Made by a program: the position numbers and the translations under genes
The notes under the pieces: model-generated
Told to the model about the DNA's origin: nothing
Seen by the model: only the letters and a program-made list of their open reading frames with translations
Database searches by the model: none
Source of the DNA: Octopus sinensis
Lineage: Eukaryota
Direction: 5' to 3'
Assembly (NCBI RefSeq): GCF_006345805.1
Contig: NC_042999.1
Span: 70,556,001 to 70,620,000, forward strand
DNA length: 64,000 bases
Shown: piece by piece, positions 1 to 64,000 of the stretch
Layout of the letters: the number at the start of each line of letters is the position of its first letter
Numbering within the stretch: position 1 is the stretch's first letter

Positions 1-540
1 TGCAAGTTAGTTCAAACTCAATGAGCAACCTCATAATAGCTAAGAAATCCTACTCAAACATAATAAGCTGTCACTCTCACACACTTGCTAGTTGTCTTCC
101 TTTTTCCTTAGTATTCATATCAGAAAGTGCAACTCACTTGCAGAGGCACATAGGCTGTTTGAGAGAATCTTCCAAGAAGATTGCTGTTTATAAAAATTTT
201 TTGGATATGTTTGTCTTCCATCTATTGATTGTGTCCAAGACACTACAGATTAAGATGTAAGTTGAAAAAAGGTGGATTGAACCATAAATGTTTTTACTAT
301 GGCAAAATAATTCAGCATATTTAGCAGAGCTCAGAGAGATTACTGGGTCACTGACACTCCTATTGTCTAATATGCCTTTTTTTTTCCCCTGAAAGCAAAA
401 CTTTTCCTTGTTTTGTGTGAAGATGGTAGCCAGGATAATTTTTTTACCATATTGATCATCCTTATCACATGATAGTTTTTCTAGGCATACCAACTCATAT
501 TGTTTTTTTTTCAGATTGCACATGCGTTGAATAGTCCAAA
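1..540 (-). mobile_element. Highly decayed RTE-like LINE, 3' part of ORF
   Basis: The minus strand gives broken LGH..MEDK..PKK-like C-terminal RTE motifs with frameshifts and stops. Confidence 0.35.
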
Positions 541-1689
541 GCTAACCCTGTATATATATGTACATACATATATATACATATACACACACGTGTGTGTGTG
601 TTAAATATAATAGGCAGCCTTCGGTTTCCATCTACCAAATCCACACACAAGGATTTGGTTAGCCAAGGGCTATAGTAGAAAACAATTACCAAGGCAGCAT
701 GCAGTGTGATTGAACCCAAGACCACATGGTTGGGAAGCAAGTTTCTTTACCCACACAGCATGATATATATAGTGCCACATAAAAAGCAACAAGTACACCA
801 TGTAAAGTAGTTGGTGTTTGGAAGGACATCTAGCCATAGAAATCATGCCAAAACAAACAACAGAACCTGGTGCTTGCCAGCTGTTTGTCAAACCATCCAA
901 CTCATGCCAACATGGAAGATGGACATTAAAACATTAAATGATGATGATGATGTATATTCATGTTTTGTGTCTGCTAGTTTTGTTTTTTAAATTATTTTAT
1001 GTGTACAATGTGAAAATGGTTGACCTGCACCTTTCTGATATGACCAATATAATGCATAAGTGTGCTAGATCTTGCATGAATCAAATTACTTATAGCGTGA
1101 ATCACATAGAAATAATCTCGTTGTCTTAACTGAATTTCACCTTTACAAAAAATGTTTCTATCAGCATGAAGAATATTGGGATCTTTGTGGTCTTCATCAC
1201 TGTTTACAATTCTGTTCCAAATGTTTTCAAATTTGGTAACTGGATTAAGTTTTGTATACTAATTATGAAAATGAAAATCATTTTTTCTATAAATTCATAA
1301 TTAAAAAGTTATTAGCCTTTAAAATTTGCAAAATTTGGGTATTTTAGCCAATTGGAAGTATTTTACATATTACCATGGCAAAAAATTGTTTCCATAGTAA
1401 CCAAAGATGCTGTGCATGTACAGGAGGAGAAGGAGATATGAGGAAGATAATGTATTTTATAAAATCCTAGAGTGTATAGCAGACTTTTGTTCTTGAATTT
1501 TTTAAACTAATAAATGTCTGTTTTAAGCAATGTTTGACTGTTATTTCTAGTAACTCCTGTTGGTTTGTTTGTTCATAGCTTTTAAATATTTAATTTGCTC
1601 GCAAATGTTTTAATGTTAACTTTGCTTGTGTATATTTCAATGTTTTGACTGTTATTTCTAGCAATGTTTTGACATTGCTGTGTTACCTT

Positions 1690-3110
1690 GGAGGTCAGGT
1701 CTTCTTTCAGCATTGTGCCAATGTCATGGTCATTTTTCATCTCTTCTGAGTGGGTCATCATCTTAAGAGAAGTTTAAGTTTTTACTATGTTGCCATATGT
1801 CTCCCTGAGTTTCTTACTTCTAGTTCCATTAACCATGAGTGCATGACATTTCTACAATTTTAATCACTAACACAATCTTCCCTTTGGTGCACAACTGATT
1901 TCTCTGACATTATTTTTTTTTCTCTAAGCTCGTTTGTACTCCATCATTTGTACACACTAATATTACACATTAAGTGGAACATCATTGTTCACTTCATTTC
2001 GTTCTAGTCTTCACCAATACTCTGTATTCAAGGCCCATGTTTCACTATTGTGCAATATTACACTTTGCATACAAACATTATAGTCTGCCTTGATTCTGAA
2101 AGAGAAACTTTGTTACTAGCAGAAGTAAAAGCTCCCTGATTTTCTCAATTTCCATTCTTACTCTGGCTATTATGGTTTTGAAACAACTCCCTCCACTGTT
2201 ACATAGGTCACCTAGGTAACATATACTATCAGCTACTTCTTGAGAGCCACCTAGGTATTAGAGATCATCTATTACAAGGGTGCTTTTAGTGCTTACTATA
2301 ACTATGTATATGAATTTCATCTCCCTTATTAGCCTACCTGCGATTCCATTATAATTTGTGTATCAATAGGTTACACTAGTAACATTATATAGAATTTCTA
2401 TCTATTCCTTTTCTGCTTTATTGAACAGGGTTGTTTCCTTGCTGATAGCAGGATCCTGTGTCATTCCCTACTAATTAAAACTTTCATCTTTGCTAAATTT
2501 ACTTTAAAGCCTCTTGATTCTAGATTCTGATACCAAGTCTTGAATTCTCTAAACTCTAAGCAAATTCAGCTATAATTAGTTTTCTGAATACAAGACTTTC
2601 CATGGACAGTCAGTTTTAAACTCCTCTATTGAGGCCTAGAGGTCTATATTAAACATGAAGAGGCTGAAGGCTGAGCCCTGATTGATCCCTATTTACATGC
2701 TAAATTCATTGCTGACTCTCACCTATGTTTTTGTGCATGGCTTGAACAGCCCTCATAAGCCATTTGTTTCGCCTTGTTTTTTTAATGATCATCAGACTAC
2801 ATAGAAATTGGTCAAACACCTTCTTCAAACAAACAAGGTATAGAGGCTTATTCCTTGCTAAGGTCTTCTGCAGTTGCTCACTAGAAAGATTACACCAGTC
2901 ACACCTCTTCCAGATCCAAAGCTGAACTGTATCACATCTAAGCTAGTTTTTTCTCAATCAATCTGGCTACTACTCTTTTCTGTAACTTTATTAACCTTGT
3001 GCAATAATTAAATGCCTTTACAATTTCTCTCTCAAGTGTATCATCTTTGCACTTGTAACAGTTGATACTAATGCTGCTATGCCAGTCAGTGGGTCCAACA
3101 CCTTCCTGTA
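1690..3110 (-). mobile_element. Decayed RTE-clade LINE reverse transcriptase fragment
   Basis: Reverse complement matches the RT copies at 11795 and 26560 (IAQL..EKTSLDVIQFSF, EKVFDQF, LLY..ETWALNTE-like segments); many stops. Confidence 0.8.
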
Positions 3111-3388
3111 GTATCAGATTAAACTATTCAAAAGACTAGCCTGTGCTTGACTCCATGTTGACCAAGAAAGAGAAAGGCAGGACTGATAGATTTTGGTACC
3201 GGTGTTGCTACGGGGGAACACAAAATGTAAAGAATTGAAATTGATTCTGCAAGGTATTTCGTAGGACGTTCTAGCAATTCCGCCAATCCACTGTCAGGCA
3301 TGGGTACTTTATTTATCGATCCGAAAGAGCGGCAAAAGTGATTTCGGCAGGATTTGAAATCAGAGCTTTCTAACGACTGCCAATACAC

Positions 3389-3487
3389 CTTATCGTGGAT
3401 CATCCGTCGACTCAAGGGCGTGATGTTGAGAAGGTGCTTGTGTCTGCTCGCGACTATATGGGCACCTAAAACTGCTAAAGAAAGCAT
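3389..3487 (-). CDS. Possible first exon of a divergently transcribed gene (MLSLAVLGAHIVASRHKHLLNITPLSRRMIHDK)
   Basis: GCACCATG context, 33 codons, AAG|GTGTAT weak donor. CpG-rich unique sequence; the peptide resembles a mitochondrial presequence. No homology recognised. Confidence 0.25.
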
Positions 3488-3815
3488 GGTGCATGTTGAT
3501 ACTAAGTCAAACTCGATAGCAATAGCCGTACTTATATGAATACATACATAGATAATACGCAATTCATATGTACTTTTATATGTGTAACACGAAGATATAT
3601 TTTTTTAAAATCTTTTATTGTAACCACAAAATAACATCAAATTACAATGCTATAAACAAATAAAACGGTCTAAAACATCTATGGTCAAAGGGTCCGTGAC
3701 AAATTATCAAAACTGGCGACTGTGGACAAAGAAAGTGTTTCTTATAACTTAATCAACAAAATATTTAATAAAGAGAAAATTCTCACATGAGAATATGTGT
3801 GTATATATATGTATG

Positions 3816-3870
<55 letters not shown>

Positions 3871-4334
3871 ATAATGTCTCTGTTTGTATGTTATCTGAAC
3901 ATATTCAACCACATAAATGTTTATATATTAAACATTTCCAGTGTCCTATTACAGGCAATTTTATTCATAACAAATGCCATAAATATAAGTTTTACACAAA
4001 TTTTTTATAATACCTCACTAAAATAACATTTTACTAATAAAATATATAAAGCATATTCATATTTAAAGATTTCAAATGAAAGTGTACCAACTGTAAAAAA
4101 AAAACTGAAGAGAAATATGCGTGTAAGCAAATTTCTGTCTAGTCAGTTTTTAACAGAAGGAACAATGTGTAGTAGTTTACCGGCTATGTTACACGTTGGA
4201 GCGGCTGCTAACTGGTCTGTCACTCTCTCAGAAGCGGCTCTCGCAAACAGCCTTATCTGTTGATAAAAATCACAGAAACGAAACTACACAATATCTTTTT
4301 CCATCTTAAGTAAAGTCATTTCTACACATTCGGA

Positions 4335-4406
4335 ATGAGTAAAACGAAAAAGAAGACGCAGAATAACAACGAACAGCCGAAACATGCTAAAAAGTCCGGA
4401 GTAATG
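4335..4406 (+). pseudogene. Upstream duplicate of exon 1, one base shorter (phase 0, out of frame with exon 2)
   Basis: Same as 5299-5371 except GGAGTAATG|GTAAAT instead of GGAGTAAATG|GTAAAT; 72 nt. Could be an assembly artefact. Confidence 0.5.
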
Positions 4407-4765
4407 GTAAATATTTTCCTAACGCACCTAGAGAAAAAAAAAGTAAAAAAAAAAACTATTCGCTTAAGTGACACGTCAGTTAAAGTGTTCTCTCAAGTAA
4501 TGGCACCCTAGTTTCTTGCTTGCCTCCCTTACAATAATTATACATAATCTACTGTTTATGTGTATATACATAGAATATTTTTTTGATATTGATATATAAA
4601 TATATTTATATATATCTCATCTATATATCTATATATATATATATACATACAAACATACACGTGTTTCATATAAATATATATGTATATATATGTACATACA
4701 AATGTATGTATATGCATATATATATATATGATATATACACATATTGGTATGTATATGTATATATA

Positions 4766-4835
<70 letters not shown>

Positions 4836-5114
4836 ATAATGTCTCTGTTTGTATGTTATCTGAACATATTCAACCACATAAATGTTTATATATTAAACAT
4901 TTCCAGTGTCCTATTACAGGCAATTTTATTCATAACAAATGCCATAAATATAAGTTTTACACAAATTTTTTATAATACCTCACTAAAATAACATTTTACT
5001 AATAAAATATATAAAGCATATTCATATTTAAAGATTTCAAATGAAAGTGTACCAACTGTAAAAAAAAAACTGAAGAGAAATATGCGTGTAAGCAAATTTC
5101 TGTCTAGTCAGTTT

Positions 5115-5298
5115 TTAACAGAAGGACAATGTGTAGTAGTTTACCGGCTATGTTACACGTTGGAGCGGCTGCTAACTGGTCTGTCACTCTCTCAGAAGCG
5201 GCTCTCGCAAACAGCCTTATCTGTTGATAAAAATCACAGAAACGAAACTACACAATATCTTTTTCCATCTTAAGTAAAGTCATTTCTACACATTCGGA
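5115..5298 (+). promoter_or_regulatory. Probable promoter/5'UTR of the ASPH-like gene (second copy at ~4150-4334)
   Basis: Non-repetitive, CpG-containing stretch (CCGGCTATGTTACACGTTGGAGCGGC...GCGGCTCTCGC) just upstream of the candidate ATG, in an otherwise CpG-poor window. No TATA box identified. Confidence 0.4.
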
Positions 5299-5371
5299 AT
5301 GAGTAAAACGAAAAAGAAGACGCAGAATAACAACGAACAGCCGAAACATGCTAAAAAGTCCGGAGTAAATG
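5299..5371 (+). CDS. ASPH: Putative first coding exon of ASPH-like gene (MSKTKKKTQNNNEQPKHAKKSGVN + G)
   Basis: ATG at 5299 in a CpG-retaining region. 73 nt to a G|GTAAAT donor (phase 1), matching the phase-1 acceptor at 47630 (G|AA = E). The short basic cytosolic start fits a type II ER protein. The link across 42 kb is inferred from phase and composition, not from transcripts. Confidence 0.6.
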
Positions 5372-5715
5372 GTAAATATTTTCCTAACGCACCTAGAGAA
5401 AAAAAAAGTAAAAAAAAAAACTATTCGCTTAAGTGACACGTCAGTTAAAGTGTTCTCTCAAGTAATGGCACCCTAGTTTCTTGCTTGCCTCCCTTACAAT
5501 AATTATACATAATCTACTGTTTATGTGTATATACATAGAATATTTTTTTGATATTGATATATAAATATATTATATATATCTCATCTATATATCTATATAT
5601 ATATATATACATACAAACATACACGTGTTTCATATAAATATATATGTATATATATGTACATACAAATGTATGTATATGCATATATATATATATGATATAT
5701 ACACATATTGGTATG

Positions 5716-5770
<55 letters not shown>

Positions 5771-7483
5771 ATGTATATAATATTTACACACACATCTATC
5801 TATCTATCTATACTTACACACGTGTAACACGTACATAATACATACATGTGTAATACATACACGTGTGTCATTTAAACCCGGTTTCTATGTTTCCTTGTCT
5901 ATCTTGTATTCAGTATTTTATTACATTGTACATCCACTAATGTTATGTTTCTTGTGTGCCCTTGGAGCAATTAAATCATAACTGGTACTTGCAGATTAAT
6001 TTATTTTTACCATCGTTATTTCATTACATTATCTGTCTATCCTATTCAACTAATACTCAACCTTTTTTTTTAATTATCCAAATATATACACACATATATA
6101 TAACTTTAAATCGAAGTAGTTGTAGATATGAGCTTTTTTCTGATGTTGCTAACATAAAATTGTTTCTATACGCAACAGATTATCGGCAACTGCCGGCATT
6201 CAGTTTAAGCCCAGTTACAATTTTTAAATTCCTATAAAGGCCGATCTGTTGCCTTCGTTATACCGATTAAGATATGTATAAATGTTTTTCAAGTTTTCTC
6301 CAGGATAACACGAAATTAAATTGATAACAAGGCATGTTTGTACGTTCTAATTTCAAGCCTTTTTGTGTGTCCCCCTCTCTTATTTTCATTAACTGCTCAT
6401 AATTAGTGTTGTTGTCAATCAGCTGTAACAAAGGTTGTTTATCAACTTTCATCTGATTACTTCGTGTTTCATCTCAAAAATGAAAATGTAAAATAAAACA
6501 ATTGCATTAGATGGTTTAACTTTGAAATAATTTAATATTCATAAAAATTCGGAACTTTTTAAAGTGGAAATCCAAACTTATGATTTTTTTAAATCTAATT
6601 TTTAGCGTCAAACAGAATTTGGTTGTTGGATAATGTATTCGCTACAAATTAAGTAAAAGTAGGCCAGACAGGCGACTGCACTTTTCTCTTGGGTTGTGTT
6701 TTTATGATTTAGTGAAAGTAGGAAGGGCGGAGCCCATGACCTTTGCAGGATCTCCGAGACAGGTTGTGTAAAGGAAAAAGAAACCACAACTCATGGTTTG
6801 CTGCTAACCATGATCTTTGTCAGTAATCCAACTGGGAGTCCGTGGCCACGCCTGGGTCTGTCAGCAAATAAGGCAGCTTCTCGGAATTCTGTTGTGTCGG
6901 GTGATGAATACCCCTTGGAGAGGTACTTCAGACTGTACCCTCTCGCAAAGAGACACTACATGATTAAATAGGCTATAGGAAGCAGCGCATGAGGATACCT
7001 CGTTATCCTTAGGCCAGAGATCTAGTCCAAATACTTTGTAACACAGAACTCGGCCAAAAGTACTCTTAGGATCAGATGGCGGTGTTAAATGGGACGACGA
7101 AATATATGCTCGTTATTCGCTCTATGATTTACTTCTTTTATTTAGTATTTCACTCTAAACTAAGATGATGTTAATAATGAAGACAATGGCTACGATAAAG
7201 ATGATATTTTTATCCTTATAACCCACGAATAATATGAAGGCACGTCACTCAAACACCGGTATGACTGGGCTTCCTTACAGAAGGAGAGAACAATTTAGAA
7301 CGAGTAACCCATTTAAAAAAGATTTTTTTTTTGCTCTTTCGATCTTCGTGAATGAATGTTTTGCACAGTAAATTAACCTGAAAACTCAATAATGAATATA
7401 GTTTTCAGGTTATATAACATAACGTGAAAGTTATCAGTCATTATTGATATATTTAACATCGCTGTGTATGTTTAGAATTAAAT

Positions 7484-7490
7484 AGTTTTG

Positions 7491-7529
<39 letters not shown>

Positions 7530-7820
7530 CGTGCGTATATATAAAAATGTGTGTGTGTGTGTGTGCGTGCGTATATATAAAAATGTGTGTGTGTGTGTGT
7601 GTGTGCGTGCGTATATATAAAAATGTGTGTAGGTATGTATGTATATATGTGTGTAGGTATGTATGTATATATGTGTGTGTGCGTATATATAAAAATGTGT
7701 GTAGGTATGTATGTATATATGTGTGTGTGCGTATATATAAAAATGTGTGTAGGTATGTATGTATATATATGTGTGTGTGCGTATATATAAAAATGTGTGT
7801 AGGTATGTGTATATATATAT
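7484..7820. repeat. Compound minisatellite built from GTGCGTATATATAAAAATGTGTGT and AGGTATGTATGTATATAT units
   Basis: Six copies of GCGTATATATAAAAATGTGTGT with variable (TG)n and GTAT inserts. Confidence 0.9.
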
Positions 7821-7855
7821 GGAATTTGTGTGAATGTGTATAGAATAATATATTA

Positions 7856-7956
7856 GTTGAATAAAGTTAAAACATATTCTGGTTTTCACGTTTTTCTATG
7901 GTATTTTATACCATAATGGAAAACGTGAAAACCAGACTGTTTTAACTTTATTCAAC
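7856..7956. repeat. 101 nt imperfect hairpin
   Basis: 19 bp + 16 bp + 8 bp stacked stems: GTTGAATAAAGTTAAAACA, CTGGTTTTCACGTTTT and TATGGTAT, each with its complement. Confidence 0.85.
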
Positions 7957-10900
7957 CAACACACATATATACATGCATAAACCGGTCTTACCCAACTTTA
8001 ATATAGATATATATATGTATGTGTATATGTGTGTGTGTGTGTGTGTGTGGGGAGGTATCTAAAATATAAAGAGTAAAGTCCTACTAGAATTCTTAAGTTT
8101 ATGTATGTCTGCGAAAAGAGCAAATCCAGGTTTCACCATTCCGTAGCTGACACACACAGATATGTGTATGTCAATTGTTTTAACTATTTAGATGAATTAT
8201 AAGACACTAGAATAACGATGAAATTTTTCACATATTGTGTTATTTTCGGTAATGTAACGGACTTTCTCTTATAATATGCACTTCAAGGTTCACTTACGTT
8301 ACAATGTCCTTCAGAAAAGGCATACACGTCACACAATCTCGTGTCCCCATTCCTCACACTTCTAAAGTCTTATGCCTATGTTAAAGATTAGTATTTCTAT
8401 AAAACTTTTTCGTAAATGGAAACTTTCGCTTTTTTTTCTTTACATTAAATATAGAATCAATTTACCTTTAATATTGTTAGCTTTATTCTTTCCTAATTTC
8501 TGAAAATTCTTTGTTTAATCGAAATCATATGATTCTAGCAAATATCTCGTTGGATAGATCGAATGGGAAAGCACCCTCTAACTATAACCCTTACACATAT
8601 AGAACATGTCATGATGGGAGAGTATTTTAATAACCATTTTATTATAATATATTTTTACTTTGCTGTTTCAGCAGAAAATATTTCTCCCTCATTCTTGTAA
8701 CGCTGTTTCTTTCACACGTGTGTTGAGATTAAACTGTCGTTGTTGGAGACTTTCGAAATACTTGTCTTGTGCGTCTGAAAAAGAGTGCGAGAGATGTGTT
8801 TGGGGTGGGCGACAAAAGTTCATATGGATATCATTTACCATTCGTAGGAATTGAGCTTATTCTCTCTCTCTCTCTCTGTCGTTACAATATCATGTATAAG
8901 ATATTTTCATACAAACAGCAATCTTAAGATTAATTTAAAAGCTGGATTTAGCCTGAATACTGGAAAATTGTCTTTTGTTTCTGTTTATTTTTTCTCTTCA
9001 AATATTAATGAAAGCTAACGTATATAATATTTATATGAATAAAAGATGTGAAGAAGAGGCTGAAATAGGGGACAGTATTATTTTATAATTGTGGTTGAGA
9101 GACGAAAATAAACATTTCTATATTTCTATTGGTAGATATATCGGAAGGGCGAGCATCGAAATTTGCTGGATAGATAGAAATAAACCAACAGCTGTAAAAA
9201 GAAATGGTTAAGTAGCGAACTCTTCAGGTGTAAAAGTAGAAATACTAAAGGTGACTTGTTGGTTAGTAATAGAATTATTACAAATTAGTGGATGTATTCT
9301 TGTCAATTTATCCGTTTTGCGATATCAAGGTGACAAACGACTTTTGATGATATTCATAACAAACACAGTTCTTGTTAAGGAATTTTCATGGTAGAATACA
9401 AAGGAAGTTTCCTTTGCCATCCAGATATGTATTACAAGACACCAACTTGTCAGAGATACAGACAAGTTTACATTTACCTGAGCACTCAAATCATAAAGAA
9501 CCAGGTAAAATACAGCAAAGCATTTTATTCAATGCTGTAAGAAATCCACCAATTGTTACATTATCTTATCAAACCTTGAAGAATAAGAATGCTGACTTTG
9601 GTGGGATTTGAACTCAGAATGTAAAGAACCAATATTGTAAGGTATTAGCTTATGGGTTCAGTCCCACTGTGTGAAATCTTGGGCAAGTATCTTCTATTAT
9701 AGCCCTGAGCCGATCAAAGTCTTTTGAGTGGATTTGGTAGATAGAAAATGAAAGAAGCTTGTTAAGTATATGTACATTGTGTGTGTGTGTATATATATAT
9801 ATATATAGGTGCAGGAGTGGCTATGTGATATGAAGATTGCATTCCAACCAAATGGTTCCAGGTTCAGTCCCATTGTGTGACACCTGGGCAAGTGTCTTCT
9901 GCTATAACCTCAGGCCAACCAAAGCCTTGTAAGTGGTTTTGGCAGAAAGTAACTGAAAGAAGCCCATCGTGTATATATATATATATATATATGTAGGTGC
10001 AGGAGTGACATTTTACATATATATATGTAGGTATTTGTGTGTCTGTGTTTGTCTCCACCACCATTACTTGACAACCGATGCTGGCGTGTCTATGTCCCCG
10101 TAACTTAGCAGTTTGACAGAAGAGACCGACAGAATAAGTACTTGGCTTACAAAGAATAAGTCCTGGGGTTGATTTGTTCGACTAAAGACAGTGCTCCAGC
10201 AAATAAAAGAATATATACAGATATATGTTTGTGAGGATGAGTGTGTGTTTGTGTCTCCTTGTCATTATATCATGTGACTGCTTTAAATGAGTAGCATTCA
10301 TTTCCAAGTTTCTGTAAAAACCTGTCTGACCATGGAGAAATATTACTTGAAAACAGGTGAGGGTTGGCTACTGGAAAGGCATCCAGTCATACAAAATTTG
10401 TCTCAAAAACAATGATACACACACGTGTGTATGTATGTATTTGAATCGTCGGATGACACACCGTGCTTGAAAAGACCTACTGAGTCAAGTATAATCAAAA
10501 TTAAAATCACAGTCAGAATCTCAATCAAATCGAAATCAAAATGGAAATTGTAGTTGTGGCCGATGCCAGTACCGCCTGACTGGCATCCGTGCTGGTGACA
10601 CACAATAAGCACCATTCATACGTGGGTCAATGCCAGTGCCGCCTGACTGGCTCCCCGTGCAGGTGACATGTAAAAAGCACCATTCGAACATGGTTGATGC
10701 CATATATATATATATATATATAATATATATAGAGAGAGAGAGAGAGAGAGAGGTGCAGGCATGGCTGTCTGGTAACAAGCTTCTCAAGTACATAGTTCTA
10801 GGTTCAGTTCCACTGGATAGCACCTTGAAAAAGTGTCTTCTACTATAGTCTTGGCCCAACCAAAGCTTTGAGAGTGGGTTTGGTAGAGAAAAACTGAAAG

Positions 10901-11050
10901 AAGACCATCATAGCTGTCTATCTATCTATCTATATATATATATATATATATAACGGGAAGCTTTATGAAAATAGACAAAAGACGAAGGCAGGTGGAAAAC
11001 AAACGAACAATTGTATTAGTATGGCGCTCAGGAAATATAAATAAAACAAG

Positions 11051-11088
11051 TCTTTAGCGTTTCGAGCCTACGCTCTTCAACAGAAAGA
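11051..11088 (-). ncRNA. Hammerhead-like motif with variant core, inside a dispersed repeat
   Basis: Minus strand TCTTT-CTGTTGA-A-GAGC-GTAG-GCTC-GAAACGCT-AAAGA. Stems I and II pair perfectly; A6 of the core is replaced by U. Confidence 0.4.
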
Positions 11089-11723
11089 TACACATATATA
11101 TATGTATGTATAAAAAGCACCATTCGATTGTGGCCGTTTGCCAGCCTCATCTGGCACCTGTGCAGGTGGCACGTAAAAAGCACCCACTGCACTCACGGAG
11201 TGGTTGGCATTAGGAAGGGCATCCAGCTGTTGAAACACTGCCAGATCAGACTGGGCCTGGCACAGCCTACTGGCTCCCCAGACCCCAGTTGAACCGTCCA
11301 ACCCATGCTAGCATGGAAAATGGACATTAAACGATGATGATGATGAATACATGTGTGTGTCTGTGTTTTTCCCTCACCAGTGCCTAACAACTGCTGTTGG
11401 TGTGTGTATGTCCCCATAATATGGCTGTTTGACAAAAGAGGCTGATAGAATAAGTACCAGGCTTTAAAATTAAAATATTGGGGTTGATTCATTTGACTAG
11501 AGATTCTTCAAGACAGTACCCCAGCATGGCCACAGTTTAATGTCCACTTTCCATGCCAGCATGGGTTAGACGATTTGACTGAGGTCTGGTGAACCAAATG
11601 GCTGCACCAGACTCCAATCTGATCTGTCAGAGTTTCTACAGCTGGATGCCTTTCCTAATGCTGTATATATATATATTTATTTTGCTGTTGTGACCCTACA
11701 TTGATAGTAGAGTCAACTCTTTC

Positions 11724-11758
<35 letters not shown>

Positions 11759-11794
11759 GCAGATGTTAAGCATTGATGATGGTGATGATATGTT

Positions 11795-12880
11795 GACATA
11801 GAGAAAGCATTTGACAGGGTCCCCTACTCCCTTATCTGGTGGTCATTGCAGAAACTAGGGATAGTGGAGTGGCTGGTGAAAGCTGTACAAGCTATGCACA
11901 GGGATGCTATCAATGATGGCTGGTAATGAGTATAGTGATGAATTTAGTGTGCAAGTAGTCCATCAAGGACCAGTCCTCAGCCCCCTCTTGTTCTTTATAA
12001 TACTCTAGGCAATGACATAGGAATTTAAGTTGGGTTACCCCTGGGAGCTCCTTTATACTGATGACCTTGTTCTTATATCTGAATCACTACCAGAACTGGA
12101 GAAAAATTTTAAGAATGTAAGCAGGGTTTAGAATCAAAGGGCCTCAAGGTTAATTTAGTGAAAATTAAAGTCTTAGTAAGTAGGAAAGCAGATAAATCAC
12201 AAATCCCTTCAGGTAGGTGGCTGTACTCAATATGTAGAAAAATTATAGGTAGACACTTTATAACATGTACCCAGTGTAAGCTATGGATACATAAGAGCTG
12301 CAGCTATATTAGAGGAAGGTTAACAGGGAAAATAGTCTTTGTGTGTGGCAGATGTACAGGTACAATAAATACTAGAAATATACAGAAAACAGACTTCATT
12401 AAATGCCAGTGTAGATACCTAGAAGTAATTGATAGTTTTCGTTATTTAGGTGATCAAGTCAGAGGTGGATGCTCCGAGAGTATAGCTGTTAGAATAAAAA
12501 TACAGCTGAGCAAAGTTCAGAAAGCTTCTGCCTCTGTTGGTAACAGAGGGCTTTTCCCTCAGAGAGAAAGGCAGATTGAAAGATGCCTGTATGTGAACAG
12601 ACAGCTACATGGCAATGAAACATGGGCTGTGACTACAGCAGACATGTGAAGGCATGAAAGAAATGAATTTAGTATGCTGTGCTGGATGTGCAATGTCAGT
12701 GTGCATGTACAACAGATTGTAAGCATCTTGAGGGGAAAATTAGGCATCAGATGTAGTGTGCAAGAGAGACAACTGTGCTGGTATGGTCATGTGATGCAAA
12801 TGGCTGTGTAAAAATGTGCCATTTTTAAACTGGAAGGGACCTGTGGAAGAGGTAATGAAGCATGATCAAATCTGCAGCAG
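11795..12880 (+). mobile_element. Decayed RTE-clade LINE reverse transcriptase fragment
   Basis: EKAFDRVPYSLIWWSLQKLGIVEWLVKAVQAM, VHQGPVLSPLLF, WELLYTDDLVL, YLEVIDSFRYLGDQ, LHGNETWAVT; frameshifted. Confidence 0.88.
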
Positions 12881-15800
12881 ATGTTTTGATGTGGTTTAGG
12901 TCACGATACTTTATTCTGAGCCCTACAGTTGAACCAATCATCTTGAAACATCAGCTCAATTTAACTTTAGTTTGTTTTAATACCAAGAAATATTTACCTC
13001 CTTTCCCATTCACCAAAAAACTTAACTTTCTGAGTTCCCAAACTATCTATTCTAAATCTTCTTTCATAGTATCTGTGTGAAACTGGCAAAAAAAAAAGAA
13101 GAAAGAAACCACAAAGAAAATATAACAGTTTTTGATTTGACTTCAGTGATGTATAATACTAGTGGCAGCAGCAGTGAAAGTAGAAGGATAGGGAAAATAA
13201 GAACTACAAAAAGCTTGCTACACCATATAATTTTGTTCTTGAAAGCTACTAATTCGAAGCAATTATATAGAATCCATACATAATCATTATTTTTCAGTTC
13301 TCTTATTTTGTTTATATATTGTTTAGAGTGTCATTCTCATTCAAAATTAAATATCATTAGAAAATTATAGTCTCTCAGTTCATATGATCATAAGGTTGAT
13401 TAATTATCACCCATATCATATTGTAATTGAGAAAAAAAAAAAACATATAACAATCCAGGTTCAGTGCATGAAATAATGAAATGTGATATTTAGTTGTACC
13501 AAAGAGCATATATCCTGTCACACAGCCTGCTTCAAAATGTAGCCAAATTTCTCTCAAATCATACCCCACTCACTGTCTTTAAAAAAAATTGATAAATAAA
13601 GTTGTGGTGATCATGACTAGAATGCGTTTGATAATAGATCAGTTTGGTTAGAGTTGACAGGGGCCAAACAGCCAACGAATGACAAGAATACTTTGGATAA
13701 TTTTGTGTTAGATACCCTGAGTAAAAGACAAATGGATATGACTGGGTTGTCTTTCACCATAGGTCTGCTTGATCAAAACTGATCTTGGGCTATACAACAA
13801 TACACTGAATCTTATATTATGTTTGGTAAAAAAAAAATAGATTGCTTTTGATCATAGCTCTTTCCAGTCTAGACTGACATAGTGCTAAACAGCAACAACA
13901 TGAAAGTAACTAGAAGAAGTGGTCTTAATTTAATTACAGACTTAGAAATAGCCTATGTTTTTATGTTACTACTTGTTTTTGGCCTCTCCTTTTCTTTGTT
14001 CAGTCCAATTCAGAAATAAGTACTGGGGTTGATTTGTTCAACTAAATCTTTGAAGATGGTGTCCCAGCATGGCCATAGTCCACTGACTGAGACATGTATG
14101 TATGTATGTTGATTTGCCAGAAGTGATAAATTACATGACTCAGTAGAAGTGTAGAATAGTCTTTAATACATTATAACTGAAAGGCTCTGATTTTCAATAC
14201 TCAGAGAACTGGAAATTGTAGCCTTTCAGTTATGATATATGTAAAGACAGTGTCAGAATTATGCACAATCATATTTAACATATTCGTGTACGCTCAGGTA
14301 TGGAAAAGCTATATGCCACATAAACTCTTCTTATAGACATGGGTGTAAACACACCACTTGAATGATGTCACTGGACTGTAGGATGCATGTGTTTCTATTT
14401 CATTATGCTTCATCAGCTACAAATACCTATTTCTTTACTACCCACAAGGGGCTAAACACAGAGAGGACAAACAAGGACAGACAAACGGATTAAATCGATT
14501 ACATTGACCCCAGTGTGTAACTGGTACTTAATTTATTGACCCCGAAAGGATGAAAGGCAAAGTCGACCTCGGCGGAATTTGAACTCAGAACGTACCCAGC
14601 CATCATTCATGGCCACTTAGAACTGGTCACTCTTATATTAGAAGAACAAATGGTACATTTGCTGACATACTCAAAGATTCGTGAAACTAAAATTAATCAA
14701 TTAGGAGACATATTATGGACCTGAATAAGCAGACTTGTCTGTGATCAAATGAATGCCATCCTTAGCCATCCTGACAGTGTATCTTGGACCACATTATCCA
14801 ATGTAGGATATCTATTTGAGAGAAATTTGGTTGCTGTTTCTAGCAGATTGAGCCATATTATGATAATTACCCCCCTAGGACAATTAGCCCCTATAAGACA
14901 GTTACCCCTGATGTCAACTACCCCTAGAACAATCCCTCCCTGGTTAATTACCCCCCCTCCAATATATTAAGAAGTTTTAAATCATCATCTGTTGTCCTCA
15001 GGGGTTATTGTTCTTGGAAGGATTATTGTCCATGGGGGGGGGGTAGATGCCCGACTCGATTGAGCAATCACTTAAAGGTTCCCTTGTTGATTATATTGTG
15101 TTTTGTTGGTGCAAAATGCTGACTTTGAAGCCTCAAATAGGAAAAGCTTGTGCAATCAAGATTTATTACATCGTCATCATTGGCAATATAAACTCGTGGT
15201 TCTTGAGCTGAGAGATTCATACTTTATCCATTAGATTATTGTCATTATGTAATATTATGATGTAACTTAGTTCTTTAAAGAATCACAATTGCAGTGATCT
15301 ATGGGGTTATTTATGATTAGCTTCAGTTTATTTAGTCGTTGTTTAGTTTTGTATAGATCTATAATCAAAGACATTCCAGCCTGCCTTTTGTACATCTGTG
15401 ACTATATTCTATATGTTTGTGTAGATCAAGCAACCAGCTATAAACTATGTCATTGATTGAAATTTCTGTAGTATTTGGCAGATGAAAAGGAGCTGATAAC
15501 TCCTGAAAAGGAACTGATAACTATTATTCCATACAAGTAGATGAATTGAAACAATGTAGAATAAAATACCCTGTACATTGTAGAATACAATACCCTATTC
15601 AGAAATGTGAAACAAAGCAAAGCACCTTCAGTGGCTCAGACACTTCCATTTCTTACTTTATCAACCTGGTCAATTTGCTTCTGTTTCTAATTGGATCTTG
15701 TTTTCTGTTGTAATTCCATTGCATCTAGAACATATTATAGGATTATAAATCAACCCTAGTACTTGATTATTACACTATTTATTTCACTGACCCTAGTAGC

Positions 15801-16859
15801 ATGGTATGAGCCAATATGGGTCACAGCACAGGAGTCCCCAGTACTTGGAGTGGGTATCCTTTTATTCGGAGAAACTTAAAACTTGGAGTTACAGCAATCA
15901 AATAACGTTTTTGGATTTTCTTTTTTTAATCCAATAAAGTTCTTTTAATATTATTGAGCTCTCTTTTGATTTATTGGGCCCTTTTAGATTTAAAAAGCCA
16001 TTAAATTTAAGTGAGTCCTTCTGAATCTATCAAAGCTTTTTTAAAGTTTTGTGGCCTCTTCAAACTGTTTGAGAGCACTAGATTTAATGTGGCCCTCTTT
16101 ATTATCTTACATTTTGAAATAGTAAAATTGTAAGGGACCCCAAAACCTGTTTGCACAAGGGCCTTACTAGGTTTAAATCCAGCTCCTCCTAGAAGGATAA
16201 AAGGCAAAGTAGATCTTGGTAGGGTTCATAAATATCTGGAAAAAAAAGGAAAAGAAAACCAATAACTTGAGCAGTACTGATGTTTTATTAAACAAACAAC
16301 CACAAGAAAAATATGGGTAAAAGTTCCAATTTCAACAAAAATATAAATTTTTCCCCTTAATGAGCTGGCTTTTCAAATATACTTTTTGTTAAAGTTTTGT
16401 GTAATTCATTGATGAGGCATCATGAATCTAAATTCAATTTAAAGAGTTGAATAAGTGTATGCATTCAGATAATAATTATCTTAATAGAGTAATTCTGTGT
16501 GTTATGTGTAGTTGTGTGCAAAATGATTTTTGTCCTGTGGACTTATCACAATTATGTTGATATTGTTTGAGATAAGACAAGGCGGGTTGTTTTAATTCAA
16601 CAATATGAAAAAAAATTGATAAGTTAAATATCCAAATGTCTAAGATTAGTTGTCATAATATTTTGATTTTCTGGACTATTAACCTTATCTTTACTGTTTA
16701 TATGTACACTATGTTGCCATAGGATTGATCTCTGATTATCATCAAATATCTTATACCTAGATATATGTGTTGTCTTATGCTGAATTTGGATGAAAAATCT
16801 TTGAACCTAAATTAATGGTAGCAACCTATTTATCCATTAGTACAGTGGTAATTACTGTT

Positions 16860-17290
16860 CTGACATCTCCTTAGCCCTTTTCTTTCTTTCCATATTAATT
16901 GGTTGAAGGAGAGGTTTCCTTCTAGCTGCTCATCCATAATACCCAAGCTTATGCAGATATGTAACACCTTCTTGGACTAACTTCTACCTGCTTTGCAGTG
17001 TCAGAAGCCTTTGAATTGGGTTCATTTTCCACAATTCTCTTCAAACAGTAAAGCTTCCTTTCTGAGGGCCCAGGTCAGCTGGGACGAGAATCTGTTGATT
17101 CTTTTCCTTGGCTTTTGAATTGCACTGCAATTCCATTAACAGTAGCAAGAGGAATTTGAAGATTTTTGGCAATTTTTCACTGGCTAAGACCAGCCTCAGA
17201 TTGCCCAAAAATACGACCTCTTTGAAAATCTGACAATTCTGCTGAATTCTTTGTGCATGGCATGGTTACTCTTCGCAAATGTTTAATATA
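16860..17290 (-). mobile_element. Tc1-like transposase N-terminal (HTH) fragment
   Basis: Minus strand reads [33 protein letters not shown]. Confidence 0.55.
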
Positions 17291-17419
17291 ATAGCTCATG
17301 GAATGAAAAAGAATAATTACATTGTAAATTCTACACCGCTGAAAACATATTAAGATGCTTAGATCAGAAATTTTGAAAATTAAAGGTATCTATTTACTTC
17401 CTGCATGTCTGCGTGTGTA

Positions 17420-17465
<46 letters not shown>

Positions 17466-17840
17466 GCAGTAAAAATGAAACTCGAGTAGCAAGACAGTCT
17501 CTGTTTCAGTTTTAATAAAAACCCACATCCTCTATAACATATATTCATTTAACACACACACCACACACACACACATTCATTCAACATCTATTTTCCATGC
17601 TGGCATGGGTTGGATTTTTTGACAGGAGATAGCTAACTGAAGAGCTGCCTGGGCTCCATGTCTGTTTTGGCACAGTTTCTATGGCTGGATGCCCTTCCTA
17701 ATGTCAACCACTTTACAGAGTTTATTGGATGTTTTTACGTGACATCAGCACCCATGAGCCCACAAGGCTTGGAATGCTCAGCTGAAGAGGGATGGAAGTG
17801 ACATGCCTATATGCAAGGACAACCACAATTTTACAGTATA

Positions 17841-17874
<34 letters not shown>

Positions 17875-18165
17875 GTGGAGGCACATGGCCTAGTGGTTAC
17901 AGCAGCGGATTCGCAGTCAAGGGATTGTGAGTTCAAATCTCAGATCGGGTGATGTGTGTGTTTATGAGCAAAACCCCTAAGCTCCACGCAGCTCCAGCAG
18001 AAGATAATGGCGAACCTCTACTGACTCTTTTGCCACAACTTTTTCTCACTCTTTCCTTCTGCATGTTGCAGCTAACCTGCAATGGACTGGTGTCCCGTCC
18101 AGGTGGGGAAACTGAGAAACCGGCCCTAATGAGCCAGGCGTGGCTCAAGAAGGAACAAACAACAA
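17875..18165 (+). mobile_element. tRNA-derived SINE family C (also ~35939-36170 and ~37766-37880)
   Basis: TGGCCTAGTGG A box, GAGTTCAAATC B box, GACTGGTGTCCCGTCCAGG domain, (AAC)n tail. Confidence 0.85.
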
Positions 18166-18414
18166 ATATATATATATAAATAAGCTGCGTGTATATATAT
18201 ATAATATGCTGTATATATTTATATATATAATATATATACATATATACGACTGGCTTCTTTCAGTTTCCGTCTACCAAATCTACTCACAAGGCTTTGGTCG
18301 GCCCGAGGCTATAGTAGAAGGCACTTGCCCAAGGTGCCACGCAGTGGGACTGAACCTAGAACCTTGTGGTTTGTAAGCAAGCTACTTACCACACAGCCAT
18401 GCCAACACCTACAA

Positions 18415-18420
18415 TATATG

Positions 18421-18486
<66 letters not shown>
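18415..18486. repeat. (TA)n microsatellite. Similar (TA)n/(TG)n/(TC)n/(GTAT)n tracts at ~3800-3870, 4760-4832, 5715-5772, 17420-17465, 18848-18903, 19050-19100, 40030-40100, 60481-60540, 63404-63460
   Basis: Direct inspection. Confidence 0.95.
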
Positions 18487-18746
18487 CTAAGCAATAAGGG
18501 TTTAGCAACGAGTTGCCTTACCACATACCGAATTTAGAAATAGCAGTCAAAGGGTTATAGCTATTTCTTCTACTAAAAAGGGAGATCTCAGTAAAAACAG
18601 CATTTTTTAGCATTTGTTCTCAAGAACAATGCTGTTTTTACTGAGATCTCCCTTTTTAGTAGAAGAAATAGCTATAACCCTTTGACTGCTATTTCTAAAT
18701 TCGGTATGTGGTAAGGCAACTCGTTGCTAACCCTTATTGCTTAGTA
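18485..18746. repeat. Near-perfect fold-back (~120 bp arms), probable TA-target MITE
   Basis: TACTAAGCAATAAGGG...AACAGCATT is the reverse complement of AATGCTGTT...CCCTTATTGCTTAGTA with one indel; it sits at the end of a (TA)n tract. Confidence 0.9.
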
Positions 18747-18843
18747 TTACTTAAATTTTCCTCGAATGAGGCTTTTACATGCCGAAGACTACTTGGTGTA
18801 ATTGATAATTTTTCCAAATTAATTAATTTCACCCTTCATTATT

Positions 18844-18903
<60 letters not shown>

Positions 18904-19049
18904 TGTTGTGTCTGGGGAGAGTCATTCTCTTTTAGTGCTTTATAATTTAACACACTCACCTGTAAAATTTCCACTCATTTACTTATTTATTTTTCTGACA
19001 TTTTCGTTACATCTTGCAATCTTTTCAATAGTTGTTGACTCCCAAAAAC

Positions 19050-19104
<55 letters not shown>

Positions 19105-20269
19105 ATATCGTTATCATCATTTAATGTCTGCTTGCATGAATCAAATGGGATTTGTTGAGGCAAATTTTCTATAACCAAATGTGCTTCCTGTTGCCAAACC
19201 TCACCTGTTTATATAAATTTTTTATACATCCCATGTTGAACAGATGGGCAGGCTTCCTCCTGCACTGCCTGTCACCATTTGTTACAAACCTTTGCCATCT
19301 CCTTTGTGGGTTCAGCATCTTCAGAATTTTATTCATCCCTTTGTCCCTTTTTTTCCTAGGTCGTTTGCTTTGGAAGTACTTGGCACTTCTTTTATGAAAG
19401 TTGTCATCTACCATACTTCATTACATAGCTGCATCAGCCTATAATCTGGCATGCTCCATCTGATTTCTCTTCTATTAGTTATTGATTGAATGAATATGTT
19501 TGGATAATTTTAGTTTTGATGAGAGATGAGGTTACTGTTGGGATTTTGCCAGACTATTTGATAGGTAACCATGACCAGGTGGTTAAAGTGATCATATGAT
19601 TGTGTTGTTGTTTAGCTCCAGGCTAGCCATAACTGAGCAGGTCTATGATCAAAGTGTTCCAGCCATGACCATCACATCTTTTTTTAATGTAGTAGAGTGT
19701 ATTTGAAGAGAAATTTGACTGGTATTTCTAATAGGTTAAGTGATTGTGTAAAGGCTCCATCACTGGCTTCTATGAGTGTGTGTGCATGTGCATGCACATG
19801 CATGTGTTCATACATGTGTGTGTGTGTATAATGTACAAGAGAGAATGTGTTTATATGCTCCATATACTACTGCAATAAATAATCAATTACTTTACTTTCT
19901 ATGATCAAAGGTGTATATATCAATGTTTGATCAACCCTATTGATTTCAGAGAATGAGAGAGGGCAATGATATTTCTGATGACCATGCCATTCTCAAGAAC
20001 ATTAGCAAGCAAGATAGTAGTGTCTGAGATTTGAATCTGAGACCTTGCCACCTATGATACAGGATTCGCCTATGTGTGTGTAGGTACAAGGGTTTGTATG
20101 TGTACAATTACATAGACACTAATTCTGTTTATAGGTCATAACGTGGATTTTTATCTTTCATCTGTACAAACTGTGATAGTTGTGATTTACATATTGCACA
20201 CTTCAGTCATAGCAAAAGCTGTTTTTAATATCATATCCATCAGAATAATTCTATAGTCCAATCGAAATT

Positions 20270-20718
20270 GAACCAAATTCAATGACTGGCACACATGCCA
20301 GTGGAGCACTAACAGCTCCATCCAAGTGGGATCACTGCCAGAGCAGCTGTCTGGCACGTAAAGAGCACCATTTGAGCGTGATCGTTGTCAGCGTCGCCTC
20401 ACTGGCACATGAACAAAACATTTGAGCAAGGTCGTTGCCAGTGCTGCTGGTCTGACTCCTGTGCAGGTGGCACGTAAAAAACACCATTTGAGCGTAGGCA
20501 GTACCGCCAGACTGGCCCTCGTGCCGGTGGCACTTTAAAAGCACCCACTACACTTACAGAGTGGTTGGCGTTAGGAAGGGCATCCAGCTGTAGAAACTCT
20601 GCCAGATCAGATTGGAGCCTGGCACAGCCATCTGGTTCGTCAGTCCTCAGTCAAATCGTCCAACCCATGCTAGCATGGAAAGCGGATGTTAAACGATGAT
20701 GATGATGATGATGATGAA
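20270..20718 (+). mobile_element. 5'-truncated RTE 3'UTR copy. Same family (approximate) at 770-950, 10490-10690, 11100-11345, 28230-28460, 39480-39655, 52040-52190, 59200-59420 (+) and 11540-11660, 17575-17760, 30965-31150, 43525-43690, 46020-46180, 49350-49780, 51170-51470 (-)
   Basis: Shared core GTGGTTGGCGTTAGGAAGGGCATCCAGCTGTAGAAA...CCCATGCTAGCATGGAAA ending in (GAT)n, matching the tail of the RTE at 22370. Confidence 0.85.
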
Positions 20719-21406
20719 CAAGCATAATTTCAAGTTCATTATCATTTCATGGGTTGAGGGTTCAATATTAATGTACGGTACCTTGTGTAAATGTTTCTTA
20801 CCAAGGTCTTAGGTCAACCAGAGCCTTGTAGTTGAAATTTGCTAAGGAGAAGTGAGGGTGGAGTGGCATTCTTGTATAGTAAAGTTAATCTGTCATCCAG
20901 TTTCACACTACCACCTGCCCTTGGGTGTCTTTAAAACATTCAGTCAGACCCCTATTCAACTTTTTCCCTTCATCCCATCAGTTTCAGAGGTCTTGTAGAG
21001 TATCGTGTGTACTGCACTTCCACTCTTAACTAAATCATTAAAGAAAATGTATCTTATAGTATAGATCACATATTCAGCTATTTCCTTAACACTAAATATA
21101 TTTAATAATTCAAAAAGGCCATTTACAATGTAAACTATAAATAAGTTAGTGTTAACATATTTAACGTATGGAGCATTAAAAAGCTAACCAGAAATGAATG
21201 TGGTGAGAAAAAAATACGAGCTAATAACTTTACTGATGATGAAATCAATATAGAACAAACAGACTTTTCTGGATTTGTCAGAAAAATGAAAATTATATTA
21301 GTCATTGACTAATATCATTATTTTTTCTCACAGTATTTGTTTGTAGTTAACCCATTCTTTAACATTAACTACCTTCATACATACGTACGTACATACATAC
21401 ATACAT

Positions 21407-22050
21407 ACAGTAGAAGTTATAGCCACTCATAATGAAAAGGAGTACTGGTGGGATATTCCAGTGAAGACCTCAAAAAAATGTAATCACACCAGACCTGATA
21501 TAATGATTTGGGATTAGGAAGAAAAACTGTACGCAGCTGTGGAAATTAGCTGCCTAGTGGATGTTAACATAAAGCTGAAGATCAGTAAAAAAAGGAGAAT
21601 ACTTACACAGAACTATTAAGAAATCTGCAGTTACTCTATCCAGATTACAAGTTCAGGTTTATACTTGTAATTATTGGAGCCCTGGGATATGTAACACACT
21701 GCCTAAATACCAATCTTGAGAATTTAGGCTTCTCAAAACCAGAAAGGAGAAAGCTAATTCAAAGATTACAGATCCAATCCATCACTGGAACTGTGAAAAT
21801 CTGTAAAACTTTCCAGAAGTTTATCTTTTAAATATATATATGAGCATGTCTAGATATATACATAAAGCAAAACAGAAATCTGCACACATACATACATACA
21901 TGCATGCATGCACCCATGCATATATACATACATACTCAGCCACCCTGTTATTGATGTTGAAATTCAAATGAAGGAGCCTTGAAACTAGGTTAGAAACTGG
22001 CTCTTTCTCTATTGGCAAGAAATCTTGAAATAAAACTGAACAAACATACT
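21407..22050 (+). mobile_element. RLE-type (R4/Dong/NeSL-like) LINE 3' fragment
   Basis: YWWDIPVKT..NHTRPDIMIWD..AVEISC..NTYTELL..VIIGALG..QSITGTVKICKTF (PD-xEx restriction-like endonuclease pattern), followed by a 3'UTR with AATAAA. Confidence 0.75.
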
Positions 22051-22369
22051 TAGACATATTGATATATAGTTAGATTTTTTGATGCTCCATGGTTTTATAT
22101 GTTAATTTTAGCTAAGCTCTCCCTCCCTCTCTCTCTCTCTCTCTCTCTCAAATGTGTGTGTGTGTGTGTACATGTGTGTGTTTGTACAGCCATATATATT
22201 TGTTTGTTTAATCTCCACTTTTCCATGCTTCTATGGGTCAGATGGAATTTGTTGAGGCAAATTTTCTATAGCTGATTACCTTTCCTATCACCAACTCTTG
22301 CTTGTTTCCAAGCAAGGTGATATTTCTCATGGCTAGTCAAGTTTTCTCACTGAAGACTGGAAATGAGCA

Positions 22370-23535
22370 GCTTCTACCCCTACTGGCAATAAAGGGCCTC
22401 TCACTCAGAGTGAAAGGTAGATTGTGCAATGCATGTATGCAAACTGCCATGCTTCACGGCAGTGAAAGATGGACCAAGACTGTGGTGGACATGCGTGGGC
22501 TCGAAAGAAATGAAGCTAACATGATCCGCAGGATGTGTAATGTCAGTGTCCATGCACAATAGAGTGTAAACGCCTTGAGAGAAATGTTGGACATAAGAAG
22601 CATTGGATGTGGCGTGCAGGAGAGACGCTTGCGTTGGTATGGTCGTGTACTACGGATGGATGAAGTGAGATGTGTGAAGAAGTGCTACTCCCAAACTATT
22701 GAAGGAATCCGGGGTAGAGGTAGACCCAGGAAGACATGGGATGAGGTGGTCAAGCATGACCTTCGAATGTTGGGCCTTACAGAGGCTATGATAAAAGACC
22801 AAGACCTCTGGAGATATGCTGTGACTGCGAAGACCCAACAAATGAAGTGAGTTGATGGCTCGCAGGATGGCCTACTGTGCTAACCTTGGATTGTAGGGTG
22901 CCCTGCTGTGCTTGAGGAGACCTATTGAGTCAAGTACATCAACATCAAACTAAAAATCAAATGGATATTGTAGTTGTGATACCCGTGCTGGTGACATGTT
23001 GGGCCCCATGGAGGCAATGACGAAAGACCGAGACCTCTGGAGATATGCTGTGACTGTGAAGACCCGACAAATGAAGTGAGTTCGTGGCTCGCAGGACGGT
23101 CTGCTGTGCTAACATTGGATCGTAGGGTGGCCTGCTGTGCTTGAGGAGACCTACTGAGTCAAGTACGTCAACATCAACATCAAAATAAAAATCAAATGGA
23201 AATTGTAGTTATGATACCCGTGCCGGTGACATGTAAAAAGCACCATCTGAATGTGGCTGATGCCAGCGCCGCCTGACTGGTGTCCGTGTTGGTGACACGT
23301 AAAAAGCACCAACCGATCGTGGCCATTTGCCAGCCTCCTCTGGCCCCTGTGCCGGTGACACGTAAAAAGCACCCACTACACTCACGGATTGGTTGGCGTT
23401 AGGAAGGGCAACAAGCTGTAGAAACACTGCCAGATCAGACTGGAGCCTGGCGCAGCCTCGTGGCTTTGCAGACCCTGGTCAAACCGTCCAACCCATGCTA
23501 GCATGGAAAAAGGACGTTAAACGATGATTATGAGG
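22370..23535 (+). mobile_element. RTE-clade LINE 3' end with 3'UTR and (GAT)n-like tail
   Basis: KGLSLRVKGRLCNACMQTAMLHGSE, RRLRWYGRVLRM, GRGRPRKTWDEVVKHDLR. The 3'UTR has GTGCCGGTGGCACGTAAAAAGCACC-type units and ends CATGCTAGCATGGAAAAAGGACGTTAAACGATGAT. Confidence 0.9.
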
Positions 23536-23805
23536 ATGAGGAGGATATCCAGCCGAAATTGCAAAGATAATCTGAAACACAACTGAGGAAAGAAAACTCC
23601 GAATGACTTGTCCTTGTTTTTTCTTGTACCTTTTTTTATCATCTGTCTGAATGTTTTGCATTTTTGTCATATTTTTTGTATTCCTTTATATATATATATA
23701 TATATATATTATATAAGAAAAATATATTAAACCACATTTTACCATTTAAATTTCCAATTACTGTTAACCTTATAGCAAGGCCCTAACTCATAATTTTATA
23801 TACAC

Positions 23806-24015
23806 ACGAAGTGGTGCTGAAAAGCTCCTGCCTTTGAAGTTATCATGAAAGGCTTGGTTGGAGGCCCAACCATCTGAGTTCTTTTACAGTGCTTAGAAAA
23901 ACTGAAGGGCCACTGCAATACATGTGTGAATCTAAGAGGGGAATATTTTGGATAAAATCATAATTAACTGATCCTCCTGTTGTTTCTTTTACTCAAAGCC
24001 AGGAACTTTTAAGCT
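23806..24015. mobile_element. Short mariner-type non-autonomous element
   Basis: Decayed TIRs GCTGAAAAGCTCCTGCCTTTGA / TCAAAGCCAGGAACTTTTAAGC. Confidence 0.45.
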
Positions 24016-26559
24016 TGTTACTCATTCTATTTGTCTCCTTTGCTGAACCACTAAATTAGTCACAAAAACAAACCGGCACCAGTTTTTAAGTAGTGAGGAA
24101 CACACAAAAACACACATACACACACACATGTGATGGACTTCTTTCAATTTCCATCAACCAAATCCTCTCACAAGGCTTTACTTGAAGGTAATATTTACCT
24201 CAGTCCTTTTCATCAGCAATGGCTAAATTTGCTTTCGTAGAGAAAGTGAACAAGTAATGCTGTTGATGGTGATCTTTGTTTATAATTAATGTGCACCTGT
24301 CATGAAATGAAATAAATATATTCAAATCTTCTGTAAAAACATGTGTGGTTATGGGGAAATATTACCTTGCTTGGAAACAAGTGAGGGTTTGTGACAGGAA
24401 AAGCATCCTACTATAGAAAATCTGCATCAGCAAATTCTATCTGACCCATGCAAGCATGGAAAACAATGATGAGTACAATGAAAATTTGCATTCATTTAGT
24501 TACTATTACTTATTACAATCTTGATAGGTTATGCAAGATTTCAAGTAATTACACTTATTTTTACAGATTTGTAAAAATGGTTCTGTCTTCTTTTGCACAT
24601 ACACAACTATAGATTTCATCTGCAATAAACTATAAAAATGGTAAAGTAAAAGCTGTATGATAATGAACTGTAAATAAATCATTACTTCATATTCTTGAAA
24701 TCTCTGTTGATTTTTTTTTTTTATTCATTAACTTGGAATAAGAAAATGAAAAGATAAATTCAAATTTAATTTTAATTTCTGGTTATTCTGATATCACACA
24801 CACACACATTTATATCAACTTCCGAGACTAGCTACCATTCATACAAAATTCTCAAGTAAAGTACATTTGCATTCAGTGACTTAGCCTGATTCCTACTTTT
24901 AAATATATTTGCATATGCATACCTGCATGTGTGCACACACATTTAATCACATTTGAACTTGATTGTTGTCATTATATACTCTTATTCTGTTGTCTTTCTC
25001 CTTTGTTAGATTTTATTTTTGTTATTCTTGTCTTTTTTTTTTTTTCTTTTAATATAACAGACCATATCTAATTGAAATTGTCCCAGTTTGGCTATTTTGT
25101 TTTAATCAACTTGTCTTGTTTTTGTTTTCTTTCATTTCTCTCTCATCAGGCAGTGTCAAGTTTTATATCTAACTCTGTTATCTACTGAATATTGATGATT
25201 GAAAGAAAATAGTTGATAAATTGATTAATGATAATAAATAAAATGTATTGAATCTGTCCAGTGCTACTCATCAAATTGTTTATGGCATTTGCATGCATCT
25301 TAAGCATTCACACATAAGGTGACAGAATGTGCTTCCTTTATTATGAGTTAACATTTTCTTACTGTTCAGTGTCTTGAAAGAAGAATGAAGTCTAACCACA
25401 GTTAGTTCTTTATTTAGGACTGTTTTAGGTAACTGTACGGTAATAATGCTTTTGAATGCAGTTCTTGTTTTGTATTCCACAAATCAAGGAAAAAGTTATT
25501 CTGTCTTATGTATTTTTTAATGTCTTCTACATTCTAACTTCCTGATCACCCTTACTTAAAAGCCGTTTTCCAGTTCCTGTGGTATTCTGCTATTCAGATC
25601 TTCTAATAGACTATAGAGGCTCTCTTATTTTGTGTTTGCTAACACATTCTAGGTAAATGAGAGTCTATGGCCAACTAACCAGATTTTATGATATTCTGTT
25701 GCTTTACAATCCTGTGCCATGCTCACCAATTATTTATGGGACATTGTAAATTTTGGAAATATTTCTTGATACTTGACTGTTCTAATTTTCATGCATATCA
25801 TACCATGTGTTGGTATAACATAGTTTCTTCTTCAGTCTTGTGGTCTAATAATTTTGATATACTAAAATATGTTAGAAAATTTTTCACAGGAAACTTAGTC
25901 ATAGGAGTAAACATTTTAAAAACATGCTATAACAAAATAAAAACAAACAAGAAATTCTATATTAGTCTCCTAAATTTTATTAGCCCTCACTAAAGTTTAT
26001 TTGACTGTTGTAGATCATGAAAGCATAAAGTTATTAGTCAGCAGTTATTAAGTTTGTTAAATATTTCAAAGAATTACAGTATGCTTCACTGATTTAATAT
26101 AGTACAGCAAAAATAAAATCTCGGCTCTTTAACCAACTGATTTTATCAAGTTTTCAATCTTAAATTAATCATCTAAGTTTCCATCATCTAGTGTTGGCCA
26201 AATTTCACTTTTGGAAGTTGACAAATACCAGAGAAGTCATTGAAATAGTTTAAATATTTTTCTGATGTTGTATAAACATCAAAAAATCTCCAGTTTGCTT
26301 AAATAATTGTTTTAATGGCAATGATGACATTTTGGAAGAAACTGTTTGATGGGTTTGTGAAGTGCAACATCTTTGGTCTTGCAAAAATAATCTTGCCATA
26401 AAAAGGTCTTCTGTTTTATTACTGATTTTTATATTGTCATCTGTTATAATACAGTAATTGTGTAACTATGAAATTGCAGGAATATTGAATGAGTGTCATG
26501 TATTTAATTAATAGTATTCTGCTATAGCAGAATACATATATATGTACATGGTGCAGCAG

Positions 26560-27910
26560 CATTATAGTCAACTGCTACAAAGGGAAAGGTGATATCTCAG
26601 ACAGAAATAATTAGAGCTATCAAATTTCTGCAGCAGGTCATGAAAGTTACAGAAAGGGCGATAGCACAACTAATTAAGAAGAAAGTTAACTTAGATGAGA
26701 TGCAGTTTGATCTTGTGTCAGGGTAAAGCACTACTGATGTTATCTCCATTGTAAGGCAACTGCAGGAGAAGCACTTAGCAAAAAAAATAAACTGTTATAG
26801 TTGGCATTTGTCAACATGAAGAAAGCTTTTGATAAGGTATCTCACTCATCTTATAGCCAAAGCCATGTACAGGGATGCTTTCAGTAAAGTGATAGTTGGC
26901 ATTGAGTACTGTGACAAATTTAGTGTGCAGGTATGAGTTCATGAAGGATCGATTCTTAGCCTCTTCTTGTTTATCATAGTCCTCCAGGCCATAACTGAGG
27001 AATTTAAAACTAGTTCCCTTTGATAGCTCTTCTATGCCGATGACCTTGTTCTTATAGCTGAATTTCTATTGGAGAATAAATCTCAGGTGTAGAAACAAGG
27101 GCTGGAATCTAAGGGCCTTAAAGTTTATTTAGCAAAGATCAAATTACTAGTAAGCAGGAAAAGAAAACAGACAAATTATTAATCCCTTCATGGAAATGGT
27201 TCTGTTCAACAAGTAAAAAAGATGTAGGTAAAAATTCCATTTGGTGTATCCAGTGCAAGCTATGAATGCATTGAAGATGCAGTGGAATCACAGGAAGATT
27301 AACAAAGAAACTAATCTTTGTGTATGGTAAATTTGCAGGAAATAGATTTCCTCACATGTGCAAGGGAATTCTTAGAGGTATTAGATAGTTTTCATTACGT
27401 TGGTCACCAAATTAGCAATGACAGAGATAGCTCTGAAAGCATAGTTGCTAGAATAAGAACTAGCTGGGCAAAGTTCAGAGAGCTGTTACCTTAGTTGGGA
27501 ACAAAGGGACTCTCCTTCAGAGTGAAAGGCTGACTGTATGATGCCTGTACATAGACAGCTATGATACACAGCAGCATAACATGGGCTGTGTCTGCAGAGG
27601 ATATGCAAAGGCTTGATGGAAATGAAGCCTACATGTGCTGTGTTAGTGAGCATGTACAACAAAATGCAAATGTTTTAAGAAAGAAATTGGACATAAGAGG
27701 CATCAGATGTAGTGTGGATGAGGACACTGCATAAGGAAGTGCCAACCTCTAAATGTGGAGGGGACCTGTAGAAGAGGAGAACCCAGGAAGAGGTAGGATA
27801 AGTGGTGAGAAATAATCTTTTACCATTCAGTGAAAGATCATTGAGCTTCACAGTGGAAATGAAGGATCAAGACAACTGGCAATATGCTGTGTTTGAGAAA
27901 ACCCACATGG
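26560..27910 (+). mobile_element. Decayed RTE-clade LINE reverse transcriptase fragment
   Basis: CYKGKGD, QVMKVTERAIAQLIKKKVNLDEMQF, NMKKAFDKV, LLYADDLVL, SWAKFRELLPL; many stops. Confidence 0.87.
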
Positions 27911-29466
27911 CAAAGTAAAATCCATGTCTATGGCCCCCTCATGTGTTCACCTACCTACATGCATGCAGTATGCCTTGTTAAATTCCTTCTCCACCTCTAG
28001 CTCCTATTCTCCTTTTGAAATCTTGTGAATTCACCCACCTCCCACCATCTCAAATCCCTTGTCCACTCCACTATATACACCACCCTGTAACTTGACTGTA
28101 TGGTCCCTATTTCCTCTCTGTCACATCTTTACCATCTTTCTCTCCTCTCCCTTTCTTTTCCATTTGAGGAAGCCCTGTCTCTCTTCTAATTCAAAGCACC
28201 TTTCAATACTACAGCCCACATTTGAAGAGTCTTGTCCTGCTAGTTACTTGATAACCTCACTGCTGCCTGTTCCACATAAAAAGCACCTGTTACCCTCTTT
28301 AAAGTGGTTAGCATTAGGGAGGACATCTAGCCATATAAACCATGCCTAAACAGACTGCAGGGCTTGATGTAGTCTTCTGACTTGCCTGATCCTATCAAAC
28401 TGTCCATCCCATGCCAGTATGGAAAACAGATGTTAAACAATGATGATGATAATGATGATGACAATATATATATAATTAGAACTGTGTCAGTAGTATGCCC
28501 TAAATACACTCTTGCTCTATATGTGTGTTTTCAAGTATGTAGCAGACTATATTCTGATTAACCACTGTGTGTACAAGTGTGTGTATATAAGTTGCACACT
28601 ATGAATATATCTTCCTGATTTATATGTTTATAAGTACTTGTGTAGCATGTACTTGATACAGTAATAGTATTGGCCAAATATGAAGTAATAAATACTGATT
28701 AATTAAATGAATGCCGTACATCTAATGTATTACATTGTATCTTGCATTTACAACTTAGGTAATTAATATGTAGATGTTTAATGATAGAAGTAAATAAAAG
28801 CTGATCTTTTGAGTTGTGTGTCCATCAATCAGCTAACAACGTGTCAATGTTTACATAAAGTATGCAGTGTTTATGAAAGAACTAAGCAGATATTGCTGGC
28901 TAAAAGATATAATATAAATTTCTAATATATGATGGTAGTAGGAAAATAGTTGAAAATTGAAGAGAGAAAAAAACAGTTGATATAGAAGCATTTGGAGGAA
29001 ACTGGTTTAACCGTGACTGTTGCTAGGTTAGAAATGGCAGTTAAAAAAATTAGAGTACATTATTTTAAAGACCTGTGACTGTAGCAGGAAGTTGTCAAGG
29101 ATTTGTATTTGTTAAGGACTATAAAGCAGAACAATATAATTTATGCCAACAGAGGAAAATATAATTTTGATGAATCTAATAACTGTAATAATAATTTCTA
29201 ACATTGGTATTGATTACACATCTGGAAGGGAATATAATCCATTACATCAACCCCCCAGTGCTTGCCTTATACACGTTTTATTGATCACATAGGCACAAAA
29301 ATCAAAGCTGACTTTAGTGGGATTTGAATTCATAACATACATTATCATAACTAAAGAGAACAAAGCATTTGACCCTTTTAATGTAATTATAATAATAACA
29401 GAGAAATATTAGCTTTTTAGTGATCTCATGCATGTGGATGGTCTTAAGTTGCACATGGAATATGAG

Positions 29467-29908
29467 TAGAGGCTGTGAGACATTCTGAAAATGGTAAAAA
29501 TGTACATCAGAATAGAATTAGAGCTTGACAACTATATCTGTGTCAAAATGACAACATTTTGACACAGATATTCAAAACAGTTAAGCTTGTTGAGTTTAGA
29601 AAAAGTCATGATGAGGAACAAGACTACCATAAAAATCATTGATCAGAATATGGTGTATAAATATTTTGTCATTCATCAATTTAATGAACACAGCAAGATA
29701 ACTGAGATCATTACATAAGAATACTATTGCACAAATATATATAGTGTATTATGGTAGTCTTGTTCCTCATCATGACTTTTTCTAGACTCAACAAGCTTAA
29801 CTGTTTTAAATATCTGTGTCAAAATGACAACATTTTGACACAGTTGTCAAGCTCTAATTCTATTCTGATGTACATTTTTACCATTTTCAGAATGTCTCAC
29901 AGCCTCTA
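29467..29908. repeat. Long inverted repeat (arms 29467-29632 and 29749-29908, 116 bp spacer), probable MITE
   Basis: Arms are reverse complements apart from two substitutions, a short deletion and the 4 nt loop of an internal 17 bp hairpin; TA at both ends. Confidence 0.9.
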
Positions 29909-31588
29909 TATAGCTGGCTTATTAAGATAAGATTATTACAATGATTATTTCAATTACAACACTAATGTACAGACTAATGTACACTTTAAAAACCAACTGT
30001 TTCTTTCTTGCTACTCCTTCTACAATGAAGTAGATCTGTTACTGGACTACAAGATCATAGGTCTGGAGTTCAAATCCATTGCATATGTACTGGTATATAT
30101 TTGGGCAGCTAAAATAATTTAATGTTTGCACAGTGATAGAAATTAGGTTCTAGAACATCCAAGAATATTATTTATAATAAATTGGTGTGTTATCTAAAGG
30201 TGGGGCACCATGTCCTATCTGTCTCATGAAACCAGAAATCAGAACTATGTGTTGACACTTAAAAGTCACTCACAGCTGAGATAACAGTTTAATTTTGTCG
30301 TGTATTTTAGTTCCATAATATATATGTAGAAACTGCTTGCAGTCCTGAAAAAGAGATACACTATTAATCCAATAAATCCATAAGTGAGAAAGTTATTACA
30401 TGGGAAAATTATGATGTGAGCAATAATCCAGAAAAGTAGTTGTGAACAAAACAGACTAGATACGATGGCAACATGTGCTGTAGTTTTCTAAAAGTTAATT
30501 GCTCTAGATAAAACTTAACTGTTGCAAGTATCTTTAAAAAACATTTCTTTGTTTTATTTTTTCTAATTCAATGTAAGGGTTACACTTGGTTGATCATTAT
30601 TTTTTTTTAGAAAAGTTATTTATGTACTAATTAGGAGAATGCAGGTGGTTGATGTTAAGAAATGATACCCTTATGTGACAAGAACATGTAACTATCTAAA
30701 GCCCCAGTCTACATAACTGTAAATAGGACATATAACTTAGTAACAGCTCATTGCTGCTCATAAGAGTAGCAGTCCACTGTAAAACCAGTGAGTGCTTTGT
30801 ATTCTTGTGGATATATATAACATGGAAAGTAATTGGTATCACAGAATACTGGTAATATCAAATGGGAGGCACTTGGCTCCCAGAGGAGGAATTTTAACCA
30901 GGGAAAAATTGAAGAGGAATTTCTGTCAAAGAAGGATCTCCAACTAGAAAAAATTGTGCTGTGTGTGTGTGTATATCATCATCGTCGTCGTTTAACGTCC
31001 GTTCTCCATGCTAGCATGGGTTGGACGGTTCGACCGGGGTTCTGGGAAGCCAGAAGGCTGCACCAGGCTCCAGTCTAATTTGGCAATGTTTCTACAGCTG
31101 GATGCCCTTCCTAACGCCAACCACTCCGTGAGTGTAGTGGGTGCTTTTTACGTATATATATGAGAAAAGGTTGAGTTCTATTTCATCCTTTACTTTGGGA
31201 GGGAGGGGGGTTCCAAAGGTAAATTTCTAATAAAAATTCTTCATATTACATTGGTAGCTTACTGTTGTAAGTATTTTTCGAATATGAAAATGTTACAAGT
31301 ATAAGGTGTGTTATGAGCATTTATAGAAAATGTATTCTATAGAAACTCAACAAACAATTAAAAGATGGAGAAGAGAAGGTGTTAAAAGTTTTTAAAGATT
31401 TCAACCCATGCATACAATTGTTTCAAACAGTAATATTAACATGGTTAATAATCAGAAATTAATCTAATTATAATTAAATTATTTACATATTATTGTTCTC
31501 CTCAGTGCAAAAAAGAATATACCTGCAGAATATCATATTGTTACAGAAGATGGAGTGAGTGTCATATAACATGTTTGGATAGGCATAA

Positions 31589-31866
31589 TCTTTATATATA
31601 AAACTGAAGTTGTGTGTGTGAGAGTCTGTCTCCTCTGATTTAGATTCCTAACTACTCCCATAGTCTTATAGTCGTGATTCATATTGAGCCCTTCTGGGTA
31701 TTAGTGCACGTCTACGATGAGTCTACGATTTAAAAAAAAAATTACCATCATTTTTTCGCATTTTTAATGCATTTTTTGCTCGGTTTATATAAGGAAGTAA
31801 CTCTCTAAAAATGCTTATATAGTTGTTTCCCTTACAAACCCGAGCAACGTCGGGCGTTACTGCTAG
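31589..31866 (+). mobile_element. Non-autonomous Helitron
   Basis: A|TCTTTATATATAAAA 5' end, CCCGA-GCAACG-TCGGG hairpin at 31839-31854, 3' end CTAG|T. These are the canonical Helitron termini in an AT target. Confidence 0.82.
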
Positions 31867-33812
31867 TATACTTATAAAAGATAAAAACATGCCAAGATAC
31901 TGTTGAGTCTAGTTGTGTATGAAATATAACTGATGTGGCTAATGGCTGTTTGAAAATGTAAGTGAAAAATGTTTAAGAATCATTTTCTTTGTATGAAGAT
32001 AAGTAATTAAGTGATATACATTCCATATGAAGCATTTATCATAAGTAAAATATAATATATATTTATATATATGATATATATATATACATATATATACACA
32101 CACACACACACACACATATAAATAAATAAATAATAAGCATCTAATGGGACAGCATAGCTATATTTAAATTTATATTTGATTTTGACAGTTATGAGTGGTA
32201 TATAATGAAAATAAAAACAGAAATTGTTTTAAAAATTCTTTAAATAAGAAATACGAATAGTTAATATAATTTTATATAAGTTACTTGAATTTCAAATGAA
32301 AACAAAGATTTAGGGTTGTGAGGGAGTAATTATTAAGTTAATATAATGGGAAGAAAGATTTATTATTAGTTAAAAAGCATTATATTCATTTGTGTGAAAT
32401 AAGTCTAAAAGGACTAAAAAAAAAAAGAATAGTAGTTAATATTACAGAATTGGGAAAGAAAATACTTGCTACGGTTAAAATTATTAAAAAAGAACATGGT
32501 GATAAAAGAAAGTGTTTTTGAGAGGTTGAGTATGGTAACAATGTAGAGGAGATAAGGCTATGATAAATTCGTAAGAAAGATTTTTTGAAAAATTTCACGT
32601 TTCTATATTTTAATGTTAAACTGTGTTAGATATAAAAAAAATTACTATATAAGTTGAGAATCTAGTTTTGCATAAAAGAGGTAAAAATCCATATTGATAT
32701 TTTTATAAATAATTTTCTAACTTATATAACGTGAAAATCCGTTGTGATATAAGGTAAAAGAATCCGTAGTGATATTTTTATAGATAATTTTCTAACTTAT
32801 ATAGCATAGTGGTGAAAGTGAATGCAAGAAAAAGTATTTTTATTATTAAGGAGTGATAGGTGCGAAAAAATAAGTACATTAAAGATACGAGAAATTATTC
32901 AAATATATAAAATCTCCTATATAAGAGAATAATATTATTTCAAAATATGTATATATATATATATATATATATATTGTATACTGATGCATTTAAAAGGAAA
33001 AAAATCTTTGAAATAAGATAAAAAGATATGTGCATTATGTATATATACACTTGTGTACATATGTAGGTATATACATCCATATATCTGTGTATAATAATAT
33101 GTATATGACATGGATATATATAAACTTTATAAGTTTTATAAGTAAAATATAGAATATAATGTATAATATATTAATTATAATAATCGGTGTTAATATAAAG
33201 TTGAAAAAACATTAGAAGCAGTAATAATAATGATAAATAAATAAAAATGATATTAATGATAATAACGAGAAAAAAAGTGGAAATACTATAAATCTATTTG
33301 TATGTATAACCCCCCAAAAAATTTTTTAAAACTATATCTATGTGTACATTTTGTGGAAGTGATTGTAGTGCACCAAGAAGTACTATAAGTATAAGCATAT
33401 ATCATCTGTAAGCTTTTGATTAATATCAGATAGAAACCCTAAATAATTAAAAAAAATTTTTAATGAAAAAAGTAAAATAAAAAATTGGGATAGTTAAGAG
33501 AGGTAGTCTTTTTTTAAAAAATACATATTATAGAAATGGAATAGGCTATGAATAAGAAGGAAGAAAAAAGGGGGAAAAGATAATGAAAAATTATATGCAA
33601 GGGCAAAATAGTTACTGAAATAGTATTGAAAGGTATTTGCATATATCAATAGCAAAAAGAAAAAAATATCATACAGATCGGCAAAAGGAAATTATGATAA
33701 TTATAACTAATAATATTTAGAATAGGTGAGAGAGGGGTGTATCTAAGTTCTTATTGTAAAAAAAATAAATTACAAAGAAATAATGTGTGTATATATATAT
33801 ATAATATATATA

Positions 33813-33856
<44 letters not shown>

Positions 33857-33944
33857 ATTAAGTAAAGGTCCAAAAATAGTCAAAAATATATATTGAGAAA
33901 AAGAGGAAGGTATATGAATATTTGGTATAGGTGTTATATTAATG

Positions 33945-34836
33945 AAATGCTCAGCAGCATTTCTTTCAGTTTTATCTTCTGAGTTCAAATTTCATCAAGG
34001 TCAATTTTGCATTTCAACCTTTTGGAGTCAATGAAATAAGTATCAGTTAAGCACTGTGGTCGATGTAATTGACTTATCCCCTTCTCCAAACTTGCTGGCC
34101 TTGTATCAAAATTTGAAACCATTATTATTATTATTATTATCATTATTATTGAAGGCAGTGAACTGGCAGAATTGTTAGCATGCCAGGCAAAATGCTTAGC
34201 AGCATTTCATCCATCTTCATATTCAGAGTTCAAATTTCTCTGAGGTTGACTTTACCTTTCATCCTTTTGGGGTCAATAAATTAAGTACAAGTCAAGTACT
34301 GGGATTGATGTGATCAATTATCCCACTCCCCACAAACTCCAGGCCTTGTACCTACAGTAGAAAGGATTATTATTATTATTATATTATCATTATTATTGAA
34401 GGCAGTGAACTGGCAGAATTGTTAGCATGCCAGGCAAAATGCTTAGCAGCATTTCATCCATCTTCATATTCAGAGTTCAAATTTCTCTGAGGTTGACTTT
34501 ACCTTTCATCCTTTTGGGGTCAATAAATTAAGTACAAGTCAAGTACTGGGATTGATGTGATCAATTATCCCACTCCCCACAAACTCCAGGCCTTGTACCT
34601 ACAGTAGAAAGGATTATTATTATTATTATTATTATTATTAAGGCAGCGAGCTGGCAGAATTGTTAGCACACTGGGCGAAATGCTTAGTGGTATTTCATCT
34701 GTCACTACATTCTGAGTTCAAATTCAGCCGAGGTTGACTTTGCCTTTCGTCCTTTCAGGTTTGATAACTTAAGTACCAGTTATGCACTGGGGTCAATGTA
34801 ATCGACTAGTCCTCTTCCCAAATTTCAGGCTTTGTG
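33945..34836 (+). mobile_element. Four head-to-tail SINE family B copies separated by (ATT)n. Other copies (approximate) at 41745-41960, 56655-56860 (+) and 3290-3385, 14420-14600, 46985-47225 (-)
   Basis: GAGCTGGCAGAAT(C/T)GTTAGCA...TTCTGAGTTCAAAT...TTTGCCTTTCATCCTTTCGGGGTCGATAAATTAAGTACC-type core. From memory this resembles a conserved Meta-type SINE domain; not verified. Confidence 0.88.
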
Positions 34837-34839
34837 TCT

Positions 34840-35785
34840 TTTGTATGTGAGCTGTTGTGGTCACCATTTGTTGAACACACTTTTCTGCAGCTCATCTCCT
34901 TGACAGAACCACAGTACTGGATCAGGCATAGACTGAAGCAGGGTGCTTGGCACCTAGAGTGTCTCCGAGTGCTCACAGCTCTCAGCCAGTCAGGCAATGT
35001 GGTCGGTAGAAGTTCCACCTTGGAGTTCTATAGGGGATTAATGGAGGGCAAGAGTGATGACATACTCAGACAGGTCCTGGTGTTGAGGAGGATCAACTGG
35101 CTGGTCTCTTCCAGAGGACTTTCAGGCCGGGAACAATGGATAACTTTCATAAATCCCTGGCCTGGCAGTGCTACCAAGGAGCGCTGCCAGTTCAAGATAA
35201 GCTCTATAGGCACGGGTGTGCAGTCAGTCAGTCTGAGATGCACACAGAGCAATGAAACCGTTCTGTTTGCTCTAGTACAGTACTTGCACATTGCTGACTT
35301 GTGGAGCTTTGTCAAACAGTTATTGTTGCATGTAAGGTGGATCTGGCTATCATCCAAGTCCATTGTGAAGCTCGCCCTGCCTTCTTCCTTTGGCCAAGGC
35401 CCTATTAACTTTTTCAGGTTCCACCTGAAAAGGAAAGTGAGGCTGGAGAGGGAGGTACTGTCACCCAGTAAGTTCATTGAAAGGTGGGTGAATGTGGCAA
35501 GAATGGCCCATGTGGATGGGCCTACTCTAAGTGTGTGCCTGTAGACCAGAAGGAAAGAAGAAGAAAGGGTGCCTTCCTGAGGAGCCATTGGTGTTAAGCG
35601 GTTCAAAGTGAATGCCTCTTTGCTCACCTTATGGTGGAACTCCCCATTGTTGGAAGTATATTGTTGATTTAATCTCTTTGTTAATTGTGTTTGTTGGCTG
35701 TTTACACGTTTAACCTCACTGTCCCTTGTCTGTGTATTGTCCTCTATGTTTTGTGTTCAGCCCTGGTGGCCAGTAAAGAAAGAAT
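34840..35785 (+). mobile_element. Tx1/L1-clade LINE, 3' fragment (ORF2 C-terminal Cys/His region and 3'UTR)
   Basis: ORF 34834-35544 with FYRGLMEGKSDD, LRCTQSNETVLFALVQY (decayed CxxC-ETxxH-like motif) and FFRFHLKRKVRLERE..F.ERWVNVAR. Ends AGTAAAGAAAG followed by (ATT)n. Confidence 0.7.
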
Positions 35786-38700
35786 TATTATTATTCTTAT
35801 TATTATCATCATCATTAGATTCTCTTCTTTCAATTTTGTTTCCATCTCTTGCTTAGTGTCTTCCCAGTTCCTAAAGCAAAGAATCTCAGTGTATACGTTG
35901 ATAGGCCCTTAAAATAATTACACCAGATTGTTTATTTGTGTGGCGGTACATGGCCTAATGGTTAGAGCAGTGAAGGGATTGCGGGTTCAAATCTCAGACT
36001 GGGTGATGTGTGCATTTATGAGAGAAACACCTAAGCTCCATGTAGCTCTAGCAGAAAGTAATGGTGAACTTCTGCTAACTCTTTCCTCCTACATCTAGCA
36101 GCTCACCTGCGATGGCCCACCAACCCTTATGAGCCAGGTATAGCTAGAGAAGGAACAAACAACAACAACAATATTGTTCATTTACAAAATCAAATAAAGT
36201 TCATCATCATCATCATCGTTTAACGTCCGTTCTCCATGCTAGCATGAAGTTATGTAGAGAAAAATTATTTACATGGATGATAATCGTTCTCACAATGACC
36301 ATGCTCTTCTCAATACATATGGCATATTATTATTATTATTATCATTAAGGCTGTGAAATATAGAAGTGGTGAAGTGCCAGACTAAATGCTTTATTGTATT
36401 TAGTTATGTCCCTTTGCTTTATGAATTTAAATTTTACTGAAATTTGCATTGCACCCAAAATTTTATCTCCCTCTAACATGTGTGGTCTTATTCCAATCTA
36501 AAAAAATTATTTGTATTAGTGATAGAGTTTGGAATTGAAGAAACGGTAGGGTACCATTACTTAACTACTGCAGTAACCAAGTTCTCTTATGTACTGGTTT
36601 CAAATCATGCAGAGTTGACAATACCTTTAATCTTTCTGGAGTTCACTACATAAATATCAGACATGATTGAGGGTTCATTCAGTGACTGTTTTTCCTTGTC
36701 CTGCCTTGTGCTCATCAAATCATCATCACCACAATTATTATCATTGCATCATCATTATCATCATCATCATCATTATTATTGTTTGAAAATTTTTCATTTC
36801 ATAGGTTTGCAGAATATACAAAAGAAAGTAAGCTATTTAATTTCAGTTTTGAAGCTTTGGGTCAAGCTTAAATAAATAAACTATTTTCTTTTCTTTTTTT
36901 TATGGCTTTTGCTACCTTTTCATTATTTATTTATTTTTTAAAAATATTTACTGGTTTTGAATATTTATTTAAAATGCAATATGGGAAAATTGGCACAAAT
37001 GGCCAAAAGCTGGTTAGTTTGCTTTAGCTTGATGCTACATGGTCCTGAGTTAAAATCTCATGGGATCATACTAGCAGAATAAGTAACAGTGATATACTGA
37101 GGTGGTGTATATCAACTATTTTTCTTTACAAAAGGAATTTTGGGGAGAAAAATGGGAATATGTCTCAGCAACATTTTGGTTGATTGAAGTCTAAAAACTT
37201 TTATGTCACATGTTAAGAATTTCTGATGAATGCTGTTCTGTTTGGGTTTTGATATAGTTTTGATGTCCAAGAAAAAGAGAATATTGTTTATGACTTGTCA
37301 GTGGTAGCTAAAGAGATGAAAACTTAATGGAAGTGAATTTCATAAAAAAGTAAATAATGGATTGGATGGAGTGATGAAGAGAAAGACAGACAGGCAGACA
37401 GAGACTAGTTTGTAGGAAGTTTGATGTAGTAAATATTTTGAAGTGAATGGGAAGCTGGAGCAATAAGTTGACAAAGAGCATAGTGTGTTTTAAATAAAGA
37501 GTTGAGAGATACTACATGTTGGTTAAGAGTTGAGAAGACACTACATGTTGGTTAAGAGGCTAGAATGCGGATATTATTGTTTATTAATTTAGAAAATGTG
37601 TCACCATGTTTCTATGGTGAAAACTTTGGTGAACAAAATGTATGTATGAATGACAACAAAGGTGGAGTTTCCATCTCTTGCTTGTCTTTTCAGTTCCTAA
37701 AGCAAAGAATCTCAGTGTATTCATTGATAGGCCCTTAAAATAAATACACCAGATTGTTTATTTGTGTGGAGGCACATGGCCTGATGGTTAGAGCAGTGAA
37801 ACCACAGTCGGGGGATTCCAGGTTCAAATCTCAGACTGGGTGATGTGTGCGTTTATGAGAGAAATCCCTAAGCTCCATAAGCAAACACTGGTCTATGATG
37901 CAGTCCTTGGGCCAATCATTTCCTGTCAAACCAGCCATTCTATGCTAGCATGGAATAGCCAAACAAATTGACTCCAGTACTTATTTATAAGTCTGGTACT
38001 TATTCTGTTGGACTCTTTTTGCCAAATCGCTAAGTTACAGTGATGTAAACAAACCAACACTGGTTGTCAGGCAATGGTAGGGAGACAAATACACTCACAT
38101 ATATGTACAACAGCTTTCCACAGTTTCCCTCTACCAAATTCACTCATAAGACATTGTTCAGTCTGGGCCTATATAGAAGACACTTGCCCAAGGTGCCACA
38201 CAGTAGGACCAGATGTTGGTTGATGTAGGCAAGAAATAAGGATATGCTGTAAATGGATTATACTAGCTGAGTAGAAAAAGTTTGTGTTGACATTAGAAAC
38301 TACTCAAGGAAGAGGAAGGCAAACCATAGAAAGAATTAGTGAAGTGAGATCTGAGGATGTTGAACAGCACAGATTTGAGAGTAGCAACAATATGACCCAC
38401 TGCAGCCTTGTCTGACCCATTCTAATTGATGATGATGATAACTTGATTTGATTATTGTGATTGTTCTAGAACTAGGCATATGACATTAAAAAGTCCAATG
38501 ACAAGATTTGATTTGATCTTGGGCTTGCAAATAAACTAATTTATCAAACTGCACATTAATTTCTAGTAAATTTTGTCTTCTATAACAGACACCAACACCA
38601 CCCTCTCTCACTCTCTCGCCTCCCTCTCTCTATCCCTCTCTCAATTTCCTACCATCCCGATAGCTTTGCTGTTTTATAGAAAGAGAAAATGTAGTCAACT

Positions 38701-38924
38701 GTTGAAGACCTGTTGCAACATCAATGTTAACTATCTGCCTTATAGGCTGTTACCAATCTCCCTTAGCTTAAATTCTTGCATGCTTGGCAAAGTGATGTGT
38801 TTTTACTTGGTGATTCAGATAAAGGGGTAAGTTGAATAATTAAATCGCAGTTTTCAAAGACTTTTGCTGTAAAACTTTAAACAAATGTAAATCTAGTTCT
38901 ATATTTGAGAGATGAGGAATTATG

Positions 38925-39299
38925 TACATTATTTACAATTGACGGATATTTGTCCTCACCTTGTTTGTTAACACAACATTTCTGCTGATATACTCACCAG
39001 CCTTCATCAGATGTCTTGGGGAAATTTCAAAACTGGGTTCTCATTCATAAGGAATTTTTCAATGTTATTATTAGTCAGGCCACCGGACATATGGCATAGT
39101 GGTTAACCCCAAGATTCTGAGTTCAATTCCAGGCAGTGACCTAAATAATAATAATAATAATAATAACATAGAAAAATACCTTAGGAACGAGAACCCAGGT
39201 TCGAAATTTCACCAAGAAGGCTGGAGAGTATATCAGCCAAAACATTGTGTTAATAACAAACAGGATGAGAACAAATATCCGTCAAATGTAAATAATGTA
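38925..39299. mobile_element. Inverted pair of a SINE-like element (arms ~38925-39073 and ~39160-39299) with a tRNA-like head between them
   Basis: The arms are reverse complements at roughly 80% by eye; TGGCATAGTGG / GAGTTCAATTCC boxes at ~39091-39130. Confidence 0.8.
38970..39015 (-). ncRNA. Minimal type I hammerhead-ribozyme-like motif (Penelope-type), partly decayed
   Basis: Minus strand GACAT-CTGATGA-AG-GCTG..CAGC-A-GAAA-TGTT-GTGTT. Intact CUGAUGA and GAAA core, 4 bp stem II, 5 bp stem I with wobbles. Confidence 0.6.
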
Positions 39300-40024
39300 A
39301 AAAATGTAAATCTGTCTTGTTATTCTTTTCACACACAGAAAAATAAGAGATTGACCACGCATCAGAGGACAAGTACCTTCTCATCCTTTTACTCACAAAA
39401 AAAAACTTATAGCAATCACTGATTAAATCTGTAATGGCTAGACTAATTTGTAACTTATGCATTTGTCAACAACATGATTTCACTACACTCTCGGAGTGGT
39501 TGGCGTTAGGAAGGGCATCCAGCTGTAGAAACTCTGCCAGATCAAGATTGACGCCTGGTGCAGCCATCTGGTTCGCCAGCCCTCAGTCAAAATCGTCCAA
39601 CCCATGCTAGCATGGAAAGTGGACATTAAACGATGTTGATGAGGAGGAGGATGATTAAATAATTAGTAAATATTTATGCACAAACAACATATATTAGAAA
39701 ACCAAAGATAAACATAAAATAGTTGAGCTTTTTTTAGCCTTTTTGATACCAACTCTACCATTCTTAATGTCCAATACTAGCCATGGAATGGGAATAACAC
39801 TAGCTCTACCCATACTCAATCACCATTTCTACCATAATCTATCTCTCCACTCCTTATGGAGCCAAATTGCTAAGTTACAGTGATGTAAACAAACCAACAC
39901 TGGTTGTCAGGCAATGGTAGGGAGACAAATACACTCACATATATGTACAACAGCTTTCCACACAGTTGGACTGATCCTAAAACCATAAGGTTCTTAATCA
40001 TACAGTTATGCCTACTCCTGCTGA

Positions 40025-40088
<64 letters not shown>

Positions 40089-41967
40089 TATATATATACA
40101 TACAGAGAGAGAGATCCCCCACGTACATACACACACATTTTAGTTAAAATCTGGAGTAACTGTCAATAGCTGCCAATTTCACCATCAATCAGTTCATTCA
40201 GTAATGATATTAATTCATTTTTCATTTTGTTCATGTTGATATAATAAAGATGAAATATATTTATTTCAAATAATTCATAGATTATCCTTGATGTGTGTAT
40301 ATTAATGCTTCTCTATACAAAAAAATGTATATTTTAAAATTTAAACAGATAAAAGCATTCTTCTCTCATTTCTTATCTAATCTAATATGAATACAATGAA
40401 GATTCATTAATATCTTTACATAATCAATTGATAGCTTGGAAAACTTCTTAAACACTTGGCCATATCTATGTCTCACACATGCAGACATTCTCATTTATAC
40501 ATGCATACAGTCTCTCATGCACATACATACACTCTCACTTGTGCATACATCAATTCTCTCTCACTTTCTCGGTGACATACACATATACAATCTCTGTCAC
40601 TGCATATGTACAGTCTTTATTTTTCACATACATACATATTATTTGTATACATTTATATTTTTTCTTTATTACACACACACACACACTCATGCAGTATTTT
40701 GGAAAGATATTTGATCTGTTTATTAGTTTTTTTCTCATAAACAAAATTTTATCTATCTCTCTCACACATGCATACTTACAAATATGCACAACTGCACTTT
40801 CTTTCCTTCACAAACTTCCTGTCCCTAACCCCTCCATTTTTTACTCGGTTTTTCTCGGATTCTTGTCTCTACCTCTAGCTTTCTTTCTCAATTTCTCACA
40901 TATACATAAGTAAAATATTTGACTTTTTTTTAAAGTATCTTTTCTCATCTATCAGTAAAGTGCATCTGTGTGATAGCTGTAAGCAACCCTCATATTTCAC
41001 ATATACTGATATGCAAAAATGTGTTCAAAGTTATTGATTGGGTGGTGGTAGTTTTGGTTAATTGCTTTACTTGTTTCCATTTTGTTGCTACCAGCTAGCC
41101 ATATGCCAGCAAGTTTGCTCCTACATAGTTGCTTGACCTGTTAGAAGTAGAAACCAAACACCCTTCAAATTACACCATGCTAGATATATTGGGAAACGTG
41201 GCATTGGATATATTATACCTAGAAAAAAAATGCAAAGTTCACAATCAGAATGTTTTTTATCATAAATCAGTTTGGTGAGGGATGACCTATGGTTGAATTA
41301 CAACTAGCCAACCAAATAAGGTCCAAGGAGTCTGAAATGACACACTAATAAATCAATTCTAACTTCTTTACTATTTTACTCTTATCATTAGAGATAGTTG
41401 TTATTGTCAATCATTCATTGTTGGAGACACATACATGTGGCCACTGAGATCAAAGCCCTGTGTATGCAGGTGGGCATAGGAGCACTAAAGTGGATACTAT
41501 TTTGTGTTGCTTTTTGCTGGCAACCACAAAGAGATGGGCACTGGTCATCTTTAATGTACTTGTTGTTATTCAGTTCGAATCCTGCTGAAGTTGAGAGTCA
41601 AAATACAGTAAGTCGAGAACAAGGGTAAAACTTAGTACTTGACTATTACTTGTATCAATTAATTACCCCTACCACCCTCTCACAATTGCTGACCTTATGC
41701 CTATATTTAAAAACATTATTATTGATAAGACTGCAAACTAGCAGAATTTTTATTGTGTCAGATAAAATGCTTTCTGGTATTTCTTCTGACTTTACTTTCT
41801 GGGTTCAAATGCTACTGAGGTCAACTTTGTCTTTCATCCTTTCAGGGTTAATAGAATAAGTACCAGTTGAACACTGGAGTTGATGTAATCGACTAATCTC
41901 TTCTCCCTACCCAAATTTCAGGCCTTGTGCCTATAGTAGGACTTATTATTATTATTATTATTATTAT

Positions 41968-42456
41968 TGAGTGAGAGAGCAGTGCATGCCATCAAAGTGA
42001 CACTGGGGTAAAATATACGAAGCCCAGTATATCCATCATGACTACCCGTCTGATAAGGGTACACCAGGCACATGCATCACAACCATATGTGCGCGATATA
42101 GTGATCTCATATCAAGATAAACAGCACATGACCTTGCAGGTGGGGCCCAGTTAGAATTTTCTTCTGGTCGAGTAACCCATCCCACTCAAAAGGTCCTTGA
42201 ATAAGGGTTGTTTAAGGATGTTGAATGAAACACCCATGTTTCCAGAGGTGAATTATTCAAACTTCTAAAATTTCCTTTCAACACACGGCTATGATGCTCC
42301 CCCACTACTTCTGCTCATGATCAGAGATGCACATATCATCAGCCATTAATGGACATGCTCAACTGATTAAGGTCAAACAACTGACAAGCAAATCTGTGGT
42401 ATTGAGCAGACTATTTGCTGTAGCCCATCTTTTATACCAAGACAAAACAATGTACT
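41968..42456 (-). mobile_element. Non-coding retroelement (SINE or LINE 3'UTR) inserted in an (ATT)n microsatellite
   Basis: Flanked on both sides by (ATT)n; the minus strand ends ...GCACTGCTCTCTCACTC(AAT)n. It lies next to an RLE-type LINE fragment. Confidence 0.6.
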
Positions 42457-42639
42457 TATTATTATTATTATTATTATTATATTATTATTATTATATTATT
42501 ATTAAATATTTGGTAGATTGAGGCAAATTTCTACTGCATCATCTGCTACACCTCCATGTTGCTGGGGTGTGTGCAGCATTGTGTGTTCTTTTCTGTTGTT
42601 GGTAGTGTGCAAACTCTTCCTAGTACTGTAGTGTATTAG

Positions 42640-43230
42640 TTTTTTTTTTCCTTGAGGTGTGGTGCTGTCTTTTGTTGTGTTCTTGTATTGTGTGTTGAGT
42701 GTGTAATGCTTTAGTTTTCATGGCTTACTGGTGGGAGTTTATTTCACTGGGTAAATGCTGTATAGAGTGTGTCTTGTATTTGTGGGCTGTTTTGTTTCGG
42801 TTGCATTATTGGATTGATAGTGTTTTGCTTAGGATATAGGCTGTTCCTAGCAGGGCTATATTTTGGATTGTGTATAGTGATGAGGATCCAGGTGTAGCTT
42901 CTACATTTTTGTTCATATTGTTTTATCACACCCAATACTCCGATTATTATTGATATTGTTTTTACCCTCATACCCCACATTTTGAACACTTTGATTTTGA
43001 GGTCTTTGTACTTCAACAATTTCTCCACTTCTTTTTTGACAATATTTTGATCAGAAGGGACTGCAATGTCAATCAGTAAGCAGGTGTTTTTTCCCCAATC
43101 CTTGACAATTATGTCTGGGTGATTAGCTTTTATTTATTTTTATTTATTTTTTTTTTCTGGTTTGAACCAGCATATCCCAGATGATTGTGGTCTGGTCATT
43201 GTCTTGTACCTTGCTTAGCACATGCTTATA
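42640..43230 (-). mobile_element. RLE-type (R4/Dong-like) LINE 3' fragment
   Basis: NHPDIIVKDWGKNTCLLIDIAVPSDQNIVKK-EKLLKYKDL..KMWGM..IIIGVLG..ALLGTAYIL. Confidence 0.8.
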
Positions 43231-43818
43231 CCACCTGCTGTTAGTTTTATTACTATTATTATTAAATCTGGCAGAACTAGTAGGACATCAGACAATAATT
43301 TGTGTTATTTAATTGCATCTCTTTATATTGGGAGTTTAAAAGTCTTTCTGAAGTTAATTTTTGCTTTTCATCCTTCTGTATTTGATAAAATAAAATACCA
43401 GTCATGTCCTGGGACTGATTTCATTAACTGCTCTATCCCCTCAAATAAGCTATAGTTGTGTGCTTCACTTAGGAATTGCTATTATTAAGGCAAGTTAAGC
43501 CTCTGCACATAGGCTCCATCATCATCATCATCATTATTTAACATCTGTCTTTTATGGTGGCATGGGTTGGATGGTTTGACAGGAGCTTGCAACCCAGAGG
43601 ACTGCACCAAGCTTCACTGTCTGTTTTGGCATGGTTTTTACAGCTGGATGCTCTTTCTAACACCAGTCACTTTACAGAGTGGACTGGAGGAAATACAAAT
43701 AACTGGTGCAACACCCACTATCTCAAGATACAAATCAAGAAAACCTTTATAAATCAGTGAAAGAAAAATCATCAATATTAAGGAAACAGACCATTCAACA
43801 CACATACATATGCACATA

Positions 43819-44713
43819 CATGTCCTGATCAATAAGTATCCAGACTGTTGCTATAGTAACAAAGCTAAAGCATGGAAAGTGAAGCTACTTGACATAGATT
43901 GATCTTGAACTCTGCTGTGCATGTGCACTAAGTTTTAACATTCTAGCTCACTTCCACTGTTTACAGCAGTGCTTGGAAGGAAGGTGGGTAGTGTGTGATT
44001 GTCGCATTGACCATGACAGAGAAAGTCGAGCAGAGAATCTACATCAAATTTCGCAAAAAGTTTCGCAATACCTGCTCAGAGGCCTATGCAAAGTTTTCAA
44101 AAAGTTTTCATTGTTCTCAACACAATCAAGGAGATCTTGTGCAACTGAAATCCGAGTGTCTTTTTGGTCAGCTGAAAACTGTTTTGGTACAAACTTGGTA
44201 GACACACGTCTCATACCCAAATCTTCAGGGATAATGGACTGAACTGAACCGTAACTAATCTGCACATCCTCTGATAACTCACAAATGGTGATTCAACAAT
44301 TTCCCCTCACAGCTGCATGCACGTCTGTGATGTTTTTCTCAGTTCTGCTGGTTGCGTGTCTCCCCAAACATTCATCAATATCAACATTTTTTTGGCCATT
44401 TTGGAAACATCTGAACCACTTGTACACTTTCGTGCAGCTCATACACTCCTCTACATACACTTTCTGCAACTTTGCCCAGGCCTCTGAGCAGGTATCGCCA
44501 TGACAACTTTCTCTATCACGGTCAATGTGACGATCACACACTACATACTTTCTTTCCAAGCACTGCTGTAAACAGCAGAAGTGAGCTAGGATGTTAATAC
44601 TTAGTGTGCATGCACAGCTGAGTTCAAGGTCAATCTGTGCCAAGCGGCTTCACTCTGCATGCTTTAACTTTGTTACTATGGCAACAGTCCGGATATTTAT
44701 TGATCAGATCTCG
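43819..44713. mobile_element. Non-autonomous mariner derivative with two 5' ends facing each other (~280 bp inverted arms)
   Basis: TA on both flanks. The left arm encodes MTEKVEQRIYIKF..TCSEAY; the minus strand encodes TCSEAWAKLQKVY..VYKWFRCFQNG and IIPEDLGMRRVSTKFVPK (mariner HTH and WVPR-like linker). No catalytic domain. Confidence 0.88.
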
Positions 44714-45844
44714 TACACACATACATAATCTATGTATGTGTGTGTGTGTATATATTTAGTGCACATACTTGTGCACTCACATTCATACACACGCACACAC
44801 ATAAAATTAACTAACTGTAAATAAAGGATAATTTAAAACTAACAGACTAAGACCTATTTTACAATTTTTTCTTGATCATTGTCTGAGTAGGTAGAGCATT
44901 AATGTTCTGAGTTCAAATCATACTCAGGATAGTTTTGCCTATTACCAATAACAATTTTTGGAAGCTGATTTAATTTTTTCAGCCATTACCCACGTAGTTT
45001 CAGGTTCATCCCACCACATGGCACCTTGGGCCATGCGGTGGTCTTCTTCTATAGCTCCAGGCTGACCAAAGACTTGCGAGTGGATTTGGTAAATGGAAAC
45101 CGAGAAAACATTGTATGTGTGTTTTATGTGTTTGAGTGTGATGTCATGTGATAGTTGTAAATGAATTGCCCTCCTTGGAAACAGGTAAGGATTGACAACA
45201 TGGGAAAGTGGTAGACATAAAAACTATGATGAAGTGATGATGTTGATGACAATGGTGATGATAATGATAGCCCCAAACCCATGACATGTGATCGTGTTAT
45301 AAACAATTATTATTAAAAGGCTTGGGAGTGAAAATGAATAGGTGTCATACAAAATACTTTACAATAGCTACATCATTCTCCTTTTATGTTCTGTATTCAG
45401 ATTCTGGGGGTGTTGTCTTTTCATCTTTCAGGTTTAATATAAAAAAAAGTACAGGTAAATGCTGGGGCCATTCTAGTTGGTCCTATTCTCTGATATTATT
45501 ATGTTATGGCAATGGTGTTCTCCTCATTTGTCACACTGGAGATGATCCATTCAATATCATTTTACTTTCATTTGTATTACTACTGAAATAATTTCTCCAT
45601 TAATTTGTAATACTTTATAAATATGTAGAAGACATTTAGTTTGTCCTGTATCACAAAGATCAATGCCTTGATTTTTTGGTTAATTTCTTTTTTTATCAGT
45701 GACTATGATTTATTCACATCCACACATATATCCATCATTCCCATATATATCCTTTCATCAGTGTCTTGTCAAATCCACCCTGTAATTTCAAGATTTTGAC
45801 TATTCTTAGTGCCTTCAGTCTTAAATAATCTACTAATCTCTTTT

Positions 45845-46503
45845 ATTACATGGAAAAATGCGAGCATGAAAAGTAATATTCTTAAGATTATAAACCTGGA
45901 AAAGTACAGAAAAAGTTATTACGCCAGGAAAAGTATAGGACAAACTATTACTTCAAGTAAAGAATAAGAAACTTTTTACTTAAAATATTGCAGCAAAGAA
46001 TACCAGTTCTTCTAATTTATCACTCTTTACAGTTCTCATCATCATCATCATCATTTAACATCCGTTTTCCATGCTAGCATGGGTTGGACGGTTCAACTGG
46101 GGTCTGGGAAGCCAGAAGGCTGCGCCAGGCCCGGTTTGATCTGGCAGTGTTTCTACAGCTGGATGCCCTTCCTAACGCCATTCTTTTAAATTTATTGTAC
46201 AAAACTGTTCAGGTAATTTGTAAGTTTGTCTAATTAGTCACTTTTTTCTGTATTTAAGGTAGTAAATTAGCCAATTTCTACTTAAATAAGTATAGTGTTA
46301 TTTGTAAACTATAATAAAATAATTTTCAATATTCAAATTTTAATTTTAGCTGCAATATTTTAAGTAAAAAGTTTCTTACTCTTCTCTTTACTTGAAGTAA
46401 TAGTTTGTCTTATAATTTTACAGGTGTAATAACTTGTCCTGTAGTTTTCCAAGTTTATAATCTTAAGAATATTACTTTTCATGCTTACATTTTTCCATGT
46501 AAT
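45845..46503. repeat. Older inverted repeat (arms ~45845-45994 and ~46349-46503) with an RTE tail in the spacer
   Basis: ATTACATGGAAAAATG...AAAATATTGCAGC and its reverse complement, roughly 85-90% identical by eye. Confidence 0.85.
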
Positions 46504-47473
46504 CCATGATTTTTCCAGGCATTGCTGTTTAGGATTTTACCTTATAAACTACTGGGTAGGGGGATACATTGGCTGCTATTTTAAGCGTGTTGAGTGACCA
46601 GGTAGAGGCTTTTTCATTGGTTTGATTGTGTGATGAAATTCTTTTACACATATATGTATAATATGAATATATATCATCAGCAGAAGTTAGAGAGTCAGTC
46701 AAAAGCTGAGAGTTTCATGTATTGGCATTTATCAAACACAAATTTGTCCATTGTCACTCTCTAACTTGTGACGAAATAACTTCTAAAATGCAAAATTTTG
46801 TCAAAAATGTTAAGAGTAAACCCTGTTGTATGTGACACATTGTACCAGTATTGGAAGTTTCAAAGTGTTTAGTCAAAAAAAAATAATTAAATAATCTAAA
46901 CGTCAAATTGAATAGTTCTGAAATGGATAAAAAGTAAAGTTGACCTCAGCAGAATTTGAACAAAAATTGTAAACACAGCCAAAATACCTATTTCTTTATT
47001 ACCCACAAGGGGCTAAACATAGAGGGGACAAACAAGGACAGACATAGGTATTAAGTCGATTACATTGACCCCAGTGTGTAACTGGTACTTAATTTATCGA
47101 CCCCAAAAGGATGAAAGGCAAAGTCGACCTCGGCGGAATTTGAATTCACAACGTAACGACAGACGAAATACCGCGAAGCATTTCACCCAGCGTGCTAACG
47201 TTTCCGCCAGCTCGCCACCTTAGAATGTAAACTTTCATTTTAGCAATATATTCTTTATTATTCTTATTGCTAAGCATTACTTCCTTACATGAAATTTCAT
47301 GGCATTTCACCCCATAACTTTTCTTCTACTGGTTACACTAGAAGCAGTGTACAGTGAACAGAAGATAATGGGACATGTGATAAAGGAAAGTGCAAAGGGG
47401 TGGGAGTAAATGATAGGGTTATTAGAGAGATGAGACACTATAAGAGCTGCAGAGTTGACAGTTATATATGTAT

Positions 47474-47514
<41 letters not shown>

Positions 47515-47629
47515 CACCTACACATATATCCATACACTTGCATACTATACATGTACATACATATATATGTACCTGAAGATACATTTATCTATATGTTTAA
47601 TTTAAAAACAATTTTTTGTTTTCTTTCAG

Positions 47630-47896
47630 AAAACACAAAGAAAGAAAATACAAAGAAAGAAAACACGAAGAAAGAGAATGGAAAGAAAGATCATATGAAG
47701 AAAGATAATACAAAAAAAGATAATATAAAGAAAGACAATATGAAGAAAGACAACAACAAAAAAGAGAGCAAAAGGTCTCAAAAGAAAAAATCTGGTGTCT
47801 GCTCAGTGCTTGGCAAATTCTTGCTTGTTATTGTGCTCTGTTCCTCAGCATTTGTCACGTTATACTTTCTGAATGATAATGTTCGTGAAATTGTTG
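47630..47896 (+). CDS. ASPH: ASPH-like exon 2: KKEN/KKDN repeats plus signal-anchor transmembrane helix
   Basis: Acceptor TTTTTTGTTTTCTTTCAG|A at 47629/47630 and donor G|GTAAGT at 47896/47897; 267 nt, phase 1-1. Encodes ENTKKENTKK...KKKSGVCSVLGKFLLVIVLCSSAFVTLYFLNDNVREIV (basic tail, then a hydrophobic stretch). Confidence 0.8.
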
Positions 47897-49799
47897 GTAA
47901 GTATTTAAAACTTATTTTTGGTGCTCTTGTTTTAATTGATAATGTCTTGTGTTAGTAAAATTGTTGTTTTTGTTGATGATGTGTAACCTTTACATCAGCC
48001 TTCTTCATTGCTACTGCTATTGTTTAGGTATAGTGATCCCAGTTGGTCTTGCTTGAGCTGAGCTATAATTATTGTTGCTGGGGATTAGTGACTCTAGTCA
48101 GTCATGTTTGAATAGATCTATAGTTTAAGGGTAGCCAACTGAACAATGAGGGGGCATCTTGCAAGTTTGTACTTTGAATATGCTGAAACTGTTTCTTTTG
48201 AGGTCAGGGGTTTGAAAAGTCCAGAAGAAAGATACCTTTAAATTATGATTATATGATTGCATTAAAAAAAATATATAAACAACATAACCCGAAGCTATCT
48301 TCTCAGTAAGATAAAGTATGATTATATACAGATAATTGAATGTTATGTATTGTGTGATAAAATCTATAATTAATCTGAGTCACTTTCTGTCAGAGCTACC
48401 CCATATTCTGTATACAACAGAATTTCTTTATAAAGTATATATGCCTAAACGAGACAGCATGTGTCTTTTTAAGTTAACTAGTTCTTGTAAGAGTTCAAGC
48501 AGACTTAAGATTATGAGTCTGTTTCCTGATTTTGTGCACTCATTAAGTTGGGGTTTAAACTCCTAAAATATTCACAGTTTACATACTGTACTTATATACA
48601 ATCAATCAGATATTATATGTGCTGTATTGTGTAATATATACTTAGTCTTTGTCATTTTCGTTCAAGCAGTGTTACATTCTGTTTATAATGTGTACACTTA
48701 AATGAGAGTGCAATGTAACATAGGTTTACTGGATGTTGTACAGGTCTAAATGATCTTGAATTTGCATTAGTCTTCCTAATCCAACAATCTCATTAATTTG
48801 GGTTTCAACCCAGAATAATCTTAGCAACAAAACCAGATTACTTCATATACTGTGTGGTATAATTTATGATTAATATAGACTAGTTTGCGAGTAGCGACTT
48901 GATTGTTAAGGTACCACTAGAGAATCTGTGGCCAGGTAGGATATTTGGTGGTCAAGCAGTCTAGCTAACACCATTTCTTATCAAGTATACCTCAGAGAAG
49001 ATTTGGTCTCAGCACAACCAAATAAATACTTGTCAGGTGTAATGCTGAAGCATATATTATACTAATAGAAAGTTTGCAACTCTGTATTCCATTTTATCCA
49101 TATTTTTATCAAAAAAATTTTGTCAGTCATTGTAAGTCTGACTGTCATCAATGGACATGATGTAAGTGTTGCAGAGATTTTATAGAGATTTAATGGAAGA
49201 GGTTTCTTTAAAACAAATGTAGTACTGTTGAGTCTCATTACCTATTAGATCATCAGATGTCTTTGAGGATTTCATTGTATGATATGTTTCTAATAGTCAA
49301 AATGAGGCTGGTGATGCAGGTTCTCCCAGTTATTGACACTTATGTGTATAATCATCATCATCATCATCGTTTAGTGTCTGCTTTCCATGCTAGCATGGGT
49401 TGGGCGGTTCAACTGGGGTCTGGGAAGCCAGAAGGCTGCACCAGGCCCAGTCTGATCTGGCAATGTTTCTACGGCTGGATGCCCTTCCTAACGCCAACCA
49501 GTCCGTGAGTGTAGTGGGTGCTTTTTACGTGCCACCAGCACAGGTGCCAGACGAGGCTGGCAAACGGCCATGATCGGATGGTGCTTTTTATGTGCCACCG
49601 GCACGGGGGGCAGGCGAGGCTGGCAACGGCCACGAACGGATGGTGCTTTTTACGTGCCACTGGCACGAGGCCAGTCGGGGCGGTGCTGGCAATGGCCACG
49701 TTCGGATGGTTCTCTTACGTGCCACCGGCACTGGTATCACAGCTGCAATTTCCATTGATGTTGAAAATGTTCAATTTAATAATGTTCAATTAAATTTCT

Positions 49800-50560
49800 G
49801 TAGGAAAAACATGGTAGTGAGGGAGCTGCAGCTCTGAGGAGGAAGGATTATCAGAACAGATCTAGTGGCAAGATACAATGTAATGATGAAAGAAGGGTAT
49901 GCCAGTTGGTCTTAACTAGAGGGATGCAATCATTGAAATAATAGAAGAAACAGTGTGAGCCACTATTGGAATATTGGTTAATGATATAAACAGATTGGAT
50001 ACTAACTGGTACAGTCAGTTCAGTGTAGCATAGAATACAGCCTGAGTGGTATGGTAGGATGTGAGGGCCAAGAAGAATGTGCTATGAATATAAAAAACAA
50101 GTGTTGATGATTGGAATAGTTTGGGGAGCAGTAAAAACATCTAACATAAATTTAGAGGAAAATATGGTAGAATGAGACATTAAGTGCTCAAGTAATTAGA
50201 GGTCTTTGTTTCTAATATCCAGGTAAAAGAGTTTGAATGGTAGAGAAAGTAGATTCTCTGAGTGCAGACACCACCTTTTATATAGTGAGTGTTGCCTGAA
50301 CACTAGAGATGTAATAGATATGGGATTAGAATTTGTGTCAGTGAGAAATACAGTTTGTTGTTTGGAAGAAGTGGCATGTAGAAGTAGATTGAGGTTGGAC
50401 ACAGAAATGAGAATTGGTCTATGGTTTGATTATATCCTTTGTTTTTGGAGGCTTTGCCTAATTTTGGGGTTAGTTGAAAGAGGAGAGGTGGAAACTAGGG
50501 CTCAGGAATTGTCTTTATCCAATCCATCTACCTCTCTAAGAACAATTTAAAGTCAGTTGT
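49800..50560 (-). mobile_element. Very decayed L2/Jockey-group LINE endonuclease region
   Basis: SNLNLLLHATSSKQQTVFLTDT resembles the N-terminus of APE-type LINE endonucleases; strand-biased composition. Confidence 0.35.
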
Positions 50561-52859
50561 TGTAGAAGGCCCTCTAGAAATACTGTGGTTGCTGGGGTAC
50601 TTAAGGAGATAATACAAGATTATTCACCTAAGAAAGAGCAGCTTCCAAAGACATTACCTACCTGCTCTGACACCATTACACTCTAACATACAGTGACATT
50701 ACACAAGGTAAGGTGCAGCTGAAAAGGTATGTTGAAAGACTGAGGTAGTGACTCAAATGCTTGTAGCAAAGTAAACTTTACTTGCAGTGCTTGAAGGCCA
50801 TTTGCTGTTGTTTTTCCTAGTCTCCCCTCTTTGAATAATATGAGGACTTGGGTGATTTATTGCAGTATGAATACAAGGAAGGCTATCTTATAGGACTGAA
50901 TCCCATTTTCCTGTGCTTATCATTTTCATTTTGAAGTGATCAAAGCTGCTTTGTTGTGGCTGTAGAAGCCACATCTCTCCTATGGTTCTGCTCAGCTGAT
51001 TGTAGGTTTGAGAGTTAAATCTACCAGCCTAAAGACAGGATAGAATAGAATGAAGGAAGAGAAGAGGAAGTAGGGAGATAAATCCATAAATTGAAAGTAG
51101 GTGCAGAGGATGAAGGTAGCATGAAGAGGTGACAATATTAGAAATTGGGATCAGAATGCTGTTGCTGTCTTCATCATCATTTAAATGTCCATCTTCCATG
51201 CTGGTATGGGTTGGACAGTTTGACAGGAACTGGCCAGGCAGGAGTCTGCACCAGACTTCTGTGTCTGCTTTGGCAGGATTTTTACAGCTGGATGCCCTTC
51301 CTAACACCAACCACCCAGCAGAGTAGACTGAGTCCTTTTATGTGACACAAGCACATGCAAGGTCAGTTTTGGCAAGGTTTTTACAGCTGGATGCCCTTCC
51401 AAACACCAACCACTTTACAGTGTGGACTAGATGCTTTTTACATGGCATCAGCACTGGCAGGGTCACCAAGTAGCAGTACTGTATATAAAGGAGACATAGG
51501 ATTGAAACAGTATCAACTTGTTAGCTTTGATTCAATGAGCTAGCATCCTGTGACTCACTAACAGATTTACTTGATTTTAGTATAGTGCAGTATTTAAGTG
51601 TAGGGCTAATTATTAAAAGTTTGGATGAAATGAAGTCATATCATTATTTTACATTTGAATATACAATTAAATTCTATACATTTTTTATGAAAATAAAATA
51701 AATAAATTAGAAAAACAACTATTATTTATAATCTATCATATATATGTAGGTATGTTTGTTTGACTTACTATGATGTTTAATTTTTATTAATCTTATATGT
51801 ACACTAATTAATGCTTGAGTTGTCTCACTTTGGCTGCAAAGAGTCATTCATGTAAATCAAATTTTTATACTTTTCAAGAATGATATAACAGTCAGAATTT
51901 TTTATTGATGACTCCCATACTTTAAGGGTTAAAATTTAATATGTTGTAGAGCTCCAGGTCAGCTCAAATCAAAAATACTCCAGCCTTAACAATTCCATCT
52001 AATTGTATATCCAAAACTGCATTAGTCTCTGTTTTCATTAGGTTGGCTTTAGGAAGGGCATCCAGCTGTAGAAACCATGCCAAAGCTAACACTAGAGCTC
52101 TGCACAATCCTGCAGCTTCCTGGATTCTGTGAAATTGTCTAACCCATGCCAGCATAGAAAACGGATGTTAAGTGATGATGATGATGAATGTCTGTCATTC
52201 AGTAGTGTATGATGTAAGGAAGATTGGCCTCTGTTTCTACCTGCTTAAGTGCCCCCATAATGACTTCTTTCAACATACATAATAGTTGCAATGTTTTGGC
52301 TATTGAGCAAACATAATCAAAGATGCCTTGTTTTATATGTCTGTAACTACATTGCCCAATGTCTCCTTCCATTTTGTAAAATTGGAATGTGATTTAAGAA
52401 AGATTTAGCTGCTATTTCTAACAGGTCAAACAACCGTTATTGACTCAAAACTTAATGTTTTATCTATAAATATTCAAAACCATTATATTATATATGCATA
52501 TTAGTTGAAACATTGTATATCATTGATTGAAACCAATCAGTTCTGATCAACATGCCATATGAAACTGATCAAGTAATTATGTAAATTGACATTAGCTCAG
52601 TTATGAATTTTGTTGTTTAACACAAGTGAGCTCTAGTCAGATAGTGCTATGATCAAAGGCATTTTCAATTCTGATCTTCCAATCTTTACTTGAAGCATAA
52701 CATATCCAAAGCTAAATTATTTGATGTATCCTGCTTTTCCTTTCTTAGGCAATAGATTTAAGAGAGATTTGATTGCTACTTCTTTACTAAACTCCCTCAT
52801 TGGCTTAAAATAAGATATGTATGTTGTAGCTGAAACCTAGTATAATTTATATATGTATC

Positions 52860-53090
52860 TTAACCCTTTAGCATTCAGATTACTCTGTCAAATATAAATC
52901 TTTTTTATTCACATTGTTTTGAATTAATCATGCATTTATCTTGTGGCTTTGAGATTTCAGTGATGTAATTGTTTATTTTTAGAACGACACTATGGAATAG
53001 GTATGAGAGGCTGGATACTATGGCCAGTTTGAACATGAAATGTGTAGAATATTTTGGCTGGATAAGGCCAGTTTAATACTAAAGGGTTAA
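52860..53090. mobile_element. piggyBac-type MITE
   Basis: TTAA-CCCTTTAG ... CTAAAGGG-TTAA. Confidence 0.75.
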
Positions 53091-53857
53091 GTTAAAAGTG
53101 TTTGAAGTACATATACACAATTACCCATATTGTAGTTGTTGTTTAGGCCCAGATCAAGCAGATTTATGAACCAGAACCTAGTCAAGATTTAGTGTACCCA
53201 AAAACCTTACTATCCAACGTGTCCTTCTTTTGTAAGCCAGTAGGATGAGCTTTGAAAAACATTTGGTTGCTTTGCTCTTTCTAGCAAGTCAAGCAACTGT
53301 GTGGAAGTTCCTTTATTGGTCATTGAATAATAGGTATTATGTCATATGAAGTGTGGTTTCATGCTATATGTTGTGTGATATGTATTGAGTTATGTCATTT
53401 GTAGTGTGGTGCTATGTCACATGTGGTATCCTGTCATATGTTGTATTCTTATATGTAAGATATTATATCATATGCACTGTGATATTGTGTCATTATTGTG
53501 TTGTATAACATCTTATGTGTATAGTAATAATTATAACATTTATTACATTTATTTGTACCATTTGTTATAGAATAAGAATTTCTTACAAAGTCTCCTTCAT
53601 TTCTCAGTTATAACTTAATCACTTAATATTGCTAATTTCCTTGAGAAACACAATGAAAATTACAGTTTCATTTTCTATTATACATTTCTGACCTTATGTC
53701 CTATGTAAGAAAATATTACCAGTTGTGATTTATACAATGTGTTCCATAAGTCTGTAAGATTTTCAAATATAATTGTGTTTAAAATGCTGTCTTATTTGTG
53801 GGACACATTGTATTTCATTTTTTCTTTTTCTTTTCTTTCTCTTTTTGTTTCTTTCAG

Positions 53858-55487
53858 ATCCCCATATTGAAAAAGCAAAGATAGTTTCAGATGCCTACAT
53901 TGGAAAAGCTATGTTAACCCTGTTTCCAAAAAGTGATGCTCCAGACACTGATACTCCAGAAGAAAAAGTGAAAGAATCTTACCCATTAGAAAATGATTTT
54001 ATTGATGATGGTGAAGGAGAATTACAAGGCAATTTACCACCTCCTGATACAAAAGAATCTGATTCTTTGGGCGATGACAAGTTGAAAGAAAGTAAATCAC
54101 AAAAAACTGCTGAAGCAATAAAGGAAACAGCTGAAAAAAGTCAAAAGGCAGCAGAGGAGGCTAAGAAGGCTGAAGAGGCTAAGAAAGCTGAAGAAGCCAG
54201 AATAGCAGCAGAAGAGGCTAAGAAAGCTGAAGAGGCCAGATTAGCAGAAGAGGCTAAAAAAGCTGAAGAAGCCAAAATAGCAGCAGAAGAGGCTAAGAAA
54301 GCTGAAGAGGCCAGATTAGCAGAAGAGGCTAAAAAAGCTGAAGAGGCCAGAATAGCAGCAGAAGAGGCTAAAAAGGCTGAAGAGGCCAGAATAGCAGCAG
54401 AAGAGGCCAGAATAGCAGCTGAAGAGGCTCAACAAGCAGAAGAAGCCAGAAAAGCCGAGGAGGCTAGACTAGCTGAAGAGGCTCGACAAGCAGAAGAAGC
54501 CAGACTAGCTGAAGAGGCTCGACAAGCAGAAGAAGCCAGAAAAGCTGAAGAGGCTAGACAGGAAGAAGAAGCGAAGAGAGCTGAAGAGGCTAGACAGGAA
54601 GAAGAAGCTAAGAGAGCTGAAGAGGCTAGACTGCTAGAAGAGGCAAGAATAGCAGAAGAGGCTAGACTAGCAGAAGAGGCTAGACTAGCAGAAGAGGCTA
54701 GACTGGAAGAAGAAGCTAAGAGAGCTGAGGAAGCTAGACAGGAAGAAGAGGCTTGGAGAGCTGAGGAAGAGGCTAGACGGGAGGAAGAGGCTAGGAGAGC
54801 TGCTGAGGAAGAGGCTAGACGGGAGGAAGAGGCTAGGAGAGCTGCTGAGGAAGAGGCTAGACGGGAGGAAGAGGCTAGGAGAGTCGCTGAGGAAGAGGCT
54901 AGAAGAGCTGCTGAGGAAGCTAGACGGGAGGAAGAGGCCAGGAGAGCTGCTGAGGAAGCTAGACAGGAGGAAGAGGCTAGGAGAGCTGAGGAAGCTTGGA
55001 GACAGGAAGAAGAGGCTAGGCGGGAAGAAGAAGCTAGGAGAGCTGAAGAGGCTAGACAGGCAGAAGAGGCTAGGAGAGCTGAGGAAGCTAGACAAGCAGC
55101 TGAGGAGGCTAGGAGAGTTGCAGAGGAAGCCCGAGAAGCAGAAGAACTTAGAAAAGCAGAAGCTGAAAAAGCAGCTGAGGAGGCCCGTAGATCTGCTGAA
55201 GAAGCACAACGAGAAGCAGAAGAAGCAAGAAAAGCAGAGGAAGTGAGAATAGCTGCAGAAGAGGCCAGGAGAGATGCAGAGGAAGCAAGGGAGGCTGAAA
55301 GACAAAAAGAAGCTGAAAGACTAAAAGAGACTGAAGAAGCTAGTGAAAAAATAGAAGAATCAAATAATTCAGCTAAATCAAAAAAAAAGTCAAAAAAAAT
55401 GAATCTTATAAAAAAAGTGACATAACCAATGAAGATGATCGCAAAATTCAAAAAGAACTGGATGCAGCTGATGAATTATTGGAAAAA
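53858..55487 (+). CDS. ASPH: ASPH-like exon 3: acidic luminal segment, ~400 aa E/A/R/K repeat, start of pre-TPR region; one-base frame break near 55380-55399
   Basis: Long polypyrimidine tract and CAG|AT acceptor (phase 1, G|AT = D, compatible with exon 2). Open to TAA at 55425. The -1 frame reads [29 protein letters not shown] to an AAA|GTGAGT donor at 55487/55488, with 9 of 22 identities to recalled human ASPH LLNKFDKTIKAELDAAEKLRKR. Confidence 0.82.
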
Positions 55488-55504
55488 GTGAGTCCTTAAA
55501 TGAA

Positions 55505-55510
55505 AATAAA
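55505..55510 (+). terminator. Candidate intronic poly(A) signal AATAAA just after the exon 3 donor
   Basis: AATAAA starts 17 nt after the GT at 55488, following GTG AGT CCT TAA, with T-rich and GT-rich sequence downstream. AATAAA is common by chance in AT-rich DNA. Confidence 0.35.
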
Positions 55511-56059
55511 TTTATAATTGTAATTTTTACCATCTTTTTTTTTTCAATCCTTTTATTGATATGTGTGTGTGTGTTTTGTGTGTATGTGTATGTATATGCT
55601 CACTTAGTCTTGAATCTTCCAATTCAAAAAAAAATATGCATTACCTTATTTTATTGTATATAAGTATTTCTTTCATACCCAACTATAATTTTTAATATAT
55701 CTAAAGTGTTTCACTTCAGAAAACAGTGGTTGTAAGGTTATGGCGCTAAATAATACAGACCATATCAAATAAGGTTATGAGTTTAAACCTAACTATTACT
55801 ACACTTTATGTTTGGGCAAGATCTCACAATTCTGTTGCCTGGCAGACAATATACACCTAGGTTTGGTGGAACAAACAGGATAAATAGAACTTATTACATA
55901 AGTATATAAATATTGTTTATCATTTTCAATTATAAAGTTATAACCTAATTCAAGGGCTGGGAGTTTCATGCATAGCCCTTTTGCAATTTCCTTATGCAAA
56001 CACAAAATTCTTGGCCCTTGAGTCATTTTGTAACTTCTGCTGATTAGTAATAATAATAA

Positions 56060-56350
56060 TAATATTAAGTGATGAAAACTCACAGCTTATTTTGCTGGGT
56101 ATAATGGAATGTGTCAGCTGTCCACAGCCAGCAGATTAAGGTGACACTTGTTTACTAGTCATGCTTCAAGAACCCTAATTCTTGCAGTTCCAAGCAATGC
56201 TGATTTTTGTAAGTGTTCTACCTTCACACTTGCACCAATCTTTTTCAGCCATGCTGGTAGTTGAGTAGCTGATACTTCCAGGTACACCAATTACTATTGA
56301 TATCACGTCTACTCTCCTCATTGACCACAACCTTCATATTTTCCACTTCA
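56060..56350 (-). mobile_element. RLE-type LINE extreme 3' fragment
   Basis: AWLKKIGASVKVEHLQKSALLGTARI on the minus strand, the same terminal motif as 42640-43230. Confidence 0.7.
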
Positions 56351-57559
56351 AATTGTTATAGTTGTTTATTTTTTCTTCTTTCACATTGATCTTGTCACCA
56401 TGGCATACTGTGTCAATTATCATGCATACACATATGTGCATACATATATACACTCACACACATACACATACACATGCATTACTTTATTGCTAGCTGTTTT
56501 TCTCCCAATAACATACAACACAGACAAAATGTGGAGTGATGAATCCCATCCATGTTAACATAGAAAAACAAATAGATGGAAAAGTTTCTAAAAAGATGGA
56601 AGCAGTTACTATATACATATAAGCATTGATTGATTTTATGATTATGATGGACCCTAAGCAGCGAGCTGGCAGAATTGTTAGCACACCAGGCGAAATGCTT
56701 AGCAGTATTTCGTCTGCTGCTATGTTCTGAGTTCAAATTCCACTGAGGTTGACTTTGCCTTTCATCCTTTCAGGGTTGATAAATTAAGCACCAGTCAAGT
56801 ACTGGGGTCAATGTGATTGACTACTCCACTCCCCTCAAAATCCAGGCTTTGTGCCTATGATTATGATAGACCCTCCATCGATTTTGGCAATAAACATTTT
56901 GTTGTTCAATCAATTGTACTACCCACTTGTTTAATGTGGAACTGATTCAGTATTTCACAGACACATGTAGACTTAACATAATTCTCAGGTCAAATCAGTA
57001 TGACAAAATATGTGACAAGGTTAGGACTTCAAATTACTAGTATGATTCAGCCAATGGACTTTCACAGTTTATATCAATAACAGATTCATTTATAAGGCTT
57101 TGGTTAGTCCAGTGTTATAGTAATACACATGACCAAGATGAAACCTAATGTGACAAAACTTAAGAAATATACATATTTTCTGAGTTCAGTTCCACCAGTA
57201 GTACACACACACATATACACACACACCACTGTCATCATTTTTACACAAGCTTCTCTATGTTGACATGAGTGGAAAAATCTTCACAGTTCAAGTCAGTTAT
57301 TATATGGAGTTATTGTCCTCCTAGTTGGGTCTCACTTGTATGTCCTATCTTTTGGTCTGGTTTCTACTGTGAGTGCCCTTCCTATTGCAAACTACTTATT
57401 AACGCAATGTGCTAGGTGTATTTTGTCATGGCATCAAGTACAGATAAGTTGTCTTGCCCTTGGCAGAACTAGTGTGTGCTCTCTATCAAATATTGTGGAT
57501 AGTGAAAAGTTGTTTTTTATGATACTAAATCTATTATATTATTCTTCAACATGATTGTA

Positions 57560-58080
57560 GAAGAATAATATATTTTGTTAGAGAGGAGGAGGAGGTAGAG
57601 TAAGAGAGCAGATAGCCAGCTGATGCATTATGCTGTTACTCGTGCAGTTTGTAGAAGTGAAAGATGAAGAGAGAGAGAGAGTGAAGTGCTAAGGACATGA
57701 AATGGGGAATTACATGGTTTTAAAATTTGTTGAAGAGGTAGCAAGAAAGAGAGAAATATAGGTTGTTAGACTCACTCACCATTCTTCTGTTGACAGAATT
57801 CAGTGGGTTCTATCATAATACAGCACAAGAGGTGGAGTATCTTTTACACAATAAATGTAGAGAGTATTCCATAACATATGCCCTGTAGAGTAGACCAAGA
57901 AGAGTAGGAGCAATGAAAAAACACAGGCCAGAAAGGAGTCGCTGAGAAGTGGAGATGGGAATGTAAGTGTGGAGAGTATTCAATAGCCCAGGGCACATAC
58001 ATTTGCTCAGGTGACTGGATAAGGAGGGTTAAGGATGCCAAGTGAAGTAAGAGAAAAGCTGGACAAGGTACAAAATACCT
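57560..58080 (-). mobile_element. Very decayed L2/Jockey-group LINE RT C-terminal region
   Basis: Weak IRP.LEY.SH-like segment and the same strand bias as 49800-50560. Confidence 0.3.
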
Positions 58081-59072
58081 CAGTCTCTAAACACTACTCT
58101 TGTGTTATGGTATATTTTATGTATGTAGTTATATATATGGCATAGGTGTGGCTGTGTGGTAAGAAGCTTGCTTCCCAACCATATCGTTCTGTGTTCAGTC
58201 CCAATGCATGGCACCTTGGACAAGTGTCTTCTACTATAGCCTTGTGCCAATCAAAGCCCTTGAGTGGATTTGGTAAATCGAAACTGAAAGAAGCCCATCA
58301 TGTATGTATGTATGTATGTATGTAAATATTTTTGTGTTCGTCCTCCTGCCGTTATTTGACAACCAATGATGGTGTGTTTATGTCCCTGTAACTTAGCAGT
58401 TCAGCAAAAGAGATCAATAGAATAAGTACTAGACTTACAAAGAATAAGTCCTGGGGTCAATTTCTTTGACTAAAAATCCTTTAAGGTGGTGCTCCAGCAT
58501 GGCTGCAGTCAAATGACTGAAACAAGTAAAAGAATATATATATATATGGCAAATGAAAGTTGGAAGATGGATTATACAAGAATTTATTATTAATCACGAC
58601 AATTGTTTCGACATCTAGCATCGATTCCTCATTTTATTATCGATTATATATACAGATCAAATTTGTAGAAAAATAAAAAAACGAAGACAGGTATATGAAC
58701 AACAAGTAAGTGTACTAGTTTGACACTTGGGAAAAATGAAAAAAATCTTTTACATATATATATAGTTTTATTAAACTGTTGCTCCCCACCATCACCTCTT
58801 TATGTACTACCACTTATCACTCCCTCCCTGACCCACTCCTATTTTCTTTCATTTTCACTATTAACCACACTTCCACCTGTGTTCACCCCTTTTTGCCTTC
58901 ACCTCTGTCTCCATCTCTAATCATATGTCCCTCTTGTTTCACATTCTCCCAAATTTGCCCATCCATACAACCTGATCCACTGTCCCTTTATTCCTCATAT
59001 CCACCTTGTACCTTGAAGGTACAACCTGACACCTCATAACCCCCATCATTTCTCCCTTTTCAGCAAGACACC

Positions 59073-59114
59073 AAATATGAGAGACAGGAACTGGTGTTCC
59101 TGTCTCTCATATTT
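59073..59114. repeat. Perfect 19 bp hairpin with TGGT loop
   Basis: AAATATGAGAGACAGGAAC-TGGT-GTTCCTGTCTCTCATATTT. Confidence 0.9.
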
Positions 59115-60538
59115 TAGCCTCTCAGCACATGGCACAGAGCCATCAGTTCTGCTCCCCTCCCCCCACTTAGTCTTGCAAGTTTCTTGGTGACCTCACTAAT
59201 ATGCCAATGTCATGAAAAAGGTACTCAGTACACTCTGTAAATTGCTTGGCATTAGGATAGGCATACAGCCATAGAAACCATAGAATGTCAAAGCAGACAT
59301 TGTAGTCTGATGCAGTCTCTCTGGCTCATCAGATGTTGTCACACCATCTAACTTATACCAGCATAGAAGATGTGCTTTAAATGATGATGTTGATATATAT
59401 ACATCATCAGATGTTAACTGATGATGATAATGTACTGTATATGACACATGCACACATATATGAAGTTTATATCAAAAGTAATGCAAAGGTAGATATAACT
59501 TTTCTATTAATCAACATAGGTAATTCAAATTGTACATGTAGGTTGAGTAACTCTTCCCCTATACAAAATTACTACTCAATATTGAATCTATCACAAGCGA
59601 TGCATTTGAGTCATTGCAAAATCCAACTCTCAAATCCTCTTTAAAAACATTCAGATGTACATTGTTGTACTCATGTCTTTGTAGCCATTTTCACCTTATC
59701 TGCCTCATCAAACCATTGTTTTCAATGATTGTCCTTCATTGGACTGTAAAAGTAGAAGTCAGAGAGAACTAGATCTGAGTTATGCAGTGGATAGAGGAAC
59801 CACTGACCATTTCAGTTTGCTGATTTCTTGATTTTTTGCTAAAGATGTGTGTAGTTAGGCATTATGATGGTGAACATGGGTTGTTTTCAGATTCTTACTG
59901 GCCTTTTCTTCCTAAAGGCCTCTCTTAGCTTAGTTGAGTATAACAAACCATTCCAAATCCTTGTTATAGTATCCATATGGATGGAGTTAGGACTGGGTAG
60001 CTTGTACTAGCATAGAATTTTATAATATATAATAATGACGTCAAACTAAATTTTGATATTTTGAATGCATTTAATACATATATTTCTGATAGTTGCACAA
60101 TAAATGAAAAGACAATTTTACATTTTACACAAAATCTTCCTCTGTGAAAACAACATACATATGTATGTATATATGCATATATGTATATACGTATGTATGC
60201 ATAGGCAGACTGGCCAACTTACCCAATGGCAAGTAGGCCCCTGTGCCATTAGAATTCATATGTGGGGGTCCATGTTTGTATCTAAGGAGCCCATCCCCCT
60301 AAGTTAGAGAATTTATATTCACTCCTGGAAGAATGCATTAATTATTTCAGCTTGGCTGTGTTTGTAGACAGTTGAAAAGAATACTTTTAGCAAAAACAAA
60401 ATAATAAATGATAGCATTGTAGTTGCGAGTGGGCCCCCTTAGTCTCCTGACAACCAATATTTTTAGACCCAGTCCACTACTGTATGTATGTATGTATGTA
60501 TGTATGTATGTATGTATGTATGTGTATATATATATATA

Positions 60539-62051
60539 TCAGGTTAGTGCAAAAGTAATGTCCAATTTAAAGATCTAAGGTAAAAATGAAAAAGCCAATG
60601 ACAATGGAAATATTTATTCATTAACATACAGGTGCAGGAGTGGCTGTGTGGTAAGTTGCTTGTTTACCAACCACATGGTTCCGGGTTCAGTCCCACTGCG
60701 TGGCACCTTGGGCAAGTGTCTTCTACTATAGCCTCGGGCCGACCAAAGCCTTGTGAGTGGATTTGGTAGACGGAAACTGAAAAGAAGCCCGTCGTATATA
60801 TGTATATATATATATATGCGTGTGTGTGTCTGTGTTTTTCCCCCTAGCATTGCTTGACAACCGATGCTGGTGTGTTTATGTCCCCGTTACTTAGCGGTTC
60901 GGCAAAAGAGACCGATAGAATAAGTACTGGGCTTACAAAAAGAATAAGTCCCGGGGTCGAGTTGCTCGATTAAAGGTGGTGCTCCAGCATGGCCGCTGTC
61001 AAATGACTGAAACAAGTAAAAAGAGTAAAGAGTATACTCTCCATTGCTTTCAATGACCTCATTCTATCTATCAACAAACCTGTTTCAGTCTCTTCTCTTG
61101 TTGTTAGCCTAGGTCCATCTAAATGGTTCTGTAGTCCACAAAACAAATGGTATTCAGAAGGAGCAAGGTCAGGAGAATATGGAGGATGAGGCAGTGTTTC
61201 CCAACCAAGTTCTTCCAAGAGAGTTTGGTCAGTCAAGCTGTGTGAGGATAAGCATTATTGTGATGGAAGATGACATTCTTTCTGTTAACCAAGGATGCTT
61301 ACACTTGACTCAGAACTGTTTTCAAATGAAGTTGCTCACAGAAAATATTGGATTATTCTTTTAATATCCTACCATACACTCAACATGTTCTTCTTTGGAT
61401 GAAGTCCTGCTCTCTGTTGTTGAACTGGCTATCCTCTTCGACTGATCCAAGAATGGTGGCATTTAACATTATGGTAAAGAATCCACTTCTCACCACCTGT
61501 AACAAGTCCGTCTAAAAATGTTGCTTGAAAGTGTCGCGAAAGCAATGATTGACAAAAAGCAGCATGCTGTTGTCGATTCTCTGGAGACAGCTCATGAGGG
61601 ACCCATTTTCCAGCAAGTTCACTAGTGGTAACGGTCGGGTTCTCTGAAACAAGAGCTTCCAACATTTCGGAATCAAGTTTTTTTGGACAACCCTCTTTTG
61701 GCTCTTCTTTCAAAGTGAGATCACCACTTCGGAAATGAGAAAACCACCTCCTGTAACTTCTTTCATTCACTACATCATCCTCATAAGTGCTCTGAATAGA
61801 TCTTGCTACTGTACTTGCATTAACACCTGAAAACTCGTAGAGTAAAACATTTCTTATGTGATCTTTAGATGGAACAAACATGGTGGTAAAATTTTCTGAG
61901 ATTTATGGCCAGAAGTTAGATAATCTGAAAGAAAATAGTACAAATTAGACACAGAGATATCTTAAAACCATAAGAAGAGGTTTAAAAAATTGATAAATTC
62001 ACTCTGAAACATTTTTTCTAGAAATCGGACATTACTTTTGCACCAACCTGA
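60539..62051 (-). mobile_element. Decayed mariner (Hsmar1/cecropia-like TIRs) with a SINE inserted at ~60630-61030
   Basis: TIRs TCAGGTTAGTGCAAAAGTAATGTCC / GGACATTACTTTTGCACCAACCTGA with TA flanks. Transposase motifs GKWVPHEL, VTGGEKWILY and HPPYSPDLAPSEYHLF. Confidence 0.92.
60630..61030 (+). mobile_element. tRNA-derived SINE family A, full length. Other copies (approximate) at 9650-9770, 9805-10200, 10750-10910, 44990-45110, 58140-58535, 63772-64000 (+) and 615-760, 18245-18405, 37980-38200 (-)
   Basis: GGCTGTGTGGTAAG A-box-like, GGTTCAGTCCC B-box-like, ACCTTGGGCAAG core, internal (TA)n/(TG)n, simple-repeat tail. Confidence 0.88.
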
Positions 62052-62057
62052 TATGTA

Positions 62058-63213
62058 CAGGGGCTGGACAAAATAATGGAAACACCTTAAAATTTCAAAC
62101 AAATTTATTTTAATATGGAGTAGGACCCCCTTTGGCAGTAATTACCACTTGAATTGTACTCATACAAAGTCTGAGTTGTTTCCAAAGGCATTTTAGTTCA
62201 TTCTTCAGCTAAAAAAGTCTCCAGTTCTTGTAGTGATGATGGTGGAAGATATCGACTCCTTATTTGTTTTTCTAAAATGCACCATAAATGTTCAATAATA
62301 CTGAGATCTGGGGACCGTGGTGGCCAGATAAGATGTTCAACTTCACTAGAATGTTCCTTATGCCATTCAGTAACAATTTTAGCTGTGAATTGGTGCATTA
62401 TCAGCCTGAAAGATTGTGTTTCCCTCCATAAACAGTTCGGCAACTATAGGATGAATGTGATCAGATAAAATACTTAACCCTTTCGTTATTGTATTTATTT
62501 TGAGATGCTCTGTGTTTCTTTCAATTACTTTAAATATAACAAAGGATTTAGTAAAATAACTTTTAGTTATCATTCAGCTAGTGTTAGGAACATAAATTGT
62601 GACTAAGGTTTGGTGGAAGATTTTAATTCAAAACTTATGAAAACAAGACATTTGTACTCAGAGCCAGAGCTGGATTCAGCCAGGTTGGTAATGAAAGGGT
62701 TAAATAGTCTTGCCTATTAATTCTGCCATGAAGGGAAACCATTGGACTGGTGGATTTCCAAGATGTAGCGCCCCCCCCCCCACACACACACACAGATCAT
62801 CACATATCCTCCTCCATGTTTAACAGTTGGAAGAAGGCAGTCTGGGTCAAATGCTTCTTTTGGCTGTCTCCACATGTATACTCAGCCGTAGGTCAAAAAT
62901 AAGGTAATGGATGACAAGTCCGAGGAAATAACATTCTTCCACTGTTTTTGTTACATGAGTGGCTGCCATACGAACACCAACAATTTAACCACTTAGAAAA
63001 TCCAATAGATCTGTCATTTTAATGAATTTTAATTACCTTTTTCTGATGATATCTGGAAAAAAAACCCGCAATTTTAAGCAAAACCTATTAAGCAACGCTA
63101 ATTATAAATTTAAAAAAAAACATAAAAATAAATAAGCTTTTGACGGTTTTATAGATATTTCAAAATTATGATGGTGTAAGGCTAGGTGTTTCCATTATTT
63201 TGTCCAACCCCTG
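62058..63213 (-). mobile_element. Decayed Tc1-like transposon with a piggyBac-type MITE inserted
   Basis: TIRs CAGGGGCTGGACAAAATAATGGAAACACCT / AGGTGTTTCCATTATTTTGTCCAACCCCTG. Motifs FQADNAPIH, WPPRSPDLSIIEHLW and PTVKHGGG. Confidence 0.92.
62474..62703. mobile_element. piggyBac-type MITE
   Basis: TTAA-CCCTTTC ... GAAAGGG-TTAA. Confidence 0.75.
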
Positions 63214-63408
63214 AATATATATATATATATATATATACACTCACACACACACGTTTATATTGTATACAGATGTCGGATTGATTGAGTCATTAGAGCGTTG
63301 GATAGATTGCTTTGTAGTAATCATTCTGTAACTCACACTATGGTTGACTTTGCCTTTTGTCCCTTTCCAGTGGATAAATAATATACCAGTCTTGAAATGG
63401 GGTTGATT

Positions 63409-63464
<56 letters not shown>

Positions 63465-63671
63465 TATCTCTCTTTATTTCTTTCTTTCTTTCTGTCTGTC
63501 TAACTTTCTCCAGGAAGAAATTGGCTGTGGTCAGACCTAGAGAGGGATGGGATCCACCAGACCTAAAAGTACTCAAGACATGCTGCATATAACAATAGCA
63601 CTCTTATTGTTCAATCCAAGATTTGAGAAACCAAAGCAAGTCATATATATTTGTGAGTGTGTGTGTGTGAG

Positions 63672-63710
<39 letters not shown>

Positions 63711-63735
63711 GAGTGTGTGTGTGTGTGTGAGATTT

Positions 63736-63771
<36 letters not shown>

Positions 63772-64000
63772 CGCAGGAATGGCTGTGTGGTAAGTAGCTT
63801 GCTTACCAACCACATGGTTCTGGATTTATTCCCACTGCGTGGTACCTTGGGCAAGTGTGCAAGTGTCTTCTACTATAGCCTTGGGCCGACCAGAGCCTTG
63901 TGAGTGATTTTGGTAGACAGAAACTGAAAGAAGCCCGTCGTATATATATATATATGTGTGTGTCTTTGTTTGTCCCCCAACATCACTTGACAACCGATGG

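What the first reader, a model, noticed from the sequence alone, without database searches (positions are those of the whole stretch)
55378..55487. ASPH reading frame is broken by one base at an A_AAA_AAG / poly-A run, exactly before the conserved domain
Seen: frame 0 reads TCA AAA AAA AAG TCA AAA AAA ATG...TAA (55425). The ASPH-like motif and the exon donor are in the -1 frame, reached by adding one A to the A9 (55380-55388) or A8 (55392-55399) run. Known: A_AAA_AAG is a classic -1 slippery heptamer, A9 runs allow transcriptional slippage, and ASPH genes make a catalytic form plus a truncated non-catalytic form (humbug/junctate). Inference: a homopolymer sequencing error is the most likely cause. 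If the sequence is real, slippage would give a ~635 aa non-catalytic protein and the full enzyme from one mRNA. I see no downstream stimulatory RNA structure, which argues against efficient ribosomal frameshifting.
Basis: partly seen in the sequence, partly recalled or inferred. Interest (0 to 1): 0.7.

Follow-up and report, generated by a model that had tools for sequence, protein, structure and literature searches.

The report
One-base frame break in ASPH exon
The aspartyl beta-hydroxylase (ASPH) gene in this window is one base short inside a run of A's just before its conserved domain, most likely because the genome assembly miscounted the run rather than because of a new recoding mechanism.

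Summary
Exon 53858-55487 is open in one frame up to TAA 55423-25. The last 37 codons and the GTGAGT donor (55488) sit in the -1 frame. The two frames overlap only across A9 (55380-88), A8 (55392-99) and A7 (55410-16). The ASPH identity could not be shown with human ASPH, PDB or Pfam. It was shown with 150 ASPH-family representatives: a profile of 31 of them hits only the -1-frame segment in the whole window (E=3e-9), and the frame-0 tail matches nothing. In a limpet, a chiton and a bivalve the orthologous exon is one continuous frame ending at the same phase-0 donor. In the chiton and the bivalve it enters in phase 1 and its length is 2 mod 3; here it is 1630 nt, 1 mod 3. So exactly one base is missing, in A9 or A8 and not in A7. 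There is no downstream RNA structure (z=-0.53), no usable cryptic intron, and no frameshift in any orthologue examined. Best reading: a homopolymer length error in what looks like a long-read assembly (about 0.7). Rivals are a genuine one-base deletion allele made leaky by slippage (about 0.2) and programmed recoding (about 0.04). Reads and close relatives could not be reached, so error versus real is inferred, not shown.

The parts
47630..47899 (+). Upstream ASPH exon of 270 nt, phase 1 in and phase 1 out. It encodes a lysine-rich cytoplasmic (ENTKK)n repeat and the transmembrane anchor VLGKFLLVIVLCSSAFVTL, followed by YFLNDNVREIV.
   Evidence: Acceptor ttttctttcAG and donor G|GTAAGT. Kyte-Doolittle 19-residue maximum is 2.29. 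'YFLND..' resembles chiton 'YFLNED..'. An intron in phase 1 lies at the same place after the TM helix in the chiton and the bivalve.
53858..55487 (+). Large luminal ASPH exon of 1630 nt (1 mod 3). It contains a unique N-terminal part, E/A/R/K-rich tandem repeats, a lysine patch and the conserved pre-TPR motif. The frame is broken once.
   Evidence: The orthologous exons of the chiton (194 nt) and the bivalve (731 nt) are 2 mod 3, with phase 1 entry and phase 0 exit.
54150..55126 (+). Tandem repeats (periods 18, 36, 54 and 75 nt) encoding [10 protein letters not shown]-type low-complexity sequence.
   Evidence: Tandem Repeats Finder. GC skew is 0.34 and AT skew 0.37 for 54-56 kb.
55380..55388 (+). 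A9 run, one candidate site of the missing base. It contains the heptamer A_AAA_AAG (55383-55389) in frame 0.
   Evidence: Adding one A gives ...[14 protein letters not shown]..., which scores 32.0 bits against the ASPH profile.
55392..55399 (+). A8 run, the other candidate site of the missing base.
   Evidence: Adding one A gives ...KKKSKKNESY..., which scores 32.7 bits, so it cannot be told apart from A9.
55410..55416 (+). A7 run, an unlikely site for the shift.
   Evidence: Conservation in the -1 frame already covers ESY at 55401-55409. A repair placed here scores about 5 bits lower, 27.3.
55423..55425 (+). TAA stop of the long frame, 62 nt upstream of the exon's donor.
55377..55487 (+). The -1-frame segment [37 protein letters not shown]. 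This is the conserved ASPH lysine patch plus the motif that directly precedes the TPR domain.
   Evidence: Profile E=3e-9. blastp against 150 ASPH representatives gives a best E of 2e-9, with 58% identity over 36 aa to gastropods. About 35 representatives hit it by tblastn.
55488..55493 (+). Donor GTGAGT, phase 0 in the -1 frame.
   Evidence: The donor has the same position and phase after ...L.(E/D)K in Patella (GAT AAG|GTAGGT), the chiton (GAA AAG|gtagac) and the bivalve (GAA CAG|gtaatt).

Best explanation
The locus is the orthologue of aspartyl/asparaginyl beta-hydroxylase (ASPH) in an AT-rich, repeat-rich animal genome; the nearest matches are molluscan. The window holds its transmembrane exon and the large luminal exon that ends just before the TPR domain. 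The remaining exons lie beyond the window. The large exon is exactly one base too short. The deficit lies in the A9 or the A8 run that encodes the family's conserved lysine patch. The most likely cause is a miscounted homopolymer in the assembly. In that case the real gene has A10 (or A9 in the second run) and encodes one continuous protein, ...[12 protein letters not shown](V/S)[32 protein letters not shown], followed by the TPR and oxygenase domains. Shown here: the frame break, its position, the ASPH identity, the continuity of the orthologous exons, and the lack of recoding signals. Inferred: that the missing base is an artefact rather than a property of the animal's DNA.
For: (1) The break lies within 24 nt (55377-55400), of which 17 are A-run. 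This is the sequence class where long-read consensus errors concentrate (PMC8812927, PMC12007338). (2) The window has no N in 64 kb despite about 30 dinucleotide microsatellites, which points to a long-read assembly. (3) The downstream 37 codons are intact and 50-62% identical to ASPH of gastropods, a chiton, bivalves and an annelid. The donor is also intact. (4) The orthologous exon in Patella, Liolophura and Potamilus is one frame, with the donor at the same place and phase. In Liolophura and Potamilus the entry phase is 1 and the length is 2 mod 3, against 1 mod 3 here. (5) There is no stimulatory RNA structure after the heptamer. (6) No plausible cryptic intron exists, because all in-exon acceptors are A-rich. 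(7) In the one young duplicate in the window, 5 of 8 differences are 1-bp indels, which is compatible with residual indel noise.
Against: No reads, transcripts or close relatives could be reached, so the error is not demonstrated. The rest of the 1565-nt frame is uninterrupted. The A9, A10 and A11 runs inside the 99.2% tandem duplicate have identical lengths in both copies. The assembly is therefore not grossly noisy at homopolymers. A9 runs are also genuine mutational hot spots, so a real one-base deletion allele would look exactly the same.
Confidence: 0.7

Rival explanations
1. The one-base deletion is a genuine germline allele: heterozygous, polymorphic or recently fixed. The main product is a truncated type II membrane protein (TM helix, E/A/R-rich luminal repeat, tail ...[14 protein letters not shown]). 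A few per cent of full-length enzyme comes from unselected RNA-polymerase slippage or ribosome slippage on the A-runs, that is, a leaky loss-of-function allele.
For: Homopolymers are indel hot spots. Frameshifting indels in short homonucleotide runs can be bypassed by polymerase or ribosome slippage (PMC9375231). Real poly(A)-tract frameshifts rescued by polymerase infidelity are known in insect endosymbionts (Tamas 2008 and Wernegreen 2010, as listed in the references of PMC9375231). Homopolymer calls elsewhere in the window look consistent.
Against: The downstream frame and donor show no decay, so the allele would have to be very young. The stop lies 62 nt before an exon junction, with many exons still to follow, so by the 50-55-nt rule (background knowledge) the mRNA would be a target for nonsense-mediated decay. 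No orthologue examined has the break.
Confidence: 0.2
2. The break is programmed recoding fixed in this lineage. One mRNA population would give mostly a humbug/junctate-like non-catalytic protein and a set fraction of catalytic ASPH, through transcriptional slippage at A9 or -1 ribosomal frameshifting at A_AAA_AAG.
For: The heptamer is in the correct frame, and a -1 shift there gives exactly the orthologue-like product ...[10 protein letters not shown].... Runs of 9 A or T support efficient slippage by bacterial RNA polymerase (PMC5009743). Vertebrate ASPH loci do make both catalytic and truncated products (PMC2625362).
Against: There is no downstream structure (z=-0.53). A_AAA_AAG owes its shiftiness to the single tRNA-Lys of E. 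coli and is not among the most shifty heptamers listed for mammalian ribosomes (PMC5009743). The frame is continuous in a limpet, a chiton and a bivalve. Any lysine patch encoded by A-runs would offer such a heptamer by chance. The frame-0 tail has no homologue. No cellular animal enzyme gene is known to me to use this mechanism.
Confidence: 0.04
3. The frame is corrected by splicing. An internal acceptor (AG at 55388-89) would join a phase-1 donor ending in G, such as the TM exon, directly to TC AAA AAA AAT..., giving [16 protein letters not shown]... This would skip the repeat region, as in the short chiton exon.
For: The phase fits. G from 47899 plus TC at 55390-91 restores the same GTC codon and the ASPH frame (and my own arithmetic). 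The chiton orthologue has only about 64 codons between the TM exon and the donor.
Against: The would-be acceptor is preceded by caaaaaaaaAG, with poly-A in place of a polypyrimidine tract. The genuine acceptors in the window are almost pure pyrimidine. The phase match has a one-in-three chance. It would also leave the 1.5-kb open repeat frame without a route to the catalytic domain.
Confidence: 0.03
4. The stop is genuine, this is the last coding exon of a non-ASPH or junctin-like gene, and the -1-frame similarity is chance.
For: Human ASPH alone gave only E=1.5. PDB and Pfam searches of the peptide found no ASPH. An AATAAA lies at 55505-10.
Against: The family profile gives E=3e-9 and is the only hit in the window. 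About 35 ASPH representatives hit the same 90 nt. Intron positions and phases match ASPH orthologues on both sides of the exon.
Confidence: 0.01

Closest known systems
Homopolymer-length errors in long-read genome assemblies that fragment genes
   Same: A single-base deficit inside an A8-A9 run, in an otherwise intact and conserved gene, in a gap-free, repeat-rich contig (PMC8812927, PMC12007338).
   Different: This could not be demonstrated here, because no reads were available. Other long A-runs in the window are called consistently between duplicate copies.
Vertebrate ASPH / humbug / junctate / junctin locus
   Same: It shares the type II membrane anchor, a charged low-complexity luminal region, a lysine patch (human KAKVKKKKPK) and then ..ELDAAEKL.. 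before the TPR and oxygenase domains. Truncated non-catalytic products exist in vertebrates (PMC2625362).
   Different: In vertebrates the truncated forms come from alternative splicing and promoters, not from a frame break. The E/A/R repeat here has no counterpart among the 150 representatives.
E. coli dnaX -1 frameshifting at A_AAA_AAG
   Same: The heptamer is identical, sits in the zero frame, and a shift would give a two-product outcome.
   Different: dnaX has stimulators on both sides of the shift site (background knowledge) and relies on the single bacterial tRNA-Lys (PMC5009743). Here there is no downstream structure and the ribosome is eukaryotic.
Transcriptional-slippage rescue of poly(A)-tract frameshifts (Thermus dnaX; Buchnera and Blochmannia genes; potyvirus P3N-PIPO)
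   Same: A run of about 9 A/T at the frame junction, where adding one A to the RNA restores the frame (PMC5009743, PMC4552492; Tamas 2008 as listed in PMC9375231).
   Different: Those cases involve bacterial or viral polymerases and are conserved across relatives. Here the orthologues examined have intact frames, and RNA polymerase II slippage at A9 has not been measured.

Membership tests
ASPH (aspartyl/asparaginyl beta-hydroxylase) orthologue | Conserved lysine patch plus the SY.K..ITN..D..I(R/Q).ELD.AD.L.EK motif directly N-terminal to the TPR domain | tested here: met
   The profile of 31 ASPH proteins hits 55377-55496 at E=3e-9 and nothing else in the window. The best blastp E is 2e-9.
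ASPH (aspartyl/asparaginyl beta-hydroxylase) orthologue | N-terminal type II transmembrane anchor preceded by a basic cytoplasmic tail | tested here: met
   The exon at 47630-47899 has a Kyte-Doolittle maximum of 2.29 over VLGKFLLVIVLCSSAFVTL after a lysine-rich tail. Pfam Asp-B-Hydro_N was not matched, so this rests on hydropathy and gene structure only.
ASPH (aspartyl/asparaginyl beta-hydroxylase) orthologue | Intron positions and phases shared with ASPH genes of other molluscs | tested here: met
   A phase-1 intron follows the TM helix in the chiton and the bivalve. A phase-0 donor follows ...L.(E/D)K in the limpet, the chiton and the bivalve.
ASPH (aspartyl/asparaginyl beta-hydroxylase) orthologue | TPR domain and 2-oxoglutarate oxygenase domain (Asp_Arg_Hydrox) | not testable with these tools
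   These domains are not in the window. No hit lies downstream of 55487, so the next exon is more than 8.5 kb away.
Programmed -1 ribosomal frameshift site | Slippery heptamer X_XXY_YYZ in the zero frame at the frame junction | tested here: met
   A_AAA_AAG lies at 55383-55389. It is an automatic by-product of a lysine patch encoded by A-runs.
Programmed -1 ribosomal frameshift site | Stimulatory stem-loop or pseudoknot a few nucleotides downstream | tested here: not met
   Folding 55390-55520 gives an MFE of -13.7 kcal/mol against a shuffle mean of -12.25, z=-0.53. The fold is nested only, so pseudoknots were not searched.
Programmed -1 ribosomal frameshift site | Frame break conserved in related species | tested here: not met
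   The frame is continuous in Patella, Liolophura and Potamilus. Close relatives were not available.
Productive transcriptional slippage site | Homopolymer of about 9 or more A/T at the junction | tested here: met
   A9 at 55380-88 and A8 at 55392-99.
Productive transcriptional slippage site | RNA population with extra A's relative to the DNA | not testable with these tools
   No transcript or read data for this organism could be found.
Assembly homopolymer error | Reads disagree with the consensus run length | not testable with these tools
   No reads were available. Indirect evidence only: the break sits in an A-run, the downstream frame is intact, and the contig looks like a long-read assembly.

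The most novel reading that the evidence does not exclude
The A9/A8 lengths are genuine and fixed in this lineage. Catalytic ASPH would then be made only from the minority of transcripts that gain an A in the run, or from ribosomes that slip -1 at A_AAA_AAG. One gene would yield mainly a humbug/junctate-like membrane protein with an E/A/R-rich luminal domain plus a metered amount of enzyme. Recoding would be doing the job that alternative splicing does in vertebrates.
Probability: 0.04. Interest if true: 0.75.

Novelty: not a real feature. Interest (0 to 1): 0.15.

Why it matters
If it is an artefact, the value is practical. The gene model should be repaired or flagged, and the site marks residual homopolymer errors in this assembly that will truncate other proteins. 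The work also gives a clean annotation of an invertebrate ASPH with an unusually large E/A/R-repeat luminal exon. If the run lengths were genuine and conserved, this would be a rare case of recoding in a conserved cellular enzyme gene of an animal. It would be worth direct experiments, but the evidence does not point that way.

Tried and rejected
1. Human ASPH against the window gave only 11/23 identities, E=1.5.
2. The 37-aa peptide found no ASPH among PDB sequences, and Pfam gave no Asp-B-Hydro_N match. Single-sequence evidence was therefore insufficient, and a family profile was needed.
3. Two searches of the 5.8-billion-protein set with window-specific sequence (TM exon, unique N-terminal part and repaired junction) found nothing, even at E<=10. 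No close relative or same-species gene model could be obtained.
4. The human query returned only primate isoforms. The 50%-clustered library solved that problem.
5. Exact look-ups of the frame-0 ORF in public assemblies found nothing on record.
6. An exact-pattern scan of JGI metagenome contigs, allowing variable A-run lengths, gave 0 matches.
7. I looked for a cephalopod among 30 named representatives and found none.
8. An enumeration of cryptic introns gave 27 frame-correcting GT..AG pairs, all with A-rich acceptors. I rejected them.
9. I tried to choose between A9 and A8 with the profile, but they scored 32.0 and 32.7 bits, which does not resolve them.
10. I tried to gauge assembly indel noise from internal duplicates. 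The result was suggestive but inconclusive.
11. The search for the first coding exon found no convincing candidate.
12. A Logan transcript whose ORF starts at MKSSITN (L004) turned out to be a retained intron in an unrelated animal, not a parallel frameshift.

Full report
**What is in the sequence**

The window is AT-rich (about 35% G+C), full of microsatellites and transposon remnants, and contains no N. Exon 53858-55487 follows a strong acceptor (tttctttcAG) and is followed by GTGAGT. One frame is open from the acceptor to TAA at 55423-25. It reads a unique 97-residue part, about 330 codons of E/A/R/K-rich tandem repeat and then ...[23 protein letters not shown]. The -1 frame opens at 55377 and reads [37 protein letters not shown], ending on a codon boundary at the donor. 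The two frames overlap over 46 nt that contain A9 (55380-88), A8 (55392-99) and A7 (55410-16).

**Is it ASPH?**

Initial tests gave no support. Human ASPH gave E=1.5 (my recalled sequence is exact for residues 311-758, as checked against PDB 9fvu). The peptide found no ASPH in the PDB. Pfam gave nothing relevant. Two searches of 5.8 billion proteins with window-specific sequence found nothing.

I then collected 150 representatives of the ASPH family using human ASPH as the query. About 35 of them hit the window by tblastn, all at 55398-55487 in the -1 frame, with 50-62% identity over 26-30 residues. By blastp the 37-mer reaches E=2e-9. Examples are Batillaria IKPPKSGRESYAKSAITNDDDYKVRKKLDEADDLLE and Patella KSKKVKVEEYDKSEITNKLDDKIRVELDAADDLYDK. 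The frame-0 tail and the frame-0 continuation after the stop match nothing.

A profile of 31 family members hit exactly one of all the six-frame segments of the window, 55377-55496, at E=3e-9. Its consensus is kkkkkkkekykkakitnkeDkkirkeLdeadkllek. The best matches are molluscs and an annelid. The upstream exon 47630-47899 supplies a lysine-rich tail and a transmembrane helix. The TPR and oxygenase exons are not in the window.

**Gene structure comparison**

I fetched the ASPH loci of Patella vulgata, Liolophura sinensis and Potamilus streckersoni. In all three, the low-complexity luminal region, the lysine patch and the ITN/ELD.AD motif lie in one exon and one frame. That exon ends with a phase-0 donor right after ...L.(E/D)K.

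In the chiton and the bivalve, the preceding exon ends one base into a codon just after the transmembrane helix, as it does here (G|GTAAGT). Their large exons are 194 and 731 nt, both 2 mod 3. The window's exon is 1630 nt, 1 mod 3. Exactly one base is therefore missing (or two are surplus).

Conservation in the -1 frame already covers ESY at 55401-09. A repair placed in A7 scores 5 bits worse than one in A9 or A8, and those two cannot be told apart.

**Mechanisms considered**

- **Ribosomal frameshifting.** The heptamer A_AAA_AAG (55383-89) is in the right frame. However, any lysine patch written in A's would provide one. The 131 nt downstream fold no better than shuffles (z=-0.53). The heptamer's fame comes from E. 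coli, and it is not among the most shifty heptamers listed for mammalian ribosomes (PMC5009743).
- **Transcriptional slippage.** A9 is long enough for bacterial polymerases (PMC5009743). Poly(A)-tract frameshifts rescued this way are known in endosymbionts (cited in PMC9375231). I have no data for RNA polymerase II at this site, and the orthologues examined do not have the break.
- **Splicing.** All 27 frame-correcting GT..AG pairs inside the exon use A-rich acceptors. One of them, AG at 55388-89, is in phase with the transmembrane exon, but it is preceded by poly-A.
- **Genuine termination.** The stop lies 62 nt before an exon junction. By the 50-55-nt rule (background knowledge) this would expose the mRNA to nonsense-mediated decay.

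**Error or real?**

I could not reach reads, transcripts or close relatives.

Points in favour of an error:
- The site is a homopolymer.
- The downstream codons and the donor are perfectly preserved.
- The contig looks like a long-read assembly.
- The only young duplicate in the window differs mostly by 1-bp indels.

Points against an error:
- The other 1565 nt of the exon are in frame.
- The A9, A10 and A11 runs within that duplicate agree between copies.

My estimates are: assembly error about 0.7, genuine and possibly leaky deletion allele about 0.2, programmed recoding about 0.04, and splicing or other causes for the remainder.

**Verdict**

The feature is most likely not biological. The solid by-product is an annotation of part of an ASPH orthologue with an unusually large E/A/R-repeat luminal exon.

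Noticed in passing
window 3802-4789 and 4766-5752: A tandem duplication of about 965 bp at 99.2% identity. Five of the 8 differences are single-base indels in short runs or TA repeats. The A10, A9 and A11 runs inside it are identical in both copies.
   Followed up: partly
window 61432-61902(-), 60973-61254(-), 62201-62443(-), 44047-44649(-): Decayed Mos1/mariner-type transposase fragments lie in the ASPH introns (HTH_48, E=9e-15 and 3e-5).
   Followed up: partly
window 54429-55451(-) and 54685-55305(-): Long antisense ORFs (340 and 206 aa, Ser/Ala/Leu-rich) lie opposite the purine-rich E/A/R repeat. They are a by-product of the repeat composition, not evidence of a gene.
   Followed up: no
window 55497-55510: If the intron is retained, the -1 frame ends ...LLEKVSP* at TAA 55497-99. 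An AATAAA follows at 55505-10, 18 nt after the donor. This is a conventional route (intronic polyadenylation) to a truncated, humbug-like product, but the signal is expected by chance about once per 850 nt in this composition.
   Followed up: no
window 55411-55425: The frame-0 tail ends in KKVT, which has the form of a KKXX di-lysine ER-retrieval signal. In a type II protein the C-terminus would be luminal, so this is probably a coincidence of the lysine-rich context.
   Followed up: no
window 47630-47770: The cytoplasmic tail of the TM exon is itself a 15-nt tandem repeat encoding (E/D)NTKK-like pentapeptides, about 9 units.
   Followed up: no
window 34810-35756: Two overlapping ORFs of 244 and 242 aa lie on opposite strands in a relatively G+C-rich stretch. 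Neither has a Pfam match, and their nature is unknown.
   Followed up: partly
window 11110-11346, 23300-23533, 49355-49591 and others: A SINE-like repeat family (conceptual peptide HASMGWTVQLGSGKPEGCARP...) is scattered through the window at 88-92% identity. A 264-nt palindrome lies at 18484-18747.
   Followed up: no
L004 1-2189 (Logan SRR31252247): An ASPH transcript contig from an unidentified animal. It has an E/A/K-rich upstream ORF (2-433), then a retained intron of about 274 nt, then ...SYLKSSITNSQDFPLRHELDKADELL... So charged E/A/K repeats ahead of this motif also occur in ASPH of another animal, and there an intron separates them from the motif.
   Followed up: partly
L002 21650-22480 (Liolophura ASPH locus): The exon encoding EAYEVYKAGADLGLFLSMYQRSLYNVDH appears in about six tandem near-copies (79-96% identity to the protein) within 900 bp. 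This could be duplicated exons or an assembly artefact in the chiton genome.
   Followed up: no

What the first reader, a model, noticed from the sequence alone, without database searches (positions are those of the whole stretch)
54110..55345. ~400 aa E/A/R/K helical repeat (single-alpha-helix-like) in the ER-luminal stalk of ASPH
Seen: about 410 residues with no Pro or Gly, built from [19 protein letters not shown] units, then [14 protein letters not shown] units (36-42 bp DNA repeats whose composition drifts from K to R), all in one exon. Known: alternating E4/(R,K)4 patterns form stable single alpha helices, and vertebrate ASPH has an acidic Ca-binding stalk here instead. Inference: fully helical this would span about 60 nm (0.15 nm per residue). 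It could act as a luminal spacer (Climp-63-like role), a tether for the hydroxylase domain, or a high-capacity Ca buffer, and may be a lineage-specific and length-polymorphic expansion.
Basis: partly seen in the sequence, partly recalled or inferred. Interest (0 to 1): 0.7.

Follow-up and report, generated by a model that had tools for sequence, protein, structure and literature searches.

The report
Long charged helical stalk exon
One large exon of a membrane-anchored, probably ASPH-like gene encodes about 410 residues of Glu/Ala/Arg/Lys repeats that should form a single very long alpha-helix, a spacer type already seen in many proteins; the ASPH identity and the single-helix (monomeric) state are plausible but unproven.

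Summary
Window 54112-55344 (+) encodes 411 residues with no Pro or Gly (E 147, A 124, R 68, K 28). They are built from about 59 EEA[R/K]x[A/E] hexapeptide units (18-bp period; higher-order periods 36, 42, 54 and 75 bp). Lys dominates early and Arg later. All of it lies in one 1630-nt exon (53858-55487) with canonical splice sites. That exon is phase-compatible with an upstream exon (47630-47896) encoding a Lys-rich tail plus a transmembrane segment.

AlphaFold2 predicts one continuous 418-residue helix. The charge pattern is strongly single-alpha-helix (SAH)-like, and there is no heptad seam. However, E+K+R is only 59% and Ala 30%, against 78-79% and 3-11% in validated ER/K helices, and net charge is -52. 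Helical is likely; monomeric is uncertain.

ASPH identity rests on topology and one directed match: the exon's last 36 residues align to the human ASPH stalk/TPR junction (0 of 3000 shuffles reach the score). Pfam, PDB and database searches found no ASPH support, and no TPR or oxygenase exon lies in the window.

As assembled, the repeat frame stops at 55423-25 and the ASPH-like junction is in another frame. A one-base length difference in an A-run would reconcile them. Similar long E/A/R/K spacers occur in hundreds of unrelated proteins. Moderate interest.

The parts
47630..47896 (+). Upstream coding exon. It encodes a Lys-rich cytosolic tail made of about 8 pentapeptide (ENTKK-like, 15-bp) repeats, followed by one transmembrane segment (GKFLLVIVLCSSAFVTLYFL). 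It starts with 2 nt of a split codon and ends with 1 nt (G|GTAAGT).
   Evidence: Sequence and ORF; TRF period 15 with 7.7-8.6 copies; splice sites and phases. The positive-inside rule places the N-terminus in the cytosol (inference).
53858..55487 (+). The large 1630-nt exon that holds the whole stalk. The acceptor is CAG|AT, and AT completes the GAT codon begun by the G at 47896. The donor is AAA|GTGAGT.
53858..54111 (+). Non-repetitive, acidic, Pro-containing juxtamembrane segment (about 84 aa), predicted disordered.
   Evidence: AF2 pLDDT is below 50 for most of residues 1-77 of the exon translation. No significant similarity to human ASPH and no database hit.
54112..55344 (+). E/A/R/K helical repeat of 411 aa with no Pro or Gly: about 59 EEA[R/K]x[A/E] units, Lys-rich in the first half, Arg-rich in the second, net charge -52.
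54760..54874 (+). Perfect 42-bp tandem repeat (about 2.7 copies, 100% identical; the [14 protein letters not shown] unit). This is the youngest part of the array and the most likely site of copy-number variation.
   Evidence: the repeat finder family D3; TRF period 42 with 88% matches.
55380..55425 (+). Frame break. It contains A9 (55380-88), A8 (55392-99) and A7 (55410-16) runs. The repeat frame ends at TAA 55423-25. The other frame is open from 55377. One extra base here would give an uninterrupted exon ending in phase 0.
55377..55487 (+). Lys-rich patch plus ...[17 protein letters not shown], in the frame shifted by one base. This is the only part of the window with significant similarity to ASPH (human residues 323-354, the junction between stalk and first TPR helix). 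It ends exactly at the splice donor.
   Evidence: tblastn E = 0.002 in the 8.7-kb tail. Smith-Waterman score 64, with 0 of 3000 shuffles as high. The remembered human sequence was validated.

Best explanation
The region is the coding sequence for the stalk of a type II (N-in) single-pass membrane protein, most probably the ASPH orthologue of an AT-rich metazoan genome.

The product would have these parts in order:
- a Lys-rich cytosolic tail and a TM helix;
- an acidic, disordered segment of about 84 residues;
- about 410 residues of EEA[R/K]x[A/E] hexapeptide repeats;
- a short Lys-rich patch;
- the first helix of the C-terminal (TPR/oxygenase) part, which continues in exons outside the window.

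The repeat most likely folds into one long, solvent-exposed alpha-helix. It would be stabilised by high Ala/Glu helix propensity and by dense i/i+3 and i/i+4 Glu-Arg/Lys salt bridges, like an ER/K or SAH-type helix. It would act as a semi-flexible spacer or tether that holds the C-terminal domain tens of nanometres from the membrane. The contour length is about 62 nm and the expected rms reach about 32-41 nm, comparable to the roughly 50 nm lumen of an ER sheet.

Its excess of about 50 unpaired Glu would also give it the low-affinity cation (Ca2+) binding character of the acidic vertebrate stalk it replaces.

The array grew by tandem duplication of 18-bp units and higher-order blocks, with a Lys-to-Arg shift along it.

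Shown: sequence, repeat anatomy, coding frame, splice phases, charge pattern, predicted helix. Inferred: topology, luminal location, monomeric state, spacer function, ASPH identity.
For: - Composition and repeat anatomy.
- Coding frame: variation is highest at third codon positions, and the ORF extends into unique sequence on both sides.
- Splice sites: canonical, and phase-compatible with the TM exon.
- Predicted structure: AF2 gives a single helix at residues 80-497, pLDDT 70-92.
- Charge pattern: E->K/R at i+3 z = 13.9; K/R->E at i+4 z = 8.4; same-sign i+3/i+4 pairs z = -8 to -10; all K/R are partnered.
- No seam: 5.8% bulky hydrophobics, none in heptad register, and no 3.5/3.6 periodicity of apolar residues including Ala (z = 0.4 and -0.9).
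- SAH-like score (my own): 0.35 overall and 0.41 in the Arg-rich half, against 0.14 for shuffles, 0.42 for the Myo10 SAH, 0.53-0.54 for validated ER/K linkers and -0.05 for the GCN4 zipper.
- ASPH junction match at the expected place and ending at the donor.
- The ASPH domain order (cytoplasmic, TM, luminal charged, Ca-binding, catalytic) matches the architecture (PMC7433162).
- Analogues: unrelated proteins use similar E/A/R/K stretches between an N-terminal anchor and a C-terminal domain, for example an OmpA-family protein with a TM segment plus a 341-aa Pro/Gly-free stalk.
Against: - E+K+R is only 59% and Ala 30%. Validated ER/K helices have 78-79% and 3-11%. Natural SAHs have about 80% charged or polar positions (PMC5812594).
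- The nearest tested designs misbehaved. AEEAKKA repeats dimerised, and the Arg-rich designs AEEERRR and AEEEKRR aggregated (PMC5347031).
- Basic residues (23%) cannot pair all Glu (36%).
- AF2 on a single sequence draws long helices for many charged low-complexity sequences and cannot tell a monomer from an oligomer.
- ASPH identity has no Pfam, PDB or orthologue support.
- As assembled, the repeat frame terminates before the ASPH-like peptide.
- No transcript evidence for the exon 2-exon 3 junction was available.
Confidence: 0.45

Rival explanations
1. Same exon and same helix, but the helix self-associates as an Ala-mediated (Alacoil-like) antiparallel or parallel dimer, or a higher oligomer. 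The stalk would then be an oligomerisation or bridging rod, closer to the CLIMP-63 luminal domain than to a monomeric SAH.
For: - 30% Ala and only 59% E/K/R.
- The de novo AEEAKKA repeat, almost identical to the [14 protein letters not shown] units here, was highly helical but dimerised, and Arg-rich designs aggregated (PMC5347031).
- Locally, three consecutive 7-mers (AEEARIA; around residues 79-106 of the stalk, about 54346-54430) put Ala/Ile at 87.5% of a/d positions.
- Local 3.5-periodicity is modestly above shuffles (1.83 against 1.09 +/- 0.29).
Against: - The dominant unit is a hexad, not a heptad. Ala recurs every 3 residues, so no 3-4-3-4 seam persists.
- Global 3.5/3.6 power for apolar residues is at background.
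- Net charge of -52 per chain disfavours close packing.
- Bulky hydrophobics are 5.8% and irregularly spaced.
Confidence: 0.2
2. The segment is mainly a high-capacity, low-affinity Ca2+ buffer: a polyanion like the acidic region of junctate/humbug or calsequestrin-type proteins. Its helicity and length would be incidental, and as assembled the product is a catalytically dead, junctate-like truncated protein ending at 55425.
For: - 148 acidic residues, net charge -52 and pI 4.7.
- About a quarter of Glu have no K/R at i+3/4.
- It occupies the position of the Ca-binding domain of vertebrate ASPH.
- Vertebrate ASPH loci make truncated Ca-handling isoforms (PMC7433162).
- The assembled frame stops before the junction peptide.
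Against: - The strict salt-bridge register, with all K/R partnered and same-sign i+3/i+4 pairs depleted, is not needed for a buffer and is absent from vertebrate acidic stalks.
- There is almost no Asp.
- The significant ASPH-junction similarity lies in the other frame and runs exactly to a consensus donor, which argues that read-through to downstream exons is the normal product.
Confidence: 0.15
3. The gene is not ASPH but another type II or tail-anchored-like membrane protein with a charged helical ectodomain. The ELDAA match would be a coincidence between two helical, Lys/Glu-rich peptides.
For: - No Asp-B-Hydro_N Pfam hit.
- No ASPH among the best 150 relatives.
- phmmer against the PDB does not return ASPH.
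- The N-terminal region is not similar to ASPH.
- No TPR or oxygenase exon in 8.5 kb downstream.
- tblastn on the whole window gives E = 1.5.
Against: - The best local alignment of the 37-aa peptide to the 758-aa human protein falls exactly at the homologous architectural position: after the stalk, a Lys patch, then the start of TPR1. None of 3000 shuffles reaches that score, and only 1 of 3000 does without the Lys patch.
- The overall domain order matches ASPH.
Confidence: 0.3
4. The locus is a broken or mis-assembled copy. Either the frameshift is real (pseudogene or null allele), or the repeat length and A-run lengths are assembly artefacts, so the exact 411-residue figure is unreliable.
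For: - The frame break sits in a 46-nt stretch with A9, A8 and A7 runs.
- Tandem arrays with 100% identical 42-bp units are prone to collapse or expansion in assemblies.
Against: - 550 codons are open in a roughly 35-42% GC context.
- Splice signals are intact.
- A third-position-biased divergence pattern between units indicates long-term protein-level constraint.
- A single missing base in a homopolymer is the commonest assembly error and would fully restore the frame.
Confidence: 0.12

Closest known systems
ER/K or charged single alpha-helix (SAH) domains: myosin VI and X, INCENP (213 aa, about 32 nm), caldesmon, and the Trichomonas Kelch-motif protein used as a 30-nm ER/K linker
   Same: Glu plus Arg/Lys in i/i+3 and i/i+4 register, no Pro/Gly, no hydrophobic seam, a predicted continuous helix, and a position between two functional parts as a spacer (PMC4571873, PMC5552854, PMC5812594).
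   Different: - About twice as long as the longest characterised examples I could read about.
- Much more Ala (30% against 3-11%) and less charge (59% against 78-79%).
- Net charge -52.
- A regular hexad repeat rather than irregular sequence.
- Predicted luminal or extracytosolic location, whereas the known examples I read about are cytosolic or nuclear.
- The monomeric state was not tested.
De novo Ala/Glu/Lys helical repeats: EK2 (AEEAKKA)n and EK3 (AEEEKKK)n of Wolny et al. 2017, and Ala-based (EAAAK)n rigid linkers
   Same: The units [14 protein letters not shown] and AEEARKA occur literally in the first half. The same four-letter alphabet (A, E, K, R) is used.
   Different: EK2 is a strict heptad, which creates an Ala a/d seam, and it dimerised. 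The window's array is mostly hexads with no persistent seam and carries excess Glu.
Vertebrate ASPH / junctate / humbug luminal acidic (Ca-binding) stalk
   Same: The same position in a type II protein, between the TM and a Lys-rich patch plus ELDAA... helix. It is strongly acidic, and its length varies between vertebrate isoforms.
   Different: The vertebrate stalk is Pro-containing, Asp/Glu/Val-rich, multi-exon and alternatively spliced, and is not predicted to be helical. Here it is one exon, Pro/Gly-free, with Arg/Lys in salt-bridge register. There is no detectable sequence similarity in the stalk itself.
CLIMP-63 (CKAP4) luminal domain, the ER luminal spacer
   Same: A type II ER membrane protein with a long helical luminal domain of a length comparable to the roughly 50 nm sheet lumen (PMC7308479).
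   Different: CLIMP-63 is described as a self-associating coiled coil that bridges membranes. Here there is no heptad seam and no evidence of trans-association. There is no sequence relationship.
Bacterial envelope proteins with an N-terminal TM anchor plus a long E/A/K/R helical region (for example the OmpA-family protein P0016; TolA domain II, from my own knowledge)
   Same: A membrane anchor, a Pro/Gly-free E/A-rich helix of hundreds of residues, and a C-terminal functional domain, spanning a compartment of fixed width.
   Different: Unrelated proteins in a different kingdom. The similarity is compositional and convergent, and HMMER matches are confined to the repeat.

Membership tests
ASPH (aspartyl/asparaginyl beta-hydroxylase; AbH-junctin-junctate locus) | Type II topology: basic cytosolic N-terminus and a single TM segment near the N-terminus | tested here: met
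   Exon 47630-47896 encodes (ENTKK)n...KKKSG, then GKFLLVIVLCSSAFVTLYFL, then acidic flanking sequence. Orientation is inferred from the positive-inside rule.
ASPH (aspartyl/asparaginyl beta-hydroxylase; AbH-junctin-junctate locus) | N-terminal region matching Pfam Asp-B-Hydro_N (PF05279) | tested here: not met
   hmmscan of the TM plus juxtamembrane segment and of the whole exon gave no PF05279 hit at E <= 1. Smith-Waterman against human ASPH was not above shuffles.
ASPH (aspartyl/asparaginyl beta-hydroxylase; AbH-junctin-junctate locus) | Charged luminal stalk followed by a Lys-rich patch and the K-x-ELDAA-(E/D)-x-L start of the TPR region | tested here: met
   [36 protein letters not shown] aligns to human 323-354 (KAKVKKKKPKLLNKFDKTIKAELDAAEKLRKR). 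Score 64, with 0 of 3000 shuffles as high; tblastn E = 0.002 in the 8.7-kb tail. This is a weak, directed test. The peptide is in a frame shifted by one base relative to the repeat.
ASPH (aspartyl/asparaginyl beta-hydroxylase; AbH-junctin-junctate locus) | TPR repeats and C-terminal Asp_Arg_Hydrox (PF05118) 2OG-oxygenase domain | not testable with these tools
   No such exon lies in 55488-64000. The rest of the gene, if any, is outside the window, and no public copy of the locus could be retrieved.
ASPH (aspartyl/asparaginyl beta-hydroxylase; AbH-junctin-junctate locus) | Recognisable orthologues in databases | tested here: inconclusive
   The N-terminal 140 aa gave no hits and the junction peptide shared no candidate words. 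In the exhaustive HMMER search, all 635 hits lay in the repeat only, and none of the best 150 matches human ASPH.
Charged single alpha-helix (SAH / ER/K motif) | Very high E+K+R content (about 75-80%) | tested here: not met
   59% E+K+R (63% including Q and D) and 30% Ala, against 78-79% and 3-11% in validated ER/K linkers (PMC5812594).
Charged single alpha-helix (SAH / ER/K motif) | Dense opposite-charge pairs at i/i+3 and i/i+4; same-charge pairs avoided at those spacings | tested here: met
   z = +13.9, +10.5, +3.4 and +8.4 for opposite-charge pairs, and -10.1 and -8.3 for same-sign pairs. 100% of K/R have a Glu at i-3/4 and 99% at i+3/4. My own normalised score is 0.35 against 0.14 for shuffles.
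Charged single alpha-helix (SAH / ER/K motif) | No hydrophobic seam; not a coiled coil | tested here: met
   5.8% LIVMFWY. At most 25% of a/d positions are hydrophobic in any 28-residue window. No 3.5/3.6 periodicity of A/L/I/V/M/W. Caveat: one local stretch of three heptads has an Ala/Ile seam.
Charged single alpha-helix (SAH / ER/K motif) | Continuous helix predicted or observed | tested here: met
   AF2 predicts helix 80-497, pLDDT 70-92. This is a prediction only.
Charged single alpha-helix (SAH / ER/K motif) | Monomeric in solution, with non-cooperative thermal melting and salt/pH robustness | not testable with these tools
   Needs CD, AUC or SEC-MALS on the recombinant segment. The nearest tested design (AEEAKKA) dimerised.
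Canonical or Ala-based coiled coil | Persistent heptad (3-4) periodicity of apolar residues | tested here: not met
   Global power at 3.5 gives z = 0.4. The dominant period of apolar residues is 3.0, and charges repeat at about 6.5 residues.
Junctate/humbug-type acidic Ca2+-binding region | Strongly net-acidic luminal segment in a product lacking the catalytic domain | tested here: inconclusive
   Net charge -52 and pI 4.7. The assembled frame ends at 55425, but this may be a homopolymer assembly error. Ca2+ binding is not testable here.

The most novel reading that the evidence does not exclude
An invertebrate ASPH has replaced the disordered acidic stalk of its vertebrate counterparts with a genuine monomeric single alpha-helix of about 410 residues (about 62 nm contour). 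That would be roughly twice the length of the characterised natural SAHs I could read about (INCENP 213 aa; the 30-nm Trichomonas ER/K linker). It would also be the first located in the ER lumen. There it would work as a molecular ruler or tether matched to the luminal width, with Ca2+-tunable stiffness through its roughly 50 unpaired Glu, and with a copy number that varies between individuals.

A still more speculative add-on: the frame break at the A AAA AAG / A-run is real, so a -1 shift (ribosomal or transcriptional slippage) would set the ratio of a junctate-like truncated product to full-length enzyme.
Probability: 0.12. Interest if true: 0.7.

Novelty: new member of a known kind. Interest (0 to 1): 0.35.

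Why it matters
If the segment is a monomeric helix, it would be an unusually long natural ER/K-type spacer in an unusual compartment, the oxidising, Ca2+-rich ER lumen. It would offer three things:
- a natural test of how far SAH design rules stretch, here hexad repeats, 30% Ala, Arg-only basic residues and net negative charge;
- a candidate luminal tether or ruler to compare with CLIMP-63;
- an example of an enzyme stalk evolving by simple tandem-repeat expansion.

If it is merely helical and sticky, or mainly a Ca2+ buffer, it is an ordinary lineage-specific low-complexity expansion. The exhaustive search shows that hundreds of unrelated proteins carry similar E/A/R/K stretches of 200-460 residues. 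The sequence type and its length are therefore not unique; only the context is.

Tried and rejected
- **Orthologue search, N-terminal part.** The non-repetitive 140 aa gave no hits.
- **Orthologue search, junction peptide.** 41 aa; no candidate sharing words (two searches were parameter errors).
- **Chimeric query** (window junction plus human TPR/oxygenase), meant to pull out invertebrate ASPHs. It returned only primate isoforms in the best 120.
- **Exact-product look-ups** of the exon ORFs and two transposon ORFs, to find the source genome. Not on record. The organism therefore remains unidentified, and 'mollusc' is untested.
- **Pfam on the exon.** Only a sub-threshold compositional hit to Plasmodium_HRP.
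- **PDB sequence search with the junction peptide.** Returned a designed helical repeat and ribosomal L35, not ASPH.
- **tblastn of human ASPH against the window.** No TPR or oxygenase exons.
- **Primate isoform comparison**, to test whether a human intron sits at the same place as the donor at 55487. Uninformative.
- **Rfam and tRNA scans of the window.** Nothing.
- **Minus-strand ORFs across the repeat** (340 and 206 aa). Rejected as by-products of the repeat: they have TTG starts, no splice context and do not extend into unique sequence.
- **Internal acceptor at 55388-89** that would skip the stalk. Rejected because it is preceded by a purine run rather than a pyrimidine tract.
- **Donor at 55417 (AAA|GTGACA)** that would keep the repeat frame. 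Considered and judged unlikely because it would discard the only ASPH-like peptide.
Full report
**1. What is in the sequence**

The counts are E 147, A 124, R 68, K 28, Q 14, L 11, I 8, with a few S, V, T, W and D. Net charge is -52. The Pro/Gly-free run actually extends over 450 residues, 54073-55422.

The elementary unit is a hexapeptide, EEA[R/K]x[A/E], with 59 EEA motifs and occasional 7- or 8-residue variants. At DNA level this gives an 18-bp period with higher-order periods of 36, 42, 54 and 75 bp.

Lys is concentrated in the first quarter and Arg takes over later. By quarters, K = 18, 5, 0, 5 and R = 6, 16, 26, 20.

Most units have diverged to 60-88% identity. The exception is a perfect 42-bp repeat of about 2.7 copies at 54760-54874, which points to recent duplication there.

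The only correction is that the pattern is not E4/(R,K)4 but Ala-containing EEA[RK] units.

**2. Is it coding, and in which gene**

The repeat sits in a 550-codon ORF that runs on both sides into non-repetitive sequence. The exon is 53858-55487, 1630 nt. It is bounded by a long pyrimidine tract with CAG|AT and by AAA|GTGAGT.

At lag 18 bp, differences between repeat units increase from codon position 1 to 3 (98/169/226). The invariant EEA[RK] peptide is written with 21 different 12-mers. Both observations fit protein-level constraint in this frame. The long minus-strand ORFs are by-products of the repeat.

Six kilobases upstream lies another exon, 47630-47896, between CAG| and |GTAAGT. It encodes about eight ENTKK-like pentapeptide repeats (15-bp period), a poly-Lys stretch and a 20-residue hydrophobic segment. 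It ends with one base of a codon, and the big exon starts with the other two (G + AT = Asp), so the phases fit.

By the positive-inside rule the Lys-rich N-terminus is cytosolic. Everything after the TM segment, including the repeat, would then be luminal or extracytosolic. That orientation is an inference. The splicing itself could not be checked, and the first exon with the start codon was not identified.

**3. Is it ASPH**

The evidence is thin but not nil.

Negative or absent evidence:
- tblastn with human ASPH over the whole window found only a weak hit at the 3' end of the exon (E = 1.5).
- The N-terminal part shows no similarity to ASPH.
- Pfam finds no Asp-B-Hydro_N domain.
- A PDB sequence search with the junction peptide does not return ASPH.
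- No TPR or oxygenase exon lies in the 8.5 kb downstream.
- No orthologue could be found.

Positive evidence:
- Restricted to the last 8.7 kb, the hit is [36 protein letters not shown] against human 323-354, KAKVKKKKPKLLNKFDKTIKAELDAAEKLRKR (E = 0.002).
- In a directed Smith-Waterman test the peptide's best match in the 758-residue human protein falls exactly at this stalk/TPR junction. The score is 64, against 33.5 +/- 4.9 for 3000 shuffles, none of which is as high. Without the Lys patch, 1 of 3000 is as high.
- The peptide ends precisely at the consensus donor.
- The domain order matches the published ASPH plan (PMC7433162): cytosolic tail, TM, charged luminal stalk, Lys patch, ELDAA helix.

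I put ASPH identity at roughly two in three. The 'mollusc' attribution could not be tested at all.

**4.

The ASPH-like peptide (55377-55487) is not in the repeat's frame. As assembled, the repeat frame reads ...[18 protein letters not shown] and stops at TAA 55423-25, 62 nt before the donor.

The two frames overlap only in 55377-55425, a stretch holding A9, A8 and A7 runs. One additional base there would give an open 1631-nt exon ending in phase 0, with the product ...[40 protein letters not shown].

The simplest explanation is a homopolymer-length error or polymorphism. A real stop would give a catalytically dead, junctate/humbug-like product. Vertebrate ASPH loci make such truncated isoforms by alternative splicing. 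A -1 slip on A AAA AAG is formally the shift needed, but I regard that as speculative.

**5. Structure**

AlphaFold2 (single sequence) predicts residues 1-79 of the exon translation as disordered. Residues 80-497 form one uninterrupted helix with pLDDT mostly 70-92.

The charge pattern is what salt-bridge-stabilised helices need:
- E->K/R pairs at i+3 (z = 13.9) and K/R->E pairs at i+3 and i+4 (z = 10.5 and 8.4) are far above shuffles.
- Same-sign pairs at these spacings are strongly depleted.
- Every K/R has a Glu at i-3/4 and 99% have one at i+3/4.

Bulky hydrophobics are 5.8% and irregularly spaced. Apolar residues, Ala included, show no 3.5- or 3.6-residue periodicity; their period is 3.0, because Ala recurs every third residue in the hexad. 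A canonical coiled coil along the whole segment is therefore unlikely.

I wrote a simplified Waggawagga-like score, normalised to EEEEKKK = 1. The results are:

| Sequence | Score |
|---|---|
| Window stalk, whole | 0.35 |
| Window stalk, Lys/Ala-rich half | 0.28 |
| Window stalk, Arg-rich half | 0.41 |
| Shuffled stalk | 0.14 |
| Myo10 SAH | 0.42 |
| Validated 10-nm and 30-nm ER/K linkers | 0.53-0.54 |
| GCN4 zipper | -0.05 |

Control sequences came from PMC5812594 and PMC5552854.

**6. Caveats on 'single alpha helix'**

The stalk has 59% E+K+R and 30% Ala. The validated ER/K linkers have 78-79% and 3-11%, and natural SAHs have about 80% charged or polar positions.

Wolny et al. (PMC5347031) found that AEEAKKA repeats, literally the unit found here, were highly helical but dimerised, probably through an Ala seam. 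They also found that the Arg-rich designs AEEERRR and AEEEKRR aggregated.

Two features argue that this array may behave differently. Its hexad rather than heptad register destroys the Ala a/d seam, and its large net negative charge opposes association. These are arguments, not measurements. One local stretch of three AEEARIA heptads does form an Ala/Ile seam.

I conclude that 'long helix' is likely and 'monomeric SAH' is about even odds.

**7. Dimensions and function**

At 0.15 nm per residue (the value used for INCENP, PMC4571873) the contour length is about 62 nm. Fully unfolded, at 0.36 nm per residue, it would be about 148 nm.

ER/K helices are semi-flexible. Linkers of 10-30 nm contour length have end-to-end distances of about 7-22 nm (PMC5552854). 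The persistence length is about 15 nm from my own recollection of Sivaramakrishnan et al. 2009, a paper I could not read here.

A worm-like chain with a persistence length of 10-20 nm gives 32-41 nm rms reach. That is comparable to the roughly 50 nm width of ER sheets (bioRxiv 10.64898/2026.06.30.735628 abstract and PMC7308479).

The best-supported mechanism is therefore a semi-flexible tether or spacer. It would let the C-terminal domain sweep most of the luminal width while staying membrane-anchored. Weak Ca2+ binding by the roughly 50 excess Glu would be a secondary property, inherited functionally from the acidic stalk it replaces.

The rivals are a self-associating rod, a function that is primarily Ca2+ buffering, a gene that is not ASPH, and a broken or mis-assembled locus. 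They are listed with their tests in the Rival explanations section.

**8. How unusual is it**

The exhaustive HMMER search of 1.84 billion representatives found 635 proteins at E <= 0.001 (103 at <= 1e-10). All of them match only the repeat, and none covers the first 56 residues of the query.

The best hits are unrelated proteins:
- a salamander PRRC2B;
- a bacterial caspase-like protein;
- an LRR protein;
- a GTPase;
- an OmpA-family protein with an N-terminal TM segment and a 341-residue Pro/Gly-free E/A-rich stalk.

Several carry Pro/Gly-free E/A/R/K runs of 300-460 residues. None of the best 150 is an ASPH. This weakly suggests that such a stalk is not general among the ASPHs in the database, but mollusc ASPHs could not be retrieved for a direct comparison.

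The sequence type and its length are thus a recurrent, convergent spacer solution. What may be new is its use in an ASPH-like luminal stalk. I found no paper linking SAH domains with ER-luminal stalks, which is not proof of absence.

**9. Verdict**

I classify it as a new member of a known kind (an E/A/R/K helical spacer), with moderate interest (0.35). The decisive data are the downstream exons, transcripts across the A-run, and CD/AUC on the recombinant segment. All are straightforward to obtain.

Noticed in passing
window 55377-55425: The repeat frame and the ASPH-like C-terminal peptide are in different frames, overlapping only in a stretch with A9, A8 and A7 runs. As assembled there is a TAA at 55423-25. 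One extra base would restore an open exon. A AAA AAG (55383-89) is formally a -1 slippery heptamer.
   Followed up: partly
window 47630-47770: The cytosolic tail of the same gene is itself a tandem repeat: about 8 copies of a 15-bp unit encoding ENTKK/DNxKK pentapeptides, directly upstream of the TM segment. It is a second low-complexity expansion in the gene, this one very Lys-rich.
   Followed up: partly
window 55488-55510: If the intron after 55487 were retained, the junction frame would stop after three codons (GTG AGT CCT TAA). An AATAAA lies about 15 nt further on. This could be a route to a truncated junctate-like isoform, but AATAAA is expected by chance about once per 0.8 kb in this AT-rich DNA.
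   Followed up: no
window 61432-61881 (-), 44296-44643 (-), 62201-62443 (-): Fragments of Mos1/mariner-type (HTH_48) and Tc1-type (DDE_3) transposases. The copy around 44.3 kb is flanked by 202-nt inverted arms (43825-44026 and 44506-44707, 87% complementary).
   Followed up: partly
window 33890-34869, with dispersed copies at 41733-41898, 47054-47222 (inverted) and 56638-56884: A repeat unit of about 246 bp in a four-copy tandem array, with two copies 100% identical. It also occurs dispersed in both introns flanking the stalk exon. It looks like a SINE or satellite-like element.
   Followed up: no
window 3808-5736: A tandem duplication of about 965 bp with 99-100% identity between copies, rich in TA/CA microsatellite. 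It is either very recent or an assembly duplication.
   Followed up: no
window 11110-11346 / 49355-49591, 23284-23443 / 49447-49606, 18258-18410 / 60630-60782, 43537-43686 / 51181-51330: Several families of short dispersed repeats (150-240 nt, 77-92% identity) in both orientations. Many translate to the recurring '...LHQA...FLQLDALPNANHSVS...' pseudo-ORFs seen in the ORF lists. The window outside the two exons is largely repeat-derived.
   Followed up: no
window 12158-12646 (+), 22575-22847 (+): ORF fragments that look retroelement-derived: a weak PHD-like zinc finger hit, and a conserved ...GRGRPRKTWDEVVKHDL... tail. There is no significant Pfam assignment.
   Followed up: partly
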